Shown here one piece after another: positions 1 through 64,000 of a stretch of 64,000 nt of DNA. Every line of letters starts with the position of its first letter. The stretch's first letter is position 1. This DNA comes from Thermodesulfobacteriota bacterium (GTDB lineage Bacteria > Desulfobacterota > QYQD01), in contig JBFMAZ010000098.1 in the NCBI GenBank assembly GCA_040755415.1, positions 2,160 through 66,159 of the forward strand, given 5' to 3'. The position numbers were made by a program, and so were the translations under genes. The notes below the pieces were generated by a model, which worked only from the letters and a program-made list of their open reading frames with translations, was not told the DNA's origin and did no database searches.

Positions 1-881
1 CCCGGAACTTTTATTGGCTTCTGCTCTCCGTCGCTATCGGCGGCGCCGGGGCCTCCGCCCTATTTATTGTACTTTCGTCTCTTTACCTCAAGGTCGTCAC
101 GCGCATTAATTTAAGCCGGCAAGTGGCCCTCTACCACGTGGGCGGTTACCTGGGATATGCCTTGGGACCCTTCACAGGAGGTTTGATTACTTCTCACTAT
201 CCACCGAAATTTTTAATTGCCACGGCCTGGGCATGCTCCCTGGCACTTATTGTGCTAGTCTTATTTCTCAGGGACTCTACCCAAATCAGATTTAGCTTCC
301 AGGAATACGGGGCTGACCTGAAAAAACCGGGCAGCCTCCTCTTGATACTGGGAATATTTGTCCTGGCCACCCACTTTGGCGTAGAGCAAACGTCCTTTAC
401 GCTCCTAATGAAGGGGAAACTGGGGTTTGCGCCCAAAAATATCGGCTATATGTTTGCCGGTATCGGTCTGTGGATGGCCTTTCTGGCCCCTTTCGCTGGC
501 TACTTCATGGATCGTAGGCAAAGGATTATCCTTTTTCTCTTTGCCGGCCTTATAATGTCCGGTGCCTTCCAGTCCCTGACCGGGAATGCGTGGTCATTCG
601 GTAGTCTCCTTGTAACCAGGATATTCCACACCACGGGTGACGCTATAGCCATTTTAGGCATAGGGGTCCTGACGGCGCTCTACTTCCCGGAGGCGCGCCT
701 GGGAGGAAATTCAGGGCTGCTCTATGTGGTGCGGACGGCCGCCATGTTTTCCGGGGCAGTGGTGGCCGGCCTTCTAAATACCAAATGGGGATACAGTTTT
801 TCCTTTATGGCCAACGGCCTCTTCGTCCTGGCCTTTACAGCCATCCTGGCCATATCATTCAGACGGTTCTTTTCCTCTTAG
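1..881 (+). CDS. MFS transporter (5'-truncated by window edge)
   Basis: Frame open from position 3 into the 123..881 ORF; many hydrophobic helices; MFS-like loop (GYFMDRRQR). Confidence 0.8.
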   Translation, partial: RNFYWLLLSVAIGGAGASALFIVLSSLYLKVVTRINLSRQVALYHVGGYLGYALGPFTGGLITSHYPPKFLIATAWACSLALIVLVLFLRDSTQIRFSFQEYGADLKKPGSLLLILGIFVLATHFGVEQTSFTLLMKGKLGFAPKNIGYMFAGIGLWMAFLAPFAGYFMDRRQRIILFLFAGLIMSGAFQSLTGNAWSFGSLLVTRIFHTTGDAIAILGIGVLTALYFPEARLGGNSGLLYVVRTAAMFSGAVVAGLLNTKWGYSFSFMANGLFVLAFTAILAISFRRFFSS

Positions 882-937
882 CCATCCAGTCCTATAAGGC
901 CGCTATCAGGCAAGCCGAGGGAATGCAAAACCTCTTC

Positions 938-2308
938 TTACCGGGTTAATGCCTTATGGCTTATCCGGCTGAAAAATGGTTCCTTTTGCTCCCCAAAGTC
1001 AGGAGTTCGCTCCTTATCATGGCATTCCAGGCAGATGGAAGCAGGGACGGTACGTCTCAACTGAGACGTTTCAGGATGGAGGGTATGTTTCCGGCCCGGA
1101 CCGTGGCATACCTCGCACCCCACACCGGTCAGCCGGCCTGCAGTTTGACCCATCTGAAAGCCGGTAGGGTAACCAAAGCCCGTGGTATGACACGAAATAC
1201 AATCAGGATAAAAATGCCTCCGGACCTTTTTTAAGGTATCGAAAGCCCGGGAATGCCTGGTGCCTTGCCAGGCCCGGTATTCAGTTGCATGGCAATTTCG
1301 GCAGCCTTCTGCCCCCACGTAACCATTATCCCTGTCCTGCTCTAACGCCTGGTCAGAAAACTTCCGCTTTGCCTCGGCCTGCGCTGCCCGATCCTTGACC
1401 GCTGCACCATAAGCCTGCGAGATAAATTGCTCTGTGGCCGGATCAGGAGCGATATCCATGGAAAGGTAAATCCACTTAAAGTCATGCCTTAGAAGCCGTC
1501 CATTATGGTCCATCCACAAATCCAGTCTGGCCAGGTACTTCTGGCCGGGAGAGACCATGACGGCATGATTGACATTTTCCACAGGTATCTTGCCTCTGGC
1601 CGCCAGTATAACCTGGACGTCGCCAAATTCAGAGGCGAGGATCCGGTTCTCTACTTCTGAAAGATCGCTTAAGACTATGATCAGATTCGCCTCCCTTTTT
1701 ATAGCGGGCAGATATTTCTTGATACCGGCCAAAGGATCAGATACTTCACGCCCTTCAGCCTGAATTTGGGGCTGGCTGAGCGGTGGCGCGGTCAGGGCCA
1801 GGATTCCCACCTTGACCGTGCCCAGTTTCTTGATGAGATAGGGTCCTCCCAGAAGCTCCTTAGCCTCACCCCTATGGACGTTGGCCGAAAGGAAAGGAGT
1901 CTTTAGGGTCTTAATCTGATTCTGGATAAAGTCGGTCCCGAAGTTAAAGGCGTCGTCGCCCAGGGCGATGGCGTGATAGCCCATCTTCTCCAGGGTCTTT
2001 AGATAAATCTCAGTCCTTAACAGATCTGTCTGGCTTGTACCATGAAAAGCGCCGCTGCCCTCGATTAACAGGGCCTGAGGATTCTCCTTAAGAACGCCCT
2101 TGATTATTGTAACCCTTCTGGCCAGACCGCCAGCCCGGTTTTCCCCTCAGCCGCAGGGCTCCAATGCCCCCCGGGTCTGGCCAGTTAAAAGCAAGGTTAT
2201 CCTTGCCCCCTCTTCTGAGTCAGATAATGACCAAGAGGGGAGGAACATCACAATGGATAGAAACAGAAAGGCTGAAAAAGCGGCCACTTTTTTCAATATC
2301 TTACCCAT
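938..2308 (-). CDS. Exported UshA/5'-nucleotidase-like selenoprotein (CGU motif) fused to tetraheme cytochrome c554-like domain
   Basis: ATG at 2308 gives a signal peptide, then GALEPCG-TGA(2147-2149)-GENRAGGLARR, in frame with ORF 938..1984; C-terminal CRNCH, CISCH, CEVCH, CLECH. Confidence 0.85.
2122..2138 (-). promoter_or_regulatory. Putative bacterial SECIS hairpin
   Basis: CCGGGCT-GGC-GGTCTGG hairpin (G-U rich) at +9 after the in-frame TGA. Confidence 0.55.
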
Positions 2309-2442
2309 TTACGTGCCTACCCCGTGATATGATTGATCTTGCAGCCATGCATACCAAGCATTTTCCGGGTCAACGATGATCTCATAAAAGATCAAAACTC
2401 CCCTCCCCGTTTACTTGGGTAATTCCAGCAACTAAGATCGGC

Positions 2443-4235
2443 TTACTCTTCCTTCCACTCCTCGATGTTTGCCCCTAATTGTTGTAACGTCTCTTTAACC
2501 TTGGAATCCAGAGTCGTGCGGTCAAAGCCCTCTTTTGAACGAGCCTTAATTTCAACAACAATTTCCGGTTCAGAACCACTATCCTTTAAAGGACGGATAA
2601 CCCCGCTTATTATACTTGATATCTTATCCCACGGAATCCGTGCCCTTAGCCTAAGTTCAGAAATACTTTTCCCGGGCGCAACAGGCCTCGCTTCTTCTTT
2701 CCCAAGCAGTGTGGCTGTTTCTCCTACCTCACCCGCCTTTCCGCCACCTTCCCCCTCTGAATAAACAGCCCCAGCCTCAGCTTGTGCCTTAAGCTCCCGT
2801 GCCCTCTCAGGCCTCAAAACTTCAACATCAGAAGACAAGGAATAAACGGGTTCGTTAAAATATACTTTGCCGTCTATCTTCACGCCTAAAAGCCCGGCCT
2901 CCACACCACTCCTGACTGCGCTCAAGAGCACGTCCATGCTTTCAACAATAGGCATGCCCGGCGTTTTGAGAAAGACATCATAGATGGCGCGCATTTCCTT
3001 TACGTCCTCATCGCTCCTAAGGGTCCTGTCCAAGATATACTTCGGGGTAAGATGGGAGAGGACCCTTTCCTTATCCTTTAAAAAATCTCTTACACGGCCT
3101 GTTAAGGTCTGAGGGGCACCAACTGTAGGAATGCCAAGGTCATCATAAAATACGGCTTCTGAACCCATAAAACCCGTCAAGGCAATATGCCGGTAAGCGG
3201 TTAATATCTCAAATGGCAGGATTTTTTCGCTGTCTTTTAGTTTTGCCTCCAACTCCTTGACGCTTTCCTTCGTAAGCTGACTGGTTATGTTTTTATCATT
3301 TTCGATTTCTTTGAGTGCAAGATATCTTTTTAAAGCCTTTTCTAATTGTCTAAATTGAGACGCATCTAAGGCGACTATAAAAAATGGTAACACTTTAGCT
3401 GCTTGAAAAAAGCTGGTCGTCCAGAAAACGGCGCCTAAAAAATCCCCCTTAATCCCCCTTTTTCAAAGGGGGAAACGTCTCTCCTCCCTTTGGAAAAGGG
3501 AGGTTGGGAGGGATTTTAAAATACTTTTTCAAACAGCTAAATTGATACAAAAAATGCATTTTTGTATACCCTGAAACCGATGCCTGCTCTTGCAAAAAGC
3601 TCGTTAATAAATCCTGTCGTATCACCGGAAGGATATACAAAGTCAGGAGATAGAATCGCAAGTTTGATATTTTTGTTGTCCGGAACATCTGCAGAGTTAT
3701 TGGGCCAGAGATAGGGCTCGAATTCTTTGCCTGCCATCTTTTTCTGGATAAAATCTCTCAGGCAGCTTTCCATCTGGCTATCGGATACGCTTACCTCTCT
3801 GTCCACTATCACCCTGTTCAGGTTCGGCTGGTTCTTGAAGGAATAGAGATTGCCGGCGGAGTGGAAATACCAGAGTTCCTCCTCCAGCTTTTTTATCGCA
3901 TCGCCCACAATAGTATGAGGCATATCCTCATTAAAATGCTTGACGACATGATAAAGGGAAAGCAGTGAATGAGTCTTGCCGCCGCCAAAGGGGGTCTGTA
4001 TCTGGATAACCGGGTCTCCATCACCTTTCCCGGCTATCCTGGAAAGCACCCCTGAAAGCAGGGTCTCAATCCCTTTGGTTATATAGGTTTTTTGAAAAAA
4101 TAGCCTTGCGTCCCTGTATTCATCGGGGCCTCTGCCTACGGCTACGTCCCCGAGGTCTGCGGCAAATACAGCCTCGCTCAGCTTTCCTTTAAGGATATCT
4201 TTATGTGGTTCCGCGACCTGCCACCAGGGCTTCAT
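2443..4235 (-). pseudogene. DUF499-family AAA ATPase, internally deleted and interrupted by a MITE
   Basis: N-terminus MKPWWQVAEPHKDI..FAADL and Walker A TPFGGGKTH jump directly to a late region (LEEELWYF); removing MITE 3387-3548 plus one TSD restores VYKNAFFIVALDASQF. Confidence 0.8.
3387..3548. mobile_element. IS66-like MITE copy 1 (162 bp)
   Basis: Ends GTAACACTTTAGCTG...CAGCTAAATTGATAC; 8-bp TSD AAAAAATG. Confidence 0.9.
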
Positions 4236-4363
4236 CTGCTTATCCTTTCTCGAAATTGCTCTTTTTTTGAAAGAAAAATGCGCAACAAAAAATTGTTTAT
4301 ATGCAATGGCTTATAAAGTCAATAAAACCTCTTAAAGCGCATTAAGCGCAATTCAGCAGCCAT

Positions 4364-4849
4364 TTAACCCTCCGGGAAAAGCCTGTGGCTGGCTTTATAG
4401 TTTGCCCCTCTTCCCTTACCTTCCAACGTCAGATAGCCCTCTTCCATAATCCGCTTCAGTTCTCTATAAGCTTCATGCCTGCTCAGACCAAATTTTTCAC
4501 GATACTCAGCGTTTGATATGGTCTTTCGCCTACTCAAAATGTCTCTTAAAATGGGAAACCTCTCTGTGAAAAGTTCTATGTCGATTCTTTCAGGCAGAAC
4601 AACATAGTATTTGGCGCCTCTGCCACGCCCCTTATGAACTACGAAACCCTTCTCTACCATTTCATGAATTTCACGGTAGGCCGTATCACGATCTACTTTG
4701 TTTATCTCCTGATACTCTTTATTGGTAAATCCCGCCGCCTTTGTTGCTATCAAAATCCTCTTTTGTTTATCTGACAAGGGAAGCCTTTGAATAACATCCA
4801 CCCATTCAGAGGATCCCACATCAAATATTGGTGTATTCCAAAGGGTCAC
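4364..4849 (-). pseudogene. C-terminal tandem winged-HTH fragment of an ATP-binding/RecG-C-like regulator
   Basis: Two repeats of (T/S)NxEY...AYRE...GxGRGAxY; the N-terminal part is missing and it abuts the methyltransferase fragment. Confidence 0.6.
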
Positions 4850-5772
4850 TCTAAGGAGGCTATGCCTTCAGGTTTAAGTGTGCGCTCAATCTCCTTAAAA
4901 GCCTTAGCAAGCATGGCCTCAAAATCTTCTTTCCTTTTTACTTTTATATCATCAAACTCATAGGCTTTCCCCTTAGGCATGCCCCTGAGAAGACAAAGAC
5001 TATCAATAATTTCCTCTGTTTTGGGCGTTAATGGTGTTGCAAAGAGCTCGGGGTATAAGTCACCTATCGCCCTTTTCAGCCAAACATAGAAGAAATCTGA
5101 TAAGTCAGAGTAAGGCACATTATCATAATACGGAGGGTCTGTGATGACCGCATCAAAGTAGTCGTCGGGATAAGGAAGAGATATAGCAGAGGCTTGTTTG
5201 ACGGTTGCGGGAGGAGTATTAACTTGAATACAATGCCCTATCACTTTAGCGTAATATTCCCAGCCTGTCTCTAGACTGCCCGATGAACCACTAAAAGGGT
5301 TAACTTCAGCATAATCCCAAAGCATTGGCAGGGCTTGTCTTGAATAAAGTTGTTTTATAGCCTCAGAAGTGTTTTCCCACCTCGCAAGCATATTTGTAAA
5401 AGCAGCGGTCATATCCACTCCCTTTGCCAGATAACTCACCACCGCCCTCGCATACTCCTGTTCATACCCTTCCTCCAGCATCTTTTCATGCGCCTGCCGT
5501 ACCTTCTCAACAAAGGTAATCAAGGTCAGCTTCTGGCGGAAGTTGAAAAGATCGCCCCACTTTGTCATCCCATATAGCACCACGGGAGTAAAATTATACA
5601 ATACTCCACCGGGTGCATATTCCTTCCCATCGGGGGTAGATATTATTTCATCAGGCACAGGGTCGGTTCCCCATTTGTCAAATAGTTCTTTTCTCTTTTT
5701 CTCCAGATGCTTTTCTGCGTCTTTGAAAAATTCCAAATCCTTTTTTTCTGCAAGGCGGTAACTCTTGCCCAA
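4846..5772 (-). pseudogene. Internal fragment of DUF1156-family adenine DNA methyltransferase
   Basis: TDPPYYDNVPYSDLSDFFYVWLKR, WDYAEVNPFSG, GKSYRL; both termini missing. Confidence 0.8.
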
Positions 5773-6549
5773 AGTATGGCTGGGTTTACAAGACGCATAT
5801 TCCATTGGTTATCTTGATAAACAGAAAAAAGACGCCTTCCGGCAACAGTTCCGTTACCGTCCTTAATCTCGGCAATCAGAAAACATAAAAGACCATCCAT
5901 TCTCCCTTCGGGATCGAGGAATGCGGCGCCGTTTTCTACATCATCCGTAAGCCTCTTAAATATGGTCTCAATTACCGCTTCCATTAAGGGGTGCCCCATG
6001 CTTACAAACTCTGCCTGGCCTTTGAAGGCCTTTTCTTTATCAAAAGAGACCTTGGAATACTCACGGAGGACTTCCCCGAATTTAGTCTTAAACCAGTGAG
6101 GCTGGCTCCGGATTTCTAAGGGTACTGAAGGAATGCGCCAAAAACCATCCTGCCTTTCTTCTACTTTAAGGTTAAGTTCCTTGGCCGCCTTCTTAAAAAA
6201 TTCCTCTACATATTCCGGGACAAGCCTGTTTTCCTTGGGGGTCTACCTGAGAGACGTTGACGGCGTATAACGGGTCAAACTGAAAGGCATTTCGGATACG
6301 CTGGGCCTCGGTAAAGAGAAAAAATCTATTGGCGTCACCTGTGAATTTTACCGATTGCTCTGTAATTACTGTAATCTTTCCTAAGTCTTCCCTAGTAAGG
6401 ATTGGATTGTAATACGTAGGGGGATTTGAGGTAAGTCCTACCGCCTCTATTTTTACCTGGTCGGCGCCAACGGCCTTGACGGAGATTACCCTGACCTTTT
6501 CTTTCCAGAATGGACCTTCAAGTATGAAACCGGGCTTAATTTCCATCAT
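5770..6549 (-). pseudogene. SNF2-type helicase remnant (N- and C-terminal pieces, motor core deleted)
   Basis: N-terminus GPFWKEKVRV..FDPLYAVNVSQVDP joined near 6237, out of frame, to C-terminal-type ENRLVPEYVEEFF..GHPLMEAV. Confidence 0.65.
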
Positions 6550-6708
6550 AACCTTAGCTTATCTTTTAAGGGCTTAACAGAGGCCTATTCTACTTAACGA
6601 AAGCGCCTGACAGGGGCAAAGAGATTTCGCAAGAGAATATGAAAATGGACAGCCTTTGTCAATTCTAAAGAAAAGAGGCACCGATACCTGTTATCAACAG
6701 GGGGGGCG

Positions 6709-6946
6709 ATGGCATCATTGACATAATCTCTGGATAGATATATGTTTTTGGTAATAACAATTCTTTTATAACCAGCTTTACGCCTGAAAACTCCTGAAAA
6801 GCCAGTTACAGAAAGAGTCAAAGCTGGTAGTAGAAAATTCCCTGGCTGTTTTAGAGGAGTTTGAGCAATTTGAAGACATCTGGGGGGTAATTACAAGAGC
6901 CAGCCAAAAGAAACTGGCTGAAAATATCCGGATAATACTTTCTTAA
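6709..6946 (+). pseudogene. Fused remnant of an antitoxin and a MazF-like toxin C-terminus
   Basis: Broken frames MASLT*SLD..FYNQLYA*KLLKSQLQKESKLVVENSLAVLEEFE joined to QKKLAENIRIILS*; family resemblance is from recall only. Confidence 0.4.
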
Positions 6947-6956
6947 GGGGAAAACT

Positions 6957-8270
6957 GTGAAGAAAAAGAAGATCATTTATGTGGTACTAACCTTACTGCT
7001 CTCTCTTTCTATCATCCCGACATCGGCCTTAGCCCGCTTGGGAACTAAAGCCAGGGATTTCGTTGAGGTTATTGACAGGGTAAAAGCATCTGTTGTCCAA
7101 GTCCGTGTCGAAAAAACCTTTGTCCACCCCAAAAAGCCTGGGGCTCCGGAGGGGGAGATACCGGTAAAGGTTACCGGCGCCGGCCTGGTCATTCAGGAAG
7201 AGGGCTATATTCTCACCTGTGAACACCTCCTGGAAGAAGCTAAAAAAATAGAAGTAGTTGATGTAGCCGGGAAGAGCTACAAGACCGGAATCGTAGGACG
7301 AGATGCCCTGACAGACATAGCCGTCCTCAAGGTTACCGTAGACTCCAGGAAAATGACGCCAGCAGTATTAGGTAACTCTAATCAGGTAAAACCCGGGGAG
7401 TGGGTTATAGCCCTGGGTTATCCAGAAGACCTCCAGGAAACTGTAACCGTTGGTGTAGTAAGCGGCAGAAGTGAAGATCCAAAGGGGGTTGAATACATTC
7501 AAACTGATGCCCTCATAAGGCCAGGAAATAGCGGTGGCCCGCTCTTAACTGAAGAGGGAAGGGTTATCGGCATAACCTCTTCTACCGCCGGAGGGTTCGG
7601 CCGGTCCATACCTATAAACCTGGCTATCTCGATCGCCAACCAGCTCATCAAGCACGGCGAAGTATTGCGCGGGTATCTTGGAGTAATAGGCCAGGATATA
7701 ACTGAAGAACTGGCCGCAGCATTTGGGGTTAAGACTACATCTGGCGTCCTCATCGGCGATATAGAACATTACAGTCCGGCGGAAAAATATAATCTCCTGG
7801 TGGGGGACGTAATCTTGAAATTTGACGGCCAGGACGTAAAAAATACAAAGGAACTGACTAGACTGGAGGCTGAAACAACACCAAACAAGATGGTTGATAT
7901 AGAAATAATAAGGGATAGGGAAAGGAAAACTGTCCCCGTAAGGTTTGGCCAGGCCATGACTGAGACCAGCCAAAGAGACGAAATCGATAAGCAGTTCGGC
8001 CTTAGCGTTGAAGACATCTCAGAAGATTGGAAGAAAAAAATCAAGACGGAAAGGGCCGATGGTGTGGTGGTATCCCGCGTCCGGGCCGCCTCAGCCGCCT
8101 CTGCCGCTGATCTTATGTGGGGAGATATTATCGTGGAGGCAGATGGGGAAAAGGTCAGAAACCGGCGCGACTTCTATCAAATCATAGAGGGTCTCGCTAA
8201 GAAGGAAAACATATTAATGCTCATCGAACGGGCAGGAAAAACATCTTATGTTGTTCTAAGGGTCGATTAA
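6957..8270 (+). CDS. DegP/HtrA-family serine protease with two PDZ domains
   Basis: Signal peptide, TCEH, DIAVLK, GNSGGPL, PDZ repeats. Confidence 0.93.
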   Translation: MKKKKIIYVVLTLLLSLSIIPTSALARLGTKARDFVEVIDRVKASVVQVRVEKTFVHPKKPGAPEGEIPVKVTGAGLVIQEEGYILTCEHLLEEAKKIEVVDVAGKSYKTGIVGRDALTDIAVLKVTVDSRKMTPAVLGNSNQVKPGEWVIALGYPEDLQETVTVGVVSGRSEDPKGVEYIQTDALIRPGNSGGPLLTEEGRVIGITSSTAGGFGRSIPINLAISIANQLIKHGEVLRGYLGVIGQDITEELAAAFGVKTTSGVLIGDIEHYSPAEKYNLLVGDVILKFDGQDVKNTKELTRLEAETTPNKMVDIEIIRDRERKTVPVRFGQAMTETSQRDEIDKQFGLSVEDISEDWKKKIKTERADGVVVSRVRAASAASAADLMWGDIIVEADGEKVRNRRDFYQIIEGLAKKENILMLIERAGKTSYVVLRVD

Positions 8271-8310
8271 ACCCGCCGCTTGTACTCCATTACCGGGCAG
8301 ACATTGCACC

Positions 8311-8844
8311 TCAAACAAAGGTCAGGGCATATCTTAAAATCTCTGATGGCAGAGACTCTCTGTTTCTTTGTGTCATCTCCAAAAGCCTTATATCATCTCT
8401 TTTCTTTATCTCTGCGATAAGTCCGCCACCTTTAAGAGCAATGGTGGCAATAACCAGTTTCTCAGAATCGAGTATCTCCTTTACGAGCCTTTTGAATTTA
8501 TCAGATAGACACTCCATTTTTCCGATCTCATCAATGATGACAAGACCTGTTTTAGGGTCTAAAAATGCAATAGAGTCGAGAAAATCTTCAAAGCCCTTAA
8601 CATCAACTCCATATTTACTTACCCGGTAATGGCTTTTTATCTCTGTATGGGAAAGAATTCCCCTTCTCCCATCAAGGGTTATCAGTTCAAACCCTTTTCT
8701 AATCCCTCCCTCTCTTATCTCCTGTGTGTAAAAACCAGCCGGATGGAAATCCCTTAACTCTGCAAAGATTTTCCCGATAAGTGTTGTCTTGCCAATACCC
8801 GGGACTCCTGTTACCAGGATATTCTTTTTTGCCAAGTTCATCAT
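8311..8844 (-). CDS. THEP1-family nucleoside triphosphatase
   Basis: TGVPGIGKTT, GFYTQEIREGG, IIDEIGKME. Confidence 0.9.
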   Translation of the reverse strand: MMNLAKKNILVTGVPGIGKTTLIGKIFAELRDFHPAGFYTQEIREGGIRKGFELITLDGRRGILSHTEIKSHYRVSKYGVDVKGFEDFLDSIAFLDPKTGLVIIDEIGKMECLSDKFKRLVKEILDSEKLVIATIALKGGGLIAEIKKRDDIRLLEMTQRNRESLPSEILRYALTFV

Positions 8845-8847
8845 ACC

Positions 8848-9099
8848 TCATTCTTTCTGCACGTCGTGGTTTTCGCCGGTAAGGATATAAATATCACAAT
8901 TAACTCCGTCAAGTTCCGCCTTCGCCCTCCCGAAGGTGTCGGCCGTCAATATGTGTATCTTCAAGAATCCGGCTATTTGGTTCAATTGCCCGCGTACGCC
9001 GGACAAAAGCCGCCCATCCACAGAAAGGGTACCGGTAAAATCCGAGACCAGGTGTTCAAGTCTCACCCATCCAAAACCAGGTATCTCTAACTCCAACAT
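8848..9099 (-). pseudogene. Truncated soluble P-type ATPase-like HAD hydrolase
   Basis: DFTGTLSVDG, ILTADTFG; stops after QKE and lacks the GxGxND motif. Confidence 0.7.
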
Positions 9100-9332
9100 T
9101 GGAAGCTCCCTTCTTTATCTATAGGCAACGTCACCATAACGTCTGGCAACCATTTGGACTCTTTCTCCTATAGTGAGTAGTCATCACCCTGTCAAGCACA
9201 AAAAGAAGAGCAGTCAGCATTCAGCTCTCAGCTTTCAGCGTAAGACGTCACTATTCCCTTGAAAACCATCCATAAAAAATAGTAATAAAGCATGAACAAC
9301 TTGCGGGTAATGTCAAAAGTCTTATGAAAGAC

Positions 9333-9542
9333 AACCACAGAGATGGAAAATTCGAAATCCGAAGCACGAAACTCGAAACAAATTCAAATGACCAAATGAG
9401 AACAATGACCAAAACGAAAAATCGGAGGCGTTGCTGATGGACGTTTCTAACATTCGATATTTGAATTTCGGATTTGTTTCGGATTTCGAATTTCGATATT
9501 CGGATTTGGTTGCGGCTATGCCGGTCTGTGTCCTCTGTGGTT
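9333..9542. repeat. Palindromic heptamer-type repeat (CGAAATC/GATTTCG) inside an AACCACAGAG..CTCTGTGGTT wrapper
   Basis: Inverted arms; core closely similar to 21011-21440; wrapper recurs at 61949-62228. Confidence 0.85.
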
Positions 9543-9582
9543 AATCTTTTCACAATAAAACTTGCGCAAAAAGGACACTCTC

Positions 9583-11184
9583 ATGAAAGTAACCTGCCTG
9601 GGTGCGGCACGCACTGTTACCGGTTCATCATTCCTCCTGGAGAGCAATAGTACCCACATCCTCATGGATTGCGGCATGTTCCAGGGTAGCCAGGAGATAC
9701 AGAAGAGGAACCGCGCATTTCATTATTCTCCGGGAGATATCGATTACCTCCTACTTACCCATGCGCACATCGACCATAGCGGTCTGATACCAAAACTCGT
9801 GAAAGAAGGGTTCAAAGGCCAGATCATCACTACCAGGGCCACGAATGAACTTTGCGGCATCATGTTGCGGGACAGCGCCCATATTCAGGAGACGGAAGCA
9901 GAGTGGGAACACAAGCGCAACAAAAGAAGAGGGAAAAAAGGGTTGCCCCCGGCCCCCCTCTACACCGTAAGAGATGCCGAAGCCAGTATGCACTTATTCA
10001 AGCCGGTAGATTACGGGAAACTCATCCAGCTTACCCCGCAACTTAACGCCCGCTTCCTGGACGCCGGACATATCCTGGGCTCGGCCTTCATCGAAATCTG
10101 GGATCACAGCGTGTCGCCACCTATGAAAGTGGTCTTCTCCGGTGATATAGGCCAGAAAGAACAGATGCTTGTCTCCGACCCGACCCCTATCCAGGAAGCA
10201 GACTTTCTCTTCATGGAATCCACCTACGGCGACCGTCTACACAAGAGCAAGGAAAAGACCCATCGTGAACTCTTGTATGCCATCCAGGACGCCGTAAAAA
10301 ACCATGAGAAGGTCATTATCCCGGCCTTTGCCGTGGAACGCACCCAGGAACTGATTTACATCCTGAGCCGTTTTTATCACGAAGGGCTGCTGCCCGAAAT
10401 ACCCATCTATATAGACAGCCCCCTGGCCATCTCCGCTACCGAGGTCTTCCGCAATAATATGGAGTTCCTGAATGACCAAACCCATGTCCTTCTGGGAAGA
10501 GGAGATCACCCCCTGGTATTGCCCACCCTCTCTTTTGCGCGCACGACCGAAGAATCCCGGAGTATAAATCAGAGTGAGGGACCGGCCATTATCATCGCCG
10601 CCAGCGGCATGTGTGACGCCGGCCGGATCAAACACCACCTGCGAAACAACCTGTGGCGCCCTGGCGCCCACATCGTATTCGTGGGCTATCAGGCCCAGGG
10701 AACACCCGGCAGACAGCTCATCGACGGGGCGCAAAAAATCAAACTCTTCGGAGAAGAAATCGCCGTAAAGGCCAAGATTCACACTCTGGGCGGTTTTTCA
10801 GCCCATGCGGATCAAAGGGAACTCCTGGAATGGCTTGGGAACTTCACCAATCCCCGCCTGAAGGTCTTTGTCGTCCACGGCGAAGAGGAGGTCAGCCTGG
10901 AATTTGTAAAGGCCATTGAACGCACCTTCTGGCTGGAGGCCAGGGCCCCGGAATGGCTGGAGACCATAGATCTTTCGCCTATAACCGCACGACCTGAACC
11001 CGCTAAGACTGAGGCGTTACAGGTAATGCCTGATCTGAATCGTATCGAGATGGAGATACGGAGATTAAAAAATAAACTTTACAGTAAAGGCGAAGGCCGC
11101 CTGGAAGAGGAGGAGGCAATCAGGGCCAGGCTTAAAGGATTAAATGAAGAGCTTCAGGAACTTATCAAGATGACCACAAATTAA
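9583..11184 (+). CDS. MBL-fold beta-CASP ribonuclease (YSH1-like)
   Basis: THAHIDHSG, AGHILGS, FSGDIG, ESTYG, FSAHAD. Confidence 0.92.
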   Translation: MKVTCLGAARTVTGSSFLLESNSTHILMDCGMFQGSQEIQKRNRAFHYSPGDIDYLLLTHAHIDHSGLIPKLVKEGFKGQIITTRATNELCGIMLRDSAHIQETEAEWEHKRNKRRGKKGLPPAPLYTVRDAEASMHLFKPVDYGKLIQLTPQLNARFLDAGHILGSAFIEIWDHSVSPPMKVVFSGDIGQKEQMLVSDPTPIQEADFLFMESTYGDRLHKSKEKTHRELLYAIQDAVKNHEKVIIPAFAVERTQELIYILSRFYHEGLLPEIPIYIDSPLAISATEVFRNNMEFLNDQTHVLLGRGDHPLVLPTLSFARTTEESRSINQSEGPAIIIAASGMCDAGRIKHHLRNNLWRPGAHIVFVGYQAQGTPGRQLIDGAQKIKLFGEEIAVKAKIHTLGGFSAHADQRELLEWLGNFTNPRLKVFVVHGEEEVSLEFVKAIERTFWLEARAPEWLETIDLSPITARPEPAKTEALQVMPDLNRIEMEIRRLKNKLYSKGEGRLEEEEAIRARLKGLNEELQELIKMTTN

Positions 11185-11346
11185 TTGATTCTCATCCGGG
11201 AATCTCTATATTCCCTCCCCCTTTGACGGGGGAGGGCTAGGGTGGGGGTGAAAAAGATTGTGTAATTTCAGACTGTTCACCCTCCCCCTGACCCCCTCCC
11301 ATCGAGGGAGGGGGGAGTTTTTGGGGGCTTTTCGGATGAGCACTAA
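11183..11346. mobile_element. MITE-like element (CTCATCCG termini) with CCCTCCCCC hairpins
   Basis: Imperfect TIRs ttctcatccgggaa/ttttcggatgagcact; near-identical copy at 36276-36438. Confidence 0.75.
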
Positions 11347-14273
11347 CCCAGGGCGTCCTGTATTACCCGCATTATCTTTTCATAATCAAAGGGCTTGGAT
11401 ACGAGGAAGTCCACGCCGTCATCCTTTAAGGTCTCGGAATCAAGCTGCGCTCCCCAGCCGGTGATCATTATTGTTGGTATATCAGGCCGCAGGTCCTTTA
11501 TCTTCCTGGTCAAAACCCGACCGGACATGCCGGGCATACCCAAATCGGTCATAAGCAGATCAAACCGGCCTCTCTGAAAAAGCTCTATCCCTGATTCGCC
11601 ATTTGTGGCCGTAACCACCCGGTGGCCGACACGGCCCAGGAGCTTATCTAGCACTGTCAAAACCTCTTCATCGTCATCCACGATCAGGATATCTGCCTGT
11701 TTCATAGAAAAATCGGTAGAGAGATCGGCCTTCTTTTCTCCTTTTAACTTAGCGATAGGGAAATGAAGAATAAATTCTGTCCCCCGGCCTTCTTCGCTTT
11801 CTACTTCTATCTCCCCGCCATGCCTGGTTATGGTACCATAAGAAACGCTTAAACCCAGGCCCATGCCTTTCTTCCCCTTGGTGGTGAAAAATGGGTCAAA
11901 TATCTTCTCCTTAACCTCCGCGGACAGGCCGCAGCCGGTGTCAGCAAGGCGAATCTCTACGCGCTCATTATGTATGCCGGTTCGAATGGTTATCTTCCCG
12001 CCTGTGGCCATAGCATCCACTGCATTGAAAATGAGATTGGTGAAGACGTCCTTAAGCGCCGAGGGGTTGCCCATTACAGGCCCTATCTCACCTAACTCTG
12101 TCTCCAGATCGATATTTATGCCTTCCACCAACGGCTTTTCTTTCCAGTGGGGACGGGTAAGCTGGACCACGTCCTGGATAAGCTCATTAATATTGATAGG
12201 GACAAAGTCTTCGTCCTTGCGAATACGTGTAAATTCCTGCAACCGTTTAATTGTATCCGAGGCCGCCCTGGCCCCCTTTTCTATGGCCCTGAGCCTCTCC
12301 CGCAGAACGGGTTCGTCGATTTGTAATAACAAGATCTGGGCGTTGCCTAAAATAGACATGATGACGTTATTGAAATCATGGGCTATGCCCGAAGCCATCT
12401 GTCCCAGGGCCTTAAATTTCTCTGATACCACTAGCTGATCCTGTGTGGACTTAAGTTCTTCAAAGGCCCGGTGCAGCTCCTCGTACAACCTGGTATTCTC
12501 AAGGGAGATGGCCAGGGGTGAGGCCAGACCATCCAAAAATGCCTTGTCATCCGCTGTAAAATCCTCTTCTCCTTCTTTATTGAAGATACAGAGCATCCCC
12601 ATAACCTTACTCTTACAGACAAGCGGTACCGCAATAAGAGAATTAATCTTCTTGCCGGTAACATCCATGTCCAGCTCAGACAGCCCCTTGGGATAAATAA
12701 CTGTTTTCCCGTCCTTAAAAGCTGCCTGAAAGACTGTGGCGGCCATAAATTTTTCTTTTAATTCCTCTACCTTTTCATCCAGCGTTGAAGTCCTGGCCAG
12801 GATATTTGTCTGGCCTTCCGGGCCGACTGAAACAATAAAGCCGGCCTGTGCCTTTATGAAACGGCAAATGCGGTCTAAGATAACACCCAGGACATCCTGG
12901 AAATCAAGTATAGATCCCAAATTAAGAGAAAAATCATAAAGAGTTCTGTAACGCTCCTCTGACTTTTCCAGCTCGCGCGTCCTCTCTTCTACACGGTTTT
13001 CAAGGCTCTGATGATATTCCTCCGCCTGCTTTTTAAACTCACCGAGGCTGCGGGCCATCTGATTAAAATTTTCCGCCAACTCCCCGATCTCGTCTCGCGA
13101 CGGGACACTGACCCGCTCTCCAAATCGCCCTTCCGCAATCGCTTTAGAGGCCTTAGTTATGGTCAGAATGGGCTGGGCAATACTCCGGCCTACCCTAATG
13201 GTGGTAAGCACAATACCTCCACCAACCAGGAGCATAATGCCCGCAAACCAATACCTGAGTGTACGGATCCGGCCAAAGATCTCTTTTTCATTGGCTTCGA
13301 TAAATAATCTCCACCCGAGCCCTTTAAAATCCTCAAACCCTGCCGAACTGGCATAGGCTGCGGTTTTAGCCAGGCCGCCTCTGGAATAGCGGAAAAGTCC
13401 ATAAGTGTCAGCCAAACCCTTGCCCGAATCAATGCTGATGCCATCGCGTTTCAGGCTTTTGCCTACCAGTTTTATTTCGGCATCGCCAATTACTATGTCG
13501 CCGTCAGCCTTTGTCAGAAAAACGCAATTGGAACCCATTCCTGATTGTAAAAAGTTACTATGCACATTTTCCATCACCCGTTGAAATGGCTGCCATGAAA
13601 GGCGGGCCAGCAAGAAACCAATGATCCTGGGTTGTCCGGCCTTTGGTATGGGTCTGGAAAGGAGCTTGCGGGTCAGGCCAGCCAGGCTATAGGACTGAGA
13701 TGTAGAAATAACCGGGACAGCTATATTTAATCCATATCCACCGTCCCTATAAATAGCATCTCCAATAGGCGAGGCATCCCAATCTTCTACCACCAGACCC
13801 TGCATGGGCGCCTTTTTAAACCAGGCTTCTTCTCTAAAATTATGCCCCTGTATTATGGAAAGCGTCCGGGAGGGGATAGGGCGACCAAGCCTGTCTATGG
13901 TATTTGTGGCCAGAAGGCGGCCCTGCCTGTCCAGAACGACTAAGAAATCATAAAACCGGTGATCCAAGGTCTGCTGGTCCAGAAAACGGATTAATTCTTC
14001 CCTTTTATTGTTCTCAAGTGCAAACTTGATGGTAGGCGATGGCGCTAGTGTCCTGACGTCCACCATGCGCTCAAAGATTATGTGATCGATGCTCTGGATG
14101 GTATTGCGTGCCGTTGCCTGCAACTGTTCGCCGATCTCTTTTTGCAGGGCGCTCCGGGTGCTAAAGTAGGCCATCGCTCCAACAATAATAAGGGGAATAA
14201 TGGAAAGGAGCAGAAACCAGAAAAGTAGTTTCCGGCGAAGGGGAGAATACGGTAACGTCTTGATGCCCATCAA
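11343..14273 (-). CDS. Hybrid sensor histidine kinase (Cache-like, HAMP, GAF, HisKA, HATPase, REC)
   Basis: Two TM segments, HAMP (DEIGELAENFN), GIAHDFNN, PFFTTK, GLGL, C-terminal receiver domain. Confidence 0.92.
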   Translation of the reverse strand: MMGIKTLPYSPLRRKLLFWFLLLSIIPLIIVGAMAYFSTRSALQKEIGEQLQATARNTIQSIDHIIFERMVDVRTLAPSPTIKFALENNKREELIRFLDQQTLDHRFYDFLVVLDRQGRLLATNTIDRLGRPIPSRTLSIIQGHNFREEAWFKKAPMQGLVVEDWDASPIGDAIYRDGGYGLNIAVPVISTSQSYSLAGLTRKLLSRPIPKAGQPRIIGFLLARLSWQPFQRVMENVHSNFLQSGMGSNCVFLTKADGDIVIGDAEIKLVGKSLKRDGISIDSGKGLADTYGLFRYSRGGLAKTAAYASSAGFEDFKGLGWRLFIEANEKEIFGRIRTLRYWFAGIMLLVGGGIVLTTIRVGRSIAQPILTITKASKAIAEGRFGERVSVPSRDEIGELAENFNQMARSLGEFKKQAEEYHQSLENRVEERTRELEKSEERYRTLYDFSLNLGSILDFQDVLGVILDRICRFIKAQAGFIVSVGPEGQTNILARTSTLDEKVEELKEKFMAATVFQAAFKDGKTVIYPKGLSELDMDVTGKKINSLIAVPLVCKSKVMGMLCIFNKEGEEDFTADDKAFLDGLASPLAISLENTRLYEELHRAFEELKSTQDQLVVSEKFKALGQMASGIAHDFNNVIMSILGNAQILLLQIDEPVLRERLRAIEKGARAASDTIKRLQEFTRIRKDEDFVPININELIQDVVQLTRPHWKEKPLVEGINIDLETELGEIGPVMGNPSALKDVFTNLIFNAVDAMATGGKITIRTGIHNERVEIRLADTGCGLSAEVKEKIFDPFFTTKGKKGMGLGLSVSYGTITRHGGEIEVESEEGRGTEFILHFPIAKLKGEKKADLSTDFSMKQADILIVDDDEEVLTVLDKLLGRVGHRVVTATNGESGIELFQRGRFDLLMTDLGMPGMSGRVLTRKIKDLRPDIPTIMITGWGAQLDSETLKDDGVDFLVSKPFDYEKIMRVIQDALG

Positions 14274-14343
14274 TCCAGCCCGTTTTTTATCCTATTATGA
14301 CAGATGATTACCCCGGCCACAAGCAGATTAAAAAACCAAAATA

Positions 14344-14619
14344 CACCGCCTATTTTCGTACGAGTTAGCTCCTGACTGTAAACACACCATGGTTGCTGTG
14401 CAGCGTTATTTCAAATCCGAAATCCGAAGCACGAATCTCGAAACAATATCGAATCACCAAAATTCAAATCCAAAATTATCAGCGTTACTGTCGTTTGGAA
14501 CATTGGGAATTTGGACATTTGAATTTGTTTCGGATTTCGATATTCGATATTTGGATTTGAACCCGGCTGCCTGGTAATCGGAGATCACCCATTGCTCTCT
14601 GTCAATAGTTTGAAGGTGG
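14344..14619. repeat. About 277-bp dispersed repeat, copy 1
   Basis: Nearly identical to 52422-52698; contains a heptamer palindrome core. Confidence 0.9.
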
Positions 14620-14687
14620 TCAAGGAAACCGCTTGCAAAATATGCTTGCCATGTGCCCATATCTGGCATAAGTTAACAGTAACTACC

Positions 14688-14795
14688 CAAGTTCAAAGTT
14701 CCAGGGTTCACGGTTCAAGGTTAGAGAGCGATGAAGATTGATATGAAAAGCGCAAAGTGGCCAACCGTGAACCCTGAACCGTGAACCCTGAACCT
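14688..14795. repeat. Inverted heptamer arrays (GGTTCA./GAACCCT)
   Basis: gttcaaagttccagggttcacggttcaagg ... aaccgtgaaccctgaaccgtgaaccctgaacc. Confidence 0.75.
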
Positions 14796-14843
14796 GATAA
14801 CCTAATTTAAGATATTAATTTGCGGAAGGCAAGAGGACACGAT

Positions 14844-16721
14844 ATGCCGCTTACAGCTACCGACAGGAATCGGGACGCAATCCTCATCTGCAAGGTCATC
14901 TTCGACGTCCTGGATGTGGGAAACGTCCTCGAAGCATTAAAGGCCCGGCCTGATTTCAAGATATTAGAAAAAAAGGAGGGGCGGGGAACCAGCATCCTGT
15001 GGCTAGACAACCCGGTTCGCCCCGACGTCATGCCTTCGGCAGATCGGCCGGGGCGGAAATCTACCTGGGACATGACCAGCCAGCAACCAGGGTCAGACAG
15101 AACACATCTCATAAGCGATGATGGTCAACCATTATTAGGAATTATAACCCTGAACCCCGAGAGACTTATTCTGGAGTGTGTAACCAAAACACAGGCCGCT
15201 ATAGGCCAGGAGATGCTATTAAAAGTTGCCGGGACAAATCTACGCTACCGGATCACCACCTATGAAACACCCATCCGCCCTAATCCTCCCTCACCCCCTG
15301 ACCACCTATCCCCCCATCTGCCGCCTGAATTCTTTAAAAGCTACTTTGAGGTCCGCTGGGTCCATGAAAAAATTCCGGCCTTAAGCGGCCTGACGCCCCT
15401 CCAGTGCGCCCGCAGCAAACGCAAAAAGGAGCGGGACAGATTAGCTGCTCTCCTGGCCACCCTTAAAAAGTCATCGATAGGTCTCTATGATTTCAATCGT
15501 CTTATAGATATCCTGGGGTTCAAAGGACACCCTCTGCTCCGGGAAGAGCATATTACAAGGCAGAGGCTAAAAGAAAAAATAATAACCGTGATCGACAACA
15601 ACCTGCGTTTTACCATGGCTGTTAAGAAAGTGGGGTGGGATACCTCAACCACCCTGACTCAAAGGCTGGCTGAAGTAAATATTATGCTACAAGGCCTTGT
15701 TTACTTCCTGGAGCAGGGTAAGCGGACAAAAACAGAGCTAACCGCTTTAACCAGGACACTGGGACAGATAGAAGAAATGGCGCAAATTCTACAGACAGAG
15801 ACCTTATCCGGCAACCTGCACAGGAAAACAGTTGAAGAGTTAATCGGTGACCCTAATTGGGATCACCGCCAGGTCATTACCACAGAGGTGGTTGATACCG
15901 TCACCCGGGAAATTGAGAAAGTCTGGCGTGAAAAGATTGAACAAAAACCTATTAGCCCGCATACCTCGTTTACCACCGCGCTGAATAATATACCGGCCCT
16001 GTGGGTGGCCGCCATCCAGGAAAATCTTGATCTCCCCCGGGAAACCACAAAAAGAAAGAATGTTAAAATTATTGTGGAGAATCTCTCCCATCCTAAGATA
16101 TTAAATAAGATTGTAGATAAATTGACTAGGCTGTCCATACCCGCGGTAAAGGCGTTAAAAACGATTTATATCCACGGCGGTATTTATCCTTATGACAAAC
16201 TAATCCACCTCGTTAGCAGTGAAACACCCATCTGCCTGCAGCGGACAAAGGGCGAAGAAGATAATCTACCAAATCCCCCCCACCCCCCCTTTCCTAAAGG
16301 GGGGTATCCGTTAAGTCCCCCTTCAGAGAAATGGAGACATCCGTTACCCTCCCTTTTGGGAAAAGACGGGGTCCCAGTAATTCCCCCTTTGAAAAAGGGC
16401 CCCCCCTACATTCCCCCTTTGGAAAAGGGCCCCCCCTACATTCCCCCTTTGGAAAAGGGCCCCCCCTACATTCCCCCTTTGGAAAAGGGCCCCCCCTACA
16501 TTCCCCCTTTGGAAAAGGGGGATACAGGGGGATTTTTAGGTGAAGAAACAGACGGATACTTCTGGGATAAAAGAAAACCGTCCTCCCCCCTGGGTCTCTT
16601 GCGGTCGCACGGCCTCCTCTTCGTTGGCCAGTCTAAAAAAGAGGGCACCTATTATAAAATTGCCGTCATCCCCGCGGAGATCAGGCAAAACCTCTCTTTT
16701 TTGGAGGGGATACTTCTATGA
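14844..16721 (+). CDS. Hypothetical protein with an MbcA/ParS-C-like motif and an in-frame repeat insertion
   Basis: Long ORF with SD gagga; WVHEKIPALSGLTP motif; PPYIPPLEKG tandem repeats. Confidence 0.7.
   Translation: MPLTATDRNRDAILICKVIFDVLDVGNVLEALKARPDFKILEKKEGRGTSILWLDNPVRPDVMPSADRPGRKSTWDMTSQQPGSDRTHLISDDGQPLLGIITLNPERLILECVTKTQAAIGQEMLLKVAGTNLRYRITTYETPIRPNPPSPPDHLSPHLPPEFFKSYFEVRWVHEKIPALSGLTPLQCARSKRKKERDRLAALLATLKKSSIGLYDFNRLIDILGFKGHPLLREEHITRQRLKEKIITVIDNNLRFTMAVKKVGWDTSTTLTQRLAEVNIMLQGLVYFLEQGKRTKTELTALTRTLGQIEEMAQILQTETLSGNLHRKTVEELIGDPNWDHRQVITTEVVDTVTREIEKVWREKIEQKPISPHTSFTTALNNIPALWVAAIQENLDLPRETTKRKNVKIIVENLSHPKILNKIVDKLTRLSIPAVKALKTIYIHGGIYPYDKLIHLVSSETPICLQRTKGEEDNLPNPPHPPFPKGGYPLSPPSEKWRHPLPSLLGKDGVPVIPPLKKGPPYIPPLEKGPPYIPPLEKGPPYIPPLEKGPPYIPPLEKGDTGGFLGEETDGYFWDKRKPSSPLGLLRSHGLLFVGQSKKEGTYYKIAVIPAEIRQNLSFLEGILL
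16270..16536. repeat. CCCCTTT..AAAGGGG hairpin array with 30-bp tandem repeats inside the CDS
   Basis: Unit CCCCCCTACATTCCCCCTTTGGAAAAGGG(C) repeated about 4.5 times, no spacers. Confidence 0.9.
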
Positions 16722-16851
16722 TGAATTTGTAAAAAGTCTGAAAAAGCCCTTTTCTGTCATTCCTGCGAAAGCAGGAATCCAGTCCTTTCAAATAGTTAGC
16801 ACTCGCTGGATTCCCGTTTTCACGGGAATGACGACTTGTTACGAGATCATC
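16720..16851. mobile_element. MITE (GATG..GTAAAAAGTC termini) with GTCATTCC..GGAATGAC cargo
   Basis: TIR gatgaatttgtaaaaagtc/gacttgttacgagatcatc; 8-bp TSD ACTTCTAT. Confidence 0.85.
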
Positions 16852-16855
16852 ACTT

Positions 16856-17848
16856 CTATAGCCGGTATAAAGCCAGCGCATCAGATGGCGCAGGCACGGC
16901 CTTGATTGTTTCGCACCCATCCCCCCGGATGGAAACCTGCACCTCTGGTTTTCCCCTTAACCGGCTATAACCAGCCACAATACCGGCGGCCAGAGACCTA
17001 TCGGAAAAGGAAGAGGCCCCGCGCAATAGGCCGGTCGGCCCTGCTCCACCGGTTATATTCATTAACAGATCACCCGGTCGAAAGAGGCCTTTAATTTCTT
17101 TATTCTCGGCCTCGTTTCTACCCACAATCAACCAACTCTTCCCCGGCAAAAGGAAATGTCGTCCGACTTGCATGAGAAGGCAGGCATTTCCCGTAATCAC
17201 CGGTATGGCCCCAAAAAGATTCTTAATCCGCCGGGACAAAGCCGGGTCCGTGAGTACACACCCACCGGCTGGTGAAGGGTAGTCATGGATACCCAGCTCA
17301 CGGGCCAGGGCCATCTGTTCTTTCCGCCCCCGGCCGCTTATGCCCAGAAGCCTGGTGCGATCCACCAACCCCTCTTCTTCCATCCGGGTAGGCGGGAGCT
17401 TTAATGCACTAAGCGGACGCAAGAGCAGGCCTGTAACCGAGGCATCCCTTTCTACTATGCGGAGTGTATCCCGGCGTTGGGACATGGGCCGCTGCCCCAG
17501 GACCTCTCCGCTCATCAAAAAAGAGGCCCCTCGCGAAGCCAATTCCCTCCTCGCCCTTGTCAGCAGCAGGATTTTACAGTCCACACAGGGGTTAAAACAG
17601 CGTCCATAGCCGTGGGGTGGATCTTTTAAGACCTCTATGAAACTTTCCCCGACATCTATTACAGAAAGCCTTATACCATAATGTCTCCAGATCTCTTCAG
17701 GATATGACTCCCTGTCCTTCCTGCGGCCAAAGAAAGGGGAGACAAAATGTAGGGCCTCGACCTCTATACCCTGCTGCTCCATTAACTTACAGGCCAATAT
17801 GCTGTCCAGCCCGCCGGAAAAGAGGGCCAGGGCCTTTACCTTGGTCAA
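16856..17848 (-). CDS. ThiI/MnmA-like PP-loop tRNA sulfurtransferase (DUF814-type C-terminus)
   Basis: SGGLDS PP-loop, NPCVDCK, GEVLGQRPMSQ, PAGGC. Confidence 0.82.
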   Translation of the reverse strand: MTKVKALALFSGGLDSILACKLMEQQGIEVEALHFVSPFFGRRKDRESYPEEIWRHYGIRLSVIDVGESFIEVLKDPPHGYGRCFNPCVDCKILLLTRARRELASRGASFLMSGEVLGQRPMSQRRDTLRIVERDASVTGLLLRPLSALKLPPTRMEEEGLVDRTRLLGISGRGRKEQMALARELGIHDYPSPAGGCVLTDPALSRRIKNLFGAIPVITGNACLLMQVGRHFLLPGKSWLIVGRNEAENKEIKGLFRPGDLLMNITGGAGPTGLLRGASSFSDRSLAAGIVAGYSRLRGKPEVQVSIRGDGCETIKAVPAPSDALALYRL

Positions 17849-17853
17849 AAACC

Positions 17854-19533
17854 CTATCTCCTTCGCCGCTCTATCATTTCCCGGGCATGCGCCCTGGTCT
17901 TTTCGGAAATCTCTACACCACCCAGCATCCGCGCTATCTCTTCCACGCGCTCCTCCCCTGAGAGTTCTTTGACTGTAGTCTCGCTGCGGGTTCCCTTGTG
18001 CGACTTATCTACCCGGTAGTGCCTGTCTGCAAAACAGGCAATCTGTGGCAGATGGGTAATACAGATCACCTGATGGCGTTCGGCCAGATCCTCCAGCTTA
18101 CGCCCCACGACCTCGGCCACGGCCCCGCCTATACCGGCGTCAACCTCGTCAAAAATGGTGGTTTCTACCCCGTCCCTTCCTGTCAGGACGCTCTTCAGGG
18201 CCAACGTGATACGGGAAAGCTCTCCGCCGGAGGCAATCTGCGCCAGTGGTTTCAAATCTTCGCCGACATTCGGGGCAATGAGAAACTGGACTTCATCGAT
18301 ACCATTTTCTGAAAGTATATCCCTTACCTCTTCCTTAAGCGGACTGAAATCAACCATAAATCTGGTACGGGGCATGTGGAGCGATTCCAGCTCCCGGCAG
18401 ACTGCCTCTGCCAATTGTGCAGCCGCGGCCTTACGCTTAGAAGACAAATCCAGCGCCCGCCGGATGACTTCTTCTTCGGCCCTGGCTACGGATGCCTCGA
18501 GGCCGGCAAGCTCCTCTTGCCTTCCTTCTAAACCGGCCAGCTCCTGTTCCATTTCAGCGCTCAGGGCCAGGATTTTCTGAATGTCTCCGCCGTATTTCTT
18601 CCTAAGCCTGGACAACTCCTGTAATCTATCTTCAAGGGCCTCCAGTCTCCTTGGGTCACTGTTGATTTTCTGCAGATAATCTCTCAAGCGTAAGGCTATA
18701 TCCTCTACCTGGAAAAAGGCGGCGTCCAGGGCCTCCACAAGCGGAGCCAGGGAACTATCGATCCCGGCCAGCGACTGACCCAGTGTCCTGGACTCGCTGA
18801 GCTTTTCGGTCACCGCACCGGATGAGGCATACAGCAAATCATAGGCACGCCGGGCCCCCTCGCGCAATTTTTCCGCCGAAGCCAATAAAGACTTCTCCTG
18901 AATAAGTTCCTCCTCCTCACCAATCCGTAAATTCGCCTTCCTTATCTCTTGCAACTGAAAGGCTAGAAGGTCCTTACGCGCAGCCGCGGCGTCTTGCTGT
19001 TCAATCAGTTGCCGGCACTGTTCACGAAGCCCCTGCCACTTCCGGTAATCCCTCTGTACCCCCACGCGAAGATATGTAAGTCCCCCGAAGGCATCCAACA
19101 GAAACAGATGATTTTGGGGACGCAAGAGGACTTGATACTCATGCTGCCCGGCAATGGAAATCAGTTCAGTGGCAAGCTGTACAGCCATCTGCAGGGTAGC
19201 GGCCGTTCCATTAATAAAAACCCGCCCTTTGCCGGTACGGGAAATAGTCCGCCGGATAATCAGGGCCTCGTCTTTGTCTATGCCCATGTCTGTTAGCTTC
19301 AGGGCCACCCGGCTGTCCTCCGGATACTCAAAATAAGCCTCTATCCTGGCCTCCTCTTTACCGGTACGTACCAGATGCGGGCCTCCCCGGCCCCCCAGAA
19401 CAAGCTGGATGGCCTGGACGATAATAGACTTGCCAGCGCCGGTCTCGCCAGAGAGGATGTTCAGGCCCGGTCCAAACAAAATCTTGAGGTTATCGATCAG
19501 GGCAAAATCCTGGATGGTAAGTTCAAGCAACAT
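17854..19533 (-). CDS. recN: DNA repair protein RecN
   Basis: GETGAGKS, ASGGELSR, IFDEVDAG, ITHLPQIA. Confidence 0.96.
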   Translation of the reverse strand: MLLELTIQDFALIDNLKILFGPGLNILSGETGAGKSIIVQAIQLVLGGRGGPHLVRTGKEEARIEAYFEYPEDSRVALKLTDMGIDKDEALIIRRTISRTGKGRVFINGTAATLQMAVQLATELISIAGQHEYQVLLRPQNHLFLLDAFGGLTYLRVGVQRDYRKWQGLREQCRQLIEQQDAAAARKDLLAFQLQEIRKANLRIGEEEELIQEKSLLASAEKLREGARRAYDLLYASSGAVTEKLSESRTLGQSLAGIDSSLAPLVEALDAAFFQVEDIALRLRDYLQKINSDPRRLEALEDRLQELSRLRKKYGGDIQKILALSAEMEQELAGLEGRQEELAGLEASVARAEEEVIRRALDLSSKRKAAAAQLAEAVCRELESLHMPRTRFMVDFSPLKEEVRDILSENGIDEVQFLIAPNVGEDLKPLAQIASGGELSRITLALKSVLTGRDGVETTIFDEVDAGIGGAVAEVVGRKLEDLAERHQVICITHLPQIACFADRHYRVDKSHKGTRSETTVKELSGEERVEEIARMLGGVEISEKTRAHAREMIERRRR

Positions 19534-19689
19534 AGATAAAAGGCAGTTTAGTTTTATCCCATCATACATATTTCACTCAAGATTGCAATCCTCTCTCCGC
19601 CTAAATTTTGGAAAATGGGGTTAATTCCCGATAAGATACCTATAGGCATGTCACCGGTCACTGGTCATTAGTCATTGGTCATTAATTAA

Positions 19690-19828
19690 GAGCTTATCCG
19701 TAAATAACTCCCCCCTTTCGTAAAGGGGGGGCAAGGGGGGATTTAAAGTGTCAACCGTGGTCAAATCCCCCTAAATCCCCCTTTGCAAAGAGGGATTTTA
19801 CAAACAACTCTTATTTACGGACAAGTTC
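19690..19828. mobile_element. MITE with GAG termini (IS5/IS1031-like) nested in an AATGACT heptamer palindrome (19656-19877)
   Basis: TIR gagcttatccgtaaataa/ttatttacggacaagttc; apparent 3-bp TAA TSD; CCCCTTT hairpin cargo. Confidence 0.7.
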
Positions 19829-19906
19829 TAAGCCGATGGGTTTTTTACCAGTGACAAATGACTATTGACTAATGACATTCAGTATAGAAAGAAGGCATAG
19901 GGTTAA

Positions 19907-20254
19907 ATGAACGGAAAAGAAAGAAGGCGGGCCCCCAGAAAGGTGGTCAGGCTCGAGATTTATTACTCAACCCCAATGGATATTTTTACCAGCCTCAGCC
20001 AAAACCTGAATGAAGGGGGTATCTTTATCGAAACCGAAAGGCCGGCCCCTATAGGAACAGTGGTTGAGATAAAATTTTATCTCCCCGGTGACCATAAGCC
20101 CATCGAGACGCATGGAGTGGTCGTCTGGTCCACAACCAGTCCCCCGGAAAAAGGCACCGGGCATCCCGGGACAGGAATGGGGATAGAATTTGAAAGTCTA
20201 AACAACCACGATAAAGAACGAATAAATAGATTTATCAGAGACATGAAGAGCTGA
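19907..20254 (+). CDS. PilZ-domain protein (TIGR02266-like)
   Basis: ERRRAPR, NLNEGGIFI, GMGIEF. Confidence 0.88.
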   Translation: MNGKERRRAPRKVVRLEIYYSTPMDIFTSLSQNLNEGGIFIETERPAPIGTVVEIKFYLPGDHKPIETHGVVVWSTTSPPEKGTGHPGTGMGIEFESLNNHDKERINRFIRDMKS

Positions 20255-20403
20255 TAAGAAAAAGTAAGATTTCCCCTCCCCCGGCGGGAGGGGATGAAGG
20301 GGAGGGGGAACCTAAGTGAATGATCTGCTGACTTGTTCACCCTCACCCAACCCTCTCCCGTCAAGGGAGAGGGAGGATTTGACGACTTTTTTACGAAGCC
20401 GTC
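20253..20403. repeat. CCCTCCCC hairpin repeat with GACTTTTTTACGAAGCCGTC end
   Basis: Two GC-rich hairpins between convergent genes. Confidence 0.7.
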
Positions 20404-20848
20404 AAACCTTATATGGATTTACGGTCATAACCGGACAAGGAGCAGATTTTACAACCTGTCCGGCAACGCTTCCAAAGATAGCCTTGTCCAGCCCCTTCCG
20501 TCCGTGGGTGCCCATAACTATTAGATCAATCCCTTCTGTCGTGACTAACTTGTTTATCTCCCCGCTGATGTCTCCAATCAATACACGAGTTTCAAAATTT
20601 TTTAAGCCCTCCAGGTGTTCTTCCACAAAGTTCTGCATATTCTTCTCTGCCCCTCGAGCCACTTCGCCTTCAAAGGCAGCCAGCGAGCTATGTGGGATAT
20701 ACCCAGCATAATGCCCCAATCCCTCAACTACATAAATAAGATACAATTTGGCATTAAACTTCTCAGCAAGGCTAACGGCATAAGGGATGATTTTTTTTGA
20801 ACTCTCTGAAAAATCAACCGGACACAAAATCTTTTTAATCTCTTTCAT
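20402..20848 (-). CDS. Universal stress protein
   Basis: ILCPVDFS, MGTHGRKG, FGSVAGQVVKSAPCPV. Confidence 0.92.
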   Translation of the reverse strand: MKEIKKILCPVDFSESSKKIIPYAVSLAEKFNAKLYLIYVVEGLGHYAGYIPHSSLAAFEGEVARGAEKNMQNFVEEHLEGLKNFETRVLIGDISGEINKLVTTEGIDLIVMGTHGRKGLDKAIFGSVAGQVVKSAPCPVMTVNPYKV

Positions 20849-21010
20849 GGCCGCCTCCATGACGCTGTATGTTAAGATAACTACCTTTATAGGTTATGCT
20901 ATCAATTGCCATTTCCCCTGTCAAGGTAAAAGCCCACTCTATACTACTAACGTTAGATTTCTTGAAATTTTGTCAAGAATGTTGTCATAACATACTAAAG
21001 ATTCGTATAT

Positions 21011-21440
21011 AATCGCAGATGGAAAATTCGAAATCCGAAGTACGAAACTCGAAACAAACTCAAATGACCAAATAAGAGCAATGACCAAAACAAAAAATCG
21101 AAGGAGTTGCTGATGGACGTTTCGAACATTCGATATTTGGATTTCGGATTTGTTTCGGATTTCGTATCAGTTTAGCTGTTTGAAAAAGTATTTTAAAATC
21201 CCTCCCAACCTCCCTTTTCCAAAGGGAGGAGAAACATTTCCCCCTTTGAAAAAGGGGATCCCCCTACATTCCCCCTTTGAAAAAGGGGATCCCCCTACAT
21301 TCCCCCTTTGAAAAAGGGGGATTAAGGGGGATTTTCGAGGCGCCGTTTTCTGGACGACTAGCTCTTTTCAAACAGCTAAAGTGTTACCGGATTTCGTATT
21401 TCGATATTCGGATTTGTTTGCGGCTTTGCCGCGCTGCGGT
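21011..21440. repeat. Heptamer palindrome repeat (as 9333-9542) interrupted by a MITE
   Basis: Shared core aaaatcg.agg.gttgctgatggacgtttc; excising the MITE restores the palindrome. Confidence 0.85.
21164..21387. mobile_element. IS66-like MITE copy 2 (expanded by internal ~31-bp tandem duplication)
   Basis: GTATCAGTTTAGCTG...CAGCTAAAGTGTTAC; TSD CGGATTTC. Confidence 0.9.
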
Positions 21441-21441
21441 A

Positions 21442-23121
21442 TCAGGATGTGATCGGCAGCTTGACAATGCAGGCGGTCCCTTCCCCTACCTTACTCTTTA
21501 TTTCGATAGACCCCCCGTGGTCCTCGATTATCTTTCGCGAAATAGCCAGTCCGAGTCCTGTCCCTTTGGGTTTTGTGGTAAAGAACGGGTTAAATATATC
21601 CCGGAGATTTTCGCTGGGAATGCCCTTGCCGGTATCTGTAACCGTGATCTTGATCATCTGACCTTCCATATCCGTGGCAATGTCCAGCTTGCCGCCCTGG
21701 GGCATGGCCTCGGCCGCATTCTTGGCCAGATTGATGATGATCTGCTTAAGCTGCCGGGGATCAAACGAGCTGGCCGGAATATCAGGCCTCAGTGACTTGT
21801 TAAACTCTATTCCCTGTTTTTGAAGCTCTTCGGACATCAGGTTATAAACATCCAACGCTACGTCGTTGATATTCTGTACGCTCTTCTGGGGTGGGGCCAT
21901 CCTTGCAAAATCTGATACATCGACAAGCAGACCTTCCAGCCGCCTTATCTCGTCAATTACGATCTGTAGCTTCTTTCTGTTCGGATTTTCTGGCTCTAAG
22001 GACTCAAAGACCTGTTTGGAAAAACCGCCGATGAGCATCAGGGGGTTCTTGATCTCATGCGCCATGTGGGCCGCCCCCTTACCGATGGTGGCCAATCTTT
22101 CCGCCCGCAGGTTCCTTTCGTACGCGCGGCTTAATTCTTCCCTGGATCTCTTTAATTCCGTGACCATGTGACAAAAGGAATCGCCCAACTGGACTATCTC
22201 ATCCCCCACGTGCTCCCTATATACAGAGCATTCACGACACTCATCGAGCTTGTCCGGAAATTTTCCCATGGGCTGGCCCTTACAGAGGGTGCCGTCAATA
22301 AACCAGCACATCACATCGGTGCGTCCATAGGCCGGACAATCTTTCTTATCACAATTTTCTATCTCCCAGCACCTTACCCCCTTGCCTAAACTAAGCTTAA
22401 CGTCCAGGTTGCCACGGCTAACCTCATCGGTCCATGCTGTCAGCACGGATATCGGACGGGTAATGGATTTTGTGAGCCATTTATTTAAAAAAAACCCTAT
22501 CAGGCTGATAGAAAGGATAAAATAAAATAAATCACGCCTTAAATGGCTACTGACCATCTCCTCGATACGACTCCATCTATAGCCTACTGTCAAAACCCCC
22601 AGGATGACCGGTTCCGGGCCATGACATTTAAAACACGGCTTTTCATTGGGTATGGGTATGGCATAGCGGAGAACCTTCTCTGCCGCCGCCGGATGTTCTA
22701 CCCGCCGCATCTCCAGGCCTTTGGCCAGCTTACCGGTACGCAAGGCCTCCAGGGTGATACCGGATTCCGTCACCCTTCCGATGTTACCCTTTGCCACACC
22801 ACTATAGCGTATAACGCCCTTGGTGTCGGACAGATGCACGACATCAATATCTCTTAATGTGCGCAGACGCTCCAATATGCTCTGAACCTGCTCCATCTCG
22901 CCATCGAGCATTGGATATTCAACACTCTTCATGACGGTGTCACCGGTTTCTGCGGCCTTTCTCTCCTCTTCCTCCAGAAAATCCTTTCGGTGCGATACGA
23001 CGTCTATATATGTAAAAGTACCCATGCCTATAAGCAAGATCAGCCCTATGCCCAGCATAACCTTTACCCGGAGGCTGCGCAAAAGGAGGAAGGTTTTTAG
23101 TTTTTCTTTTAGACGCACCAT
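21442..23121 (-). CDS. Sensor histidine kinase with periplasmic heme-c motif and a Cys-rich (two-CW-like) insert in the HAMP domain
   Basis: CFKCH between TM segments; CWEIENC..CPAY..CWFIDGTLC..CRECSVY; AHEIKNP, PFFTTK. Confidence 0.88.
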   Translation of the reverse strand: MVRLKEKLKTFLLLRSLRVKVMLGIGLILLIGMGTFTYIDVVSHRKDFLEEEERKAAETGDTVMKSVEYPMLDGEMEQVQSILERLRTLRDIDVVHLSDTKGVIRYSGVAKGNIGRVTESGITLEALRTGKLAKGLEMRRVEHPAAAEKVLRYAIPIPNEKPCFKCHGPEPVILGVLTVGYRWSRIEEMVSSHLRRDLFYFILSISLIGFFLNKWLTKSITRPISVLTAWTDEVSRGNLDVKLSLGKGVRCWEIENCDKKDCPAYGRTDVMCWFIDGTLCKGQPMGKFPDKLDECRECSVYREHVGDEIVQLGDSFCHMVTELKRSREELSRAYERNLRAERLATIGKGAAHMAHEIKNPLMLIGGFSKQVFESLEPENPNRKKLQIVIDEIRRLEGLLVDVSDFARMAPPQKSVQNINDVALDVYNLMSEELQKQGIEFNKSLRPDIPASSFDPRQLKQIIINLAKNAAEAMPQGGKLDIATDMEGQMIKITVTDTGKGIPSENLRDIFNPFFTTKPKGTGLGLAISRKIIEDHGGSIEIKSKVGEGTACIVKLPITS

Positions 23122-23156
23122 TCAGACCTTCTTTCTATAGTGACATTGCCTATAAA

Positions 23157-23594
23157 TCAGTACCACCCTGGATGTCTGTGTCCGCTATGACAGGTGGTGC
23201 AGAGATTTTTAGGAATGGTCAAAGTCCGCTGATGTTCCTCTTTCGTTGGGGCCTTAAGATGCAAACTGGCCGGGCCATGGCAGGATTCACACTGTTTGTT
23301 TGCCATATCCGGTGTTTTTTCCACACTGCGAAAACCGCCCGGCTGTCCAAAACCTGTAGTGTGGCAGCGAAGACAATTCGGATCATGTTCCTTCTTCCTC
23401 ATCTGGATAATTCGAAAATTTTTAGAGTACTTCCACGTTAAGTATGTCTCCACTTCTTTCGGGTGGCACTCTTTACACTTCGCCATCCCCACATAGGTAG
23501 CCTTCTCCTTTGCCGCCCACGCTGTTTGTAAACCAAACAATAAATCCACACCGTAAGTAAAAAATAAGGCGATTATTACAATAAATATCTTCAT
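23157..23594 (-). CDS. Tetraheme cytochrome c554-like protein
   Basis: Signal peptide; CKECH, CLRCH, CESCH, CTTCH. Confidence 0.88.
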   Translation of the reverse strand: MKIFIVIIALFFTYGVDLLFGLQTAWAAKEKATYVGMAKCKECHPKEVETYLTWKYSKNFRIIQMRKKEHDPNCLRCHTTGFGQPGGFRSVEKTPDMANKQCESCHGPASLHLKAPTKEEHQRTLTIPKNLCTTCHSGHRHPGWY

Positions 23595-23904
23595 TATCCC
23601 CGCACCCCCTGTTGCCTGTTTGTAACCAGTTGTAAAAACTATATTTCAGCTTAACTGTATTTCCTTCCTCAGTCAAGCGCACAATGAACCACCCACAAAT
23701 CAGGGCCATAATACCGGGCTTTTTGCTCTATTAATAATTATCTATTATCCCACAGAAAACCCTTGACTAATGAATGGTTATAGTCTATGAAAATCAAGGT
23801 GAACTGCGCAAACTAAAGTTTGCGGCTACAGATACAATTAATGACTTTTGTAAGGACCTCATTGGTAAGGATGTTTAACGGGGGTTCGGAAAGGAGAGGT
23901 TGGA

Positions 23905-24954
23905 ATGGATAAGACGGGTATTAAAAATGGGCCACAGGCCTTAACAAGCCGCAGGGATTGTCTCAAGATCATAGGGATGCTCGGCCTGGGCATGGCCGTC
24001 CCAAGTGTTTGGCCGACATCATCCGAGGCCAAACTTTCTAACGGTCTTAATCAGGTCAGTAGAACCCTTCCCCTTATGGGCACTTTTGTCAATATAACTG
24101 TCCTGCATTCATCTCAGGACAGGGCCATCGAGGCCGTGGAAAAGGGCTTTTCCCGGATGGAGGAACTGGTCAAGGTGTTTGACCGCTACGCTAACAACAC
24201 CCCGGTATCCTGGTTAAACCACAAAGGCCAGCTCAAAGACGTCTGCCCTGAACTAGCACTGGTTATGAGCAAGGCTGCCTACTTTCATTTCCTGAGCCAG
24301 GGTTCTTTTGACATAACAGTCCAGCCCCTTGTTAACCTTTATAAAGAAGCATTCGCCAGGACCGGCCATGCGCCGTCACCAGAAAAAGTTAAAGAAAAAT
24401 TAGCCCTGGTTGATGCCGATAAGATACAGTTTAATAAGCAAGGCATCCGTTTCTTAAAAGAAGGCATGGGCATAACCCTGGATGGCATTGCCAAGGGCTA
24501 TATCGTTGACGAAGCCGCTAACGCCTTGAAAAAAATGGGTGTGCAGTATGCCCTGATCAATGCCGGTGGAGATATCCGGGCTATCGGCGGAAACGGCCCG
24601 GATAAGTCCTGGAAGATCGGCATTACCGACCCCCGGAAACAAAAGCCATACCTTCAGACTATAGCATTAAACAACGGCGCTGTTGCTACATCCGGTAACT
24701 ATGAGGTTTACTTTGACCGGGAAAAGCTTTACTACCATATTATTGATACGCATACTGGCCGGTCTCCCAGGGATATGGCCAGTGTAAGCATTACCGCGCC
24801 CACAGTCATGGAGGCCGATGCGCTTTCCACTACTGTCTTTGTTGAAGGTATAGAAAAAGGCATGCGACTTGTGGAAGCACTGCCGAACGTGGAGGCGCTG
24901 GTAATAACCGGCGGGAATAAGAAATTCGCTTCTAAGGGCTGGAAGACGGCCTAA
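23905..24954 (+). CDS. apbE: FAD:protein FMN transferase, Tat-exported
   Basis: SRRDCLK Tat motif, MGT, DGIAKGY, NAGGDI, ATSGNYE, HIID. Confidence 0.93.
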   Translation: MDKTGIKNGPQALTSRRDCLKIIGMLGLGMAVPSVWPTSSEAKLSNGLNQVSRTLPLMGTFVNITVLHSSQDRAIEAVEKGFSRMEELVKVFDRYANNTPVSWLNHKGQLKDVCPELALVMSKAAYFHFLSQGSFDITVQPLVNLYKEAFARTGHAPSPEKVKEKLALVDADKIQFNKQGIRFLKEGMGITLDGIAKGYIVDEAANALKKMGVQYALINAGGDIRAIGGNGPDKSWKIGITDPRKQKPYLQTIALNNGAVATSGNYEVYFDREKLYYHIIDTHTGRSPRDMASVSITAPTVMEADALSTTVFVEGIEKGMRLVEALPNVEALVITGGNKKFASKGWKTA

Positions 24955-25015
24955 GAAATAATGACATTTCAGATAATTAATCAAAGTTTCCATAACTTAT
25001 CGATATATCTAAAAC

Positions 25016-25054
25016 AAAAACGCCGGTTCATGTAGAATGAACCGGCTTTTTTTT
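25016..25054. terminator. Intrinsic terminator after apbE (possibly bidirectional)
   Basis: gccggttcat-gtaga-atgaaccggc followed by T8 and preceded by an A-run. Confidence 0.8.
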
Positions 25055-25068
25055 ATTGCAAAATTCTC

Positions 25069-25177
25069 TAAAATCTCCCCTTACCCCTCTTTGCTAAAGA
25101 GGGGTGATATCATCCCTTTTGGAAAAGAAGGCCTCCGTATAAAATCCCCCCTTTAGAAAAGGGGGCTAGGGGGATTT
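25069..25177. repeat. CCCCTTT..AAAGGGG hairpin repeat
   Basis: Three hairpins of the same family as the MITE cargo. Confidence 0.7.
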
Positions 25178-26060
25178 ACGGCACCAACAGCGTCGGAAGC
25201 TCAGATGCCTCGGCTATGCGGTGTGAGACGCTGCCCAGGAAAAATTCCTTAACCCGATCCTTTCCTGTCGTTCCCAGTACGATCATGGTAGAGTTCAACT
25301 CCCGGGAAATTCGTATAATCTCGACTGCGGTATGGCCTGCGGTGAGATGCGGCTCGGCAGTGACACCGGCCTTTTTCAGGGTCGCACAGTACTTGTCCAG
25401 CCTTTCTTTACTTTCCTTCTCTATTCGATACAACTCTGTCTTATCGAGGCCCTTAGAGATCTTAACACCGATTATATGGGCCACATCCACCTTATCCACG
25501 GCGCCCTTCAGGGTTGTGATAAATTCAAGCGCATTTTCTGAAGGCCTCGACCAGTCGGTAGCAAACAGGGGCCTCTGGAAGGGATGTTCATTAACACGCC
25601 TTACACATTGCCCCTCCATATCACAATAAACCATATACTTGCTTATAAGAACCGGGATGGCCGTACTCCGGCGCAACAACTCCAGGGTATGTGAACCCAC
25701 ATAGACTTTTTCCAGGGCTGTCCGTTTTTTCCGCCCGGCTACAATCAGATCGACCTTCTCCTTTTCAGCAATTCTGACTAGCTTTGGAACCGGCTCACCA
25801 ACCTCGATGCGGATTTTACTATCCACACCTGCCTTGGACAGGGCCTCCTGCCAGTCTTCAAACCGGATCCGGGCCTGCTCCCGCAAGCGCTCCTCCTCAT
25901 CTTTCATGTAGCCGCCGTACGGGACAAAGGCCACCTCTTCGCGCGGGATTATATAGGTAAGTACGATCTCCTTGAGCCCGGCCGCCTTTAAATCCAGAAG
26001 GGACTCCAGGGCATCAAAGGCCAATTCCCTGAATTTTGTCGCAAACAGAAGCTTTTTCAT
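25176..26060 (-). CDS. Tandem-domain universal stress protein
   Basis: Two USP domains; FLGSVSHRIA. Confidence 0.88.
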   Translation of the reverse strand: MKKLLFATKFRELAFDALESLLDLKAAGLKEIVLTYIIPREEVAFVPYGGYMKDEEERLREQARIRFEDWQEALSKAGVDSKIRIEVGEPVPKLVRIAEKEKVDLIVAGRKKRTALEKVYVGSHTLELLRRSTAIPVLISKYMVYCDMEGQCVRRVNEHPFQRPLFATDWSRPSENALEFITTLKGAVDKVDVAHIIGVKISKGLDKTELYRIEKESKERLDKYCATLKKAGVTAEPHLTAGHTAVEIIRISRELNSTMIVLGTTGKDRVKEFFLGSVSHRIAEASELPTLLVP

Positions 26061-26070
26061 ACAGCCCTCC

Positions 26071-27516
26071 CTACATAAAGAAGATAAAGGTTATAGCTAC
26101 AAAGGTCGTACAAAGTACGGGGATAGAATACTTGATCATGTATCCAAAGAAGCTGGGCATGGGTGTACCGGCCTCCTCAGCAATAGATCTTACCATAAAG
26201 TTCGGGGCGTTGCCAATATAAGTGTTGGCCCCCATGAAAACCGATCCGCAGGAAATGGCCTTTAGATAGATAGCATTCTCTGCAATAAGCTTTGGCACTG
26301 CCTGGGCCTCCGGCATGCCCGGATAGTAACTGCCCAGCGCCGTACTGAAGAAGGTGAGGTAGGTCGGGGCATTGTCCAGAAAGCTGGAAAGGATGCCCGA
26401 GGCCCAGAAATAGTGGGCCGGTTCCTTGACCGCTTCGATAAGAAAAGCCAATGCGCCCTTGGTCCCCGCCTTCAGAATAAGCAGGCAAGGCACCATGCTG
26501 ACAAATATACCGGCAAAGAGATAGGCGACTTCCAGAATAGGGGCCCAGGTGAAGTCATTGTCCTCCCTCACCGTCTTAGAAGTGGTCACCAAGGAAAGTC
26601 CGCCCATCAGTATCAGGATAGCGTCCCGGACCAGATCAGCCACCGCCCGGTGTATGCCGAACATATTAATGGAACCCCAGTCCACCAGACCGCTCATCAG
26701 CACCGCACCGACGATACCGGCCAGAAAGAGGAAATTCAGGGCCCCATCCAGCCGCAGGGGCTCTTTGGGCCCTTCTTCCACCGGCGCGGTCACCCCTTCC
26801 TTCTTGTACATATAGGTATCGACTACAAAGTAAATGGCCAGGACTATAGCGGCTACGGCCAGCATCTGCGGCAATATATTGAAGGTCCAGGTGAAAGGGA
26901 CACCGTGCAGGAACCCGAGGAAGAGCGGGGGGTCGCCGAGCGGGGTTAAGGCCCCGCCGACATTGGCCACCAGGAAAATAAAGAATACGACCATGAAGCT
27001 CCGGTTCTTGCGGTAGTTATTGGCGCGCAGGAACGGCCGTATCATCAGCATGGCCGCTCCCGTAGTACCCATCCACGAGGCCAGGGCCGTGCCTATGATG
27101 AGCATGACCGTATTTACCACCGGCGTGCCCCTTAGCGAACCTCTGAGGAGGATGCCCCCTGAGACCGTAAATAATGACCAAAGCAGGATGATAAAGGGCA
27201 CATAATCTGCTACTATCACATGCACGAATTCATACAAGGCCGTACCCGCATAGGCAATAAGCATAGGGATGGCCACCAGTACCGCCCAGAAAGCAGAAAT
27301 CTTCCCAAAATGGTGATGCCAGAACTTGGGCAGGAAAAGCGGCATAAGGGCGATGGAAAGGAGCATACCCGCAAATGGTATGGCGCTGTAAAGAGGCAGC
27401 ACTTCTCCTAAATTAATCCCGCCATGCCCGTGCCCAGCCTCAGACGCCAGCGCAACCGATGGAAACACGGTTAGACATATCAGCAAAAAAAGCGACGACA
27501 ACTTCCCTCGAGTCAT
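26071..27516 (-). CDS. Putative Na+/H+ antiporter (ion transporter superfamily)
   Basis: NVGGALTPLGDPPLFLG, SSFLDNAPTY, TYIGNAPNFMV. Confidence 0.82.
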   Translation of the reverse strand: MTRGKLSSLFLLICLTVFPSVALASEAGHGHGGINLGEVLPLYSAIPFAGMLLSIALMPLFLPKFWHHHFGKISAFWAVLVAIPMLIAYAGTALYEFVHVIVADYVPFIILLWSLFTVSGGILLRGSLRGTPVVNTVMLIIGTALASWMGTTGAAMLMIRPFLRANNYRKNRSFMVVFFIFLVANVGGALTPLGDPPLFLGFLHGVPFTWTFNILPQMLAVAAIVLAIYFVVDTYMYKKEGVTAPVEEGPKEPLRLDGALNFLFLAGIVGAVLMSGLVDWGSINMFGIHRAVADLVRDAILILMGGLSLVTTSKTVREDNDFTWAPILEVAYLFAGIFVSMVPCLLILKAGTKGALAFLIEAVKEPAHYFWASGILSSFLDNAPTYLTFFSTALGSYYPGMPEAQAVPKLIAENAIYLKAISCGSVFMGANTYIGNAPNFMVRSIAEEAGTPMPSFFGYMIKYSIPVLCTTFVAITFIFFM

Positions 27517-27562
27517 AAGTATTCCCCTCCAGTATCCTCTGCAGAATCTTATGGCCTTACAG

Positions 27563-27997
27563 CTAAGCCACTACCTTTGTAATTATTGGATTGTAGGACT
27601 GATCTCCGGTATATTTGATGTGGGCATAATATCTTATGCCAATGAAGGTAAGTACGACGAACAAAAGACTAAAAACAGCCCCTGAAATATCCTTGTCGCC
27701 CAAAACCCGCGAGTGATAACCTATCAGCGCCCCGGCTACCAGACCAGCCAGGGGAACAAGATATAAGATAAAGGATGCCTTTACTTCCCCCTCCACCTTG
27801 AGCGAGACACGCACCCGCTGGCCTTTGGAGGCCCCTACGGTATTTAATGCCGTAAGCACTGTCTCGCCTTCGCCAAGTAACCCGCACGTCTCGCGGGTCG
27901 AGCAACTGTCGCAGGCCGGGCTGCGCTTGATCCTGACCTTAGCCCGGTTACCTTCGACTGCGATTACCTCGCCCTCTTCTTCCCGAATCCGAACCAT
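27563..27997 (-). CDS. RseC/MucC family protein
   Basis: ACDSCSTRETC, two C-terminal TM helices, within the rnf operon. Confidence 0.85.
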   Translation of the reverse strand: MVRIREEEGEVIAVEGNRAKVRIKRSPACDSCSTRETCGLLGEGETVLTALNTVGASKGQRVRVSLKVEGEVKASFILYLVPLAGLVAGALIGYHSRVLGDKDISGAVFSLLFVVLTFIGIRYYAHIKYTGDQSYNPIITKVVA

Positions 27998-27999
27998 AA

Positions 28000-28476
28000 T
28001 TAATCCACAACCCAGACCGTACAGTTCCGTGCAAAACTTACCACCTTGTTCGAAACGCTGCCAAACATAAATTCCTTTATTCCAGAAACACCCCTTCGCC
28101 CGACAACAATGGTACTATACCTTCCTTCCTGGGCCTCAAACATGATGTCCCTGGCTATACCGACCTTCTTTATCTGGATCTTGACGCCTATCCTGTTATC
28201 CGGGATCCCTGCTTCCTCCAGAATCTTCCTGGCTGAAGCCGTAACAGATTCCATCATCTTGCGCTTCTCTTCCGTCAGCCCCTTTAACTCCAGCATCTTA
28301 CTGGCAAAGACGGGATGCAGCGAGGGTTCCTTTTCTAAGCCGGTGCCCGGAGCTTCCGGCAGCACACTGAATAGGGTTACCTCCACGGCCTTTGGGTTCA
28401 CGGTGTCAGCCACATACCGCACCGCCTTCATAGAATATTCTGACTCATCCATGGCTATCAATATCTTCTGGGCCAT
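28000..28476 (-). CDS. Universal stress protein
   Basis: KILIAMDES, VGRRG, FGSVSNKV. Confidence 0.9.
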   Translation of the reverse strand: MAQKILIAMDESEYSMKAVRYVADTVNPKAVEVTLFSVLPEAPGTGLEKEPSLHPVFASKMLELKGLTEEKRKMMESVTASARKILEEAGIPDNRIGVKIQIKKVGIARDIMFEAQEGRYSTIVVGRRGVSGIKEFMFGSVSNKVVSFARNCTVWVVD

Positions 28477-28487
28477 TCAACGCCTCC

Positions 28488-29294
28488 TCATACTACGGTG
28501 AAAACTAAGCTTTGAATAATACCGGTCGGACACTTCTCAAAACATTTTCCGCAACCCGTGCATTTCGCGGCATCCACGACCGAAAGGAATTTTACCACCT
28601 CAACCGCCTTTTCCGGACACGCCTTCTTGCACAGGCCGCAGCCCAAGCAGCCGGCCTCACAGATCTCCTTGACCAGCTTGCCAACATCGTGCGAACTACA
28701 AAGGCTCGCCACTTTCTGCGACACCGGCACTACCTTAGGGATATGCCGCGGACACACCTTGACACATGTCCCGCAGGCCGTACATTTCTCATCATCTACC
28801 CTGGGCAGGCCGTCTTCACCCATGCTGAGCGCCCCGAACGGACAATTGGCTACGCAGGTGCCCAGTCCCAGGCATCCGTAACTACAAGATTTATCACCGC
28901 CGGAGACCAGCATGGCCGCCCGGCAGTCATTAATACCCATGTATTTGAACTTTCGTTCGGCCTTGGCACTGTCGCCTTTACAGAAGATCCGGGCTACCTC
29001 GCGTTCTGCCGCCACGGCCGAGACCCCCAGTACACCGGCCACTGCCTGAGCCACCGAGGCCCCACCGGCCTTACAGGCATTGACCGGCGCCTTGCCTTCA
29101 ACGATAGCCGCCGCACAGTCACTACAGCCGGCATATCCGCAACCGCCGCAATTGGCGCCAGGCAGCACGTCGGCTACCTGCGTAATGCGGGGGTCAACAT
29201 ATACATAAAATATCTTACTGGCCACCCCGAGGATTACACTCAGTGCCAATCCTAACACCCCCATCGCCCCTATTGCTATAACTATCGGTCCCAT
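28488..29294 (-). CDS. rnfB: Rnf complex subunit B (polyferredoxin)
   Basis: LPGANCGGCGYAGC, several CxxCxxCxxxCP motifs. Confidence 0.93.
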   Translation of the reverse strand: MGPIVIAIGAMGVLGLALSVILGVASKIFYVYVDPRITQVADVLPGANCGGCGYAGCSDCAAAIVEGKAPVNACKAGGASVAQAVAGVLGVSAVAAEREVARIFCKGDSAKAERKFKYMGINDCRAAMLVSGGDKSCSYGCLGLGTCVANCPFGALSMGEDGLPRVDDEKCTACGTCVKVCPRHIPKVVPVSQKVASLCSSHDVGKLVKEICEAGCLGCGLCKKACPEKAVEVVKFLSVVDAAKCTGCGKCFEKCPTGIIQSLVFTVV

Positions 29295-29318
29295 AGAAAT
29301 CTCACCTGCCTTACAGAT

Positions 29319-29897
29319 TTAAGATATGCCGGCCAGGCCGTAAAAGGTAAGGCCTATCATGCCGGCCGTGATCAGCCCAAGAGGTACCCCATCCAACAGC
29401 TTGGGTATCCTGGCTATGAGCATCCTTTCCCGGATACCGGCCATAATCACCATGGCCATACTAAACCCCACCGCCGTGAAGATAGAATAAACCAAGGTAT
29501 GCATAAAATCATAATCCTCCCGGATGTTTAACACCGCCACGCCGAAGATCATGCAGTTGGTGGTTATGAGGGGCAGGTAAATACCCAAAGCCCGATAAAG
29601 CGCCGGTGATACCTTCTGGATGACCATCTCCACAAACTGAACCAGGCCGGCAATGATCAGGATAAAGGCCAGGGTCTGGAGGTATTCCAGGCCCAGGGTA
29701 TCCAGTACCGCCTTCTGAAATATCCAGCAGAGAACGCCGGAGAGGACGTTCACAAATATACAGGCGGCGGACATGCCGAGGGCGCTGTCCATGGCTGTGG
29801 TAACCCCCAGGAAAGGGCAGTTCCCCAAAAATCTGATCAGGAGAATGTTATTAACGATAATGGCCGAAAGGATAAACATGAACCAGCTTTGTTCCAT
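29319..29897 (-). CDS. rnfA: Rnf complex subunit A
   Basis: FLGNCPFLG, LPLITTNC, GIRERM. Confidence 0.95.
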   Translation of the reverse strand: MEQSWFMFILSAIIVNNILLIRFLGNCPFLGVTTAMDSALGMSAACIFVNVLSGVLCWIFQKAVLDTLGLEYLQTLAFILIIAGLVQFVEMVIQKVSPALYRALGIYLPLITTNCMIFGVAVLNIREDYDFMHTLVYSIFTAVGFSMAMVIMAGIRERMLIARIPKLLDGVPLGLITAGMIGLTFYGLAGIS

Positions 29898-29917
29898 AGC
29901 TAAATCGTCTCCTTAGA

Positions 29918-30523
29918 TTATTTCTTGGCTTCCAGCTTTAAGGAAATAAAATTCATGATGCCGAGGAGCGAACCCAGTAAGGCAAAGGCCCCCGGCGGCT
30001 TGAGAAGGTAGGGCATGCCCGGATAGCTCTCCGGCATGACCGGTATTCCGAACCAGGAACCCTTGCCCAGTATCTCCCGTATGGTCGATACCACAACCAG
30101 TGATATGGTAAATCCTATCCCCATTCCTAATCCATCAGCCAGAGAGAGCCCGACCGGCTCCTTGCGGGCGAAGGCCTCCGCCCGTCCCAGGGGTATTCAG
30201 TTAACCACGATAAGCGGGATCCAGATACCGAGCACCAGGAAGAGTGGATAGAAATAGGCCTGCATCACCAGCTCCACTATGATGACCGCGCTGGCAATGA
30301 TGGCAATAAAGACCGCTATCCTCACCTTATCCGGGATAATCTTCCGCAGCATGGAGATAAAGACGTTACCCATGGTGGTCACAAAAATGACCCCGGCCCC
30401 CAGGCCCACTCCGTTGGCCACGTCCGTAGTCACGGCCAGGGTCGAGCACAGGCCAAGGACGAAACGGAAGGGCGGGATCTCCTTCCAGAGGCCCTTGGTA
30501 AATTCACTGACAATACGCGCCAT
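29918..30523 (-). CDS. rnfE: Rnf complex subunit E, predicted selenoprotein (Sec109)
   Basis: ORFs 30197..30523 and 29918..30124 share one frame; the single TGA (30197-30199) occupies the Cys position of PLIVVNC..GRAEAFA; readthrough gives 201 aa. Confidence 0.88.
30165..30184 (-). promoter_or_regulatory. Putative bacterial SECIS hairpin of rnfE
   Basis: CGGGCGGA-GGCC-TTCGCCCG, 8-bp stem starting at +13 after TGA, loop begins with G. Confidence 0.7.
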
Positions 30524-30540
30524 TTACAACCTCCTTAATT

Positions 30541-31128
30541 TTATACGCCCAACTGGGGTTTATATTTCCTGTAAGTCTCCACGCCGGCCTTTACTGCATT
30601 GCTTACACCGGTCGAGGATAGCGTCGCTCCACTCAGCCCCTGAACCTCGCCGCCAAGGCTGAAATTAGCCGTCAAAGGCTTGTCCTTGAACTGGGCGCAG
30701 AAGGAAGGATCATCCGCTACTCTCGTACCCACACCCGGCGTCTCGGACTGGGAGGTAATGGCTATGCCATCCAGCTTCTCGGTCTCAGGATTAACGGCCA
30801 TCATCACGCCGATCTCGCCATGAAACCCAGTACCACTGGTCTCAAAGGCCACGTCAATGACCTTACCCGCCTTCTTGGCAAAGAAGAAGGTAGTTTTAAC
30901 ATCCTTACCCTTTTTGTCCTTACCGGTTACAATTTCCTTCCGGTCGGTGACGGGGTCATTATCATAACCGGTGAGCACCTTCTTCAAGGCAGGCTCCTTG
31001 ATGAATTTTATCTGCTGATAGACAATTTGTTCCGCTGTGGCCAGTTTGACAAGCGACAGCCCGCCTCCACAGACAGCGGCCACAAGCGTCAACACCACGA
31101 TCATCTTGATAATTTCACGAACTTGCAC
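30541..31128 (-). CDS. rnfG: Rnf complex subunit G (FMN-binding)
   Basis: N-terminal anchor, ETPGVG, LSGATLSS. Confidence 0.93.
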   Translation of the reverse strand: MQVREIIKMIVVLTLVAAVCGGGLSLVKLATAEQIVYQQIKFIKEPALKKVLTGYDNDPVTDRKEIVTGKDKKGKDVKTTFFFAKKAGKVIDVAFETSGTGFHGEIGVMMAVNPETEKLDGIAITSQSETPGVGTRVADDPSFCAQFKDKPLTANFSLGGEVQGLSGATLSSTGVSNAVKAGVETYRKYKPQLGV

Positions 31129-32083
31129 TGGCTTTTACCCTCCCGTAAACCCTTGGTTTGATATAATCTAAAAGCGGGGTTAAGGTACTGGCCATAAGGA
31201 CAGCGAAATAGGTCCCATCCTCCCACTGGGACCAGGCCCTGATGACCACCGCAAGCATCCCGCCAAGCAACCCGGACAGTACCTTACCTATTGGGGTAAC
31301 CGGCGAGGTGGTGGAATCAGTAGCCAGGAAAAAGGCCGCCAAAAGGCTACCGCCGGTCAGGAGATGAAAGAGCGGGCTGGCATATTTCTCTGGATTGGCC
31401 AGCCATAGAATCCCTGAGAGGATAGCGATACCCGCCAGGAAGCCAGCCGGGATATGCCAGGAAAAATTCCGCCTTAAAAGAAGGAATAGACCGCCTATCA
31501 GTAACGCAATCTTGCACCCTTCACCTACAGTACCGGCCACCCTGCCGATGATAAGGTCTTTTAACGTAAAGTATTCCCAGATAACCCCGACCCCTTCATC
31601 CCTTAAGACCTGGAGGGGGGGCAGTTCCGTCATTATATCCCCTGCGGGCGGCGTCCAGGCAATCATGGCCTCCGGGTAGGACAGCCTTAATGCCACGTAA
31701 GCCACCAAAACCCCGTTGAACGGGTTACAGCCCAGCCCGCCATAAATCTCTTTTCCGAGAAGGATCATAATAAAGGTGGCGATCACGATCATCCACCACG
31801 GCAGGGTGGGCGGAAGAATAGCCGCAAAAACCAGACCGCTTACTACTGCCGTCAGGTCATCAATAGTAACCTTCCGTCCCATCATCTTCTGGAGGATGGC
31901 CTGCCAGGCCACGGCTGAGATCACAGAGACAGCCACGACCTTCAAGACGCCCATACCATAAAAATATAGCCCGGCGGCTAAGGCCGGAGCCAGGGCGATA
32001 ATAATATTCAGCATCATCTTCCGGACGGAATTGCCGCTATGAATATGCGGCGTAGCGGATACAACGAGTTCTGGTGCCTTCAT
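31115..32083 (-). CDS. rnfD: Rnf complex subunit D, atypical (no GAT/SAT FMN site)
   Basis: PHIH, GKEIYGGLGCNPFN, ATDSTTSP; DIMTELPPL in place of D..(S/T)xATPL. Confidence 0.88.
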   Translation of the reverse strand: MKAPELVVSATPHIHSGNSVRKMMLNIIIALAPALAAGLYFYGMGVLKVVAVSVISAVAWQAILQKMMGRKVTIDDLTAVVSGLVFAAILPPTLPWWMIVIATFIMILLGKEIYGGLGCNPFNGVLVAYVALRLSYPEAMIAWTPPAGDIMTELPPLQVLRDEGVGVIWEYFTLKDLIIGRVAGTVGEGCKIALLIGGLFLLLRRNFSWHIPAGFLAGIAILSGILWLANPEKYASPLFHLLTGGSLLAAFFLATDSTTSPVTPIGKVLSGLLGGMLAVVIRAWSQWEDGTYFAVLMASTLTPLLDYIKPRVYGRVKASASS

Positions 32084-33375
32084 TCGCTACTCCTTTGCGC
32101 CATAATTTGTGCCTTGCCGTATTTTATCCAGTGCACCATAGGTATCCTCACCGGGCATACATAGGCACAGCATCCACATTCAAAGCATGTGAATATATCG
32201 TTGGCCGCAGCTTTAGCATATACCCCCTTTTCCGAAAAGCCGGAAATAAGAAACGGCATTAGCCCTACCGGACACACCTCGACACATAACCCGCACTTGA
32301 TGCAGACCGCCGAATCATATTTGGCGACCTCTTTCTCCTGCTGCACGAAAATACCCAGCATCTCTTTGGTCACCGGCGTCTCGGTATTGCCAATGGCCGT
32401 GCCCATCATGGGGCCGCCTGCTATAACCTTGCCCATCCCTTCCACAGAAATTCCACAATGCCCTAGAACTTCCTTAACCGGCGTGCCGATCCTTACCTGG
32501 ACGTTTTTGGCACCGGTTCCATTAGTACCGGTAACCGTTATGAACCTGTCCACCACCGGCTTTTTCTCCGCCATGGCCCGGCCCACCGCCGCTACCGTCT
32601 CTACACTCAGGACCAGGGCGCCTATATCGGCCATACAATAAACCTCAGTACAGGGTACCTCCTTACCCAGTATCGACTTCACCAGCAAGAGATCCATAGC
32701 CTGGGGATACTTGGGCTTCAATCCCACTATGTTAGCCGCACCACCACAGGCCGAACTGATAGCCGATATGGCCTGTGCGGCATTTTCATCGACAGCTACA
32801 TATACAGAAGTAGCCCCGATAATACCCTTTATAGTATCTATCCCGCGCGCGACTTCCTGAACCCTTTCGGACAACAGACGCGACCGGCCCGAGAGTACCG
32901 GCTCTATGTCCATGGCATTTACAATAAGGGCATTAGCCCGGCGAGACTTTGCCTCATTAAGCTTAGCCACAAGCGGGACCGGCTTTATATCAAAATCAAC
33001 GATTCCCGCCTGTTGTATGGTGGCCAGGGGACCTGCGCTGCCCTCCAGTCCCACCCACTCATCCTTGCCGTCAGATTCTATGAGCACAGCCGGGACGAAT
33101 CCCCCTAAATAATGGGGATAGGTCTTTGTTACGTCGGCTACCTTACCGGAAACCGTGGCATGGATGTGGGCGCCTTCCGGACCGGCGCTTTCACCGATTA
33201 CCTGTCCGACCTTGACCTCATCACCCTTTTTGACCTTGGCATTACAAACTCCGCCGAGGTCTTGTTTGAGCGGGATGGCTATAACACCAGAGGGGATGAT
33301 ACGTTCGAAGGGTTTGTTTACGCTTGCTTCTGAAATAGGCAAGCAAATACCGCCAGAAAAGCTACCTGCACTCAT
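32080..33375 (-). CDS. rnfC: Rnf complex subunit C, atypical (degenerate flavin/NAD site)
   Basis: IHATVSGKV, YPQA, GGPMMG, CIKCGLCVEVCP, CFECGCCAYVCP. Confidence 0.88.
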   Translation of the reverse strand: MSAGSFSGGICLPISEASVNKPFERIIPSGVIAIPLKQDLGGVCNAKVKKGDEVKVGQVIGESAGPEGAHIHATVSGKVADVTKTYPHYLGGFVPAVLIESDGKDEWVGLEGSAGPLATIQQAGIVDFDIKPVPLVAKLNEAKSRRANALIVNAMDIEPVLSGRSRLLSERVQEVARGIDTIKGIIGATSVYVAVDENAAQAISAISSACGGAANIVGLKPKYPQAMDLLLVKSILGKEVPCTEVYCMADIGALVLSVETVAAVGRAMAEKKPVVDRFITVTGTNGTGAKNVQVRIGTPVKEVLGHCGISVEGMGKVIAGGPMMGTAIGNTETPVTKEMLGIFVQQEKEVAKYDSAVCIKCGLCVEVCPVGLMPFLISGFSEKGVYAKAAANDIFTCFECGCCAYVCPVRIPMVHWIKYGKAQIMAQRSSE

Positions 33376-33457
33376 ATTCGTTCACTCTCTCCTTCCAGCG
33401 AATTACGGGACTGGATATACCTAAACACACTCTTTGTCAAGATAAAAAAAAGGCCAC

Positions 33458-33490
33458 AAAAAAGCGGGAAGCTTATAAGCTTCCCGCTTT
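33458..33490 (-). terminator. Intrinsic terminator downstream of the cytochrome c3 gene
   Basis: AAAGCGGGAAGCTTATAAGCTTCCCGCTTTTTT on the minus strand. Confidence 0.75.
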
Positions 33491-33509
33491 AAAAATCACA
33501 TCCGCCTAC

Positions 33510-33887
33510 TTATTTTTTGTGACATTCGCCGCACATCACCGGGAGTGACTTGCCTGCTGCCGGTTTGGTCTCGCGGTGACAACCCACGCAGTTCTCGTGA
33601 AACGCCTTCATAAGCCCCATCTTCTTGCCCTCCGCCTTAAGCCCGTGGCAGGCCGCGCAATTCGTCTCCCGCGACTCATCCCACACGTTCTGTCCGTCTA
33701 CATAAAAATGATGGCACGCCGTACACTCAATGGTGGCAAAGTGTTGGGCATGCGGGAACGTCACGCCCGGCCTCTGTCGTTTTTCAAATGCCTTATGCTC
33801 CAGTTTCAGCACTTCTTCCTGGGCGTAAGCACAGGTAGCTATAAAAATAGCCAAAACTATCGTTAGCAGAATGCCATTATTTTTCAT
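33510..33887 (-). CDS. Class III tetraheme cytochrome c (c3 family)
   Basis: SD aggagg, signal peptide, FPHAQH, CTACHH, CAACH, CVGCH, CGECH. Confidence 0.92.
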   Translation of the reverse strand: MKNNGILLTIVLAIFIATCAYAQEEVLKLEHKAFEKRQRPGVTFPHAQHFATIECTACHHFYVDGQNVWDESRETNCAACHGLKAEGKKMGLMKAFHENCVGCHRETKPAAGKSLPVMCGECHKK

Positions 33888-34039
33888 CTCTATCCTCCTG
33901 ACCGGCAATAACCCACTGAATCACAGTTCAGCTTGTGTGTAACAAAATAGAGATTATATGTCAAGGAAAATGTCTATCCCCAAAACAGACGTCGCCTTAC
34001 CAACTTTTTGTCGAGCATCTTTAGTGAATTAGACCAAGC

Positions 34040-34216
34040 TTGTGCTCATCCGAAACCGTCCCTTGGTAGGATAGGCGTCCCGCCTGTTGACAGTCCCGCA
34101 CGGTGGGTTTTACCCGCCATCATTCTCTTGGTGGGTAAAGCCCACCCTACGGGACGCACCCAGCCCTCTCCCGTCGAGGGAGAGGGAATTTTAGGGACTT
34201 TTTACGAGACTATCAA
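34040..34216. repeat. Composite of REP-like (GTAG/CTAC) and MITE fragments
   Basis: gtgctcatccgaaa end, ggtgggtaaagcccaccctac, ccctctccc..gggagaggg, gactttttacgagactatc. Confidence 0.65.
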
Positions 34217-34224
34217 ACTCGTTT

Positions 34225-35469
34225 TCATAAGAATATATCGAATAACTCCACCAGATGCACAGCCTGGGCATTAAGCCCATGTCTAAACAAGCCCTCCTTC
34301 CACTGTAGCAGGCAGCCCATACAACTGGTGACTAACATGTCCGCATCCATGTCTTTTAGGGCCATAATTCGCCTGGCGAGGATTTTACACGATAAATCGT
34401 AATGGGTAAGGTTGAATAGTCCACCGTGTCCACAGCATGTGGGGCCATCCTCGAATTCACAAAAATCAACTCCGGGTAAGGACTTGATGAGCAGACGCGG
34501 CTCCTCGAGGATTTTTTCTCTAAACCGAAAATGGCAGGGGTCATGATACGTCACCTTCAGGCGCCCGGTTTTCGGCGCAAGGGCCGATAACTGTCGGGAA
34601 AAATTTCTCTTATGAGACAAAAAGACCGATATATCCATAACTTTTGCTGAAAATTCCGCTGCTTTTTCTGCAAAAACCGGGTCACCGGCAAGAAGTTTGG
34701 GATAATTGAATCTTAGATGTGAGCTGCAAGAGGCGCAGTTCGTAATGATGTAGTCGCATCGGCTGTCAATAAATGCGGATATATTGGCCCTAGCCAAGGA
34801 TTGTGCCGTCTCTTCGTCCCCCGCGGCAAAGGCCGGAAACCCGCAGCATTTCTGTTTCTTGGGTGTCCATACAGGCTCGCCAAGGAAGTCAAAAATATTC
34901 AGGACAGCCTTCCCCACGTTAGGAAAGAGATAATTTGTGATACACCCTGTAAAGTAAGCCACCTTAGCTGAGGTGTTTATTTCCTGAGGCAGGTCATTCT
35001 TCAGAAAAAAGGTCGCCGCCAATGACGGCAGCCATGACCTCCCGGCCAGCAGTGGAATCGGGAACCGGCAATGGAGGCCGCTATCTTCCGGGACTCTTTT
35101 GCAGAGGAGTCCCTGGATCAGGGAACCGCCTTTTAGTATAAAGGGCAAAAGGCGTTCAGAATCCAGAAGGTAATGAAAAAAGTATCGCTTCCCCGCGGGA
35201 AGTCCTTTTTCTTTGACCAAACTTGCCCGCGCCTCCTGTACGGAGGCATCCGCATTGACCCCGGCAGGACAGGCATTCGTGCAAGCCCCGCAAAGGAGAC
35301 AGTAAGAGAGCAATTCTTCAAAGCGGTCGGAAAACGGTAACCTGCCTTCCCGATTCGCCTCAATAAGGCTTAATTTACCCCGTGGGGAATAGGCCTCCAG
35401 CCGCGTCACCTGGTAAACTGGGCAGACACTCATACACGTCCCGCATTTATTGCATGAAGGTGTGCTAAT
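34225..35469 (-). CDS. GlcF/HdrD-like Fe-S oxidoreductase with two CCG domains
   Basis: CNKCGTCMSVCP (begins upstream of the tracked ATG), CLLCGACTNACP, CCGFP, YHDPCH, CCGHGG; ATT start is inferred. Confidence 0.85.
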   Translation of the reverse strand: MSTPSCNKCGTCMSVCPVYQVTRLEAYSPRGKLSLIEANREGRLPFSDRFEELLSYCLLCGACTNACPAGVNADASVQEARASLVKEKGLPAGKRYFFHYLLDSERLLPFILKGGSLIQGLLCKRVPEDSGLHCRFPIPLLAGRSWLPSLAATFFLKNDLPQEINTSAKVAYFTGCITNYLFPNVGKAVLNIFDFLGEPVWTPKKQKCCGFPAFAAGDEETAQSLARANISAFIDSRCDYIITNCASCSSHLRFNYPKLLAGDPVFAEKAAEFSAKVMDISVFLSHKRNFSRQLSALAPKTGRLKVTYHDPCHFRFREKILEEPRLLIKSLPGVDFCEFEDGPTCCGHGGLFNLTHYDLSCKILARRIMALKDMDADMLVTSCMGCLLQWKEGLFRHGLNAQAVHLVELFDIFL

Positions 35470-35529
35470 GATGCCTACCCCCTGATCTCATCTGCTATAA
35501 CTCGATAACCAAGAAGACATTACAGAATC

Positions 35530-35652
35530 TCAAATGACAAAATCCAAAGTTCAAATCAATGCCAAACGCCAAAGCCCAAATAAAGTCCTCCGGAGGCGGA
35601 TGATATTTGTCATTTGAACTTTATTTGAACTTTGGATTTTGAACTTTGAACT
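35530..35652. repeat. Inverted heptamer arrays (CAAA../TTTGAAC)
   Basis: caaatgacaaaatccaaagttcaaa ... tttgtcatttgaactttatttgaactttgg. Confidence 0.75.
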
Positions 35653-35656
35653 TTCT

Positions 35657-36211
35657 TTACCTCTCCCTGTACTTATCAAACCACCAGGAGCAGAAATCTG
35701 TTTCTAATATCTCCGCGGCAAGCTCCTGGCCGGCGGGAGTACTGAGCCGTTTCACCGCGTGTTCAAGCCATTCCCGGGCGAACCTGTTCCCGAGATCAAG
35801 CTGTTCCTTGAGTTCAAGAATTAGATCCAGTTGATCTGCATCCCGGGCTAATTTAGATTCTTCCGTCTGCCCGGATTTAAACTCTGTTATTAATCCAGCG
35901 ATGTCCCCCCCAAAATCAAGGTCCTTGGTCAGGGCAGCGACCGCCTTGGTTGAGTCCACTGTAGCATAGTCTTTGTAAACATAATTCAGATCGCCGGTGC
36001 GGGCCTCAACCAGGTCGTGGAAGAGGCATAACTCCATCACCTTAGTTCGATCAACACCCGGTGTCAGTCTTGCCAACACATATCCGATAAGAATGACCCG
36101 GTAGGAATGATCTGCTACCGATTCCTGTCCGGTACCTAAAAAACGAAAGCCGGTGCGCGGCGTCTTTTTCAACATCCCGGCTTCAAAGAGCAACTTGGCG
36201 ATCCTTTTCAT
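35657..36211 (-). CDS. HD-domain hydrolase (YfbR-like)
   Basis: RTG, ESVADHS, LFHDLVEARTGD, DADQLD. Confidence 0.88.
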   Translation of the reverse strand: MKRIAKLLFEAGMLKKTPRTGFRFLGTGQESVADHSYRVILIGYVLARLTPGVDRTKVMELCLFHDLVEARTGDLNYVYKDYATVDSTKAVAALTKDLDFGGDIAGLITEFKSGQTEESKLARDADQLDLILELKEQLDLGNRFAREWLEHAVKRLSTPAGQELAAEILETDFCSWWFDKYRER

Positions 36212-36275
36212 AACATCTCCTCTCCTTAACTCATCACTGTATCCACACACACTTCAACCAAATCACTTTCTATAA

Positions 36276-36438
36276 TTAATTTTCATCCGGAAGCCCCTAT
36301 ATTCCCTCCCCCTTTGACGGGGGAGGGTCAGGGTGGGGGGTGAAAAGATTGTGTAATTTCAGGTTGTTCACCCGCCCCCTTGCCTCCTCCCGTCGAGGGA
36401 GGGGGGAAGTTTTGGGGGACTTTTCGGATGAATACTAA
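36276..36438. mobile_element. MITE-like element, second copy of 11183-11346
   Basis: Shared termini and hairpin cargo. Confidence 0.75.
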
Positions 36439-36537
36439 TCAGGAGTTAAAGAAGCTTATTTTCGGAACGATAGACACCTATATGGACACCGTAAAAAAAG
36501 GACTCAACCGATGGCGGCTAAGTCCTTTATCTATCGA

Positions 36538-36615
36538 TGGTGGGCGATGCGGGACTCGAACCCACGACCTTTGGTTCCGGAGACCAACGCTCTATCCAGA
36601 CTGAGCTAATCGCCC
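36538..36615 (-). tRNA. tRNA-Arg(CCG)
   Basis: GGGCGATTAGCTCAG..TTGGT-CTCCGGA-ACCAA..GGTTCGAGTCC..ATCGCCCACCA; encoded CCA. Confidence 0.97.
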
Positions 36616-36622
36616 ATAAGGT

Positions 36623-36653
36623 TTATATAACCCCTTGTCCGGCCTGCTGTCAA
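36623..36653 (-). promoter_or_regulatory. Sigma70-like promoter of tRNA-Arg
   Basis: TTGACA-17 nt-TTATAT(AA) just upstream of the tRNA. Confidence 0.5.
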
Positions 36654-36676
36654 TTGCAATTCTCTGCTGATCTACA

Positions 36677-37324
36677 TCAGGGGTTGCACTTCTTACAGGG
36701 GCTTAATCCATCGTAAAAGGCCTCCAGGCGGTTCCGGTAGATGACCTTATTACGCCGCCCTGTCTTTCGGCCAAGATGGCAGGACGGGCTATGGAAGCGA
36801 CGTGATCGTGTATTGCCGATGTAAAAGGGTTCCTTGCCAGGGCCGGCCGAGGCCCAAAGCCCCACTCTCTCGCGCATGGCCCGGCGCTGCAGGGTTAACA
36901 GCTCCTGGTCATATCTCACATTGGGCGGGGTCGTATATACGATGGCCAGCCCCTTCTCCACCAAAACGCCATTAACAAAGGTCCCGTCCGGCAAAAAGAC
37001 ATAGGCCAGCAGTCGCCCATACTGGTCATACTTCTCCTTGTCAACCTGGATCCGTACCCGCCTGTCCCGGGTCAGACGCCTGTTCAAAAGATAGGCCTCA
37101 TCGGCTAATGACTCGGCCGGCCGCCCTTCATGTGCTATTTCCGGGCTATTTATGCCTGCGTAGCGCACCTTGGTGCCGCTTGCAAGCTTTATAGTATCTC
37201 CATCGAAAACCCAGGCTACAGAGGCCACCACATCGGCCAGGACAGGAGTGATGAAAAGATGAATCCAGAGGACAAAAAGACAGACAACGAGACAGACTTT
37301 TTTGCGTTTAACACCAAGTTGCAT
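36677..37324 (-). CDS. Thermonuclease (SNase) family protein with C-terminal Ada-like Zn motif
   Basis: DGDTI, VRYAGINSPE, DQYGRLLAYV; FHSPSC..PCKKCNP. Confidence 0.9.
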   Translation of the reverse strand: MQLGVKRKKVCLVVCLFVLWIHLFITPVLADVVASVAWVFDGDTIKLASGTKVRYAGINSPEIAHEGRPAESLADEAYLLNRRLTRDRRVRIQVDKEKYDQYGRLLAYVFLPDGTFVNGVLVEKGLAIVYTTPPNVRYDQELLTLQRRAMRERVGLWASAGPGKEPFYIGNTRSRRFHSPSCHLGRKTGRRNKVIYRNRLEAFYDGLSPCKKCNP

Positions 37325-37470
37325 TTAAATCCCCCTTAATCCCCCTTTTTCAAAGGGGGAATTTATATCCACCCTCTTTATAGAGAAAGGCTTAGGGAAC
37401 ATTTTACGCGTATATTTTTGATTGCAACTTAGTTTAAACTGCTTAGCTTGTCTCATCGGGGGCAATCATC

Positions 37471-38367
37471 TCAAATAAATTTTTTTCCGGTAAGGCGCTC
37501 GAAGGCCTCAATATACTTGGCCCTGGTCTTTTCTATTATTTCCAGAGGCAGCTCAGGGGCTGGTGGTTTCTGGTCCCAACGAAGAGACAACAGATAATCA
37601 CGGACAAATTGTTTGTCAAAACTGGGCTGACTCTGGCCGGGTTGATATTGATCCTTCGGCCAGAAACGTGAGGAATCGGGGGTCAGGACCTCGTCAATCA
37701 GCATCAGATTTCCACCTGCCAGCCCAAATTCAAATTTGGTATCAGCTATGATGATCCCCTTCTTCTCGGCCAGAGAAGACGCCTCTTTATATAGCCGCAG
37801 GCTCAGTTGTACAATTTGGGCGGCCATTTCTTTACCGATCAGGTTCTCCGCCTCGGATAAGGAGATATTCTGGTCGTGCATCCCGGCCTCGGCCTTAGTC
37901 GAAGGGGTAAAAATCGGCTCCGGCAGTTTAGCCGATTCCGTAAGCCCTTTGGGCAGCGTTATGCCGCATACCGATCCTGTCTCCCGGTACTCTTTCCACC
38001 CCGAGCCTGACAGGTAACCACGTACGATACACTCTACGGGCAGGGGTTTGGCCTTTTTGACCAGCATAGTCCGGCCGGCAAGGATTTCTGCATATTTATG
38101 ACAAACGGTGGGAAAATCCTTTACCTCGCTAGCGATCAGGTGATTAGGCACTATGTCGGCGAGTTCCTGGAACCAATAGAGCGATATCTGAGTTAAAATA
38201 CGGCCCTTGTCCGGTATGGGGTTGGGCATCACCACATCAAAGGCCGAAAGCCGGTCTGTAGCCACGATGAGCAGATGCTCGCCGGCATCATAGACATCGC
38301 GGACCTTGCCCCGGTTGAAAAGGGGCAGCCCTTCAATATGTGTCTCGAAAACAGCGCTGGCAGCCAT
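37471..38367 (-). CDS. purC: SAICAR synthetase
   Basis: [31 protein letters not shown]. Confidence 0.97.
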
Positions 38368-38379
38368 CTTACCTCACTA

Positions 38380-38706
38380 TCAGCCCGCGCGGCGGGTCTT
38401 TTTCTTGAGACGGCTTATACGGCGGCGATGGATACAGGCCATTTTCTTATCTCCGCTTTCATGGGCGGCTACAAGCCTGGTCCGCAACTCCTTCGCCTTG
38501 GCCTTTATCTCGCGCATGGTGGCGGTAGCCTTTTTCTTAGGCTCATCTGTAATGCCGCGCGCCTTTTTGATGGCCGCAATAACCTCGTCCTTATTCATTC
38601 CATGAACGCCGACAATATCAGGGATCTGCAAGGCGATCTCCCGAAGTTCCTTAACGGTCATAGACTCAAACGGTTTTTCCTTCGTTTCTTTTTCTTTCTT
38701 TCCCAT
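38380..38706 (-). CDS. Rho N-terminal-domain-containing small basic protein
   Basis: MTVKELREIA..GVHGMNKDEVI. Confidence 0.75.
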   Translation of the reverse strand: MGKKEKETKEKPFESMTVKELREIALQIPDIVGVHGMNKDEVIAAIKKARGITDEPKKKATATMREIKAKAKELRTRLVAAHESGDKKMACIHRRRISRLKKKTRRAG

Positions 38707-38915
38707 AAGCTCTCCTTTTTATTCATTTCGTATCGTCAAAAATTAACCACAAAGAACCCAGCGCGGCAAAGCCGCAACCAAAGAAGTTCACGGTTCCGAG
38801 TTCCACGTTCACGGTTTTTTAACCCTGAACTTTAAACTTTGAACTTTGATCTTTGAACTTTCCAATAGAGAAACCATACTCTTTACGAGACCATCGTCCT
38901 TAGGTTTAAAAATTT

Positions 38916-39077
38916 GTATCAGTTTAGCTGTTTGAAAAAGTATTCTTAAATCCCTCCCAACCTCCCTTTTCCAAAGGGAGGAGAAACACTTCCCCCTTTG
39001 GAAAAGGGGGATTGAGGGGGATTTTGGCCCTTATAGCGCCTTGCTTAGGTATATTTTTCAAAAACCTAAAATGTTAC
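38916..39077. mobile_element. IS66-like MITE copy 3
   Basis: GTATCAG..ATGTTAC; TSD AAAAATTT. Confidence 0.92.
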
Positions 39078-39083
39078 AAAAAT

Positions 39084-39656
39084 TTACATTGTCCTGGGGC
39101 TTATTAACGTGCTTTTCTCCTGGAAGGGACGTAAAAAAACAGGTATAAACCCCAACGGGTCGTTGCATTCTTTTTCCCAGCCGGGCGGACAGTCCGGGGG
39201 AGATTCGTTCCCAAAATATATATCCTGTGATACGGCACTGCTACGGTGGCCGGCCCGATCTATGACGGCCACGGCAATATTTATAGTCTCTCCAAAAAGG
39301 ACAGCCGGCGGCGTAAACATATAAAGATACCCAGTCACTTGCGCCACGCTATCCTTGTGCACCTTCATGTAGGGTACCGACTCTTCACCCGCGCCCCTCT
39401 GACGTACATTGACATGGATGTAAGCCAGATCTCCGTCCTCATCTTTGGCTGAGATATAGAACTTCAGCGTGTCACCGCTTCTTATGGTGGCTGGGCAATA
39501 AAAGCGTTCTACTACCGGCGGATGCGGGCCATACTTCAGTTCAGCCTCGGCCAGGGTTAACCGCGGACTGCAAGACAAAGAAGATAAAATACAGAATAAG
39601 AGGCAGACAGCTCCAAAATATAAATATTTTTTCTGCGGCACCATTACTCTCACCAT
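39084..39656 (-). CDS. Hypothetical exported protein or lipoprotein
   Basis: Hydrophobic N-terminus with LSC; Ig-like DEDGDL..DRAGHRS pattern. Confidence 0.6.
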   Translation of the reverse strand: MVRVMVPQKKYLYFGAVCLLFCILSSLSCSPRLTLAEAELKYGPHPPVVERFYCPATIRSGDTLKFYISAKDEDGDLAYIHVNVRQRGAGEESVPYMKVHKDSVAQVTGYLYMFTPPAVLFGETINIAVAVIDRAGHRSSAVSQDIYFGNESPPDCPPGWEKECNDPLGFIPVFLRPFQEKSTLISPRTM

Positions 39657-39697
39657 CCTTAACGAATAACTATAGACAACGTCATCGGTCATTGGAT

Positions 39698-39805
39698 AGT
39701 TGCAAGTTACAGGTTACAGAAGTTGCAAACTTGTAACTTGTAACTATTGCAACTTGCAACTTCTTTAAGTAGTGACAAATGACTATTGACCAATGACTAA
39801 TGACT
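39698..39805. repeat. Heptamer arrays (TTGCAAC/TTGTAAC and AATGACT)
   Basis: Short inverted tandem 7-mers. Confidence 0.65.
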
Positions 39806-39809
39806 TTCT

Positions 39810-41123
39810 CTATATACCCCGGCCAACACCGATATAGGTATAGCCAAGCTCGCGCATTTTTTCTGGTTCATAAATATTTCTTAGATCCAGGATCAGGGGC
39901 TGGGCTGTTATCTTCCGGAGCTTTTTCAGGTCCAGGTTCCTCAACTCGTTCCATTCGGTAATAAACACGAGGGCGTCTGCTCCTTTTGCCGCCTGGTAGG
40001 CGTCCTGGCAAAAGGAAAGGTTTCTGCCGGTTACCACCTTCTTAAACTCATCCATGCCGGCCGGATCATAGGCCTTTACCTTTGCCCCCCTTTCCAGCAA
40101 TGTTCTAACTATATCAATAGCCGGAGATTCCCTTACATCGCTGGTGTTAGGTTTAAAAGTAAGCCCCAGTACACCGACTGTCCTCCCCTTCAAGGAGCCC
40201 AGCGCTGCCTCAATCTTATTGACCATTCGGGCCCGCTGTCTTCGGTTTACTTCAATTACGGTCTCGACAATACTGAGAGGGCTATCCAGCTTTCTTCCCA
40301 AGTGGGCAAGGGCCAGTGTATCCTTGGGAAAACAAGAGCCTCCATAGCCCGGCCCCGCATGTAAGAATTTCGGCCCTATCCGGCCGTCCAGGCCTAGGGC
40401 CCTGGCTATGTGATGCACATCCGCACCGACCTTTTCACAAAGATTCGCCACTTCATTGATAAATGAAATCTTTGTCGCCAGAAAGGCGTTCGCAGCGTAT
40501 TTGATCAACTCGGCGGTTTCCAGGCCGGTTATAACAAAGGGGGTCTCGATCAGATAAAGGGGCCGGTAAATATCTTTTACAACGGCCAAGGCCTCGGCGC
40601 TGTCAGAACCAAGGACCACCCGGTTAGGACGCATGAAATCTTCAATAGCTGATCCCTCACGCAAGAATTCCGGATTTGACACTACGTCCACTTTAATACC
40701 TTTTTTTCCACCTGAGGCGGAGATAACCTCTTTAATCCAGCGGTTAGTCCCCACCGGTACCGTACTTTTGATAACGATTACCTTATAGTCGTCGATTGCC
40801 TCTGCCAGTTCTCTGGCCACCGCTTCTACCTGTGAGAGATCCGGTTGCCCTTGCCCGTCATCCGGTGTGCCCACGGCAATAAAGATGACCAGAGACTGCC
40901 TTACTGAGGTCTTCATATCCGTGGTAAAGGAAAGGCGGCTATTTTTTACATTCTTGGAGACCAACTCTTCCAGCCCCGGTTCGTAAAAAGGTATCTCGCC
41001 CTTTTTGAGCCTTTTAATCTTGTCCTTGTCCTGATCAACACAGATAACCTGCAGGCCAAAGTCAGCCAGCCCTGCGCCGGAGACCAGCCCTACATAGCCG
41101 GTGCCAATCACGGTAATGTGCAT
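39810..41123 (-). CDS. ugd: UDP-glucose 6-dehydrogenase
   Basis: GTGYVG, SNPEFLREG, GYGGSCFPKD. Confidence 0.94.
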   Translation of the reverse strand: MHITVIGTGYVGLVSGAGLADFGLQVICVDQDKDKIKRLKKGEIPFYEPGLEELVSKNVKNSRLSFTTDMKTSVRQSLVIFIAVGTPDDGQGQPDLSQVEAVARELAEAIDDYKVIVIKSTVPVGTNRWIKEVISASGGKKGIKVDVVSNPEFLREGSAIEDFMRPNRVVLGSDSAEALAVVKDIYRPLYLIETPFVITGLETAELIKYAANAFLATKISFINEVANLCEKVGADVHHIARALGLDGRIGPKFLHAGPGYGGSCFPKDTLALAHLGRKLDSPLSIVETVIEVNRRQRARMVNKIEAALGSLKGRTVGVLGLTFKPNTSDVRESPAIDIVRTLLERGAKVKAYDPAGMDEFKKVVTGRNLSFCQDAYQAAKGADALVFITEWNELRNLDLKKLRKITAQPLILDLRNIYEPEKMRELGYTYIGVGRGI

Positions 41124-41133
41124 AAGCTACCTC

Positions 41134-42096
41134 TCAGCCCTTCATTTGCTGATACCATTTTACAAAGGGTGGGATACCCTGTTCCACCGTAACCTGAGGA
41201 CTATAGCCGAGCAGCTTTTTAGACTTTGATATGTCCGCATAAGTGACAGGCACATCGCCCGGCTGATCGGGCAGCCTTTTTATGCGTGCCTTTTTCCCCA
41301 GGGCTTCTTCTATCAAGGTCACCAGTTTTCTTAGCTCTGTGGTGCGGGATTCGCCCAGGTTGAAGATATCATAAGTTCTGCCCCTGCGGTCCGCCTCAGG
41401 CGAGCGAGCCGCCGTTATACCCTGAATGATGTCATCAATGTAAGTATAATCCCGCCGGGACGAACCGTCTCCGTAGAGCGGCACCTCCAGACCCTCGTCG
41501 ATAAGGCGTGTAAACTTGTGAATAGCCATCTCCGGCCGCTGACGCGGGCCATAAACCGTAAAAAAGCGCAGCACGGTAACCTGGATGCCATAGAGGTGAT
41601 GATAGGTATAACACATGAGTTCATTGGCCCGCTTGGTGGCGGCGTAAGGAGATACGGGCCTTGATATCTCATCATCTTCTGAAAACGGGATCTTATTGTT
41701 TATGCCATACACTGAAGACGACCCGCCAAAGATAAAGTTCTTTACGTCATATTTACGACAAAGCTCAAGGATATTTAAGGTCCCGCGTCCATTTACATCC
41801 TCATAAAGCAGGGGATCCTTTAAAGACGGCCGTACTCCGGCTCGTGCCGCCAGGTGGATGACCTCGTTTAATGGAAATTCGCGAAACACACCTTCCATAA
41901 AGGGCAGGTCCCGAATATCTCCTTGCCGCAGATGAAAGTTCCGGCTCTGCAGGGCCAGTTCCAGGTTGCGCCGCTTGATGGCCGGGTCATAAAAGTCATT
42001 GAAATCATCGATACAAACTACGTCTTCAGTATTAAGTAATTTTTCGACTAAATGGGAGCCAATGAATCCCGCTCCACCCGTTACCAGGACCGCCAT
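41134..42096 (-). CDS. NAD-dependent epimerase (UDP-glucuronate 4-epimerase-like)
   Basis: TGGAGFIG, HLAARAGVR, YAATK, RFFTVYGP. Confidence 0.9.
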   Translation of the reverse strand: MAVLVTGGAGFIGSHLVEKLLNTEDVVCIDDFNDFYDPAIKRRNLELALQSRNFHLRQGDIRDLPFMEGVFREFPLNEVIHLAARAGVRPSLKDPLLYEDVNGRGTLNILELCRKYDVKNFIFGGSSSVYGINNKIPFSEDDEISRPVSPYAATKRANELMCYTYHHLYGIQVTVLRFFTVYGPRQRPEMAIHKFTRLIDEGLEVPLYGDGSSRRDYTYIDDIIQGITAARSPEADRRGRTYDIFNLGESRTTELRKLVTLIEEALGKKARIKRLPDQPGDVPVTYADISKSKKLLGYSPQVTVEQGIPPFVKWYQQMKG

Positions 42097-42287
42097 TTTC
42101 CCTCCGCAGTAATGAGGCTCTTTTTATGATGTTTTATCTGGCATGTCAATTTTTTTGGAGATGGTCTTTTTTGCAAAGGAGATTTTAACTCATAGGTATA
42201 GGTAACCAAATAAAAAAATCTTGTAATCTCTATACCTCCCGTGGTAAAGGATAGCAATCAAAAAACACCACTCAGGAGGGGGTTGTC

Positions 42288-42623
42288 ATGGCGGAAGGTA
42301 ACGTCCTGGAAGTTAGCGACAGCAGCTTTGAGACAGATATCCTCAAAAGTGATAAGCCGGTGCTGGTAGATTTTTGGGCGGCGTGGTGTGGCCCCTGCCG
42401 GGCGATTGCCCCGGTGGTTAAAGAACTGGCCGATGAGTACGCAGAACGCCTGAAGGTAGCAAAAATGAATGTGGACGAAAATCCGGCCACACCTAGTAAG
42501 TATGGCATTAGGGCTATCCCTACGCTGCTTTTTTTTAAAGACGGTAAATTGGCCGACCAGATTACCGGCGCCGTCTCTAAAAACATCATTGAAAGCGGCA
42601 TCAAAAAGATCCTTGAGATATAG
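42288..42623 (+). CDS. trxA: Thioredoxin
   Basis: WCGPC active site. Confidence 0.96.
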   Translation: MAEGNVLEVSDSSFETDILKSDKPVLVDFWAAWCGPCRAIAPVVKELADEYAERLKVAKMNVDENPATPSKYGIRAIPTLLFFKDGKLADQITGAVSKNIIESGIKKILEI

Positions 42624-42628
42624 TTAAT

Positions 42629-43435
42629 ATGAATATAAAACACACATCCGCCGGAGGTGGACAAAGGACAATAAAAATCCCCCCTCGCCCCCCTTTAGTA
42701 AAAGGGGATTGGGGGGATTTTCAGTTGAGAAAAGTCAAATGGATTAAAGGCGGCTACATTCAAGGGGTTGCCACCTTTTCTTTTGTGCTGTTTTTCCTGT
42801 TATTTTTTACGGGCTGCGCTACACTTACCTCTTTAATCTTACCCAAACCACCGCGTGAAAAGACCGCTGAAGAATTGGCAGCAGGGGGTATGGCTTATTT
42901 GCGTAAAGGAGACTATTATAAGTCCACAGAGGCCTTTCAGCAGATAAAAGACCGTTACCCATTCAGCCAATATAGTCTCCTGGCGGCCCTGAAACTGGCT
43001 GATATTCATTATTACCGCAAAGAATATGAAGAGGCCATTAGTGCCTACCAGGAGTTCGAGAAGCTTCACCCGACCAATGAGGCCTTGCCATACGTAACCT
43101 ATCAGATCGGTCTGTCTTATTTCAGGCAGATGCTTGGTGTCGATCGCGATCAGGCCGCTACCAGGAATGCCTTGAATGAATTCCACCGCCTACTGAACAC
43201 GTACCCGGACAGCCCATACGTTATTGAGGCAAAAGAAAAGATCAGGCAGTGCCGGGAAAGATTAGCCGGACACGAGCTGTATGTAGGCAGGTTCTACCTA
43301 AGGACTAGGCAATATCAGGCGGCGTTAAACCGTTTGAGACGGCTGGTAAGCGATTATCCGGAGACCTTGGCCAGAGAAAAGGCCCTGGCCATTATTAAAC
43401 AGTGTGAGGGAAGGCTTGCCGCAGATGTCTCTTAG
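42629..43435 (+). CDS. bamD: Outer membrane protein assembly factor BamD (true start probably downstream of the hairpin at 42676-42722)
   Basis: Lipobox FTGC, TPR motifs, YPFS, DRDQ, HELYVGRFY. Confidence 0.9.
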   Translation: MNIKHTSAGGGQRTIKIPPRPPLVKGDWGDFQLRKVKWIKGGYIQGVATFSFVLFFLLFFTGCATLTSLILPKPPREKTAEELAAGGMAYLRKGDYYKSTEAFQQIKDRYPFSQYSLLAALKLADIHYYRKEYEEAISAYQEFEKLHPTNEALPYVTYQIGLSYFRQMLGVDRDQAATRNALNEFHRLLNTYPDSPYVIEAKEKIRQCRERLAGHELYVGRFYLRTRQYQAALNRLRRLVSDYPETLAREKALAIIKQCEGRLAADVS

Positions 43436-43471
43436 GCACTTAATGAATGACAAATTCTAAAGCTCAAAGTT

Positions 43472-43800
43472 GACGGCTTCGGAAAAAGTCTAAAAACCGC
43501 TTTTAACGTCATCCCGGCGAACCCCCGGATCGGGGTCCAGGGCAGGCACCGGAATCCCGTTTTTTTATTTCGTGGCTTAGGCTCTGGATTCCGTGTCAGG
43601 CACGGAATGACAGAAAAAGGTAACATTTTAGGTTTTTGAAAAATATACCTAAGCAAGGCGCTATAAGGGCCAAAATCCCCCTCAATCCCCCTTTTCCAAA
43701 GGGGGAAGTGTTTCTCCTCCCTTTGGAAAAGGGAGGTTGGGAGGGATTTAAGAATACTTTTTCAAACAGCTAAACTGATACAGAAAAAGAGTTTTTGCAA
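43472..43800. repeat. Nested element: GAC..AAAAAGTC shell with GTCATCCCG..GGAATGAC cargo
   Basis: Lies within heptamer arrays and hosts MITE copy 4. Confidence 0.7.
43620..43781. mobile_element. IS66-like MITE copy 4 (inverted relative to copy 3)
   Basis: GTAACATT..CTGATAC; TSD AGAAAAAG. Confidence 0.92.
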
Positions 43801-43852
43801 AGAACTAAGCTGTTACGACATTTGAACTTTGTTATTTGGATTTAGTGTGTTC

Positions 43853-46489
43853 TTAAATATCCGCCTGCACCAAATCATAAACTTTGTCCAGGGCCTCAGG
43901 AAGCTTATCGACCTTTGTACCGCCGGCCTGGGCCATATCCGGCCGTCCACCACCACTGCCGCCTACCAGTTGGGCCACTTTTTTAACGATGTCTCCGGCA
44001 TGAAATCTCTTGGTCAGATCTTTGGTAACCACGGCCACCAGGAGGACTTTGTCGTCATGGATACCCCCGAGCACGACTATGCCCGAGCCAATCTTATCAC
44101 GGAACCGGTCGGCAAGCTCCCGCAGCGTCCTGGGGCTATCTATGGGGACTATCGTCGAAAGAACACGTATCCCATCCATTTTTCTGGCACCTTGCAGGAT
44201 ACTGTCCAATCCCTGGAGAGTCAGTTTAGCCGTTAAATCAGCGATCTCTTTTTCCAGTTCCTTGTGGCTGGTTATTAATTTTTCTATCTTGTTTTCTAAT
44301 TCCTCCGTGCCCGCTTTTAAAAGGTGACCCAGGCGCTTTACCCTTAGCTCCTGCTCCTGCACCAACCTCAGGGCCACACTACCGGTTACGGCCTCTATCC
44401 GGCGGATGCCGGCCGCTACCCCGCCTTCACTGACAATCTTGAACAGGCCTATATCACCGGTCCGCGCCGTATGCGTCCCCCCGCAAAGTTCCTTGCTAAA
44501 AGGGCCGATAGACACCACCCGCACCCGGTCTCCGTATTTTTCCCCAAAGAGGGCGGTTGCCCCGTTTTGTATGGCCTGTTCCAGGGTCTGTATATCTGTC
44601 TCCAGTTGGATATTCTCCCGGATTTTCCCGTTGACAATGGTCTCAATTCTCTCCAGCTCAGCCGCCTCTACCGGAGAAAAATGTGTGAAATCAAAACGCA
44701 GTCTGTCCGGGGCCACCAGGGAGCCGGACTGCCGGACATGCTCACCCAGGACGATCCGCAACGCGGCATGGAGGAGATGGGTGGCAGTATGGTTCAGGGT
44801 CACGGCCCGCCGCCGCTCCGGGGATATGGCCAGCTCTACCTCTTCGCCGGCCTTTATCTTCCCGTCTGTTACCCGGCCGCGATGTACATAAAGTCTGCCC
44901 GCTATACCGATAGTTTCCTCGACAACTACCGTGCCTGTCTGTCCTTTGATGGTCCCCTGATCGCCTACCTGCCCCCCGGCTTCCGCATAGAAAGGCGTCT
45001 TTTCCACTACGACCTCCACCGCATCGCCTTTTCCTGCCTCCGCCACCGCCTCGCCATTCTTGACCAATAGACACAACCGGGAGCGGGCCGAACAAACCTC
45101 GTAGCCGACAAATACCGTCTTTTGCCCTTTGTCCAGCAGGTCACGAAATACAGGGGATATTTCTACCGCCTCACCCTTCCAGGCCTTCTTGGAAAGCTCG
45201 CGCTGCCTGGCCATGCACCTCTGGAAACCGGTATCATCAATTCCAAGGCCGTTTTCCTGCCCGATATCCTGGATAATATCTATAGGGAAACCATAGGTAT
45301 CATAGAGTTTAAAGGCGGTATCTCCGGGTATGATATGTTCCTCCCTGGCCTTTAGTCCGGCTATTTCCTCCTGAAGGAGACGGAGGCCGAAGTCTAAGGT
45401 CTCCGCGAAGCGCTCCTCTTCGTTTAGAAGGACCTTTCTTGTAAAACCGACTGAGCCTGTCAATTCCGGATAGGTATTCCCCATAATATCGGCCACAGCG
45501 CCGGTTATCTCGCCCAGGAAAGGCCTATCAAGGCCAAGCACCCGGCCATAACGGATGGCACGGCGCAGTATCCTCCTGAGCACATAGCCGCGGCCTTCAT
45601 TGGAAGGCAACACCCCCTCGGCGATGAGAAAGGCCGCTGCCCGGCTGTGATCGGCAATGACCCGCATGGCCATATCGCGGGCCTCCACCTGACCATAAGC
45701 AGTCCCGGACAGGCGGGCTATGCCCGCGATGACCCCCTGAAACAGGTCAGATTCATAGTTGCTTTTTTTGCCCTGCAGGACCGCGGCAATACGTTCCAAT
45801 CCCATACCGGTATCAATGCTGGGCCGGGGTAGCGGATGCAACTCACCCTTTTCATTCCGGTAGTATTGCATAAAGACCAGATTCCATAGTTCCAGGTAAC
45901 GGTCACAATCACAACCTACCCGGCAATCCGGTTTACGGCAGCCGATTTCTTCGCCCTGATCAATGAGGATTTCAGAACAGGGGCCGCAGGGCCCGGTATC
46001 CCCCATGGCCCAGAAGTTATCCTTTTCTCCGAGTCTGGCTATTCTTTCCGCGGGCAGGCCTATCTTTGTACGCCAGATTTCATAGGCCTCACTATCCTGT
46101 TCATAGACGGAAACCCATAGCTTTTCTGCAGGCAGTTTTAGATGCCTGGTCAAAAACTCCCAGGCAAAGGCGATGGCTTCCTCTTTGAAATAGTCTCCAA
46201 AGGAAAAATTACCCAGCATCTCGAAAAACGTGTGATGCCGCGCTGTCCGGCCCACATTTTCCAGGTCGTTGTGCTTGCCGCCGGCCCGCATACATTTCTG
46301 GATGGAGACCGCACGGATATAATCGCGTTTTTCCTCCCCCAGAAATACTTGCTTAAACTGAACCATCCCGGCATTGGTAAAAAGTAGGGTGGGGTCACCG
46401 GCCGGTACCAGGGATGAGCTTTTGACTGGCGTATGGCCTTTTATAACAAAATACTCAATAAATTTTTCTCTAATCTCCTGTCCGGTCAT
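43853..46489 (-). CDS. alaS: Alanyl-tRNA synthetase
   Basis: FTNAGM, HHTFFEMLGNFSFGDYFK, ELCGGTH, GGGRPDMAQAG. Confidence 0.98.
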   Translation of the reverse strand: MTGQEIREKFIEYFVIKGHTPVKSSSLVPAGDPTLLFTNAGMVQFKQVFLGEEKRDYIRAVSIQKCMRAGGKHNDLENVGRTARHHTFFEMLGNFSFGDYFKEEAIAFAWEFLTRHLKLPAEKLWVSVYEQDSEAYEIWRTKIGLPAERIARLGEKDNFWAMGDTGPCGPCSEILIDQGEEIGCRKPDCRVGCDCDRYLELWNLVFMQYYRNEKGELHPLPRPSIDTGMGLERIAAVLQGKKSNYESDLFQGVIAGIARLSGTAYGQVEARDMAMRVIADHSRAAAFLIAEGVLPSNEGRGYVLRRILRRAIRYGRVLGLDRPFLGEITGAVADIMGNTYPELTGSVGFTRKVLLNEEERFAETLDFGLRLLQEEIAGLKAREEHIIPGDTAFKLYDTYGFPIDIIQDIGQENGLGIDDTGFQRCMARQRELSKKAWKGEAVEISPVFRDLLDKGQKTVFVGYEVCSARSRLCLLVKNGEAVAEAGKGDAVEVVVEKTPFYAEAGGQVGDQGTIKGQTGTVVVEETIGIAGRLYVHRGRVTDGKIKAGEEVELAISPERRRAVTLNHTATHLLHAALRIVLGEHVRQSGSLVAPDRLRFDFTHFSPVEAAELERIETIVNGKIRENIQLETDIQTLEQAIQNGATALFGEKYGDRVRVVSIGPFSKELCGGTHTARTGDIGLFKIVSEGGVAAGIRRIEAVTGSVALRLVQEQELRVKRLGHLLKAGTEELENKIEKLITSHKELEKEIADLTAKLTLQGLDSILQGARKMDGIRVLSTIVPIDSPRTLRELADRFRDKIGSGIVVLGGIHDDKVLLVAVVTKDLTKRFHAGDIVKKVAQLVGGSGGGRPDMAQAGGTKVDKLPEALDKVYDLVQADI

Positions 46490-47524
46490 TTACTTATCCT
46501 GTTTTGCCGTCTTTTCTGTATCGCCCCTGGCAATCCCATAGGCCTCTTTAATTCTGTCCTCCGTTGCCGCCATTACCGCAGGATTGTCCCGTAGGAATAA
46601 ACGGGCATTTTCACGTCCCTGGCCGATTCTTTCCCCGCCATAGGAATACCAGGCACCGCTCTTATCAATTATGTTCACGGCCGTAGCCAGGTCCAGGATG
46701 TCCATTTCCCTGGATATACCCGAACCGTATAAAATATCAAATTCCGCCTCCTTAAAGGGCGGCGCCATCTTATTTTTGACTACCTTGACCTTTGTACGGC
46801 TGCCTACAATATCCTGACCCTCCTTGATATTGCCTACCTTTCGAATATCAAGACGCATAGAGGCATAAAACTTAAGGGCCGTGCCGCCCGTAGTCGTCTC
46901 CGGGTTGCCATAGAAGACACCGATTTTCATGCGTATCTGATTGATGAATATCACCGAGGTCAAAGACCGGCTGATGCTGGCGGTAAGCTTGCGCAGGGCC
47001 TGAGACATAAGGCGGGCCTGGAGTCCGACATGGGCATCACCCATCTCCCCTTCTATCTCCGCGCGCGGGACGAGAGCTGCCACGGAGTCAACGACCAGGA
47101 CATCTACAGCCCCGCTGCGCACCAACACCTCGGCAATTTCCAGGGCCTGTTCACCAGTATCCGGCTGAGACACCAGCAGCTCATCGGTCTTAACCCCCAG
47201 TTTTTGCGCATAGGTCACATCCAGGGCATGTTCTGCGTCAATGAAGGCTGCTGTACCGCCTCTTCTCTGGGCCTCCGCCACAATATGTAAGGCCAGGGTC
47301 GTCTTACCGGAAGACTCCGGCCCGAATATCTCGGTTATCCTCCCGCGGGGAATACCTCCTATGCCGGTGGCTATGTCTAAAGCCAGGGAGCCGGTCGGAA
47401 TAACAGGGACATCCACTACACGTTCGTTAGTACCCAGACGCATGATAGAGCCCTTCCCGAATTGTTTTTCGATTTGGGTGACGGCCAGTTCTACGGCCTT
47501 GCTTTTATCCATTGGTGTTGCCAT
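46490..47524 (-). CDS. recA: Recombinase A
   Basis: [29 protein letters not shown]. Confidence 0.99.
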
Positions 47525-47555
47525 GTTATTCCTCCAGTTTTTATTAAGGCTGATA

Positions 47556-48119
47556 TTACCCTATTAATGGTAAGCGCCGCAAGGGTGTATAGATGGCACC
47601 TTCGGGGCGCAGGGTGCTTTTATAAAGTATTAACTCAGTTACGGTAAAAGGGTTAAAATTTATATCCTTAAGCCCCTCAATCTTATGGGCCAAATCTGAG
47701 GTCCTCTTATAGGAACGTACCCGTCCCAGGGTCAAATGCGGAGTAAATGGCCTGTCTTCTGCCGGAAAACCCAGGGCAGAAAGGGCCTGTTCGATACCCT
47801 TCTGTATAACCATCAAACGCTCTATATCGCCAGTCATGCCGATCCAGATGACCCGCGGCCGCCTTAAATCCGGAAAGGCGCCCATACCTTCAGCCTTCAG
47901 GGCCAGCGGCTTCTGGTCAGTTATAACCCCGCTTACCGCATTAACGATGGGTTCAATCTGCCCTTCCTCAATATTACCAAGAAATTTCAAGGTAAGGTGG
48001 ATGCCCTCTGGTCTTATCCATTTTACATCGGCGGCCGAGGTGCGCAGCCCCATGGTAGCACTAATCATAGATTCACGAAGAGCCAGGGGCAGATCAACTG
48101 CCAAAAATGAGCGTATCAT
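47556..48119 (-). CDS. thpR: RNA 2',3'-cyclic phosphodiesterase
   Basis: Two HxT motifs ([15 protein letters not shown]). Confidence 0.93.
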
Positions 48120-49350
48120 ACGCCAGATACCTTCTCAATCCATCCAGGGCGGTCTCTGCCGCTACCTTTTGAATCATCTCACGCGTGCCCCGGAATAAAA
48201 AATGATGCGCTATCGTATTCCCAGGGACGGCCAGACCAATATAAACTGTCCCCACCGGTTTCTCCGGTGTACCACCAGTAGGGCCGGCAACGCCGGTTAC
48301 CGAAATGCCGATATCTGTGCGGCTCTTTTCCCTGACCCCCCGTGCCATCTGTTCGGCCACCTCGGCACTGACTGCGCCAAAAGCAGCCAGCGTCTCTTCA
48401 GAGACATTGAGAAGTTCCACCTTTGAGAGGTTACTGTAGGTGATAACCCCTCGCTCGAAATAGTCCGAGCTTCCGGGTATCCTGGTCAGACGGTGGCCAA
48501 TCAGCCCGCCCGTACAGGATTCCGCCACAGAAAGACTGAGCTTCCGGGCCCTTAAAAGGTCCCCCGCTACTTTCTCCAGCGTATCCTCCCCATAGCCAAA
48601 GACATGTGGATACAGCCTTGCTTCCAGTTCGGCCTTGGCCCTGAAAAGGGCAGCCCCGGTCTCGCCCAAGGTTTCGGTGCTGAACGTCAGGGCCACGTGG
48701 ACTTCCGGGAAATCAGGATAATAACCAATTTTAAGTCCGGGATAAATCTCTTCCAGATCCGCACAGCGGGCATTTATCTCTGACTCGACCAGTCCGAAGG
48801 TCTTTATCACTTCCTGCCTGGTAACCACCGAGGGTCTCCATTTGCTTGCCAGGTATGGCAAGACCTTGCGGTCCAGGAGGTCTCTCATCTGCTCAGGAAC
48901 TCCGGGCAGAAAAAAAAGAAACTTTCCCTCGTGTTCCAGAAAATAACCAGCCGCCTTGCCTGTTTCATCCAGCAGGGTAGCCCCTTCAGGCAGCCAGGCC
49001 AGCTTAAGGTATTCTTCACACGGTTTCTCCCCTTTGGCCCGGAAGTACTGTTCGATTTGCTCTCTGATCCCATCGTGAAATATAAGCTTGCGGCCAAGGA
49101 TGCGGGAAGTTACTTCCGTAGTCAGATCATCGCTGGTAGGCCCCAGCCCGCCCGTAACTATCACAAAGTCGGCCTTCTGCATGGCCTGAAGAAGTCCCTC
49201 TTCTATGGATTCCGGCTGGTCTCCCACGATACTCATCTTCCTTATAACATAACCCGCCTCAAAAAACCGCCTGGCCGCAAACAGACTGGTGGTATTGGGA
49301 ACCCGTCCCACCAATAATTCATCGCCGATGGCTATAATCTCACCTTTCAT
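48094..49350 (-). CDS. cinA: Competence/damage-inducible protein A (NMN amidohydrolase)
   Basis: IGDELL, GGLGPTSDD, AESCTGG, TGVAGP. Confidence 0.94.
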   Translation of the reverse strand: MKGEIIAIGDELLVGRVPNTTSLFAARRFFEAGYVIRKMSIVGDQPESIEEGLLQAMQKADFVIVTGGLGPTSDDLTTEVTSRILGRKLIFHDGIREQIEQYFRAKGEKPCEEYLKLAWLPEGATLLDETGKAAGYFLEHEGKFLFFLPGVPEQMRDLLDRKVLPYLASKWRPSVVTRQEVIKTFGLVESEINARCADLEEIYPGLKIGYYPDFPEVHVALTFSTETLGETGAALFRAKAELEARLYPHVFGYGEDTLEKVAGDLLRARKLSLSVAESCTGGLIGHRLTRIPGSSDYFERGVITYSNLSKVELLNVSEETLAAFGAVSAEVAEQMARGVREKSRTDIGISVTGVAGPTGGTPEKPVGTVYIGLAVPGNTIAHHFLFRGTREMIQKVAAETALDGLRRYLAYDTLIFGS

Positions 49351-49437
49351 GGGTTATCCCTACAGTTAATAAAATTCGAAATCCTAATATCGAAATCCGA
49401 AACTAATCCTAACTGCAAATATTCACTTACAAATCCT

Positions 49438-49713
49438 GATGAATTCGTAAAAAGTCAGAATTTCCCTCCCCCCGGAGACTGTGTCATAATTGTTATTTGT
49501 CATTGCGAGCGACCGATCATGCCACAGGCAGATTCGCCGGGGCGAAAGGGAGCGTGGCAATCCGACCAAAGGTCGTTGCGAGGGCGTAGCCCGTGGCAAT
49601 CTCAAGAGTTCCCTCGCTTCGCTCGGGACAAGGCTTCGGTCGTTTCACTCCCTCGCAATGACATTGCGATACAGCCTCTCAAGGGGGGTTTTGGGGACTT
49701 TTACGAGAGCATC
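49438..49713. mobile_element. MITE (GATG..GTAAAAAGTC shell) hosting a second MITE at 49475-49678
   Basis: Outer TSD AAATCCT; inner TIR gagactgtgtcataa/ttgcgatacagcctc with GTCATTGCGAG..CTCGCAATGAC cargo. Confidence 0.8.
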
Positions 49714-49719
49714 AAATCC

Positions 49720-50172
49720 TTATCCCACCAAATAGAGGATAAAACGTAAAAACAGGTTGGCATATATACCTGCGACAACATCATCAGCCACTATACCATA
49801 ACCCCCGGGCAATATCTCCCCAAGCGTTTTAACAGGAAATATCTTGGTAATATCAAAGAAACGAAAAAGTAAAAACCCGACCAAAATGGCCCAGCCAGTC
49901 GGAGGAATCTGCACAAGAGTTACCGCCATCCCGGCGATTTCGTCAATTACTATGGAAGAATCGTCTTTCTGTCCGGTTATAATCTCTGCCTGATGAGCGA
50001 CTATGACTGCCAGGGAAATCAGTGTGATAAGGCCAAGGAGGTAAAAAAGCAGCGAATAGCGCGATAGAAAACAATGAAATAATACCCCCCACAAGCTGCC
50101 CCACGTCCCCGGGGCCAAAGGTAGCCGTCCGAAGTAGGCCCCTGTCGCCAAAAAGAGTATCAAACCGCGCAA
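49720..50172 (-). CDS. pgpA: Phosphatidylglycerophosphatase A
   Basis: APGTWGS, IVIDEIAG, FRFFDITK, GIVADDVVAG. Confidence 0.94.
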   Translation of the reverse strand: MRGLILFLATGAYFGRLPLAPGTWGSLWGVLFHCFLSRYSLLFYLLGLITLISLAVIVAHQAEIITGQKDDSSIVIDEIAGMAVTLVQIPPTGWAILVGFLLFRFFDITKIFPVKTLGEILPGGYGIVADDVVAGIYANLFLRFILYLVG

Positions 50173-50228
50173 GAGTTATCCTTCTGAGACATCGCTGTCC
50201 AACTTGCTGATTTATGTGCTATGGCCTT

Positions 50229-50410
50229 CAAATCCCCCTTGATCCCCCTTTTCCAAAGGGGGAATTAAAGACTTCCCTCTCTTTCAAGGGGGGAAAATAC
50301 CGTTAATCCCCCTCTTTGGAAAAGAGGGGTCAGGGGAGATTTTAAAAATCTTATTTTTGACAGATGTGTTTTTATATTTGAAATCTTGATAATCTGCGTT
50401 CATCTGCGTC
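50229..50410. repeat. CCCCTTT..AAAGGGG hairpin array plus atctgcgttcatctgcg
   Basis: Three hairpins of the MITE cargo family. Confidence 0.7.
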
Positions 50411-50442
50411 CAAAAAAGGAAATTCCTCTACTATCAAATTAA

Positions 50443-51666
50443 TCAAACCGCTTCTTCCGCACCGGCCAGGGCGATCCTCTGATATACGTATTTGAGAGGG
50501 ACATTGTGTTCGTTGGCTATTCTTCGGCATTCTTCATACTCAGGATAAACAACCTGCCGTCCATCCATTTCCCTGGCTATTTTTACCTTTATCAGGCCCC
50601 ACTCCGTCCTGACCTGGCCTATGGTGCGTTCCACAGCGAAGCGCCAGGCTCCGTAATAACGCATCCCCAGGGTGGTAGTCTCACGCAATATGATCTCCAT
50701 AAGCAAATCCTTTAATGCTCCAGGGCTTATCACCCGCAACAGCGTCCCCGGCCGATTTTTCTTCATTTGTATGGGAGATAGAGAGACATCCAGCGCCCCG
50801 GCCACAAACAATTTGTCCATCAGGTGGTCATAAAACTCGGGATTCATGTCGTCGATATGCGACTCTATGACCGTGACCGGCCTTGATTCAGGGATAGCCA
50901 AAGGATGCCCGCAGATCAGGCGCAGGAGATTTGGTATTTCAGGCAGTTCAGATGTGCCCGCGCCGTAACCCGCCTTGTCGATGCGCATGGCCGGCATCTG
51001 GCCGAAATCTTTAGCCAGGGCAGTGACCATAGCTGCTCCTGTAGGGGTTACAAGCTCTGTCTGGCTGTCCACCGGATATACAGGTACTCCCTTAAGGAGG
51101 GCCAGGGTGGCGGGGGCGGGTAACGGCAACCGGCCGTGGCTGGAATTTATCCAGCCTCTGGACATAGGGAGGGGCGAGCAATAGAATTCTTTTATGCCAA
51201 AGTAGTGGAAACCGATGGCCGCCCCTACGATATCAACTATGGTATCAACACCGCCTACTTCATGAAAATGGACCTTGGCCGGCGGCGTGTTATGGACCCG
51301 GGCCTCGGCCCCGGCGAGGCGTTTAAATATATTCAGGCTTATCTTTTTCACAGGCGCATCAAGGGTACTTTCCGATATGAGCTGCCGAATATCAGCAAAA
51401 GGACGTTCCGGGGGCGCTTTTTCCTTTACCTCTACCTCAAAAAATATGCTGCTGATGGGGTATTTTTTAGAACGATGGGCGCGGCAATGATATCCCTTTA
51501 AAGAGAGCTTCTTTAGCTCGCCCCTCAGTTTTTCCAGGGGTAATCCCAGGTCCAGAAGCGCCCCCACCACCATATTACCGCTTATGCCCCCAAGGCAGTC
51601 GAAGTACAGAATAGAATCACCGGTGTATTCCGGCACCTTATTTTTTTGTATTAGTGTTTCTTGCAT
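50443..51666 (-). CDS. larC: Nickel pincer cofactor biosynthesis protein LarC (start uncertain)
   Basis: GISGNM..GALLDLG, VHFHEVG, HGRLPLPAPAT, TPTGAA, MKKNRPG, PEYEEC. Confidence 0.92.
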   Translation of the reverse strand: MQETLIQKNKVPEYTGDSILYFDCLGGISGNMVVGALLDLGLPLEKLRGELKKLSLKGYHCRAHRSKKYPISSIFFEVEVKEKAPPERPFADIRQLISESTLDAPVKKISLNIFKRLAGAEARVHNTPPAKVHFHEVGGVDTIVDIVGAAIGFHYFGIKEFYCSPLPMSRGWINSSHGRLPLPAPATLALLKGVPVYPVDSQTELVTPTGAAMVTALAKDFGQMPAMRIDKAGYGAGTSELPEIPNLLRLICGHPLAIPESRPVTVIESHIDDMNPEFYDHLMDKLFVAGALDVSLSPIQMKKNRPGTLLRVISPGALKDLLMEIILRETTTLGMRYYGAWRFAVERTIGQVRTEWGLIKVKIAREMDGRQVVYPEYEECRRIANEHNVPLKYVYQRIALAGAEEAV

Positions 51667-52366
51667 GAAGCCTCTGGACCAGTCTGTAGATTTTCTCCCT
51701 GGCCACGTATGAAAAGACAACAGCGGCCAGGGCTATCCCGAGCAAAATAAAAAAAGTAGCATACGCCTGATCAAAAACCTTGCTCCCCTGGAGGACAAGC
51801 ATCAAAGTGCCGGGTATGCGGCCAACCGCAGTAATGATGAGAAAGACACTGGTGGGCATGAGACTAAGACCCAGGAGATAACACAGATAATCCTTGGGAA
51901 ACCCCGGCAGCAAAAAAAGGATAAAGGCTATAATAACGCCTTGGTGCTCGACTATGAAGTTGAATTTATTGTAGATCTTTGTCCCACCTAAACGGCGGGT
52001 AACGTAGGGCGCAAACAGCCTGGAGATGCTAAAGGCCAGCCATGAACCTAAGGTTAATCCAACGGTCGAATAGATAAATCCTTTAATCGCACCAAAGAGG
52101 TATCCGCCGATAAATCCGGTGGCTTCGCCCGGAATCGGAGAGATTACTACCTGCATTATCTGGAGGCCGATAAAGGCCAGGGGCGCCAGCGGCCCGAAAG
52201 AGGCCACAAAATTCCGTATCTTTTCCCGATCGGAAAGCAGGGCGCTAAATTTGTCATATCCGATGGTTGATAAAGAATTATGGAGCAATACCAGACCGAA
52301 TAATGAGAGGCATACGAGGATAATGCCCCAGAGTAATAACTTTTTGTAGGAATTGCCCTTGTCCAT
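51638..52366 (-). CDS. TVP38/TMEM64 (DedA-like) membrane protein
   Basis: QVVISPIPGE, LPGFPKDYLCY, GRIPG. Confidence 0.88.
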   Translation of the reverse strand: MDKGNSYKKLLLWGIILVCLSLFGLVLLHNSLSTIGYDKFSALLSDREKIRNFVASFGPLAPLAFIGLQIMQVVISPIPGEATGFIGGYLFGAIKGFIYSTVGLTLGSWLAFSISRLFAPYVTRRLGGTKIYNKFNFIVEHQGVIIAFILFLLPGFPKDYLCYLLGLSLMPTSVFLIITAVGRIPGTLMLVLQGSKVFDQAYATFFILLGIALAAVVFSYVAREKIYRLVQRLHARNTNTKK

Positions 52367-52421
52367 TGTTTTTCTATACTTATTTTTAAGACTTTTGGCA
52401 AGTCAAGTATGCATCCCAAAT

Positions 52422-52698
52422 CCACCGCCTATTTCCGTACAAGTTAGCTCCTGACCGTAAACACACCATGGTTGCTGTGCAGCATTATTTCAAATCCGAA
52501 ATCCGAAGCACGAATCTCGAAACAATATCGAATCACCAAAATTCAAATCCAAAATAATCAGCGCTGCTGTCGTTTGGAACATTGGGAATTTGGACATTTG
52601 AATTTGTTTCGGATTTCGATATTCGACATTCGGATTTGAACCCGGCTGCCTGGTAATCGGAGATCACCCATTGCTCCCTGTCAATAGTTTGATGGTGG
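52422..52698. repeat. About 277-bp dispersed repeat, copy 2
   Basis: Nearly identical to 14344-14619. Confidence 0.9.
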
Positions 52699-52777
52699 AT
52701 CGAGGTCGGCCTTTAATCTTGACTACACTCACACCAAATGTTACCTTACGCCTATCCATAAAAGTAAGGTTGTTGCT

Positions 52778-54424
52778 ATGAAAAAGTTCCTTATATTGAT
52801 AGGTAGTCTATTTATAATCCTGAGCTTATGTCCGTCACTCTGGGCCGGAGAACCGACCAGGGTTGCTATTATCCCCTTCAATGTCCATGCGCCGGGTGAT
52901 CTGTCCTACCTACAGGACGGTATTTTTGACATGCTCGCCAGCCGTATTGCCTGGGAAGGAAAGGTCGTAGTGCTGGAACGGCACGCGGTTAAAGATATAT
53001 ACCAAAAATATGCGGGCACTTTAAATGAAATATCGGCCAAAAAACTGGGGCAGGAGTTAAAGGTCGATTACATCCTTTTTGGCAGCCTTACGGTACTCGG
53101 GAATTCAAGCAGCCTGGACGCCAAGATAGTAGCCACAAATCTTAACCAACCAGCCATGTCCGTTTATACTCAGACAAAAAGTCTGGATGAGGTCATTCCC
53201 AAAGTTGATGAATTTGCCGGGGATATAAATGCCAAGATATTTGGCCGGGCTCCGATTGTCGCCCGTACCGCTGTCGCTCCACCTAAGGAACAAATGACAG
53301 TTACAGCCCACCCCCAGCGGATTTTATTGTCCACCCAGGAAGAGGAAACGTCTTCCAATCTAAATCCAGATTTTATTCAACTTTCTGCCAAACAAAAGAA
53401 GGCCAGCTTCTGGAAGAGCCAAGAGTTTCCATCCGTTATGCGTGGAATGCAGTTAGGTGACCTGGACGGCGATGGGCAGAAAGAGATGGTTTTCATCACC
53501 CAGACAGATGTCTGGATATACCGGCAAAAAGGTGAAAAACTGGAAAAAATAAGACATATCAAGGGCAAATCCACTTATGATCAACTTTCCGTGGACGTAG
53601 GGGATATAAATGGTAACGGAACCCCTGAAATTTACGTATCCAACCTGAGTTCCGGCAACGTGGATTCATTCGTCCTGGAATGGAATGGCTCAGATTTTGT
53701 GCGCATCGCCGAACATCTCCGCTGGTATCTCAGGGTAACTAAGACTGCCGTAGGCAGCCTGACTATAGTTGGCCAGCAAAAGGATATTAATAGTCCCTTT
53801 GCGTCGGCCATTTGCGAGCTGCTATGGGTAAACAAAAAGTTAGAGGCCGGAGAACAACTTCGCCTACCTGTAGGCGCTAACGTATTCAATTTCACGATAG
53901 CGGACATTGACGGGGATAAGACCGCAGAAACTATCATGATCGATGAATACAATAAACTCAAGGTCTATTCTGCCTCTGGTGAACTACGCTGGAAAAGTGA
54001 CGAACCCTATGGCGAAACTATTAACTTTGTTACGGTCAACCCCAACCGCACACGCTCTGACACTGAAGAAAGGATATATCTGCCCTCCCGGATCATTGTG
54101 GCCGATCTGAACAAAGATGGCGTTACCGACCTTATAGTAAACAGAAACCTTTCTACCGCATCCCGATTGTTGCGAAATTTCAAGGAATATACCAGCAGCG
54201 AGATATATTTGCTCAGTTGGGACGGGCTGGGCCTGGCAGAAAGTTGGAAGACACGCAAGATATCCGGCGGGGTCTGTGATTATCAGTTAGTAGATACCGA
54301 TGGGAAAGACCATTACGAACTCTTTGTCGGTATCATAATGAGAACCGGCATCGCACCTCTGGTCTCCGGCAAAAGCACGATAATCAGCTACAAGCTCAAC
54401 GTCAACCAGGACGAAAAGAACTGA
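52778..54424 (+). CDS. Exported FG-GAP/VCBS repeat protein with N-terminal TolB-like domain
   Basis: Signal peptide; GDLDGDG, GDINGNG, ADIDGD, ADLNKDG repeats. Confidence 0.85.
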   Translation: MKKFLILIGSLFIILSLCPSLWAGEPTRVAIIPFNVHAPGDLSYLQDGIFDMLASRIAWEGKVVVLERHAVKDIYQKYAGTLNEISAKKLGQELKVDYILFGSLTVLGNSSSLDAKIVATNLNQPAMSVYTQTKSLDEVIPKVDEFAGDINAKIFGRAPIVARTAVAPPKEQMTVTAHPQRILLSTQEEETSSNLNPDFIQLSAKQKKASFWKSQEFPSVMRGMQLGDLDGDGQKEMVFITQTDVWIYRQKGEKLEKIRHIKGKSTYDQLSVDVGDINGNGTPEIYVSNLSSGNVDSFVLEWNGSDFVRIAEHLRWYLRVTKTAVGSLTIVGQQKDINSPFASAICELLWVNKKLEAGEQLRLPVGANVFNFTIADIDGDKTAETIMIDEYNKLKVYSASGELRWKSDEPYGETINFVTVNPNRTRSDTEERIYLPSRIIVADLNKDGVTDLIVNRNLSTASRLLRNFKEYTSSEIYLLSWDGLGLAESWKTRKISGGVCDYQLVDTDGKDHYELFVGIIMRTGIAPLVSGKSTIISYKLNVNQDEKN

Positions 54425-54429
54425 GCATC

Positions 54430-54525
54430 GTAGATCCGCCGCAGGAGGACCCGGCGTTCGCACCCCGCAACGCAGGGGCGCTGCTTGCTGCGCCCCTATT
54501 GGGCCCGCCCAGGCGGACCTCTACG
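54430..54525. repeat. REP-like palindromes (GTAG..CTAC; GGGGCG..CGCCCC)
   Basis: gtagatccgcc..ggcggacctctac enclosing aggggcgc..gcgcccct. Confidence 0.6.
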
Positions 54526-54655
54526 CCAACCTTGGCGACCTCTCACGCCTTCGGCGCATCTCCCCTCTCACCTTCCTTGACCGCCGACCGCTGTAATCTG
54601 TTTTTTTGTTGACATTTTTTTGAAGTTAACGGTTAACTTACCGATGTATCTTTAG

Positions 54656-54778
54656 TATTACTTCGGCGAGTAAATATATAAAAATGTCATGCCGGACTTG
54701 ATCCGGCATCCAGTTCATTTCTGGATTCCGGCTTTCGCCGGAATGACGGTATTTGAGTATTTAATTGCCGGAGTAATA
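54656..54778. mobile_element. MITE with TATTACTCCGGC termini and GTCATGCCGG..GGAATGAC cargo
   Basis: TIR tattacttcggcgagtaaata/tatttaattgccggagtaata; same termini at 63906. Confidence 0.75.
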
Positions 54779-54830
54779 ATATCCACCGGGGATCTGTTCC
54801 GTACAACCAGATACAAGGATCTGCTAAACC

Positions 54831-55541
54831 ATGGAAGCCCTTGTCGGTAAAAATGCCCTGCGTTTTTTGCGCGAGATCCTGTTGAGGAAAACTCAACTCA
54901 GCCTGTTTATTCCCGGTGCTGATTACACTCGTTTAACTATCATCCTAAAGCTCCCTGTAATCGGTGACCAACAATATGTGGCAATGGACTGGATAGAAGA
55001 TTTTACGGATACTATTATCTCTAATCCGGATCCCAAGCTTATCTTTGAGTGTATTGACAACCAGAAAATCCCGTATCGTTTTCGGGCGAAGCTATACAAG
55101 GCGGAGGGCAGGGAGATATGGGTCTATTTCCCAAAAGAAATTGTTCGCATCCAGAGACGGCGTCACTTCCGTATCGATGTGCCCTCCGGCAGTGAAGTGA
55201 GTATGTCTCCGGGAGGAGAAACTTCGATCTTTGCCATAAAAGACATCAGTGTAAGCGGATTAGCCATCCTCGTACCCCGAAACAAGGGAAAAGAGAAATT
55301 TCTAAAGCCCGGTGATGAACTAAAAGATCTCAGGGTCCATCTCCTCCTGGAGGGAAAAGTTTACGGGATTGACGTAAAGTCAGCCATAGTAAGAAGGTTG
55401 CAAGATAATATGGAGACCAACGTGATCCTATGTGGATTAGAATTCACCGGCATTGATAACAAGACAGAAAATATAGTTAACGACTATATCCGCAGACTGG
55501 AACGTTCTATGCTCCGCAAGTTACGTGGAATAGAAGACTAA
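54831..55541 (+). CDS. YcgR-like PilZ-domain (c-di-GMP-binding) protein
   Basis: QRRRHFR, DISVSG, CGLEF. Confidence 0.85.
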   Translation: MEALVGKNALRFLREILLRKTQLSLFIPGADYTRLTIILKLPVIGDQQYVAMDWIEDFTDTIISNPDPKLIFECIDNQKIPYRFRAKLYKAEGREIWVYFPKEIVRIQRRRHFRIDVPSGSEVSMSPGGETSIFAIKDISVSGLAILVPRNKGKEKFLKPGDELKDLRVHLLLEGKVYGIDVKSAIVRRLQDNMETNVILCGLEFTGIDNKTENIVNDYIRRLERSMLRKLRGIED

Positions 55542-55658
55542 GTTGTTATTGATTATTTGTTTTTTTTTGTTTATTTTTACATAGTCAAATTTTCCTCAGG
55601 ATAGCCGCAAAGCCTTTCCTATAGGCCCGCAATTTTTCAGGAGGTAATATAAGGAATA

Positions 55659-56795
55659 ATGAAATCAAAGCCGCATGCTAGTTATGCCCCTCTGTCTCAA
55701 GAGGCTAAACTTCGTAAACGTAAGATTTTAGCTGAAGCGATGCGTCCCGTGGAGATATCGCCAGGCATAACCGTGGGTAATCTGCTGGAACAGATGAGCG
55801 GGATGTCCATACAGGCACGAAATCTGGGTAACTGTGCGAGGGTTCTGTCCAGGATGTTTGAAGATCCCGATCGGCCTACAATTTTTCTGGGGCTGGCAGG
55901 ACCCTTGATCGCCGCTGGGTTAAGAAATGTCATACGTGAGTTAATCGTAGGAGGTTATATAGACGTAGTGGTGTCAACAGGGGCCATCCTCTATCAGGAC
56001 ATATACCAGGCCAGAGGATATAAACATTATAAAGGGACTCCGGCGGCAGATGACCGGATACTCAGAGATCTTTATATAGACCGCATCTATGATACCTATG
56101 TAGATGAGGAGGCCTTCTGGAAAACGGATATGTGGTGCGGCAAGATCGCCGATGAATTACCACCCGGCAATTATTCCAGCCGGCAATACCTGGATTTTCT
56201 TGGCACTCATCTTGATGACGAACGCTCTATAGTTTATCAATGTCATCGCTTAGGCATCCCCATTTTCGCCCCGGCGATAAATGATTCTTCTATAGGTATC
56301 GGTCTTACTGAACACCGGCACAGATGTAAGCTGGAGTCAAGACCGGGCGTTGCCATTGATTCTATTCAGGACAATTATGAGCTTACGCAGATTGTGGTCA
56401 AGTCAAAGAAGACGGCGGCCATCTACGTGGCCGGTGGCGTACCGAAAAACTACATTAACGACTCCATAGTTATGAGTTACATATTCAGCCTGGAACGAGG
56501 ACACGCCTATGCCGTACAGGTCACCACAGCAGTTTCACATGACGGCGGCCTTTCCGGCTCAACCCTGGGTGAAGCCCAGTCCTGGGGGAAGATAAAGAAA
56601 GATGCAGACTTTGCCATGGCCTGGGTAGAACCCAGTGTCTCCTTACCACTCCTGGCTGCTTATGCGCTGGAAAAACATCCTGCACCAGCCAGGCCGCGGC
56701 TGGCCTTTAATTGGGAAGGGGACATCCTCAAAGGATTAAAGCCGGAAAAAGTTGCCCGGAAGAGCAGACAAGGCAAGCTTAAAGCCCAAAGCTGA
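55659..56795 (+). CDS. Deoxyhypusine synthase-like protein (probable homospermidine synthase)
   Basis: DSSIG, GGVPKN, DGGLSGSTLGEAQSWGK. Confidence 0.9.
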   Translation: MKSKPHASYAPLSQEAKLRKRKILAEAMRPVEISPGITVGNLLEQMSGMSIQARNLGNCARVLSRMFEDPDRPTIFLGLAGPLIAAGLRNVIRELIVGGYIDVVVSTGAILYQDIYQARGYKHYKGTPAADDRILRDLYIDRIYDTYVDEEAFWKTDMWCGKIADELPPGNYSSRQYLDFLGTHLDDERSIVYQCHRLGIPIFAPAINDSSIGIGLTEHRHRCKLESRPGVAIDSIQDNYELTQIVVKSKKTAAIYVAGGVPKNYINDSIVMSYIFSLERGHAYAVQVTTAVSHDGGLSGSTLGEAQSWGKIKKDADFAMAWVEPSVSLPLLAAYALEKHPAPARPRLAFNWEGDILKGLKPEKVARKSRQGKLKAQS

Positions 56796-56825
56796 AGGCT
56801 GAAAGAATAACAAATTTCAAATTTC

Positions 56826-56987
56826 GTATCAGTTTAGCTGTTTGAAAAAGTATTCTTAAATCCCTCCCAACCTCCCTTTTCCAAAGGGAGGAGAAACACT
56901 TCCCCCTTTGGAAAAGGGGGATTGAGGGGGATTTTGGCCCTTATAGCGCCTTGCTTAGGTATATTTTTCAAAAACCTAAAATGTTAC
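56826..56987. mobile_element. IS66-like MITE copy 5, nested in heptamer arrays (56810-57150)
   Basis: Appears identical to copy 3; TSD CAAATTTC. Confidence 0.92.
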
Positions 56988-57179
56988 CAAATTTCAAAGC
57001 TCAAAGTTCAAATGAATGTCAAAGCACCGAAGTTCAAAACGTCACTGGTCATCAGTCATTAGTCATTGGTTAAGTTGGAAGGATGGATTACTTTTGCCAT
57101 TGACAAATGACTATTGACTAATGACTTCTACTTTTGTCATTTGAGCTTAAGATGGCATTTCTGTCCCTTGCGGTCTGTG

Positions 57180-57962
57180 TTATTTAAGCGGAAGCGTCTT
57201 CCCCCCAAATAGCATAAACTGGGCCCACCTGATACCGAACTTCATCAGTTCCAGTTCATCTGAACGAAGCCGGGTGACATACTCGACCGAAAGGTCAAAC
57301 TCCTCCAGGAACCCCGGTGTAAAGACCATGTCTTTGAATTTATCCAGGTTGTAGCAGGCCAGGGCAAAATTTCGCATCTGTTCATCGGTTAGATTTTTAA
57401 TCCCGGCACGATCCCTGCTCACAATAATTTCCATAAAGAGATCGTTCATCTGATTATAAATTTTTATCTCCTGATCATCCAGCCACTCTTCTATAGACCA
57501 TTCATCCGGCTCTGCAAACCCAAGGCAATGCTCTTCCCGAAAGATAAAATAGGTCTCCTTTTTTCTGTTGGTATCTCTGTTTTTTTCTACCAGGCGCCCG
57601 AGCGGATAAGTACGGCAGGAGGCAGGTCGGTCTGCATAGACCGTACACCCCTCCGGCGTAACAAAAGGGCAGGTCCGCTCCTGGTCCTTGTTCATACGAA
57701 GAGTCATTACCGGAAATCCCGAGACAATACCGATATTGGTAGAGGCATATTTCCGCAGAAAATCTCCGGATGAAATGCCCAGCCTGTTCTTCAGGCGCAG
57801 GATATCATAAGGCGAGAGGAAGAGATTAAGGTCCCGGCAACAATGGGTAAAACATCTTAACCCCTTGCGGCAGGCAAAGCGAAACCTCTCGCCCGGTACG
57901 AGCAGCCGGGGCTCTTCTAACTCGCCTGCTTCTCCGTTTACAACTTTGTTCGGTTCTGTCAT
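57180..57962 (-). CDS. YkgJ-family cysteine cluster protein
   Basis: CFTHCC, CPFV..GCTVYADRPASCRTYP. Confidence 0.88.
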   Translation of the reverse strand: MTEPNKVVNGEAGELEEPRLLVPGERFRFACRKGLRCFTHCCRDLNLFLSPYDILRLKNRLGISSGDFLRKYASTNIGIVSGFPVMTLRMNKDQERTCPFVTPEGCTVYADRPASCRTYPLGRLVEKNRDTNRKKETYFIFREEHCLGFAEPDEWSIEEWLDDQEIKIYNQMNDLFMEIIVSRDRAGIKNLTDEQMRNFALACYNLDKFKDMVFTPGFLEEFDLSVEYVTRLRSDELELMKFGIRWAQFMLFGGKTLPLK

Positions 57963-57981
57963 GTTTTTATTTCCTTTTGAG

Positions 57982-58185
57982 TTAAATCTTGCCGGACTGC
58001 ACAAGCTGGGCAAAATATTCAAAAGACCGGTTATACGTAAGTTCCGCCTCCCTGGGAAAACAGCAACCCGGCAGTTCCCGATTTCTTAAATGATAGCTCA
58101 GACATTCACAGCATATGCCCTTGCGCGGGCAGGGCTCATAGGTGCAGATACACTTCTTGAGGTTCTCATCTTTTCGGCATTCCAT
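57982..58185 (-). CDS. Small Cys-rich protein (DUF6485-like)
   Basis: SD ggagg; CICTYEPCPRKGICCECLSYH..LPGCCF. Confidence 0.75.
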   Translation of the reverse strand: MECRKDENLKKCICTYEPCPRKGICCECLSYHLRNRELPGCCFPREAELTYNRSFEYFAQLVQSGKI

Positions 58186-58275
58186 GTGAAATTCCTCCCC
58201 TGTGATTTGAGTTCGGCTCTCCCTTAGACCTGTCTGTTTAGCCGTTCTTAATCCACTCCCATCACTCATCACTCA

Positions 58276-58539
58276 TTACTCATCACTTTTCTGAACGTAC
58301 CTTAGCCTTTTTATCTCGTTACGCCTCGTAAGTATCTCAAAAGCTATCTCAAAATTCCTCTTGCGCAGGAGATGAATTTCTTCAGTATGAATCTCACGGT
58401 ACTTAAGCTCCCTTTCCGTGAGTTCCAGTATCTTTCGATCATTGGCCTTTTTTTCTGCTTCTAACTCCTGAATCCTTTTTTCCAAACGGGCCCTCTGCAT
58501 TTCAACTTCTTTGGTTACCGTCTCTTCCATTTTTTCCAT
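58276..58539 (-). CDS. Hypothetical coiled-coil protein
   Basis: E/K/R-rich ORF co-oriented with its neighbours. Confidence 0.55.
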   Translation of the reverse strand: MEKMEETVTKEVEMQRARLEKRIQELEAEKKANDRKILELTERELKYREIHTEEIHLLRKRNFEIAFEILTRRNEIKRLRYVQKSDE

Positions 58540-58554
58540 CTCTTAAGTGGTTTC

Positions 58555-58714
58555 AACACCTTAGGTTTTTGAAAAATATGCCTAGGCAAGGCACTATACG
58601 GACTAAAATCCCCCTCAATCCCCCTTTACCAAAGGGGGAAGTGTTTCTCCTCCCTTTGAAAAAGGGAGGTTGGAAGGGATTTAAGAATACTTTTTCAAAC
58701 AGCCAAACTGATAC
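58555..58714. mobile_element. IS66-like MITE copy 6 (diverged, terminal GT lost)
   Basis: TSD GTGGTTTC on both sides. Confidence 0.85.
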
Positions 58715-58829
58715 GTGGTTTCTAAGATTTTGGCCAATGAGACCACGTTGCTTTTTAGCCTGTTTAAGCGCTTAAGACAAGATTTTTGTGCACTCAAATT
58801 AAAATGAAGCCGCAAAGAATCAAAATTTT

Positions 58830-59010
58830 GACGGCACAGTAAAAAGCTCCAGTTGCAAGGCGCGCAAAGCCTGAGGAATGAGGCGTACTTGTAGCTACGC
58901 CGCAGTGGTTGCGAGGCCTTAGCTGAAGCAAACTCGGAGATTCCTCGCTTCGCTCGGAACAAGCTCCGGATGCCGCGCAACGCAGCAAATGGACTTTTTA
59001 CGAAGCCATC
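58830..59010. mobile_element. MITE-like element of the GA(T/C)G..GTAAAAAG shell family
   Basis: gacggcacagtaaaaag ... ggactttttacgaagccatc; contains a gagattcctcgcttcgctcggaa fragment; no clear TSD. Confidence 0.65.
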
Positions 59011-59107
59011 AATTAAAACTTAACAGAATTAAAGAATACGGGTAAAATGCTCGATTGAAAATATATGACAAACTCGTAAAAAGCGCCCGGAGGGAACCAA
59101 TCAAAGC

Positions 59108-60139
59108 ATGGAACTCCGTTTTCATGAGGCCAATCTCGAAATTGATGACCGGATAGAGTCCTTGATGGACCTGGCAGGTGTTGATGCCAATCGCGATATT
59201 ATACGCGAATTAATTATTGCCAGCCTGAAGGGTGGTCAGGACACCAGGGATCGTGGCGACCTGAAGATGATGAATACCACTCTCAAAGAGATGCGCTATA
59301 CTGCAAAGGTCTTTGGGCCTTACCGGAACCGGCTCAAGGTAACGGTATTTGGTTCAGCCAGGACCCTTCCCGACACACCGCTTTATGATATGGCCCTTCG
59401 CTTTGCCCGCGGGTTGGTCGAGAATGGCTTTATGGTGATTACCGGCGGCGGTCCTGGTATCATGGAAGCAGCCAACAAGGGGGCCGGCCGTGAAAACTCT
59501 TTTGGTGTCGCTATCAAACTCCCTTTCGAACAGGTGACTAATGAGATAATAGCCTCTAACCCGCGCATGATCCAGTACAAATACTTTTTTAACCGCAAGG
59601 TGGCCTTTATTAAGGAGACCCATGCTGTGGCGCTGTTCCCCGGCGGGTTTGGAACCATGGACGAGGTTATGGAGGCCATGACCCTCGTTCAGACCGGAAA
59701 ACAGAATCCCATCCCTATCGTGTTTCTCGAAACCAGAGAAAATGGATATTGGAAAAAATGGATGGAATTTTTGCAGGGCTGCCTGGTCAAGGGCGGATAC
59801 ATCTCACCAGAAGACCTGCGACTATTCACTATCCTGAACGATGAAAAAGAGGCAGTAAAAGCGATTACGTACTTTTATCGCCGTTATCACTCCATGCGCT
59901 ACGTAGGAGATATGGTAGTATTACGCCTGAAAACGGGGCTAAAAGAGGCTGACATTCAGGCATTGAATGAAGAATTCACACGGGACCTCCTGCCCGGTGG
60001 AAATTTTGAGGCCCGGGAGGCCTTGCCGGAGGAACAAGATGAACCTGAACTGTTAGAACTGCCGCGTTTGACGTTCCCCTTTAATAAGAAATCCTTCGCC
60101 AGCCTTAAGGCTATAATCGAACGGATTAATAGCCTCTGA
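59108..60139 (+). CDS. LOG family protein (TIGR00730-like)
   Basis: VFGSAR, TGGGPGIMEA, PGGFGTMDE. Confidence 0.9.
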   Translation: MELRFHEANLEIDDRIESLMDLAGVDANRDIIRELIIASLKGGQDTRDRGDLKMMNTTLKEMRYTAKVFGPYRNRLKVTVFGSARTLPDTPLYDMALRFARGLVENGFMVITGGGPGIMEAANKGAGRENSFGVAIKLPFEQVTNEIIASNPRMIQYKYFFNRKVAFIKETHAVALFPGGFGTMDEVMEAMTLVQTGKQNPIPIVFLETRENGYWKKWMEFLQGCLVKGGYISPEDLRLFTILNDEKEAVKAITYFYRRYHSMRYVGDMVVLRLKTGLKEADIQALNEEFTRDLLPGGNFEAREALPEEQDEPELLELPRLTFPFNKKSFASLKAIIERINSL

Positions 60140-60152
60140 CATAGGCCGGCGA

Positions 60153-60602
60153 TTATTCTGTTTCTTTAAATTTTACTACCTTAATTATATCCCTATAAAA
60201 TTCCTTTTCTTCCTTAGACACCTCGGTCTTAAATAGTTTCCGCGTGACCAATATTGGAATTCGCTGATTCAAGGCTAGGGCTAGGGCATCACTGGGCCTG
60301 GAATCAGCCCCGACCTCGTTCCCGCCTTTTTCATAGATGACCTTGGCGATATAAGCATTATCTTGCTGATCATATATCTCTACGCGCAAGAATCTGACGC
60401 CCAGATTTTTCAATATCCCTAAATAAAGATCATGCGTTAGAGGCCGGGGGGGCCTGTAAGTGCCTTTTTCCTTGGCAATGGCAGCAAATTCAGCCGGACC
60501 AATGAGCATCGTAAAATAATATTTACTGTCGGCCTTTTCTTTTAAGATAATTTGATATCCGTCCTGTTGCTCCACCAGTTGAACATCATGTATGGCTATC
60601 AT
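60153..60602 (-). CDS. Bifunctional nuclease family (DUF151) protein
   Basis: RPLTHDL, DSRPSDALALA. Confidence 0.9.
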   Translation of the reverse strand: MIAIHDVQLVEQQDGYQIILKEKADSKYYFTMLIGPAEFAAIAKEKGTYRPPRPLTHDLYLGILKNLGVRFLRVEIYDQQDNAYIAKVIYEKGGNEVGADSRPSDALALALNQRIPILVTRKLFKTEVSKEEKEFYRDIIKVVKFKETE

Positions 60603-60765
60603 ATTTTCCTGCCCTTCCAAATCGATTCCTCCTGTAACACGCTAATTCTTCTACCAAGGTCGATATCATTTACCTGAAGACCTTACAAAGGTCAAGCACC
60701 CCTAGACCTTCCCCATTTTTATGGAATCCTTAAAAAAGGTCAATCGGCACTCCGCTGTGGTAACA

Positions 60766-61812
60766 TCACGGGGTATCTTCCACAATTTGCCTCAGGAGAA
60801 TAATGGTATTCTCCAAATCCTTAAGCGAAACCACTTCTACGGTGGCATGCGTATAGCGACAGGGGATGCAGACAGGAAGGACAGGCACGCCTTTTCTTAC
60901 CAGTTGGATGGCCGCCGCATCGGTCGATCCGCCCACTACGCCTAGCTGGAAGGGGATATTCTTTTTTACGGCTAATTCCTCTACAAAATTTCGCAACCTC
61001 CGGCTGGTAACCATGCGTGTATCCACCAGCCTGAGTAGCGGCCCCCTGTTTATCTGAAACTGATTCTTGTAAACCGCCGGCACCCCCGGAAAGTCAGGGG
61101 CACTGGCCGTGTCGATGATAAAGGCGCTGTCCGGTTTTGTTCTGTACCCGGCCACTGACGCCCCGCGCAGGCCGTACTCCTCCTGCGTAGTGAAGACAAA
61201 ACTGATTCGGGGCCGGGGCGATAGCTCTTTCATGCTCCGGATCAAAGCCACCAGGGCTGTACAACCGGCCCGATTGTCCATGCCCCGGGCGGCGATCAGG
61301 CCATTGGCCAGGCGGGAAACCTGCTTGGCAAATACAACCGGATCGCCGACCCGTATCCTCATAGCCCGCACCTCTTCGGCACTGCGTGCCCCTGCGTCTA
61401 TGACCAGCTCCTGCCACGAGATGACCTTATCCTGGTTCTTCTGACCCTCAACTGCCATGTGAGGCGGCACCCAGGCGATCACCCCTGGAACCTCTTCGCC
61501 TGCCTGCGTAAATAACCTTACGTGTCTCGACGGCAATATGCGGTCATCGATACCGCCCATCTTTTTGAAATGGATGAAACCATCAGCGGTGATATTAGCA
61601 ACTACAAGACCCAGCTCATCCATGTGGGCAAAGAAAACTATGTGTCCCTTCCCCTGCCCCTCCCGTATTCCAATGAGATTACCTATGGCATCTATTTCTA
61701 TCTGGTCAACATAGTCTTCGATCAGTGTTTTAATCTTCGCCCTGATCGGGTCTTCATAACCGCTTATGCCCGGCACCAGAATGAGTTCTTCAAGCAGTTT
61801 TTCTATTTCCAT
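60766..61812 (-). CDS. M42-family metallopeptidase
   Basis: AHMDELG, DNRAG, QEEYGLRGA, TDA, RYTH. Confidence 0.92.
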   Translation of the reverse strand: MEIEKLLEELILVPGISGYEDPIRAKIKTLIEDYVDQIEIDAIGNLIGIREGQGKGHIVFFAHMDELGLVVANITADGFIHFKKMGGIDDRILPSRHVRLFTQAGEEVPGVIAWVPPHMAVEGQKNQDKVISWQELVIDAGARSAEEVRAMRIRVGDPVVFAKQVSRLANGLIAARGMDNRAGCTALVALIRSMKELSPRPRISFVFTTQEEYGLRGASVAGYRTKPDSAFIIDTASAPDFPGVPAVYKNQFQINRGPLLRLVDTRMVTSRRLRNFVEELAVKKNIPFQLGVVGGSTDAAAIQLVRKGVPVLPVCIPCRYTHATVEVVSLKDLENTIILLRQIVEDTP

Positions 61813-61948
61813 AAGAATTGTCCCTTCAGATCAAATCTATCTCAAGCCTTTTAAAGGACATTAATTTAAGGTCCCCGGAAAGTCAACCCTCATAGATTTC
61901 TTCAAATTTCCTTGTGCCTGGGACAATTGCGGCATAGAATGGAAAATA

Positions 61949-62228
61949 AACCACAGAGTGTTTTGCGTAAATTCCAAATGACAAAATCCAAATGTCAAAT
62001 CAATGACAAATGACAAAGCTCAAATGTCAAATGAAGCTCAAATGACTAACGTAGAAGTCATTAGTCAATAGTCATTTGTCACTGGTAAAAGGGGGCTATC
62101 TTTCTCCCAACTTAACCAATGACTAATGACTAATGACCAGTGACGTTTTGAACTTTGGATTTTGTCATTTGAACTTTGCGGCAAGCGCTTTTGGTTGCGG
62201 CTATGCCGCGCTGTGTCCTCTGTGGTTA
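61949..62228. repeat. Nested heptamer palindromes in an AACCACAGAG wrapper
   Basis: CAAATG arrays enclosing AATGACT arrays; inner segment similar to 57041-57126. Confidence 0.8.
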
Positions 62229-62268
62229 ATCTTTTGATAACACAGAAGTTCGAACTAAGGAGATAGGT

Positions 62269-62463
62269 ATGGATAAAGAGACGGCCAGCCGGATTTACCA
62301 GGAGAGGTTAGAAGATCTGAAAAACATGCCCACGGATTTAGTCCAGAAATTAACAGCCAGGGTTAAAGAACCCTGGACCAAGATATTTCTTACAGAGCCA
62401 GACCCCAAAAAATGGCCTCCAGATATGTACGAAATTCTGAGGCCATATCTTGGAGAGGATTAG
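62269..62463 (+). CDS. Small hypothetical protein
   Basis: SD aaggag 5 nt before ATG; 64 aa. Confidence 0.55.
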   Translation: MDKETASRIYQERLEDLKNMPTDLVQKLTARVKEPWTKIFLTEPDPKKWPPDMYEILRPYLGED

Positions 62464-62539
62464 CCGTCAGCTATCAGCCACGAACCATGAGCTATACGCT
62501 AAGCTATAGCTTTTCTTTGCGGTGAATCTGATACAATCA

Positions 62540-62755
62540 TTACCCTCTTGTCAACACCAATACATATTCACGGCCTGCCTCTCTAATCTCCACATCCCAT
62601 CCCTCTTTTTGCGCCAGCCGGGTGATGTTCTCCCTGGCGGTATCCGTGTCCACCTTCACTTCAAAGACGCCCCGCCCCATTGACTGCATCCTCTGCCGGG
62701 CCAGGATGACCGGCTGGGGGCAGGAAAGTCCCCGGGCATCTACAGAATCCGTCAT
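62540..62755 (-). CDS. TusA/SirA-family sulfur or selenium carrier (YedF-like)
   Basis: DARGLSCPQPV; directly downstream of yedE. Confidence 0.9.
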   Translation of the reverse strand: MTDSVDARGLSCPQPVILARQRMQSMGRGVFEVKVDTDTARENITRLAQKEGWDVEIREAGREYVLVLTRG

Positions 62756-62771
62756 CTCTAAACCTCCTCCT

Positions 62772-63863
62772 TTATAGCTTTTCACGCATGGTAAGGCCGA
62801 CGAAGAAACAGAAGGCAAGCCCTACAAGGACGGCCAGCGGCCCATATAGGCCAACCCCTTTGGGAGAACTGGCCAGGGAAAAGTTATGGGCAAAACCAGC
62901 GCCAATAATCATACCCAGGACAAAGACACCGGCATCGCCATCGCCTTCGCCGGCCAGGAATAATTGTCGCCCCGGACATCCGCCGGCCAAGGCAAAGGCC
63001 AGTCCGGCCAGGACCATCCCGCCAAAATTCCACAACTGGTCGGTATGGGCAATCGGTTGATTTTCAAAACCGGTATGGAACTGGCCAAGGATCAGGTTTG
63101 TAATGAATGCGCCGGCGAGCAGCGCTAATACACCACTCGCCAGATGAAAATCACGCATTAAAATTATGTCCCTCACCGCTCCCATGGTGCAGAACCGTGT
63201 CCGCTGCGCAATAAACCCGATAATCAGGCCGATCAGGAGTGATACAGCTATAGGCGCATGAAGGGCCCCGGGACCTTTGGCGCTAAAAAAAATCGGCCCG
63301 GATTGGCCATTATCACCCATCTGCGGCGCCAGTAAAAGAAACATAAGAAGTGTGCCCATGGCTAACGGTAGTATCCACCCGACAGAGGCATAACTTTTCT
63401 GTGTCCGGCCAAGATTGTAACCATTTTTTAGAAAAGTCACACCAATAGCTATACCTGCGGCAAGGCCGATTAACCCGGCAATAGCATTCCCATCGCCGGC
63501 CGATAGTCTAAGCAAGGCCCGCCATGGACATCCGAGAAAGACCAGCGCCCCGGTCATAGCAAAAAAACCAAGAAAAAAACGGACGATGGGGGCAGATCCC
63601 GCGCGCGGCCTGAACTCTTTAAAGGCGTAGGCGGCGGTCAGGGCGCCAATGACAAACCCGATTATCTCCGGCCGGATGTACTGAACAACGGCCGCACGGT
63701 GCAAACCCAGGGCGCCGGCAATATCCCTTTCAAAGCAGGCCACACACACGCCCATGTTACCCGGGTTACCCATCTTTTGCAGTAAGGCGGCCAGTATCCC
63801 GATAATAGCCCCCGTAGCTACAATTCCCGCACGCGTCCCGAAAAAGGCCTTAGTTTTATCCAT
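62772..63863 (-). CDS. yedE: YedE-family putative selenium metabolism membrane protein
   Basis: GNPGNMGVCVACFERDIAG, FLGCPWR, RFCTMG, GGCPGRQ. Confidence 0.9.
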   Translation of the reverse strand: MDKTKAFFGTRAGIVATGAIIGILAALLQKMGNPGNMGVCVACFERDIAGALGLHRAAVVQYIRPEIIGFVIGALTAAYAFKEFRPRAGSAPIVRFFLGFFAMTGALVFLGCPWRALLRLSAGDGNAIAGLIGLAAGIAIGVTFLKNGYNLGRTQKSYASVGWILPLAMGTLLMFLLLAPQMGDNGQSGPIFFSAKGPGALHAPIAVSLLIGLIIGFIAQRTRFCTMGAVRDIILMRDFHLASGVLALLAGAFITNLILGQFHTGFENQPIAHTDQLWNFGGMVLAGLAFALAGGCPGRQLFLAGEGDGDAGVFVLGMIIGAGFAHNFSLASSPKGVGLYGPLAVLVGLAFCFFVGLTMREKL

Positions 63864-63905
63864 CAGAAAATACCTCCAGGCAACCATCAAACTTTTCGCC
63901 GGTAT

Positions 63906-64000
63906 TATTACTCCGGCAACTAAAGACTTAAATCCCCCCTCACCCCCCTTTGGGAAAGGGGGGATGGGGGGATTTGGCAAGTTTATATATTAAATTGCCG
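63906..64000. mobile_element. MITE with TATTACTCCGGC termini and CCCCTTT hairpin cargo (runs off the window)
   Basis: Left end matches the 54656 element; right end begins aaattgccg at the window edge. Confidence 0.7.

What the first reader, a model, noticed from the sequence alone, without database searches (positions are those of the whole stretch)
938..2308. Hidden N-terminus: exported CGU selenoprotein fused to a tetraheme cytochrome
Seen: the ORF track starts at 1984, but the frame continues through one TGA (codon 54) to an ATG with a signal peptide: MGKILKKVAAF..TGQTRGALEPCG-U-GENRAGGLARR. A hairpin follows the TGA and four CxxCH motifs lie at the C-terminus. Several usual metallophosphoesterase ligands look replaced (IEGSG, LGDDAF rather than GNHE). 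Established: UshA-like proteins with CxU/CxC motifs are a known selenoprotein family in anaerobes. Inference: a periplasmic redox enzyme wiring a Cys/Sec pair to hemes rather than a nucleotidase.
Basis: partly seen in the sequence, partly recalled or inferred. Interest (0 to 1): 0.72.

Follow-up and report, generated by a model that had tools for sequence, protein, structure and literature searches.

The report
Known UshA-like four-haem selenoprotein gene
A gene that looks cut short by a stop codon very likely makes an exported selenium-containing protein in which a nucleotidase-shaped domain lacking its usual metal ligands is joined to four haem-binding motifs; it likely works as a sulfur-redox enzyme and belongs to a catalogued family for which I found no tested function.

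Summary
Observation confirmed, on the minus strand. The frame 2308→938 gives 456 aa with one TGA at codon 54 (P-C-G-U), a hydrophobic N-terminus and four CxxCH motifs. Selenocysteine readthrough is well supported: the host has SelA, SelB, SelD and tRNA-Sec; 6 of 6 same-genus genomes keep the TGA; a hairpin fitting the bacterial SECIS model follows; and homologues have Cys there (79 of 81). All seven 5'-nucleotidase metal ligands and the catalytic His are replaced. The C-terminal domain is cytochrome c554-like, with only three conserved distal histidines, so haem 2 is probably open. It is not new: NCBIfam NF041198 (UshA_like_PCGU) spans both domains (273.5 bits, cut-off 275), the CxU family was tabulated in 2008, and this scan met it before on other DNA. 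I found no paper testing its function. Best reading (~0.55): an exported redox enzyme coupling Cys52/Sec54 to the haem chain. Contact between Sec and a haem is not shown: covariation places the haem-2 segment against the old active-site face, but the Sec-loop pair did not replicate. Also, 19 of 80 Sec homologues carry no haem domain. The family splits into metal-retaining (87 of 446) and metal-less (325 of 446) forms; this gene is metal-less.

The parts
938..2308 (-). Full CDS, 456 aa with TGA read as Sec at codon 54; UshA-like (seleno)protein with tetrahaem domain
   Evidence: (NF041198 273.5 bits, cut-off 275)
2222..2308 (-). Predicted signal peptide, about residues 1-29 (cleavage site not determined)
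   Evidence: hydropathy; low pLDDT N-terminal helix; same-genus orthologues also begin with a hydrophobic stretch
2147..2155 (-). Cys52-Gly53-Sec54 motif; TGA at 2149-2147
   Evidence: TGA in 6 of 6 same-genus genomes; Cys at both positions in 78 and 79 of 81 homologues
2111..2140 (-). SECIS-like hairpin; upper stem-loop 2133-2118, apical loop GGUCUG 2128-2123, 18 nt after UGA
   Evidence: same spacing and GGUCU loop as the host formate dehydrogenase gene; Sec-versus-Cys comparison; model constraints
1391..2212 (-). 5'-nucleotidase N-terminal (calcineurin-like metallophosphoesterase) fold, residues 33-306. Ligand positions read Q44, R46, G86, D118, D215, R238, K240; the catalytic His position reads D119
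   Evidence: VIA-align Z 31.8, rmsd 2.5, 270 aligned to 2z1a; motif mapping
941..1348 (-). Cytochrome c554-like tetrahaem domain, residues 321-456
   Evidence: PF13435 E 6e-16; 1bvb E 4e-13; Z 11.2, rmsd 2.7, 130 aligned
1289..1303 (-). CxxCH haem motif 1 (C336-H340)
1187..1201 (-). CxxCH haem motif 2 (C370-H374); predicted to lack a distal His, as haem 2 of c554/OcwA
   Evidence: only three conserved distal His in 460 homologues; alignment to 1bvb; OcwA preprint passages
1103..1117 (-). CxxCH haem motif 3 (C398-H402)
1019..1033 (-). CxxCH haem motif 4 (C426-H430)
956..1255 (-). Span holding the three conserved putative distal ligands H352 (1255-1253), H408 (1087-1085) and H451 (958-956)
   Evidence: 460/460, 457/460 and 406/460 (54 gaps) in four-haem homologues

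Best explanation
The gene encodes a 456-residue protein whose TGA codon 54 is very likely read as selenocysteine and which likely works outside the cytoplasm as a redox enzyme, using its Cys52/Sec54 pair on a sulfur-containing substrate with its four haems as the electron path. Shown by sequence and tools: the frame, the host Sec machinery, the SECIS-like hairpin, Cys/Sec interchange, loss of the 5'-nucleotidase metal ligands and catalytic His, the c554-like fold, and only three conserved distal histidines. Inferred steps: (1) export and attachment of four c-type haems; (2) haems 1, 3 and 4 are bis-His relays and haem 2 has an open face, as in c554/OcwA; (3) the haem domain sits where the substrate-binding domain of a 5'-nucleotidase would sit, over the emptied cleft, with the haem-2 segment facing it; (4) Cys52/Sec54 cycles between thiol/selenolate and selenenylsulfide or persulfide, and the haems recycle it using electrons exchanged with periplasmic multihaem partners; (5) the substrate is most likely a disulfide, persulfide or polysulfide. 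Steps 3-5 are untested.
For: Readthrough: tRNA-Sec, SelA, SelB, SelD over cut-off; TGA in 6 of 6 same-genus genomes; 10 synonymous-only versus 4 non-synonymous variable columns in the 21 codons before it; only 2 of 11 codons vary just after it; GGT at the loop codon in 32 of 75 Sec versus 7 of 53 Cys genes; core pairing in 51 of 75 versus 21 of 53. Not a hydrolase: (catalytic His in 8 of 446 family members). Cys52 and Sec/Cys54 are the most conserved non-glycine residues of the domain. Open haem. Fixed domain packing: pTM 0.87; 7 of the top 20 inter-domain couplings end on residues 364-371 next to haem motif 2, and A299-Y367 and R98-Y367 replicate in independent sequences. Fusion partners point to thiol and sulfur chemistry: DsbA/GILT-like domains, a rhodanese and extra c-type haems in homologues, and the same haem module fused to a redoxin with a CPHC motif in other proteins. 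Three genomes from three families place the gene beside 9-haem cytochromes, two of them also beside a 16-haem one. The host has dsrA and aprA and two haem-c assembly genes. Precedent: MccSep, a Sec multihaem polysulfide reductase (PMC13510729).
Against: No Sec-to-haem distance could be measured. The Sec-loop coupling G55-P436 ranked third among inter-domain pairs in the full set but 3350 of 32886 in the independent subset, and A59-F378 fell to 6859. In 19 of 80 Sec loci the protein stops after the nucleotidase-like domain with no CxxCH downstream, so the motif can work without a fused haem chain. No neighbour of redox function recurs across phyla. In this genus the gene sits alone, convergent with an MFS transporter and a SAM hydrolase-like gene. 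The DsbA-like fusion domains I looked at carry one Cys (CP), not CxxC. The 2008 survey lists this family as an exception among the major selenoproteins in lacking a recognised Cys-based redox motif (PMC2398784).
Confidence: 0.55

Rival explanations
1. The two domains are only loosely coupled. The CxU domain has an autonomous job, such as binding or sensing a soft metal, metalloid or persulfide in the emptied cleft, or forming a regulatory selenenylsulfide, while the haem domain is an optional redox tag or an independent electron carrier.
For: Haem-less Sec forms in 19 of 80 loci and a close haem-less Cys form, P0442. Stand-alone c554-like tetrahaems exist in the same genome. The Sec-loop coupling does not replicate.
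Against: The fused form dominates: 51 of 80 Sec loci, and 138 of the 150 best representatives have exactly four CxxCH (that search used the fused query and is biased toward it). The model has pTM 0.87, and interface couplings partly replicate.
Confidence: 0.2
2. The family uses a single metal in the old second metal site, with Cys/Sec as ligand or nucleophile (a remodelled metalloenzyme, perhaps related to SoxB-type sulfur chemistry). This protein would be a derived version that binds a metal through D118/D119/D215 and the Cys/Sec pair.
For: 87 of 446 family members keep a complete D / E-or-D / H / H set at positions 86/118/215/238, and the distribution is bimodal. These positions co-vary with each other. 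The SoxB fold matches as well as the 5'-nucleotidases do (Z 30.9).
Against: This protein and all six same-genus orthologues read G86, D or G118, D215, R238, with no His ligand. 325 of 446 members have at most one of the four, so the metal cannot be essential to the shared function.
Confidence: 0.13
3. It remains a periplasmic nucleotidase or phosphoesterase with unusual ligands, with Sec playing a protective or regulatory part.
For: The fold and best structural matches are 5'-nucleotidases, with weak hits to UshA, CpdB and NadN models.
Against: All seven metal ligands and the catalytic His are replaced. The 5'-nucleotidase C-terminal substrate-binding domain is absent, with the haem domain in its place. 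Scores are far below those families' cut-offs (for example 49.5 versus 600 bits).
Confidence: 0.07
4. The TGA is a true stop (pseudogene or sequencing error), and only the 348-residue downstream ORF, or nothing, is made.
For: The hairpin is not significant by shuffling alone. A paralogue on contig C25 is frameshifted, so broken copies exist in this genome.
Against: The same TGA sits at the same codon in 6 of 6 same-genus genomes and in at least 120 loci from many phyla. Cys replaces it elsewhere. The upstream codons show purifying selection. The Sec machinery is complete. The truncated ORF would lack a signal peptide and the first core strands.
Confidence: 0.03

Closest known systems
UshA-like (seleno)protein, NCBIfam NF041198 (UshA_like_PCGU); the 'COG0737, UshA-like, CxU' family tabulated in PMC2398784, PMC9312934 and PMC13188914
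   Same: PCG-U motif, degenerate 5'-nucleotidase domain and C-terminal haem domain. The model matches residues from the N-terminal domain (profile 3-264) and the haem domain (profile 354-516), 273.5 bits in total.
   Different: It scores 1.5 bits below the curated cut-off (scored with C for U). It is shorter than the 519-position model and lacks about 90 positions between the domains. It belongs to the metal-less sub-group.
5'-nucleotidase UshA / CD73 / SoxB N-terminal metallophosphoesterase domain (2z1a, 1ush, 2wdc)
   Same: Same fold over about 270 residues, Z 30.9-31.8, rmsd 2.4-2.6. The GG-x-A-R helix motif is kept.
   Different: The dimetal ligands and catalytic His are all replaced. A CxU loop is inserted after motif I. 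The C-terminal substrate-binding domain is replaced by a tetrahaem domain.
Cytochrome c554 (1bvb/1ft5) and the haem 1-4 module of OcwA (6i5b)
   Same: Four CxxCH motifs, fold match Z 11.2, rmsd 2.7, 130 residues, and three distal His. In both named proteins haem 2 is the active site, and in OcwA it is five-coordinate (bioRxiv 10.1101/641308, passages).
   Different: About 70 residues shorter than c554 and fused to a Sec domain. It lacks the His-His distal pair described for OcwA. No activity is known.
MccSep/ExtKL (NF040886), Sec pentahaem polysulfide reductase of Geobacter (PMC13510729)
   Same: Periplasmic multihaem c selenoprotein in Desulfobacterota. Its haem 2 is not bis-His: it has a Cys ligand, with Sec in a G-U loop nearby.
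   Different: A different family: five haems, Sec on an Ig-like domain, and no NF040886 hit for this protein or found in this genome. It is a functional analogy only.
UshA-like (seleno)protein family 2, NF049981 (CxxU)
   Same: Related N-terminal domain (48.7 bits). A CPGU paralogue occurs in this genome (contig C8).
   Different: Its motif is CxxU rather than CxU, and this protein scores far below its cut-off of 140 bits.

Membership tests
NF041198 UshA_like_PCGU | P-C-G-U/C motif after the first strand | tested here: met
   EPCG-TGA
NF041198 UshA_like_PCGU | Match across both parts of the model (nucleotidase-like and haem domains) | tested here: met
   profile 3-264 and 354-516 of 519
NF041198 UshA_like_PCGU | Score at or above the curated cut-off of 275 bits | tested here: inconclusive
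   273.5 bits, E 3e-81, scored with C for U; the next family scores 56.6 bits; 64 of 301 sampled phylum genomes exceed the cut-off
Bacterial selenoprotein | Host has SelA, SelB, SelD and tRNA-Sec | tested here: met
Bacterial selenoprotein | bSECIS: 3-9 nt loop, 4-16 bp stem, G in the first two loop positions, 16-37 nt from UGA, MFE at or below -7.5 | tested here: met
   6-nt loop GGUCUG, 5-bp stem, 18 nt, -14.6 kcal/mol (criteria)
Bacterial selenoprotein | UGA aligns with Cys in homologues | tested here: met
   79 of 81; 132 of 134
Bacterial selenoprotein | Selenium detected in the protein | not testable with these tools
   needs mass spectrometry or 75Se labelling
5'-nucleotidase (UshA/CD73) | Dimetal ligands D-x-H, GD, GN, H, H-x-H/Q | tested here: not met
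   Q44, R46, G86, D118, D215, R238, K240 against six true 5'-nucleotidases and 2z1a
5'-nucleotidase (UshA/CD73) | Catalytic His of GNHE | tested here: not met
   D119; His in 8 of 446 family members
5'-nucleotidase (UshA/CD73) | C-terminal substrate-binding domain (PF02872) | tested here: not met
   no such hit; PF13435 in its place
Cytochrome c554-type tetrahaem module | Four CxxCH motifs, c554 fold | tested here: met
Cytochrome c554-type tetrahaem module | Haem 2 without a distal His | tested here: inconclusive
   only three conserved distal His for four haems; which haem lacks one is assigned by homology, not from coordinates; the ligand pairing of c554 is partly recalled
MccSep/ExtKL (NF040886) | Family model match, five haems | tested here: not met
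   four CxxCH
MccSep/ExtKL (NF040886) | Cys-ligated haem 2 with Sec beside it; polysulfide reductase activity | not testable with these tools
   no coordinates or assay; covariation only suggestive

The most novel reading that the evidence does not exclude
The invariant Cys52 is the missing sixth ligand of haem 2, or sits over it, with Sec54 beside it. A hydrolase scaffold would then have been converted into a Cys/Sec-haem sulfur-redox active site, convergent with the polysulfide reductase MccSep. Because the family spans many phyla and occurs in a large share of Desulfobacterota genomes, this would reveal a second, more widespread class of periplasmic sulfur oxidoreductases, with a metal-retaining sub-class as the likely evolutionary intermediate.
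Probability: 0.2. Interest if true: 0.75.

Novelty: new member of a known kind. Interest (0 to 1): 0.3.

Why it matters
As a gene it is an ordinary member of a catalogued selenoprotein family that gene callers routinely truncate: the close relatives in public records are 345-386 aa fragments without the Sec motif. The family matters because it is large (755 clusters at 50% identity with E at or below 1e-30; 64 of 301 sampled phylum genomes over the cut-off), and none of my searches found a tested function. The useful additions here are three testable points: a probable open haem 2 with covariation placing its neighbourhood over the emptied cleft, a bimodal split into metal-retaining and metal-less forms, and natural haem-less forms that serve as controls.

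Tried and rejected
Whether the two domains dock, and how far Sec lies from a haem, is left open: no controlled complex prediction was obtained, and the structure tool returns no coordinates (one search listed /data). Neighbourhood as a guide to function: 34 representatives of the 45 recurring clusters were annotated (I left out the gene itself and clusters I judged to be antisense shadow frames); they were housekeeping or lineage-specific, or had no Pfam hit. The hairpin's folding energy alone is not significant. The promoter and terminator scan was at chance level. No RNA holder was listed, which is no evidence either way. A second Sec in the haem-less forms was considered; none reads on into haem motifs. 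MccSep membership was rejected. Literature: searches found only tabulations of the family and no functional study; subscription-only papers are not covered, and no supplements were read.

Full report
Observation. The feature is on the minus strand. Window 2308→938 translates to 456 residues with one internal TGA at codon 54, in the context EPCG-TGA-GENRAGGLARR; the plus strand is not coding here. The mechanical ORF begins at 1984, and public records hold this protein and its close relatives as 345-386 aa fragments without the motif. Four CxxCH motifs start at residues 336, 370, 398 and 426. The N-terminus has a basic start and a hydrophobic core, and there is no other strongly hydrophobic segment. 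Export is inferred, as no signal-peptide predictor was on hand.

Is the TGA selenocysteine? The host genome (98.8% complete) encodes tRNA-Sec and SelA, SelB and SelD above their cut-offs; SelD itself has an in-frame TGA. All 6 of 6 same-genus genomes carry an orthologue with the TGA at the same codon; one has a later frameshift in the haem part. Across these seven sequences the 21 codons before the TGA have 10 synonymous-only and 4 non-synonymous variable columns, so they are coding. The 11 codons after it have only 2 variable columns, against 30 of the next 74. Among 99 aligned protein homologues, 78 of 81 with a residue there have Cys at position 52 and 79 of 81 have Cys at 54.

The hairpin has a 5-bp upper stem and a GGUCUG loop 18 nt after UGA, which meets the four bSECIS constraints quoted in PMC13188914 (passages). 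The host's formate dehydrogenase gene has the same spacing and GGUCU loop. On its own the hairpin is weak: z is -0.75 to -1.75, and 2.9% of all TGA triplets pass a loose test. The comparative control is better. Of the 120 Sec-type and 120 Cys-type loci fetched, 75 and 53 unique ones passed my length and profile filter. The loop codon is GGT in 32 of 75 versus 7 of 53, the 3-bp core pairs in 51 of 75 versus 21 of 53, and the mean energy is -9.7 versus -7.4 at the same GC content. These loci are not independent. I put readthrough at about 0.95.

What family? NCBIfam NF041198, 'UshA-like (seleno)protein' (UshA_like_PCGU), scores 273.5 bits against a cut-off of 275; the next model scores 56.6. The model matches both domains, so the fusion is part of the catalogued family. 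'COG0737, UshA-like, CxU' is tabulated in PMC2398784 (2008), PMC9312934 and PMC13188914; I saw table rows and passages of each. The family is large: 755 representatives at E at or below 1e-30, 64 of 301 sampled phylum genomes over the cut-off, and Sec forms in Acidobacteriota, Krumholzibacteriota, Myxococcales, Armatimonadetes, Marinimicrobia and others. This scan reported the family earlier on other DNA. Six paper searches found no functional study.

Anatomy. The model is confident (pLDDT 91, pTM 0.87). Residues 33-306 have the 5'-nucleotidase N-terminal fold (Z 31.8, rmsd 2.5, 270 aligned to 2z1a; SoxB Z 30.9), and residues 321-456 match cytochrome c554 (Z 11.2, rmsd 2.7, 130 aligned) (Foldseek agrees on the first). 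Against 2z1a and six true 5'-nucleotidases, the motifs NDxH, DxGD, GNHE, (S/T)H and GGH(S/T)(H/Q) read GQTR, EGSG, GDDA, SD and AARGK. All seven metal ligands and the catalytic His are replaced (their roles are established knowledge of UshA, recalled).

Across 446 family members the catalytic His occurs in 8. The second metal site is bimodal: 87 of 446 keep D86, E/D118, H215 and H238 together, while 325 of 446 keep at most one, and these positions co-vary. This protein and its genus are in the metal-less group. In 460 four-haem members only three distal histidines are conserved: H352 (460), H408 (457) and H451 (406, with 54 gaps). The best further candidate, position 434, is His in 204 and Arg here. 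By alignment to c554, the haem left without a His is haem 2; the ligand pairing of c554 is partly recalled. Haem 2 is called the active site of c554 and OcwA, and is five-coordinate in OcwA (bioRxiv 10.1101/641308, passages). PMC9250108 places c554 closest to the sulfite reductase MccA (passages).

Are the domains wired? I could not measure a distance. Covariation on 464 sequences (effective number about 300) recovered plausible within-domain pairs. Seven of the top 20 inter-domain pairs end on residues 364-371, just before haem motif 2, with partners in helix 93-109, the linker helix and the old metal positions 86, 117 and 257; this grouping was noticed after the fact. A299-Y367 and R98-Y367 held up in the 189 sequences not used before (ranks 35 and 223 of 32886). 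The Sec-loop pairs G55-P436 and A59-F378, prominent in the first run, did not (ranks 3350 and 6859). So the haem-2 segment probably faces the emptied cleft, but contact with the Sec loop is unproven. Against obligate wiring, of 80 Sec loci with long flanks, 51 are fused four-haem proteins, 6 are frameshifted with haem motifs downstream, 4 are cut by the contig end, and 19 stop with no CxxCH downstream (two of these have under 350 nt beyond the stop).

Context. In the genus the gene stands alone, convergent with an MFS transporter, a SAM hydrolase-like gene and a small zinc-ribbon gene. In this genome the upstream neighbour, the promoter region and the signal peptide differ from the four congeners aligned. 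No neighbour recurs across phyla beyond housekeeping synteny. Of the 20 regions fetched (part of that output was cut), three from three other families have the gene beside a 9-haem cytochrome, two of them also beside a 16-haem one. Homologues are fused to DsbA/GILT-like domains with a single Cys, Ig-like domains, a rhodanese or an extra c-type haem, and the same haem module is fused to a CPHC redoxin in other proteins. The host has dsrA, aprA, two haem-c assembly genes and 21 frames with three or more CxxCH, but no MccSep match was found.

Mechanism. Most likely (0.55) it is an exported redox enzyme in which Cys52/Sec54 attacks or releases a disulfide, persulfide or polysulfide in the emptied cleft and is recycled through haem 2 and the three bis-His haems. 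The precedent is MccSep, an unrelated Sec pentahaem polysulfide reductase whose haem 2 is Cys-ligated with Sec beside it (PMC13510729: abstract, first part of Results and the active-site section read). Rivals are loosely coupled domains (0.2), a remodelled mononuclear metalloenzyme (0.13), a residual nucleotidase (0.07) and a true stop codon (0.03).

Verdict. This is a real, mis-called selenoprotein gene and a new member of a known, apparently untested family. Interest 0.3; the bold case, a second Cys/Sec-haem sulfur enzyme class, has probability about 0.2.

Noticed in passing
G000:C25:11191-12710 (L008, L177): A second PCG-TGA paralogue (about 53-60% identical) with the same SECIS loop. Its haem part is broken by two frameshifts at or near homopolymer runs, while the orthologue in G002 is intact. 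It lies beside type II secretion/type IV pilus genes (GspE/GspF-like), with a possible secreted-protein gene nearby in G002. Pseudogene or assembly error.
   Followed up: partly
G000:C8:79-732 (L006): A third paralogue with a CPG-TGA (CxxU, family-2-like) motif and an 8-bp SECIS stem; it ends after about 210 residues, shorter than its relatives, so it is probably truncated.
   Followed up: partly
window 3454, 16285-16521, 19711-19795, 21210-21320, 25085-25165, 37341, 38962-39010, 42689, 43687-43735, 50244-50328, 56872-56920, 58620, 63944: An abundant short palindromic repeat (C5-T3-N3-A3-G5): 49 strand-matches against 0.05 expected. It is often in frame inside genes, giving PPLEKGG-type peptides, for example in the ORF at 14820-16721 and three times inside the C25 paralogue.
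   Followed up: partly
window 23157-23594 (-): A stand-alone exported c554-like tetrahaem cytochrome (PF13435), divergent from an ApbE-family flavin transferase at 23905-24954; a second such cytochrome lies on contig C37. These are candidate redox partners.
   Followed up: partly
window 2443-6549 (-): Fragmented genes upstream of the finding (ATPase-like, methyltransferase-like, HTH and helicase-start-like pieces) that resemble a decayed restriction/defence island (the resemblance is recalled; the family hits are weak). They replace the kinase-like AAA_33 gene found there in five congeners.
   Followed up: partly
L171:591-2462 and 8155-10374; L175:3241-5238; L176:4840-6762 and 9702-11936; L049:2414-5773: Recurring uncharacterised 9-haem (about 630 aa) and 16-haem NrfH-like (about 740 aa) cytochromes beside family members in three families. 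L176 also has a tandem haem-less plus four-haem pair of the selenoprotein, and L049 has 7- and 26-haem neighbours.
   Followed up: partly
P0336-P0385 group (for example P0342, 698 aa): Proteins annotated as peroxiredoxin that fuse redoxin domains (CPHC motif) to two c554-type tetrahaem modules; a separate thiol-haem architecture, seen in records named Myxococcota and Proteobacteria.
   Followed up: partly
G000:C22 (118939, 145415, 148627), C80 (41212, 44797), C62 (27535), all minus strand: Other in-frame TGA selenoprotein candidates with GGU-loop hairpins; the motifs resemble formate dehydrogenase, MvhD, HdrA and an AhpF-type protein (names recalled, not from a family scan).
   Followed up: no
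window 28488-33375 (-) and G000:C98:36079: An Rnf-type electron-transport operon preceded by a small four-haem cytochrome (names recalled from the sequences, not scanned).
   Followed up: no

What the first reader, a model, noticed from the sequence alone, without database searches (positions are those of the whole stretch)
29918..30523. RnfE with selenocysteine at the intramembrane Fe-S ligand position
Seen: rnfE is split by one in-frame TGA (codon 109) in LIVVN-TGA-IPLGRAEAFA. Both halves are otherwise intact, the first Cys (LGLC26) and both RnfA Cys are kept, and an 8-bp hairpin with a G-initiated loop starts at +13. Established: this position is a conserved Cys in RnfE/NqrD that, with RnfA, ligates the membrane-embedded Fe-S centre. 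Inference: a selenolate-ligated Fe-S cluster in the ion-pumping core of Rnf, which automated annotation would call a pseudogene. I cannot confirm whether it has been reported before.
Basis: partly seen in the sequence, partly recalled or inferred. Interest (0 to 1): 0.9.

Follow-up and report, generated by a model that had tools for sequence, protein, structure and literature searches.

The report
Selenocysteine codon in Rnf subunit RnfE
The rnfE gene of this anaerobe has a UGA codon that most likely inserts selenocysteine where other bacteria have one of the four cysteines holding the iron-sulfur cluster inside the Rnf ion pump; the gene is not broken, and a sister subunit is already listed as a rare selenoprotein.

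Summary
rnfE (window 29918-30523, minus strand) has one in-frame TGA at codon 109 (30197-30199). It aligns with the invariant Cys of the VVNC motif in every Cys-type homolog aligned.

Evidence that the codon is read as selenocysteine:
- Five species of the genus share the TGA, as do two metagenome contigs. The nearest outgroups have TGT or TGC.
- The downstream half is under purifying selection as strong as the upstream half (dN/dS 0.03-0.10).
- An invariant 8-bp hairpin (loop GGCC, 20 nt after UGA, -12.5 kcal/mol) meets all four published bacterial SECIS rules. It is stronger than the equivalent hairpin in all 36 Cys homologs.
- The genome has selA, selB, selD and tRNA-Sec, which is its only UCA-anticodon tRNA. 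It still uses TGA as an ordinary stop.

The residue matches Cys109 of Clostridium tetanomorphum RnfE, a ligand of the intramembrane RnfA/RnfE [2Fe-2S] cluster.

The same codon is TGA in an Actinomycetota MAG and in a Bacteroidales-like contig; both cases are weaker.

This is not wholly new. [quoted passage not shown] I found no report of an RnfE form or of the link to the Fe-S ligand. Verdict: a new member of a known kind.

The parts
29918..30523 (-). rnfE, 201 codons read through one UGA (P0001)
   Evidence: One search gives the translation. PF02508, 202.7 bits against a cut-off of 23.8. NF009070 RsxE, 235.9 bits against a cut-off of 184.
30197..30199 (-). UGA codon 109, proposed selenocysteine. 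It replaces the second RnfE cysteine ligand of the RnfA/RnfE [2Fe-2S] cluster.
   Evidence: It aligns with Cys in all 17 Cys-type homologs and with C109 of PDB chain 7zc6_E.
30165..30184 (-). Proposed bacterial SECIS hairpin: 8-bp stem, loop GGCC, loop 20 nt after the UGA, -12.5 kcal/mol.
   Evidence: The stem is identical in all 7 TGA-bearing sequences of the clade; one loop base varies in L048. Two of the 8 pairs are broken in the Cys relatives L027 and L028.
30145..30161 (-). Second 6-bp hairpin (loop GGUCG) downstream of the first. It has one compensatory C-G to U-A change in G005/G001. Its role is uncertain.
   Evidence: Support is weak: 82 of 500 shuffles reach the observed covariation.
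30446..30448 (-). Cys26 codon of RnfE (LGLC), the first RnfE ligand, retained as Cys.
29319..29897 (-). rnfA, intact, with both ligand cysteines (C27 and C114, in the LITTNC motif).
28488..29294 (-). rnfB (poly-ferredoxin subunit).
   Evidence: Fer4 families and PF04060.
30541..31128 (-). rnfG (FMN_bind domain).
31115..32083 (-). rnfD.
   Evidence: PF03116, 325 bits.
32080..33375 (-). rnfC, with no in-frame TGA.
33510..33908 (-). Class III cytochrome c gene directly upstream of rnfC.
   Evidence: PF02085, 55.8 bits.

Best explanation
UGA109 of rnfE is a genuine selenocysteine codon. SelB carrying Sec-tRNA(UCA) is recruited by the 8-bp GGCC-loop hairpin that starts 12 nt behind the UGA, and full-length 201-residue RnfE is made.

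Residue 109 sits at the break of the fourth transmembrane helix. In solved Rnf and NQR structures the homologous cysteine, together with Cys26 of RnfE and two cysteines of RnfA, holds the intramembrane [2Fe-2S] cluster. That cluster carries electrons from RnfB across the membrane to the FMN of RnfG. In this clade the cluster would therefore have one selenolate and three thiolate ligands.

Shown here: the TGA, its conservation, selection on the downstream half, the clade-specific hairpin, the Sec machinery, and the equivalence of the position. Inferred: that Sec is inserted, that Se binds Fe, and any effect on redox potential or on the redox-driven inward/outward switch.

The Cys-to-Sec change arose inside the genus. 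The codons of the invariant GRAEAFA motif already form a weaker hairpin at the right distance in many Cys-type genes. I propose that this made the change easy and possibly recurrent.
For: 1. Position. TGA aligns with Cys of VVNC in 17 of 17 Cys-type homologs and with C108 of 9eri_E, C109 of 7zc6_E and C122 of 8ahx_E. Vitt 2022 names Cys26 and Cys109 of RnfE as metal ligands. The 2025 review describes a [2Fe-2S] cluster held by four Cys of RnfA/RnfE.

2. Conservation. Of the 7 genomes of the genus, 6 have rnfE and 5 of those carry the TGA. G006 (TGT) and the sister genus G007 (TGC) have Cys.

3. Selection. Across the 10 pairs of TGA species, the C-terminal half has dN/dS 0.028-0.098 at dS 0.14-0.87. 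The N-terminal half has 0.025-0.067.

4. Hairpin.
- It meets the four bSECIS rules quoted from PMC13188914: 8 bp, 4-nt loop GG.., 20 nt spacing, -12.5 kcal/mol.
- The same scan on 36 Cys homologs gives -8.7 at best, and 1 of 36 reaches -7.5 or lower.
- The 6 degenerate codons inside the hairpin are all invariant, while 87 of 162 such codons elsewhere vary. The rough probability is 0.01.
- Three synonymous differences in the Cys relatives break 2 of the 8 pairs.

5. Machinery. G000 has tRNA-Sec (78 bits, anticodon UCA), selB (381 bits), selA (651 bits) and selD (381 bits, itself with one TGA). tRNA-Sec is the only UCA tRNA among the 46 found. The other four TGA species have selA and selB.

6. 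TGA is still a stop: 389 of 1145 long ORFs end in TGA.

7. Other selenoproteins in G000: an FdhA-type fusion, a Trx(UxxC)-TrxR fusion and an HdrA-like protein.
Against: - There is no protein-level or selenium evidence.
- No RNA run holding the gene was listed.
- Helix 1 shows only conservation, with no compensatory change (8 of 8 pairs never vary). The species are close relatives (84-95% nt identity).
- The 81-nt region does not fold better than shuffles.
- No Rfam family matched.
- GRAEAFA codons yield a partial hairpin even in Cys genes, so part of the structure comes from the coding sequence itself.
- The bSECIS rules are permissive.
- The effect of a selenolate ligand on this cluster is unknown.
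Confidence: 0.87

Rival explanations
1. The gene is a pseudogene, or the TGA is a sequencing or assembly error. On this view rnfE is broken and Rnf does not work.
For: Table 11 splits the gene. Public gene calls truncate it at 108-109 aa (P0003-P0005).
Against: - The TGA occurs in 5 separately assembled species genomes and 2 metagenome contigs.
- Six Logan contigs from 4 runs of 4 studies span the codon. No difference is listed at 30197-30199 in the 40 rows shown, although 130 rows were not shown.
- The downstream half has dN/dS below 0.1 with dS up to 0.87 and no further stop or frameshift.
- The rest of the operon is intact.
Confidence: 0.02
2. The gene is split. Translation stops at UGA109 and restarts, so two half-proteins assemble without the fourth ligand.
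For: In G004 and G003 the codon after the TGA is GTG, a possible start.
Against: - In G000, G005 and G001 the next codon is ATA, and the next ATG is codon 134.
- Codons 110-133 still evolve as coding sequence, with mostly synonymous change.
- This reading does not explain the clade-specific invariant hairpin.
- It would delete an invariant cluster ligand that 17 of 17 aligned Cys-type homologs keep.
Confidence: 0.03
3. UGA109 is read through, but not as Sec. Either a near-cognate tRNA inserts Trp or Cys, or the Sec machinery inserts Cys when selenium is scarce.
For: The genome carries a 93-nt tRNA-Sec-like tRNA-Cys. From memory, Mukai et al. 2017 (NAR) described such tRNAs in deltaproteobacteria as possible opal suppressors.
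Against: - The anticodon of that tRNA is GCA, which reads UGC/UGU and not UGA.
- The only UCA tRNA among the 46 found is tRNA-Sec.
- Trp could not ligate the cluster.
- A SECIS-like hairpin at the canonical distance points to SelB.
Confidence: 0.08

Closest known systems
[quoted passage not shown] Sources: Zhang, Fomenko & Gladyshev 2005 (PMC1088965, passages); GOS 2008 (PMC2398784, one table passage); reviews PMC9312934 and PMC13188914 (table passages).
   Same: It belongs to the same Pfam family, has one Sec, and is rare against a large Cys background (3 Sec against 1,484 Cys sequences in GOS). TxxU fits the LITTNC motif of RnfA/NqrE. That would be the paralogous second ligand cysteine; this match is my inference.
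   Different: - The catalogued entry is assigned to NqrE (COG2209) from marine metagenomes and has no accession.
- The gene here is RnfE: NF009070 RsxE scores 235.9 bits, while nqrE TIGR01940 scores 67 bits against a cut-off of 247.
- The motif here is VVNU, the gene lies in an rnfCDGEAB operon of an anaerobe, and the TGA is conserved across species.
- In the passages I read, the catalogues class that entry among redox motifs and do not mention metal ligation.
Cys-type RnfE/NqrD of solved complexes: C. tetanomorphum 7zc6, 9eri (the RnfE chain scoring highest), A. vinelandii 8ahx, V. cholerae NQR 7xk3.
   Same: - The fold-level sequence match is strong (E = 7e-51 to 9e-37).
- The helix-break motifs LGxC and VVN(C/U)xxLGRAE are the same.
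- The operon partners are the same.
   Different: Sec replaces Cys at the second ligand. Pro111 (U-I/V-P-LGR) is found only in this clade among the sequences aligned.
[quoted passage not shown] 2016, PMC5029168, one table passage).
   Same: It is another Rnf-related subunit known to occur as a selenoprotein.
   Different: It is a different subunit and fold. rnfC in this window has no TGA.
Selenoproteins in which Sec ligates a metal centre: FdhA (Mo/W) and [NiFeSe] hydrogenase (Ni). This comparison is recalled, not tested here.
   Same: Sec replaces a metal-ligating Cys in a redox enzyme of an anaerobe. G000 has a FdhA-type selenoprotein.
   Different: Here the metal centre is a membrane-buried [2Fe-2S] electron carrier, not a catalytic site.

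Membership tests
RnfE subunit of the Rnf complex | Family HMM match above the curated cut-off. | tested here: met
   - PF02508: 202.7 bits against 23.8.
- NF009070 RsxE: 235.9 bits against 184.
- TIGR01948 rnfE: 209.4 bits, just under its cut-off of 213.4.
- nqrD, rnfA and nqrE models score far lower.
RnfE subunit of the Rnf complex | The gene lies in an rnfCDGEAB operon. | tested here: met
   rnfC, D, G, E, A and B are contiguous on the minus strand from 33375 to 28488.
RnfE subunit of the Rnf complex | Two invariant ligand cysteines at the helix I and helix IV breaks (Cys26 and Cys109 in C. tetanomorphum). | tested here: inconclusive
   Cys26 is present. Position 109 is UGA. The feature is met only if UGA is read as Sec or Cys.
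Bacterial selenoprotein gene | In-frame UGA aligned with Cys in homologs (a Sec/Cys pair). | tested here: met
   17 of 17 Cys-type homologs have Cys there; 36 of 36 further homolog sites have TGC or TGT.
Bacterial selenoprotein gene | bSECIS rules: loop of 3-9 nt, stem of 4-16 bp, G in the first two loop positions, 16-37 nt from UGA to the loop, MFE of -7.5 kcal/mol or lower (PMC13188914, Fig. 2 legend). | tested here: met
   8 bp, loop GGCC, spacing 20 nt, -12.5 kcal/mol. Control: 1 of 36 Cys homologs passes the energy rule.
Bacterial selenoprotein gene | selA, selB, selC (tRNA-Sec) and selD are present in the genome. | tested here: met
Bacterial selenoprotein gene | The downstream ORF is conserved under purifying selection. 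| tested here: met
   dN/dS 0.028-0.098.
Bacterial selenoprotein gene | Selenium is physically present in the protein. | not testable with these tools
   This needs 75Se labelling or mass spectrometry.
Catalogued 'NADH:ubiquinone oxidoreductase subunit E' selenoprotein (COG2209, TxxU) | Pfam PF02508. | tested here: met
Catalogued 'NADH:ubiquinone oxidoreductase subunit E' selenoprotein (COG2209, TxxU) | NqrE (COG2209) orthology. | tested here: not met
   nqrE TIGR01940 scores 67.3 bits against a cut-off of 247.55. The best matches are RsxE/RnfE.
Catalogued 'NADH:ubiquinone oxidoreductase subunit E' selenoprotein (COG2209, TxxU) | TxxU motif. | tested here: not met
   The motif here is V-V-N-U. 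RnfA of the same operon has T-T-N-C.

The most novel reading that the evidence does not exclude
One specific ligand of the intramembrane [2Fe-2S] cluster of Rnf has been converted from Cys to Sec several times independently.

The lineages are:
- a Thermodesulfobacteriota genus;
- an Actinomycetota MAG;
- a Bacteroidales-like lineage;
- possibly two further Desulfobacterota-like lineages, known only from gene calls that end at ...PLIVVN.

The proposed reason is that the codons of the invariant GRAEAFA motif already fold into a proto-SECIS at the right distance. The selenolate ligand would tune the potential, or the redox-gated inward/outward switch, of the ion pump's central electron carrier.
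Probability: 0.45. Interest if true: 0.75.

Novelty: new member of a known kind. Interest (0 to 1): 0.6.

Why it matters
- Annotation. Public gene calls cut this RnfE at 108 residues. Metabolic reconstructions of these groundwater, sediment and hot-spring anaerobes could therefore wrongly score Rnf as broken.
- Bioenergetics. The RnfA/RnfE (NqrD/NqrE) [2Fe-2S] cluster is the electron carrier whose redox state is thought to drive the conformational switch of the pump (review PMC12174285). A natural variant with one selenolate ligand would offer a built-in probe (77Se) and a natural experiment on how ligand chemistry sets the cluster's behaviour. That review does not contain the string 'selen'.
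- Evolution. The site illustrates how a conserved peptide motif can pre-form a SECIS and make a Cys-to-Sec switch accessible.

Tried and rejected
- Rfam scan of the gene: only chance-level hits to unrelated eukaryotic families and no SECIS model hit. This says little, because bacterial SECIS elements are diverse.
- Whole-stretch folding z-score: not significant. I replaced it with the comparative hairpin test.
- Sequencing runs: no RNA holder was listed, and no run held more than 0.12 of the sampled words. Laying 4 runs gave only Logan contigs of relatives, with no raw reads of the organism itself, so read-level confirmation of G000's own TGA was not possible.
- Genome-wide screen for in-frame TGA by coding potential: it gave 117 candidates and missed rnfE itself at its thresholds. 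Of 10 candidates tested in Pfam, 3 are credible selenoproteins (L074, L075, L079). Six had no Pfam match and look like antisense artefacts (L076, L077, L078, L080, L081, L083). One is two adjacent genes (L082).
- A lower-threshold screen of the window found no other convincing case.
- Attempt to reach the genome behind the truncated protein P0009 through the order and class of G015: G015 is the only genome held there. The stop-codon identity for P0009, P0027 and P0083 remains unverified.
- Sec form of RnfA: 0 of 127 matches in 251 phylum genomes have an internal stop.
- Actinomycetota case (G401): its simple hairpin (-5.0 kcal/mol) is identical to that of a Cys relative, and none of the 27 matching relatives shares the TGA. 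I therefore do not count it as established.
- Literature searches for a prior report of Sec in RnfE:
  - 'selenocysteine'+'RnfE': 2 papers, both irrelevant.
  - 'selenoprotein'+'Rnf complex': 20 listed; one was opened and none reports it by title or abstract.
  - 'selenoproteome'+'Rnf'.
  - 'selenocysteine'+'NqrD'/'NqrE'.
  - 'selenocysteine'+'RsxE': 0 papers.
- Kryukov & Gladyshev 2004 (PMC1299047), cited as the first mention of the NADH:ubiquinone oxidoreductase candidate, is not held. Supplementary tables of the selenoproteome papers were not seen and may list RnfE-type sequences.

Full report
**Observation.** The minus-strand frame 30523..29918 encodes a 201-residue protein interrupted once, by TGA at codon 109 (window 30199-30197), in the context LIVVN-TGA-IPLGRAEAFA. 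Table 11 splits it into a 108-aa ORF and a 68-aa ATG ORF. Cys26 (LGLC) is present in RnfE. RnfA next door keeps LGNC27 and LITTNC114. An 8-bp hairpin, CGGGCGGA/GGCC/UUCGCCCG, starts at the 13th base after the UGA.

**Identity and context.** The read-through protein matches PF02508 at 202.7 bits and NCBIfam RsxE NF009070 at 235.9 bits against a cut-off of 184. The rnfE model TIGR01948 scores 209.4, just under its cut-off of 213.4, and the nqrD, rnfA and nqrE models score far lower. The gene sits in an intact operon: cytochrome c(III)-rnfC-rnfD-rnfG-rnfE-rnfA-rnfB. The best solved relatives are RnfE chains 9eri_E and 7zc6_E (E about 7e-51), then 8ahx_E and NqrD 7xk3_D.

**Is the codon translated?**
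- In 41 related genomes, 19 have an RnfE match. The five closest (G000, G004, G003, G005, G001; 93-100% amino-acid identity, 84-95% nucleotide identity) all carry one TGA at this codon.
- G006 (same genus) and G007 (sister genus) have TGT and TGC. Fifteen further homologs in the phylum all have Cys.
- Among the ten pairs of TGA species, the half downstream of the TGA has dN/dS 0.028-0.098 at dS 0.14-0.87. The upstream half is indistinguishable at 0.025-0.067.
- Codons 110-133, which lie between the TGA and the next ATG, change mostly synonymously.

A pseudogene or a truncated product does not fit these results.

A wider sample of 401 genomes of the phylum gave 164 with a match. Among the 150 matches listed, only these five have an internal TGA; 59 matches were not listed. 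The other internal 'stops' in that table are TAA or TAG, which I take, without checking their positions, to be the genes' own terminal stops.

**Sec machinery and the code.** G000 has tRNA-Sec (78 bits; ARAGORN anticodon UCA), selB (381 bits), selA (651 bits) and selD (381 bits, itself with one TGA). ARAGORN finds 46 tRNAs in the genome, and the only one with a UCA anticodon is tRNA-Sec. TGA is an ordinary stop: 389 of 1145 ORFs of 300 codons or more end in it. The other four TGA species have selA and selB. The Cys-type G006 has selA and G007 has selB, so the whole family uses Sec and the RnfE change is site-specific. G000 has other credible selenoproteins: an FdhA-type fusion (HCARLUHSS, inside PF00384), a thioredoxin-domain UxxC fused to a TrxR-like protein, and an HdrA-like protein.

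**The hairpin.** The published bacterial SECIS model asks for a 3-9 nt loop on a 4-16 bp stem, a G in the first two loop positions, 16-37 nt between UGA and loop, and an MFE of -7.5 kcal/mol or lower (PMC13188914, section 5 read). The rnfE hairpin has 8 bp, loop GGCC, 20 nt spacing and -12.5 kcal/mol.

As a control I ran the same scan on 36 Cys-type rnfE genes. The best is -8.7, and 1 of 36 reaches -7.5. Against the nearest Cys relatives, three synonymous differences (CGG/CGT, GCG/GCC, TTC/TTT) account for 2 broken pairs out of 8. Within the TGA clade, the six degenerate codons inside the hairpin are all invariant, whereas 87 of 162 comparable codons elsewhere vary. That gives a rough probability of 0.01, and the species are not independent. 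The longest invariant-codon run in the gene (8 codons, 113-120) coincides with the hairpin. The only base of the hairpin that varies in any of the 7 clade sequences is the fourth loop base, in L048.

Evidence against: helix 1 shows conservation only, with no covariation. The whole region does not fold better than shuffles. No Rfam family matches. A second 6-bp hairpin downstream has one compensatory C-G to U-A change, which is weak evidence (82 of 500 shuffles).

**A proto-SECIS in the coding sequence.** The scan showed that many Cys-type genes already have a 5-7 bp hairpin with a GGCN loop at the same 20-nt spacing, for example GGGCAGAGGCCUUUGCCU. The codons of G-R-A-E-A-F-A are nearly self-complementary. 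I infer that this site is predisposed to acquire a working SECIS.

**Other lineages.** A pattern for N-TGA-xx-LGRAEAF(A) had an expected chance yield of about 0.1 by my own arithmetic. It found 3 places in one genome each of 185,579 species and 3 metagenome contigs.
- Four of the six belong to the same clade. L045 and L046 have the same protein as G004 and G003; L048 and L049 are distinct.
- L044 is an Actinomycetota MAG (record title 'Candidatus Geothermocultor quzhuomuensis'; taxonomy). Its divergent RnfE has TGA at the same codon and an open, full-length downstream half. Its genome has a selA-selB-tRNA-Sec cluster. However, none of the 27 relatives with a match shares the TGA, and its simple hairpin equals that of a Cys relative. 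This case is open.
- L047 is a 3.7-kb contig with rnfC(partial)-D-G-E-A. Its RnfE is 79-81% identical to partial proteins named Prevotella or Phocaeicola, and its hairpin is weak.
- Public gene calls that end exactly at ...PLIVVN or ...PLIAVN also exist in other lineages: P0009 (69% identical), P0027 (64%) and P0083. I could not see their stop codons.

**What the residue does.** Vitt et al. 2022 (PMC9588780, passages) state that invariant Cys25/Cys113 of RnfA and Cys26/Cys109 of RnfE, located at the breaks of helices I and IV, form the metal site. The 2025 review (PMC12174285, passages) describes it as a [2Fe-2S] cluster held by four Cys. The cluster accepts electrons from RnfB, passes them to the FMN of RnfG, and its redox state is proposed to drive an inward/outward switch. 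Residue 109 here aligns with C109 of 7zc6_E. That Sec109 binds iron is therefore a homology inference.

[quoted passage not shown] That paper reports a single Sargasso Sea sequence (COG2209, motif TXXU) and says it had been a candidate in Kryukov & Gladyshev 2004. The GOS analysis counts 3 Sec against 1,484 Cys sequences. A 2022 review gives COG2209 (NqrE), TxxU. TxxU fits LITTNC of RnfA/NqrE, the paralogous ligand, and does not fit VVNU.

An RnfC-type selenoprotein is also catalogued. None of the passages I read connects the PF02508 entry with metal ligation. The Rnf/NQR review does not contain 'selen'. Five targeted searches found no report of Sec in RnfE. Supplements were closed and the 2004 paper is not held, so an earlier listing of an RnfE-type sequence cannot be excluded.

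**Verdict.** This is a real feature, correctly read by the first stage. It is best described as a new member (the RnfE paralog, in an anaerobe's Rnf operon, conserved across a genus) of an already catalogued but obscure selenoprotein family. The added observations are that the Sec is a ligand of the intramembrane [2Fe-2S] cluster and that the coding sequence pre-forms the SECIS. The tools search of earlier findings and the listing of cluster members were closed.

Noticed in passing
G000 contig C56:11537-11625 (L002:1501-1593): A 93-nt tRNA scores 52.7 bits on the tRNA-Sec model and has a long variable arm, but its anticodon is GCA (Cys). G000 has three tRNA-Cys(GCA) genes in all. From memory, it resembles the tRNA-Sec-like tRNA-Cys described in deltaproteobacteria by Mukai et al. 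2017. It cannot read UGA.
   Followed up: partly
G401 contig C6:72818-74964 (L051) and C13:21761-25161 (L050, L052, L053): The Actinomycetota MAG has a canonical selA-selB-tRNA-Sec(UCA) cluster. It also has a second full-length selB paralog (359.6 bits) next to a tRNA-Sec-like tRNA-Cys(GCA). This suggests a dedicated elongation factor/tRNA pair of unknown use.
   Followed up: partly
G000 contig C22:117302-121417 (L074): A 1371-residue fusion protein: 2Fe-2S ferredoxin, GltD-like FAD/NAD(P) oxidoreductase, 4Fe-4S domains and a Sec-containing formate-dehydrogenase-type molybdopterin subunit (HCARLUHSS).
   Followed up: partly
G000 contig C62:26345-27997 (L075): A thioredoxin-like domain with a TUPYC (UxxC) motif is fused to a thioredoxin-reductase-like flavoprotein. 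It is a likely selenoprotein.
   Followed up: partly
window 33510-33908 (-) and 34225-35433 (-): A class III (c3-type) cytochrome gene lies directly upstream of rnfC. A CCG-domain Fe-S protein (HdrD/GlpC-like) gene lies further upstream. This hints that Rnf is wired to periplasmic cytochromes, as I recall for Desulfovibrio.
   Followed up: no
window 30185-30193 (-), RnfE residues 110-112: All TGA-clade sequences have Pro at +2 after the Sec (U-I/V-P-LGR). Every Cys-type homolog aligned, and the two other TGA cases, have I, V or L there. This may be an adaptation of the helix break to selenium or to the RNA structure.
   Followed up: no
window about 30166 and 30187-30202: Several Logan contigs from different runs end or start at these points, which flank the invariant hairpin. 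This is probably assembly-graph branching where strains share identical words.
   Followed up: no

What the first reader, a model, noticed from the sequence alone, without database searches (positions are those of the whole stretch)
30541..33887. Rnf variant apparently lacking the NAD branch: degenerate RnfC and RnfD, intact RnfG, upstream cytochrome c3
Seen: RnfC has AGIVDFDIKPVPL and NAMDIEPVL where canonical RnfC has AGIVGxGGAxFPT and NGAECEPYL, but keeps both 4Fe-4S motifs. RnfD has DIMTELPPL instead of the (S/T)xATPL FMN-attachment motif, while RnfG keeps SGAT. A tetraheme c3 gene lies directly upstream. Established: Rnf normally couples ferredoxin to NAD+ via B-A/E-G-D-C, and sulfate-reducer rnf loci often adjoin multiheme cytochrome genes. 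Inference: electrons may run RnfB to the Sec-containing A/E cluster to RnfG-FMN and out to a periplasmic cytochrome or a quinone, with C and D mainly structural. That would be a distinct ion-translocating system. Caveat: a terminator separates c3 from rnfC.
Basis: partly seen in the sequence, partly recalled or inferred. Interest (0 to 1): 0.8.

Follow-up and report, generated by a model that had tools for sequence, protein, structure and literature searches.

The report
Sulfate-reducer Rnf pump without NAD site
This is a complete membrane Rnf ion pump from a sulfate-reducing bacterium that belongs to an old, widespread branch of the family which has lost the site that normally reduces NAD+ and often sits beside a periplasmic cytochrome gene, so its real redox partner is probably not NAD.

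Summary
On the minus strand lie a tetrahaem c3 gene, a strong terminator, then rnfCDGEAB. RnfC lacks the NuoF-type FMN/NAD(H) motifs but keeps all eight [4Fe-4S] cysteines. RnfD has Pro where the flavinylated Thr should be. RnfG keeps SGAT.

This is not local decay. It is the hallmark of one old Rnf lineage of the window's phylum. In RnfC and RnfD trees, 39 and 38 variant sequences form one clade (support 1.0 and 0.998). Desulfovibrionaceae Rnf with an upstream decahaem gene belongs to it. An upstream multihaem gene was found at 18 of 36 evaluable variant loci and 0 of 110 canonical ones.

The RnfC cysteines are 100% conserved, the RnfD riboflavin ligands are kept, and RnfC is among the best-conserved subunits.

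Most likely this is a reversible ion-translocating ferredoxin:cytochrome c3 oxidoreductase. Electrons would run through RnfB, the A/E [2Fe-2S] cluster (Sec ligand here) and RnfG-FMN. The role of the riboflavin and RnfC Fe-S arm is unresolved.

A ferredoxin:cyt c3 function is already in print as one alternative for Desulfovibrio. I found no paper giving the sequence-level loss of the NAD and FMN sites.

The parts
33510..33887 (-). Periplasmic tetrahaem cytochrome c3 of the TmcA / type II c3 kind, with a signal peptide ending AYA|QEE. An alternative TTG start lies at 33908.
   Evidence: PF02085, 55.8 bits. Four CxxCH motifs. The best NCBIfam model is acidic tetrahaem c3 TmcA, 107 bits against a cut-off of 114. 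The best full-length PDB match is 3cao. It is conserved upstream of rnfC in the window and the 6 other rnf-bearing genomes of its family, and in 2 loci of another family.
33457..33490 (-). Intrinsic-terminator hairpin (13 bp stem, 4 nt loop, U run) between the cytochrome gene and rnfC. A TTGACA hexamer follows at 33435..33440.
   Evidence: Sequence and fold: MFE -41.5 kcal/mol for the spacer, z = -3.24, 0 of 200 shuffles as stable. It was not listed by the scan. The promoter reading is inference only.
32080..33375 (-). RnfC variant. The NuoF-like domain lacks the FMN/NAD(H) motifs. The C-terminal 2x[4Fe-4S] domain is intact.
   Evidence: It passes TIGR01945 (356 bits, cut-off 246). It fails the RsxC equivalog (308 bits, cut-off 345; a canonical control scores 517).
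31115..32083 (-). RnfD variant. Pro155 replaces the flavinylated Thr. The riboflavin ligands N123 and D256 are kept.
30541..31128 (-). RnfG with an intact flavinylation motif, S166-G-A-T169.
   Evidence: The best NCBIfam model is RnfG_DVU2794 (201.4 bits, cut-off 205).
29918..30523 (-). RnfE with an in-frame TGA (30197..30199) at the second [2Fe-2S] cysteine position. A hairpin lies 15 nt downstream, at about 30165..30184.
   Evidence: Including the window, 5 of 7 family genomes have TGA plus the hairpin. The other 2 have TGC or TGT with the hairpin weakened. SelA is present in the genome.
29319..29897 (-). RnfA, with both cluster cysteines and the Thr-Thr-Asn-Cys stretch.
28488..29294 (-). 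RnfB, a membrane-anchored polyferredoxin that forms the ferredoxin port.
27563..28476 (-). Universal stress protein gene and RseC-family gene directly downstream of rnfB.
23905..24954 (+). ApbE flavin transferase, the only one found in the genome. It would be needed to flavinylate RnfG.

Best explanation
The locus encodes a functional six-subunit Rnf complex. It belongs to a distinct, ancient lineage found in the window's phylum of sulfate reducers.

In this lineage RnfC has lost the NuoF-type FMN/NAD(H) site. RnfD has lost the covalent FMN. The ferredoxin port (RnfB), the ion-coupling RnfA/E [2Fe-2S] centre (here with one Sec ligand) and the periplasmic flavoprotein RnfG are intact.

The most likely function is a reversible, ion-translocating ferredoxin:periplasmic cytochrome c3 oxidoreductase. 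Electrons would pass from ferredoxin to the RnfB Fe-S chain, then to the A/E [2Fe-2S] cluster, then to RnfG-FMN, then to the adjacent TmcA-like tetrahaem c3 and on to the c3 pool. In reverse, c3 reduced by hydrogenase or formate dehydrogenase plus the ion gradient would yield reduced ferredoxin.

Shown: the gene content, the motif losses and retentions, the clade structure and the synteny. Inferred: that RnfG donates to the cytochrome, and that ion translocation persists. The second point rests on the published A. woodii mechanism, in which pumping is tied to reduction and re-oxidation of the A/E cluster by RnfG-FMN and RnfD only carries electrons. The role of the conserved riboflavin site and the RnfC Fe-S clusters is unresolved.
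For: Loss of the NAD branch:
- Searches show the two motifs replaced.
- One search shows that in 39 variant RnfC nearly all residues invariant in 118 canonical RnfC across the FMN/NAD domain are changed (G127, G129, G130, A131, F133, E156, C157, D164, E196, N198, K199, G226, E228, N257).
- One search shows RnfD D149, A154 and T155 lost.

A lineage, not decay:
- The RnfC tree has 160 tips. The 39 variant tips that cluster with the window form one clade, support 1.0, with 2 state changes in all.
- The RnfD tree was built with the motif masked. Its 38 variant tips form an exclusive clade, support 0.998.
- Five sampled genomes carry both a canonical and a variant Rnf. This argues for different functions.

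Cytochrome link:
- An upstream multihaem gene occurs at 18 of 36 evaluable variant loci and 0 of 110 evaluable canonical loci.
- All 5 further divergent loci examined also have one, with 6 to 10 CxxCH motifs.
- The window's cytochrome is TmcA-like, a kind known as a subunit of a membrane redox complex (the role of TmcA is recalled, not from a call).

Intact pumping module:
- RnfG Thr is present in 38 of 38 aligned variant loci.
- RnfE E116 and R68, and RnfA T112 and T113, are kept.
- The mechanism is taken from PMC11889175 (passages).

Context:
- dsrA, NiFe(Se) hydrogenases and ApbE are present. There is only this one Rnf and no Nqr in a 98.8% complete genome.
- Ferredoxin:NAD+-coupled gradient assays with D. 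alaskensis vesicles were 'unsuccessful' (PMC4841214, passage).
Against: - A strong terminator separates the cytochrome gene from rnfC.
- Half of the evaluable variant loci (18 of 36) have no multihaem gene upstream.
- In D. alaskensis, dhcA mutants showed no fitness defect where rnf mutants did (PMC4215793, passage).
- The 100% conservation of the RnfC cysteines and of the RnfD riboflavin ligands suggests electrons still reach RnfC. The simple path through RnfG does not explain this.
- M. acetivorans Rnf works with a cytochrome yet keeps all cofactor sites (bioRxiv 10.1101/2022.07.20.500911, passage; locus L011). Loss of the sites is therefore not required for cytochrome coupling.
- No biochemical data exist for this organism.
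Confidence: 0.5

Rival explanations
1. The U-shaped path survives without the RnfD FMN. RnfG-FMN would reach the RnfD riboflavin directly, for example by dipping into the vacated pocket. Electrons would then run through the two RnfC [4Fe-4S] clusters to an unknown cytoplasmic acceptor that is not NAD, such as a protein partner. The cytochrome would be a side port at RnfG. The complex would be a three-port hub.
For: - All eight RnfC cysteines are kept in 39 of 39 variant sequences.
- The riboflavin ligands are kept: N in 36 of 38, D or E in 38 of 38.
- RnfC is 84-88% identical within the family, against 69% for RnfD and RnfA at the same depth.
- For two-subunit Nqr/Rnf-like complexes that lack the RnfD Thr, it has been proposed in print that the RnfG-type flavin samples the non-covalent site (PMC11334425, passage).
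Against: - No candidate acceptor gene is conserved at these loci.
- The former FMN pocket is not conserved between subclades (VDFD, LVRA and deleted forms). No common new ligand site is therefore evident.
- Conserved off-pathway clusters are known elsewhere (recalled: N7 of complex I).
Confidence: 0.25
2. It is still a ferredoxin:NAD+ oxidoreductase. NAD(H) would be handled by a remodelled RnfC site or by another flavin.
For: - This is the usual annotation and physiological model for sulfate-reducer Rnf (PMC4215793 and PMC10553843, passages).
- RnfC still passes Pfam PF01512 (78 bits) and TIGR01945.
- The fold is RnfC-like, TM 0.75-0.77.
Against: - The glycine loop and the ECEP motif are replaced, and about 14 further canonical-invariant residues of the domain are changed.
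- The loop is deleted outright in 120 of 120 Desulfovibrionaceae-type clusters.
- There is no covalent FMN site in RnfD.
- A canonical Rnf coexists with a variant Rnf in five sampled genomes.
Confidence: 0.1
3. It is an NQR-like quinone reductase. Electrons would leave from the RnfD riboflavin to menaquinone, and RnfC would act like the cofactor-less NqrA.
For: NqrA is a precedent for an RnfC homologue without an FMN/NAD site (PMC12174285, passage). The riboflavin ligands are kept.
Against: - NqrB keeps the flavinylated Thr, and the review says it has two extra N-terminal helices that form the quinone site (PMC12174285, passage). The window RnfD is only 322 aa and aligns from residue 5 of RnfD.
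- NqrA lost its cysteines, whereas here all eight are kept.
- The NCBIfam Nqr models score far below their cut-offs.
Confidence: 0.05
4. It is a decaying, non-functional operon.
For: It lacks two textbook motifs and has an in-frame stop in rnfE.
Against: - All six genes are otherwise intact.
- The variant state is shared by a deep clade with strong purifying selection.
- The TGA alternates with Cys codons and carries a hairpin.
- Rnf of the same lineage is required for growth of D. alaskensis on several substrates (PMC4215793, passage).
Confidence: 0.02

Closest known systems
Desulfovibrio-type Rnf with an upstream decahaem cytochrome (dhcA-rnfCDGEABF; Dde_0580-0587, DVU2791-2798)
   Same: - It falls in the same lineage. 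Loci with a 10-haem gene upstream have RnfC without the glycine loop and RnfD without the Thr motif.
- 0 of 120 related clusters, several named Desulfovibrio or Bilophila by their sources, carry the loop. 114 of 120 keep 8 Cys.
- The window's RnfG scores best on the NCBIfam model RnfG_DVU2794.
   Different: - The cytochrome is a tetrahaem TmcA-like c3, not a decahaem, and is separated from rnfC by a terminator.
- apbE is nearby on the other strand, not the last gene of the operon.
- RnfC is only about 25-29% identical to that type.
- RnfE carries Sec.
- I did not see the D. alaskensis or D. vulgaris sequences themselves.
Methanosarcina acetivorans Rnf with MmcA (ferredoxin:methanophenazine, Na+-translocating)
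   Same: A multihaem cytochrome gene lies directly upstream of rnfCDGEAB. There is no NAD(P) involvement. RnfG was proposed as the donor to the cytochrome (PMC4023990, passages).
   Different: - All cofactor sites are conserved there (bioRxiv 10.1101/2022.07.20.500911, passage).
- A Methanosarcinales locus (L011) has canonical RnfC and RnfD motifs.
- The window proteins score far below the rnf*_Methano equivalogs.
Canonical Rnf (A. woodii 9eri, C. tetanomorphum 7zc6, A. vinelandii 8ahx)
   Same: The six subunits and the gene order rnfCDGEAB match. The fold of RnfC matches (TM 0.75-0.77). RnfA/E, RnfG and RnfB cofactor sites are shared.
   Different: No FMN/NAD(H) motifs in RnfC, no flavinylated Thr in RnfD, and a cytochrome neighbour.
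Na+-NQR
   Same: It offers a precedent for an RnfC homologue (NqrA) without the NAD/FMN site.
   Different: There is no NqrF. The RnfC Fe-S clusters are kept. The NqrB-type Thr and quinone helices are absent.
Two-subunit Nqr/Rnf-like complexes (Meheust and Light laboratories)
   Same: The RnfD-like subunit lacks the flavinylation Thr. Electron export to extracytosolic acceptors is proposed (PMC11334425, passages).
   Different: Those have only two subunits, with a fused NAD-binding domain. Here all six Rnf subunits are present.

Membership tests
Rnf complex (RnfABCDGE type) | Six subunits C, D, G, E, A, B encoded together | tested here: met
   TIGR01945, TIGR01946 and TIGR01943 pass their cut-offs. 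The RsxE subfamily model NF009070 passes (235.9 bits, cut-off 184). rnfG (97.9 vs 102) and rnfE (209.4 vs 213.4) fall just under the TIGR cut-offs.
Rnf complex (RnfABCDGE type) | RnfC with two [4Fe-4S] clusters | tested here: met
   All eight Cys are present.
Rnf complex as ferredoxin:NAD+ oxidoreductase | NuoF-type FMN/NAD(H) site in RnfC (GxGGxxFP loop, NGxECEP) | tested here: not met
   The RsxC equivalog scores 308 bits against a cut-off of 345.
Rnf complex as ferredoxin:NAD+ oxidoreductase | Covalent FMN on the RnfD Thr (A. woodii Thr156) | tested here: not met
   Pro155 aligns with Thr156. There is no alternative motif.
Rnf complex (RnfABCDGE type) | Covalent FMN site on RnfG | tested here: met
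   SGAT at 166-169. ApbE is in the window.
Rnf complex (RnfABCDGE type) | Four Cys from RnfA/RnfE for the membrane [2Fe-2S] cluster | tested here: inconclusive
   Three Cys plus an in-frame TGA at the fourth position, read as Sec. Insertion of Sec is not shown.
Rnf complex as ferredoxin:NAD+ oxidoreductase | Ferredoxin-dependent NAD+ reduction coupled to ion transport | not testable with these tools
   Needs biochemistry.
Methanosarcina-type cytochrome-linked Rnf | Multihaem cytochrome co-transcribed upstream, with all Rnf cofactor sites retained | tested here: not met
   The cytochrome is adjacent, but a terminator intervenes and the RnfC and RnfD sites are lost. The rnfC_Methano model scores 204 bits against a cut-off of 650.
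Desulfovibrio-type DhcA-Rnf lineage | Same clade in the RnfC and RnfD trees; RnfC without the FMN loop; multihaem c3-family gene upstream | tested here: met
   RnfG_DVU2794 scores 201.4 bits against a cut-off of 205, just under. The Desulfovibrionaceae-type loci were added by alignment and not placed in the trees.
Na+-NQR | NqrF present, cofactor-less NqrA, flavinylated NqrB | tested here: not met
   Nqr models score far below their cut-offs. No second RnfD/NqrB homologue is in the genome.
TmcA / type II cytochrome c3 | Passes the NCBIfam TmcA equivalog; encoded with tmcBCD | tested here: not met
   107 bits against a cut-off of 114. Its neighbours are rnf and a GlcF-like gene, not tmcBCD. A genome-wide search for tmcBCD was not run.

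The most novel reading that the evidence does not exclude
The whole sulfate-reducer Rnf lineage, model Desulfovibrio species included, may not be an NAD+-linked enzyme at all. It may be a three-port, ion-coupled redox hub joining cytoplasmic ferredoxin (RnfB), the periplasmic cytochrome c3 pool (RnfG-FMN) and a still unknown cytoplasmic acceptor served by the riboflavin and RnfC Fe-S arm. It would work without the covalent FMN of RnfD, which reviews describe as strictly conserved. In this genus it would also carry a selenocysteine ligand on the ion-coupling [2Fe-2S] cluster.
Probability: 0.25. Interest if true: 0.85.

Novelty: new variant of a known kind. Interest (0 to 1): 0.6.

Why it matters
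Rnf is treated as a ferredoxin:NAD+ pump in energy budgets of sulfate reducers and of syntrophic partners of methane oxidisers. Examples are PMC4215793 and PMC10553843 (passages seen). A 2025 review calls the cofactors of the membrane core strictly conserved (PMC12174285, passage).

If this lineage has no NAD site and no RnfD FMN, those models need another partner. Rnf would then link cytoplasmic ferredoxin directly to periplasmic hydrogen, formate and cytochrome cycling.

It would also be a natural experiment on which parts of the Rnf/Nqr electron path are needed for ion pumping. The question is directly testable in genetically tractable Desulfovibrio.

Tried and rejected
- Docking of the RnfG soluble domain with the mature cytochrome and four haems (complex prediction) gave no answer, score 0.00. 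This counts neither for nor against binding.
- Sequencing runs: no RNA holder was listed.
- The promoter/terminator scanner missed the terminator, which reading and folding then showed.
- Pereira et al. 2011 (PMC3119410) is not held. It may already discuss the cytochrome link, which I recall only through citing papers.
- My first regular expression for the RnfD Thr motif was too strict and was replaced.
- The first translation upstream of the GlcF-like ORF was out of frame and was repeated.
- The AlphaFold model of RnfC confirms the fold but gives no view of the pocket. Whether the former FMN pocket is filled or open was therefore not tested.
- Decay or pseudogene was rejected; see the rival explanations.


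Full report
**What is there**

The minus strand of the window carries, in order:
- a c3-family tetrahaem cytochrome gene (33510..33887; an alternative TTG start lies at 33908)
- rnfC (32080..33375)
- rnfD (31115..32083)
- rnfG (30541..31128)
- rnfE (29918..30523, with one in-frame TGA)
- rnfA (29319..29897)
- rnfB (28488..29294)
- a universal stress protein gene
- an RseC-family gene

An ApbE flavin transferase gene lies 2.6 kb beyond the RseC gene on the other strand (23905..24954).

The genome holding the window is 2.7 Mb and 98.8% complete. It has this one Rnf only and no second RnfD/NqrB homologue. It has dsrA above the curated cut-off, several NiFe(Se) hydrogenase genes, SelA, and one other NuoF-type gene. 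It is therefore a dissimilatory sulfur-compound reducer that uses selenocysteine.

**Check of the observation**

The window proteins were aligned to the three solved Rnf complexes, 7zc6, 9eri and 8ahx.
- RnfC reads AGIVDFDIKPVPL where the solved chains read AGIVG(M/L)GGA(T/I)FP(T/A).
- RnfC reads NAMDIEPVL where they read N(A/G)(A/S)ECEPYL.
- Both Fe-S motifs of RnfC are present.
- RnfD reads DIMTELPPL against D(T/G)VTTATPL.
- Window Pro155 aligns with A. woodii Thr156. The A. woodii structure paper names that residue as the covalent FMN site (PMC11889175, passages).
- RnfG keeps SGAT (166-169).
- RnfD has no other [ST]G[AS][TS] motif.

The terminator between the cytochrome gene and rnfC is also real. 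It is a 13-bp hairpin with a U run at about 33490..33457. The simple scanner did not list it.

**It is a lineage, not decay**

Among the 120 best of 2987 RnfC relatives, the first 66 carry variant motifs in place of the canonical ones. Their identity to the window ranges from 100% down to 42%. Nearly all read xGxVD[FY][DG]...PL and N[AG]xDxEP. The remaining 54 are canonical.

I then sampled 401 genomes of the window's phylum. Of these, 158 have an RnfC match. I used the 30 loci returned. I also fetched 60 further places, chosen to cover families before I knew their motifs. To these I added the 80 loci of a scan over all prokaryote species.

After dropping 9 duplicate loci and 2 partial loci, 159 loci other than the window remained.

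| RnfC type | Loci | RnfD with Thr motif | RnfD without Thr motif | RnfD not on the locus | Upstream multihaem gene (evaluable loci) |
|---|---|---|---|---|---|
| Canonical | 118 | 102 | 2 (TPL kept in an unusual context) | 14 | 0 of 110 |
| Variant | 41 | 4 | 36 | 1 | 18 of 36 |

An upstream multihaem gene was scored when an ORF with at least two CxxCH lay on the same strand within 2.5 kb. Related genomes are not independent, so these counts overstate the statistical weight.

In a FastTree of 160 RnfC sequences, the window and 38 variant sequences form one clade (support 1.0). Only two state changes are needed on the whole tree. The second change is a small separate group (L155, L159, L163). 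That group lost the glycine loop on its own but keeps the RnfD Thr.

An RnfD tree was built with the flavinylation stretch masked. It gives the same result: 38 variant tips form an exclusive clade with support 0.998.

Five sampled genomes carry both a canonical and a variant Rnf.

**Desulfovibrionaceae belong to this lineage**

Loci of a further family, and of two others, have 10-, 8- or 6-haem genes directly upstream of rnfC. Their RnfC lacks the whole glycine-loop segment, and their RnfD lacks the Thr motif.

I searched with one of these RnfC and examined the 120 best related clusters. Their sources name several of them Desulfovibrio, Bilophila or Desulfovibrionaceae. None of the 120 contains GxGGxx[FY]P, and 114 of the 120 keep all eight cysteines.

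The window's RnfG scores best on NCBI's special model RnfG_DVU2794, at 201.4 bits against a cut-off of 205. The window is therefore a member of the known dhcA-rnf type of sulfate reducers, with a tetrahaem instead of a decahaem neighbour.

**What is lost and what is kept**

Within the 39 variant RnfC, nearly every residue that is invariant in the 118 canonical RnfC across the NuoF-like domain is changed. These are G127, G129, G130, A131, F133, E156, C157, D164, E196, N198, K199, G226, E228 and N257 in window numbering. All eight Fe-S cysteines are 100% conserved.

In RnfD, D149, A154 and T155 of the flavinylation motif are lost. The two residues that coordinate riboflavin in A. woodii, N123 and D249, map to window N123 and D256 (PMC11889175, passage). 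They are kept in the clade: N in 36 of 38, and D in 20 plus E in 18 of 38.

Within the window's family, RnfC (84-88% identity) and RnfB (86-96%) are the most conserved subunits. RnfD and RnfA fall to 69% at the same depth.

The AlphaFold model of RnfC is confident over the former FMN domain (mean pLDDT 77.5; 10-residue block means from residue 21 to 350 mostly above 85). It is nearest to the solved RnfC chains (TM 0.75-0.77), then to NqrA (0.51-0.62).

These data support loss of the NAD(H)/FMN function.

**The pumping module**

The following are present:
- RnfB
- both cluster cysteines of RnfA
- RnfE Cys26 and the TGA at position 109
- RnfE E116 and R68
- RnfA T112 and T113
- the RnfG Thr

In the A. 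woodii mechanism, Na+ uptake follows reduction of the A/E [2Fe-2S] cluster. Na+ release follows electron transfer from that cluster to RnfG-FMN. RnfD only carries electrons. RnfB and RnfC clusters are more than 30 A apart (PMC11889175, passages).

A path that leaves the complex at RnfG could therefore keep ion coupling. This is inference.

**The cytochrome**

The cytochrome is closest to the acidic type II c3 of D. africanus (3cao, full length, E = 3e-18). It is also closest to NCBI's TmcA model, at 107 bits against a cut-off of 114.

It is the best TmcA-like gene in the genome. A second one lies alone between mltG-like and glcD-like genes.

Its position upstream of rnfC is conserved in the window and in the 6 other genomes of its family that carry rnf (7 of 7). 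Two loci of another family have a 38-40% identical orthologue upstream; their RnfC are 45-47% identical to the window's.

The terminator and a TTGACA hexamer after it suggest separate transcription. I read this as a different expression level rather than unrelated function, but it weakens the link.

**Selenocysteine in RnfE**

The TGA sits exactly at the second cluster cysteine (VVN*IPLGR). Four other genomes of the genus have TGA there, with a stable hairpin starting 15 nt downstream. Two family members have TGC or TGT with the hairpin weakened.

Among the other variant loci, 35 have Cys at this position and one did not align there. Sec therefore does not track the loss of the C and D motifs.

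A search for papers holding at least three of selenocysteine, selenoprotein, Rnf and RnfE found 113. None of the 15 listed holds the word RnfE. The ranking puts papers with more of the terms first, so no paper holds all four. A survey lists RnfC, not RnfE, as a selenoprotein family (PMC5029168, table passage).

**Literature**

- M. acetivorans Rnf uses a cytochrome and no NAD(P). RnfG was proposed as the donor to the cytochrome (PMC4023990, passages). Its cofactor sites are all conserved (bioRxiv 10.1101/2022.07.20.500911, passage). This fits the canonical motifs of locus L011.
- For Desulfovibrio, the cytochrome next to rnf has been hypothesised to link the periplasmic cytochrome pool with NAD(P)H or ferredoxin (PMC4287179, passage).
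- Rnf is described as most likely a ferredoxin:cyt c3 or a ferredoxin:NAD+ oxidoreductase (PMC10920352, passage).
- Vesicle experiments on ferredoxin:NAD+-coupled gradients were unsuccessful (PMC4841214, passage).
- dhcA mutants had little phenotype (PMC4215793, passage).
- Recent comparative work still models Rnf of these bacteria as an NADH/ferredoxin exchanger (PMC10553843, passage).
- A 2025 review does not mention Desulfovibrio or sulfate (0 occurrences of either word).

In ten successful searches and the passages read, I found no statement that RnfC of sulfate reducers lacks the FMN/NAD site or that RnfD lacks the flavinylated Thr. Pereira et al. 2011 and subscription reviews could not be read, so the point may be in print.

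**Verdict**

The locus is a new, Sec-bearing, tetrahaem-linked member of the known sulfate-reducer Rnf type. The wider result is that this whole lineage lacks the NAD branch sites yet keeps the riboflavin and RnfC Fe-S arm.

The best explanation is a reversible ion-translocating ferredoxin:cytochrome c3 oxidoreductase (confidence 0.5). The main rival is a hub with an unknown cytoplasmic acceptor at RnfC (0.25).

Noticed in passing
window 30197..30199 (TGA) and about 30165..30184 (hairpin), minus strand: RnfE has an in-frame TGA at the second [2Fe-2S] cysteine, with a downstream hairpin. Including the window, 5 of 7 family genomes have TGA. The other 2 have a Cys codon and a weakened hairpin. 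A Sec ligand on this cluster was not found in the papers searched.
   Followed up: partly
L155, L159, L163 (rnfC and rnfD): A separate small clade in the same phylum has RnfC with the glycine loop deleted (AGI..PL, NATEFEP). Its RnfD keeps the Thr motif, and no multihaem gene lies upstream. This is an independent loss of the RnfC site.
   Followed up: partly
L127/L128, L147/L148, L135/L136, L170/L171, L172/L173: Five sampled genomes carry both a canonical Rnf and a variant Rnf. Four of the five variant copies have a 4- or 5-haem gene 15-74 bp upstream.
   Followed up: partly
window 23157..23594, minus strand: A second small multihaem cytochrome (Pfam c554 / c7 / c3_2) lies next to apbE and upstream of a histidine kinase gene. 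It resembles the C-terminal part of NCBIfam's 'UshA-like (seleno)protein' model.
   Followed up: no
window 34225..35655, minus strand: The GlcF/LdhH-like CCG-domain Fe-S ORF upstream of the cytochrome has its first CxxCxxCxxxCP motif before the first ATG/GTG/TTG start, just after an in-frame TGA. The true start is unclear. A D. gigas paper also notes lactate dehydrogenase genes beside rnf.
   Followed up: partly
L139, L140, L150, L167, L168 (rnfD): In one variant subclade the aligned position still holds Thr followed by Pro-Leu or Phe-Leu (QTPL, ETFL, LTPL, TTPL, ETPL), but without the preceding Ala and Asp. Whether ApbE can still use it is open.
   Followed up: no
G000 contig C94:9713-10009: A NiFeSe-type hydrogenase large-subunit C-terminus has one in-frame TGA. 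This fits the use of selenocysteine in this genome.
   Followed up: no
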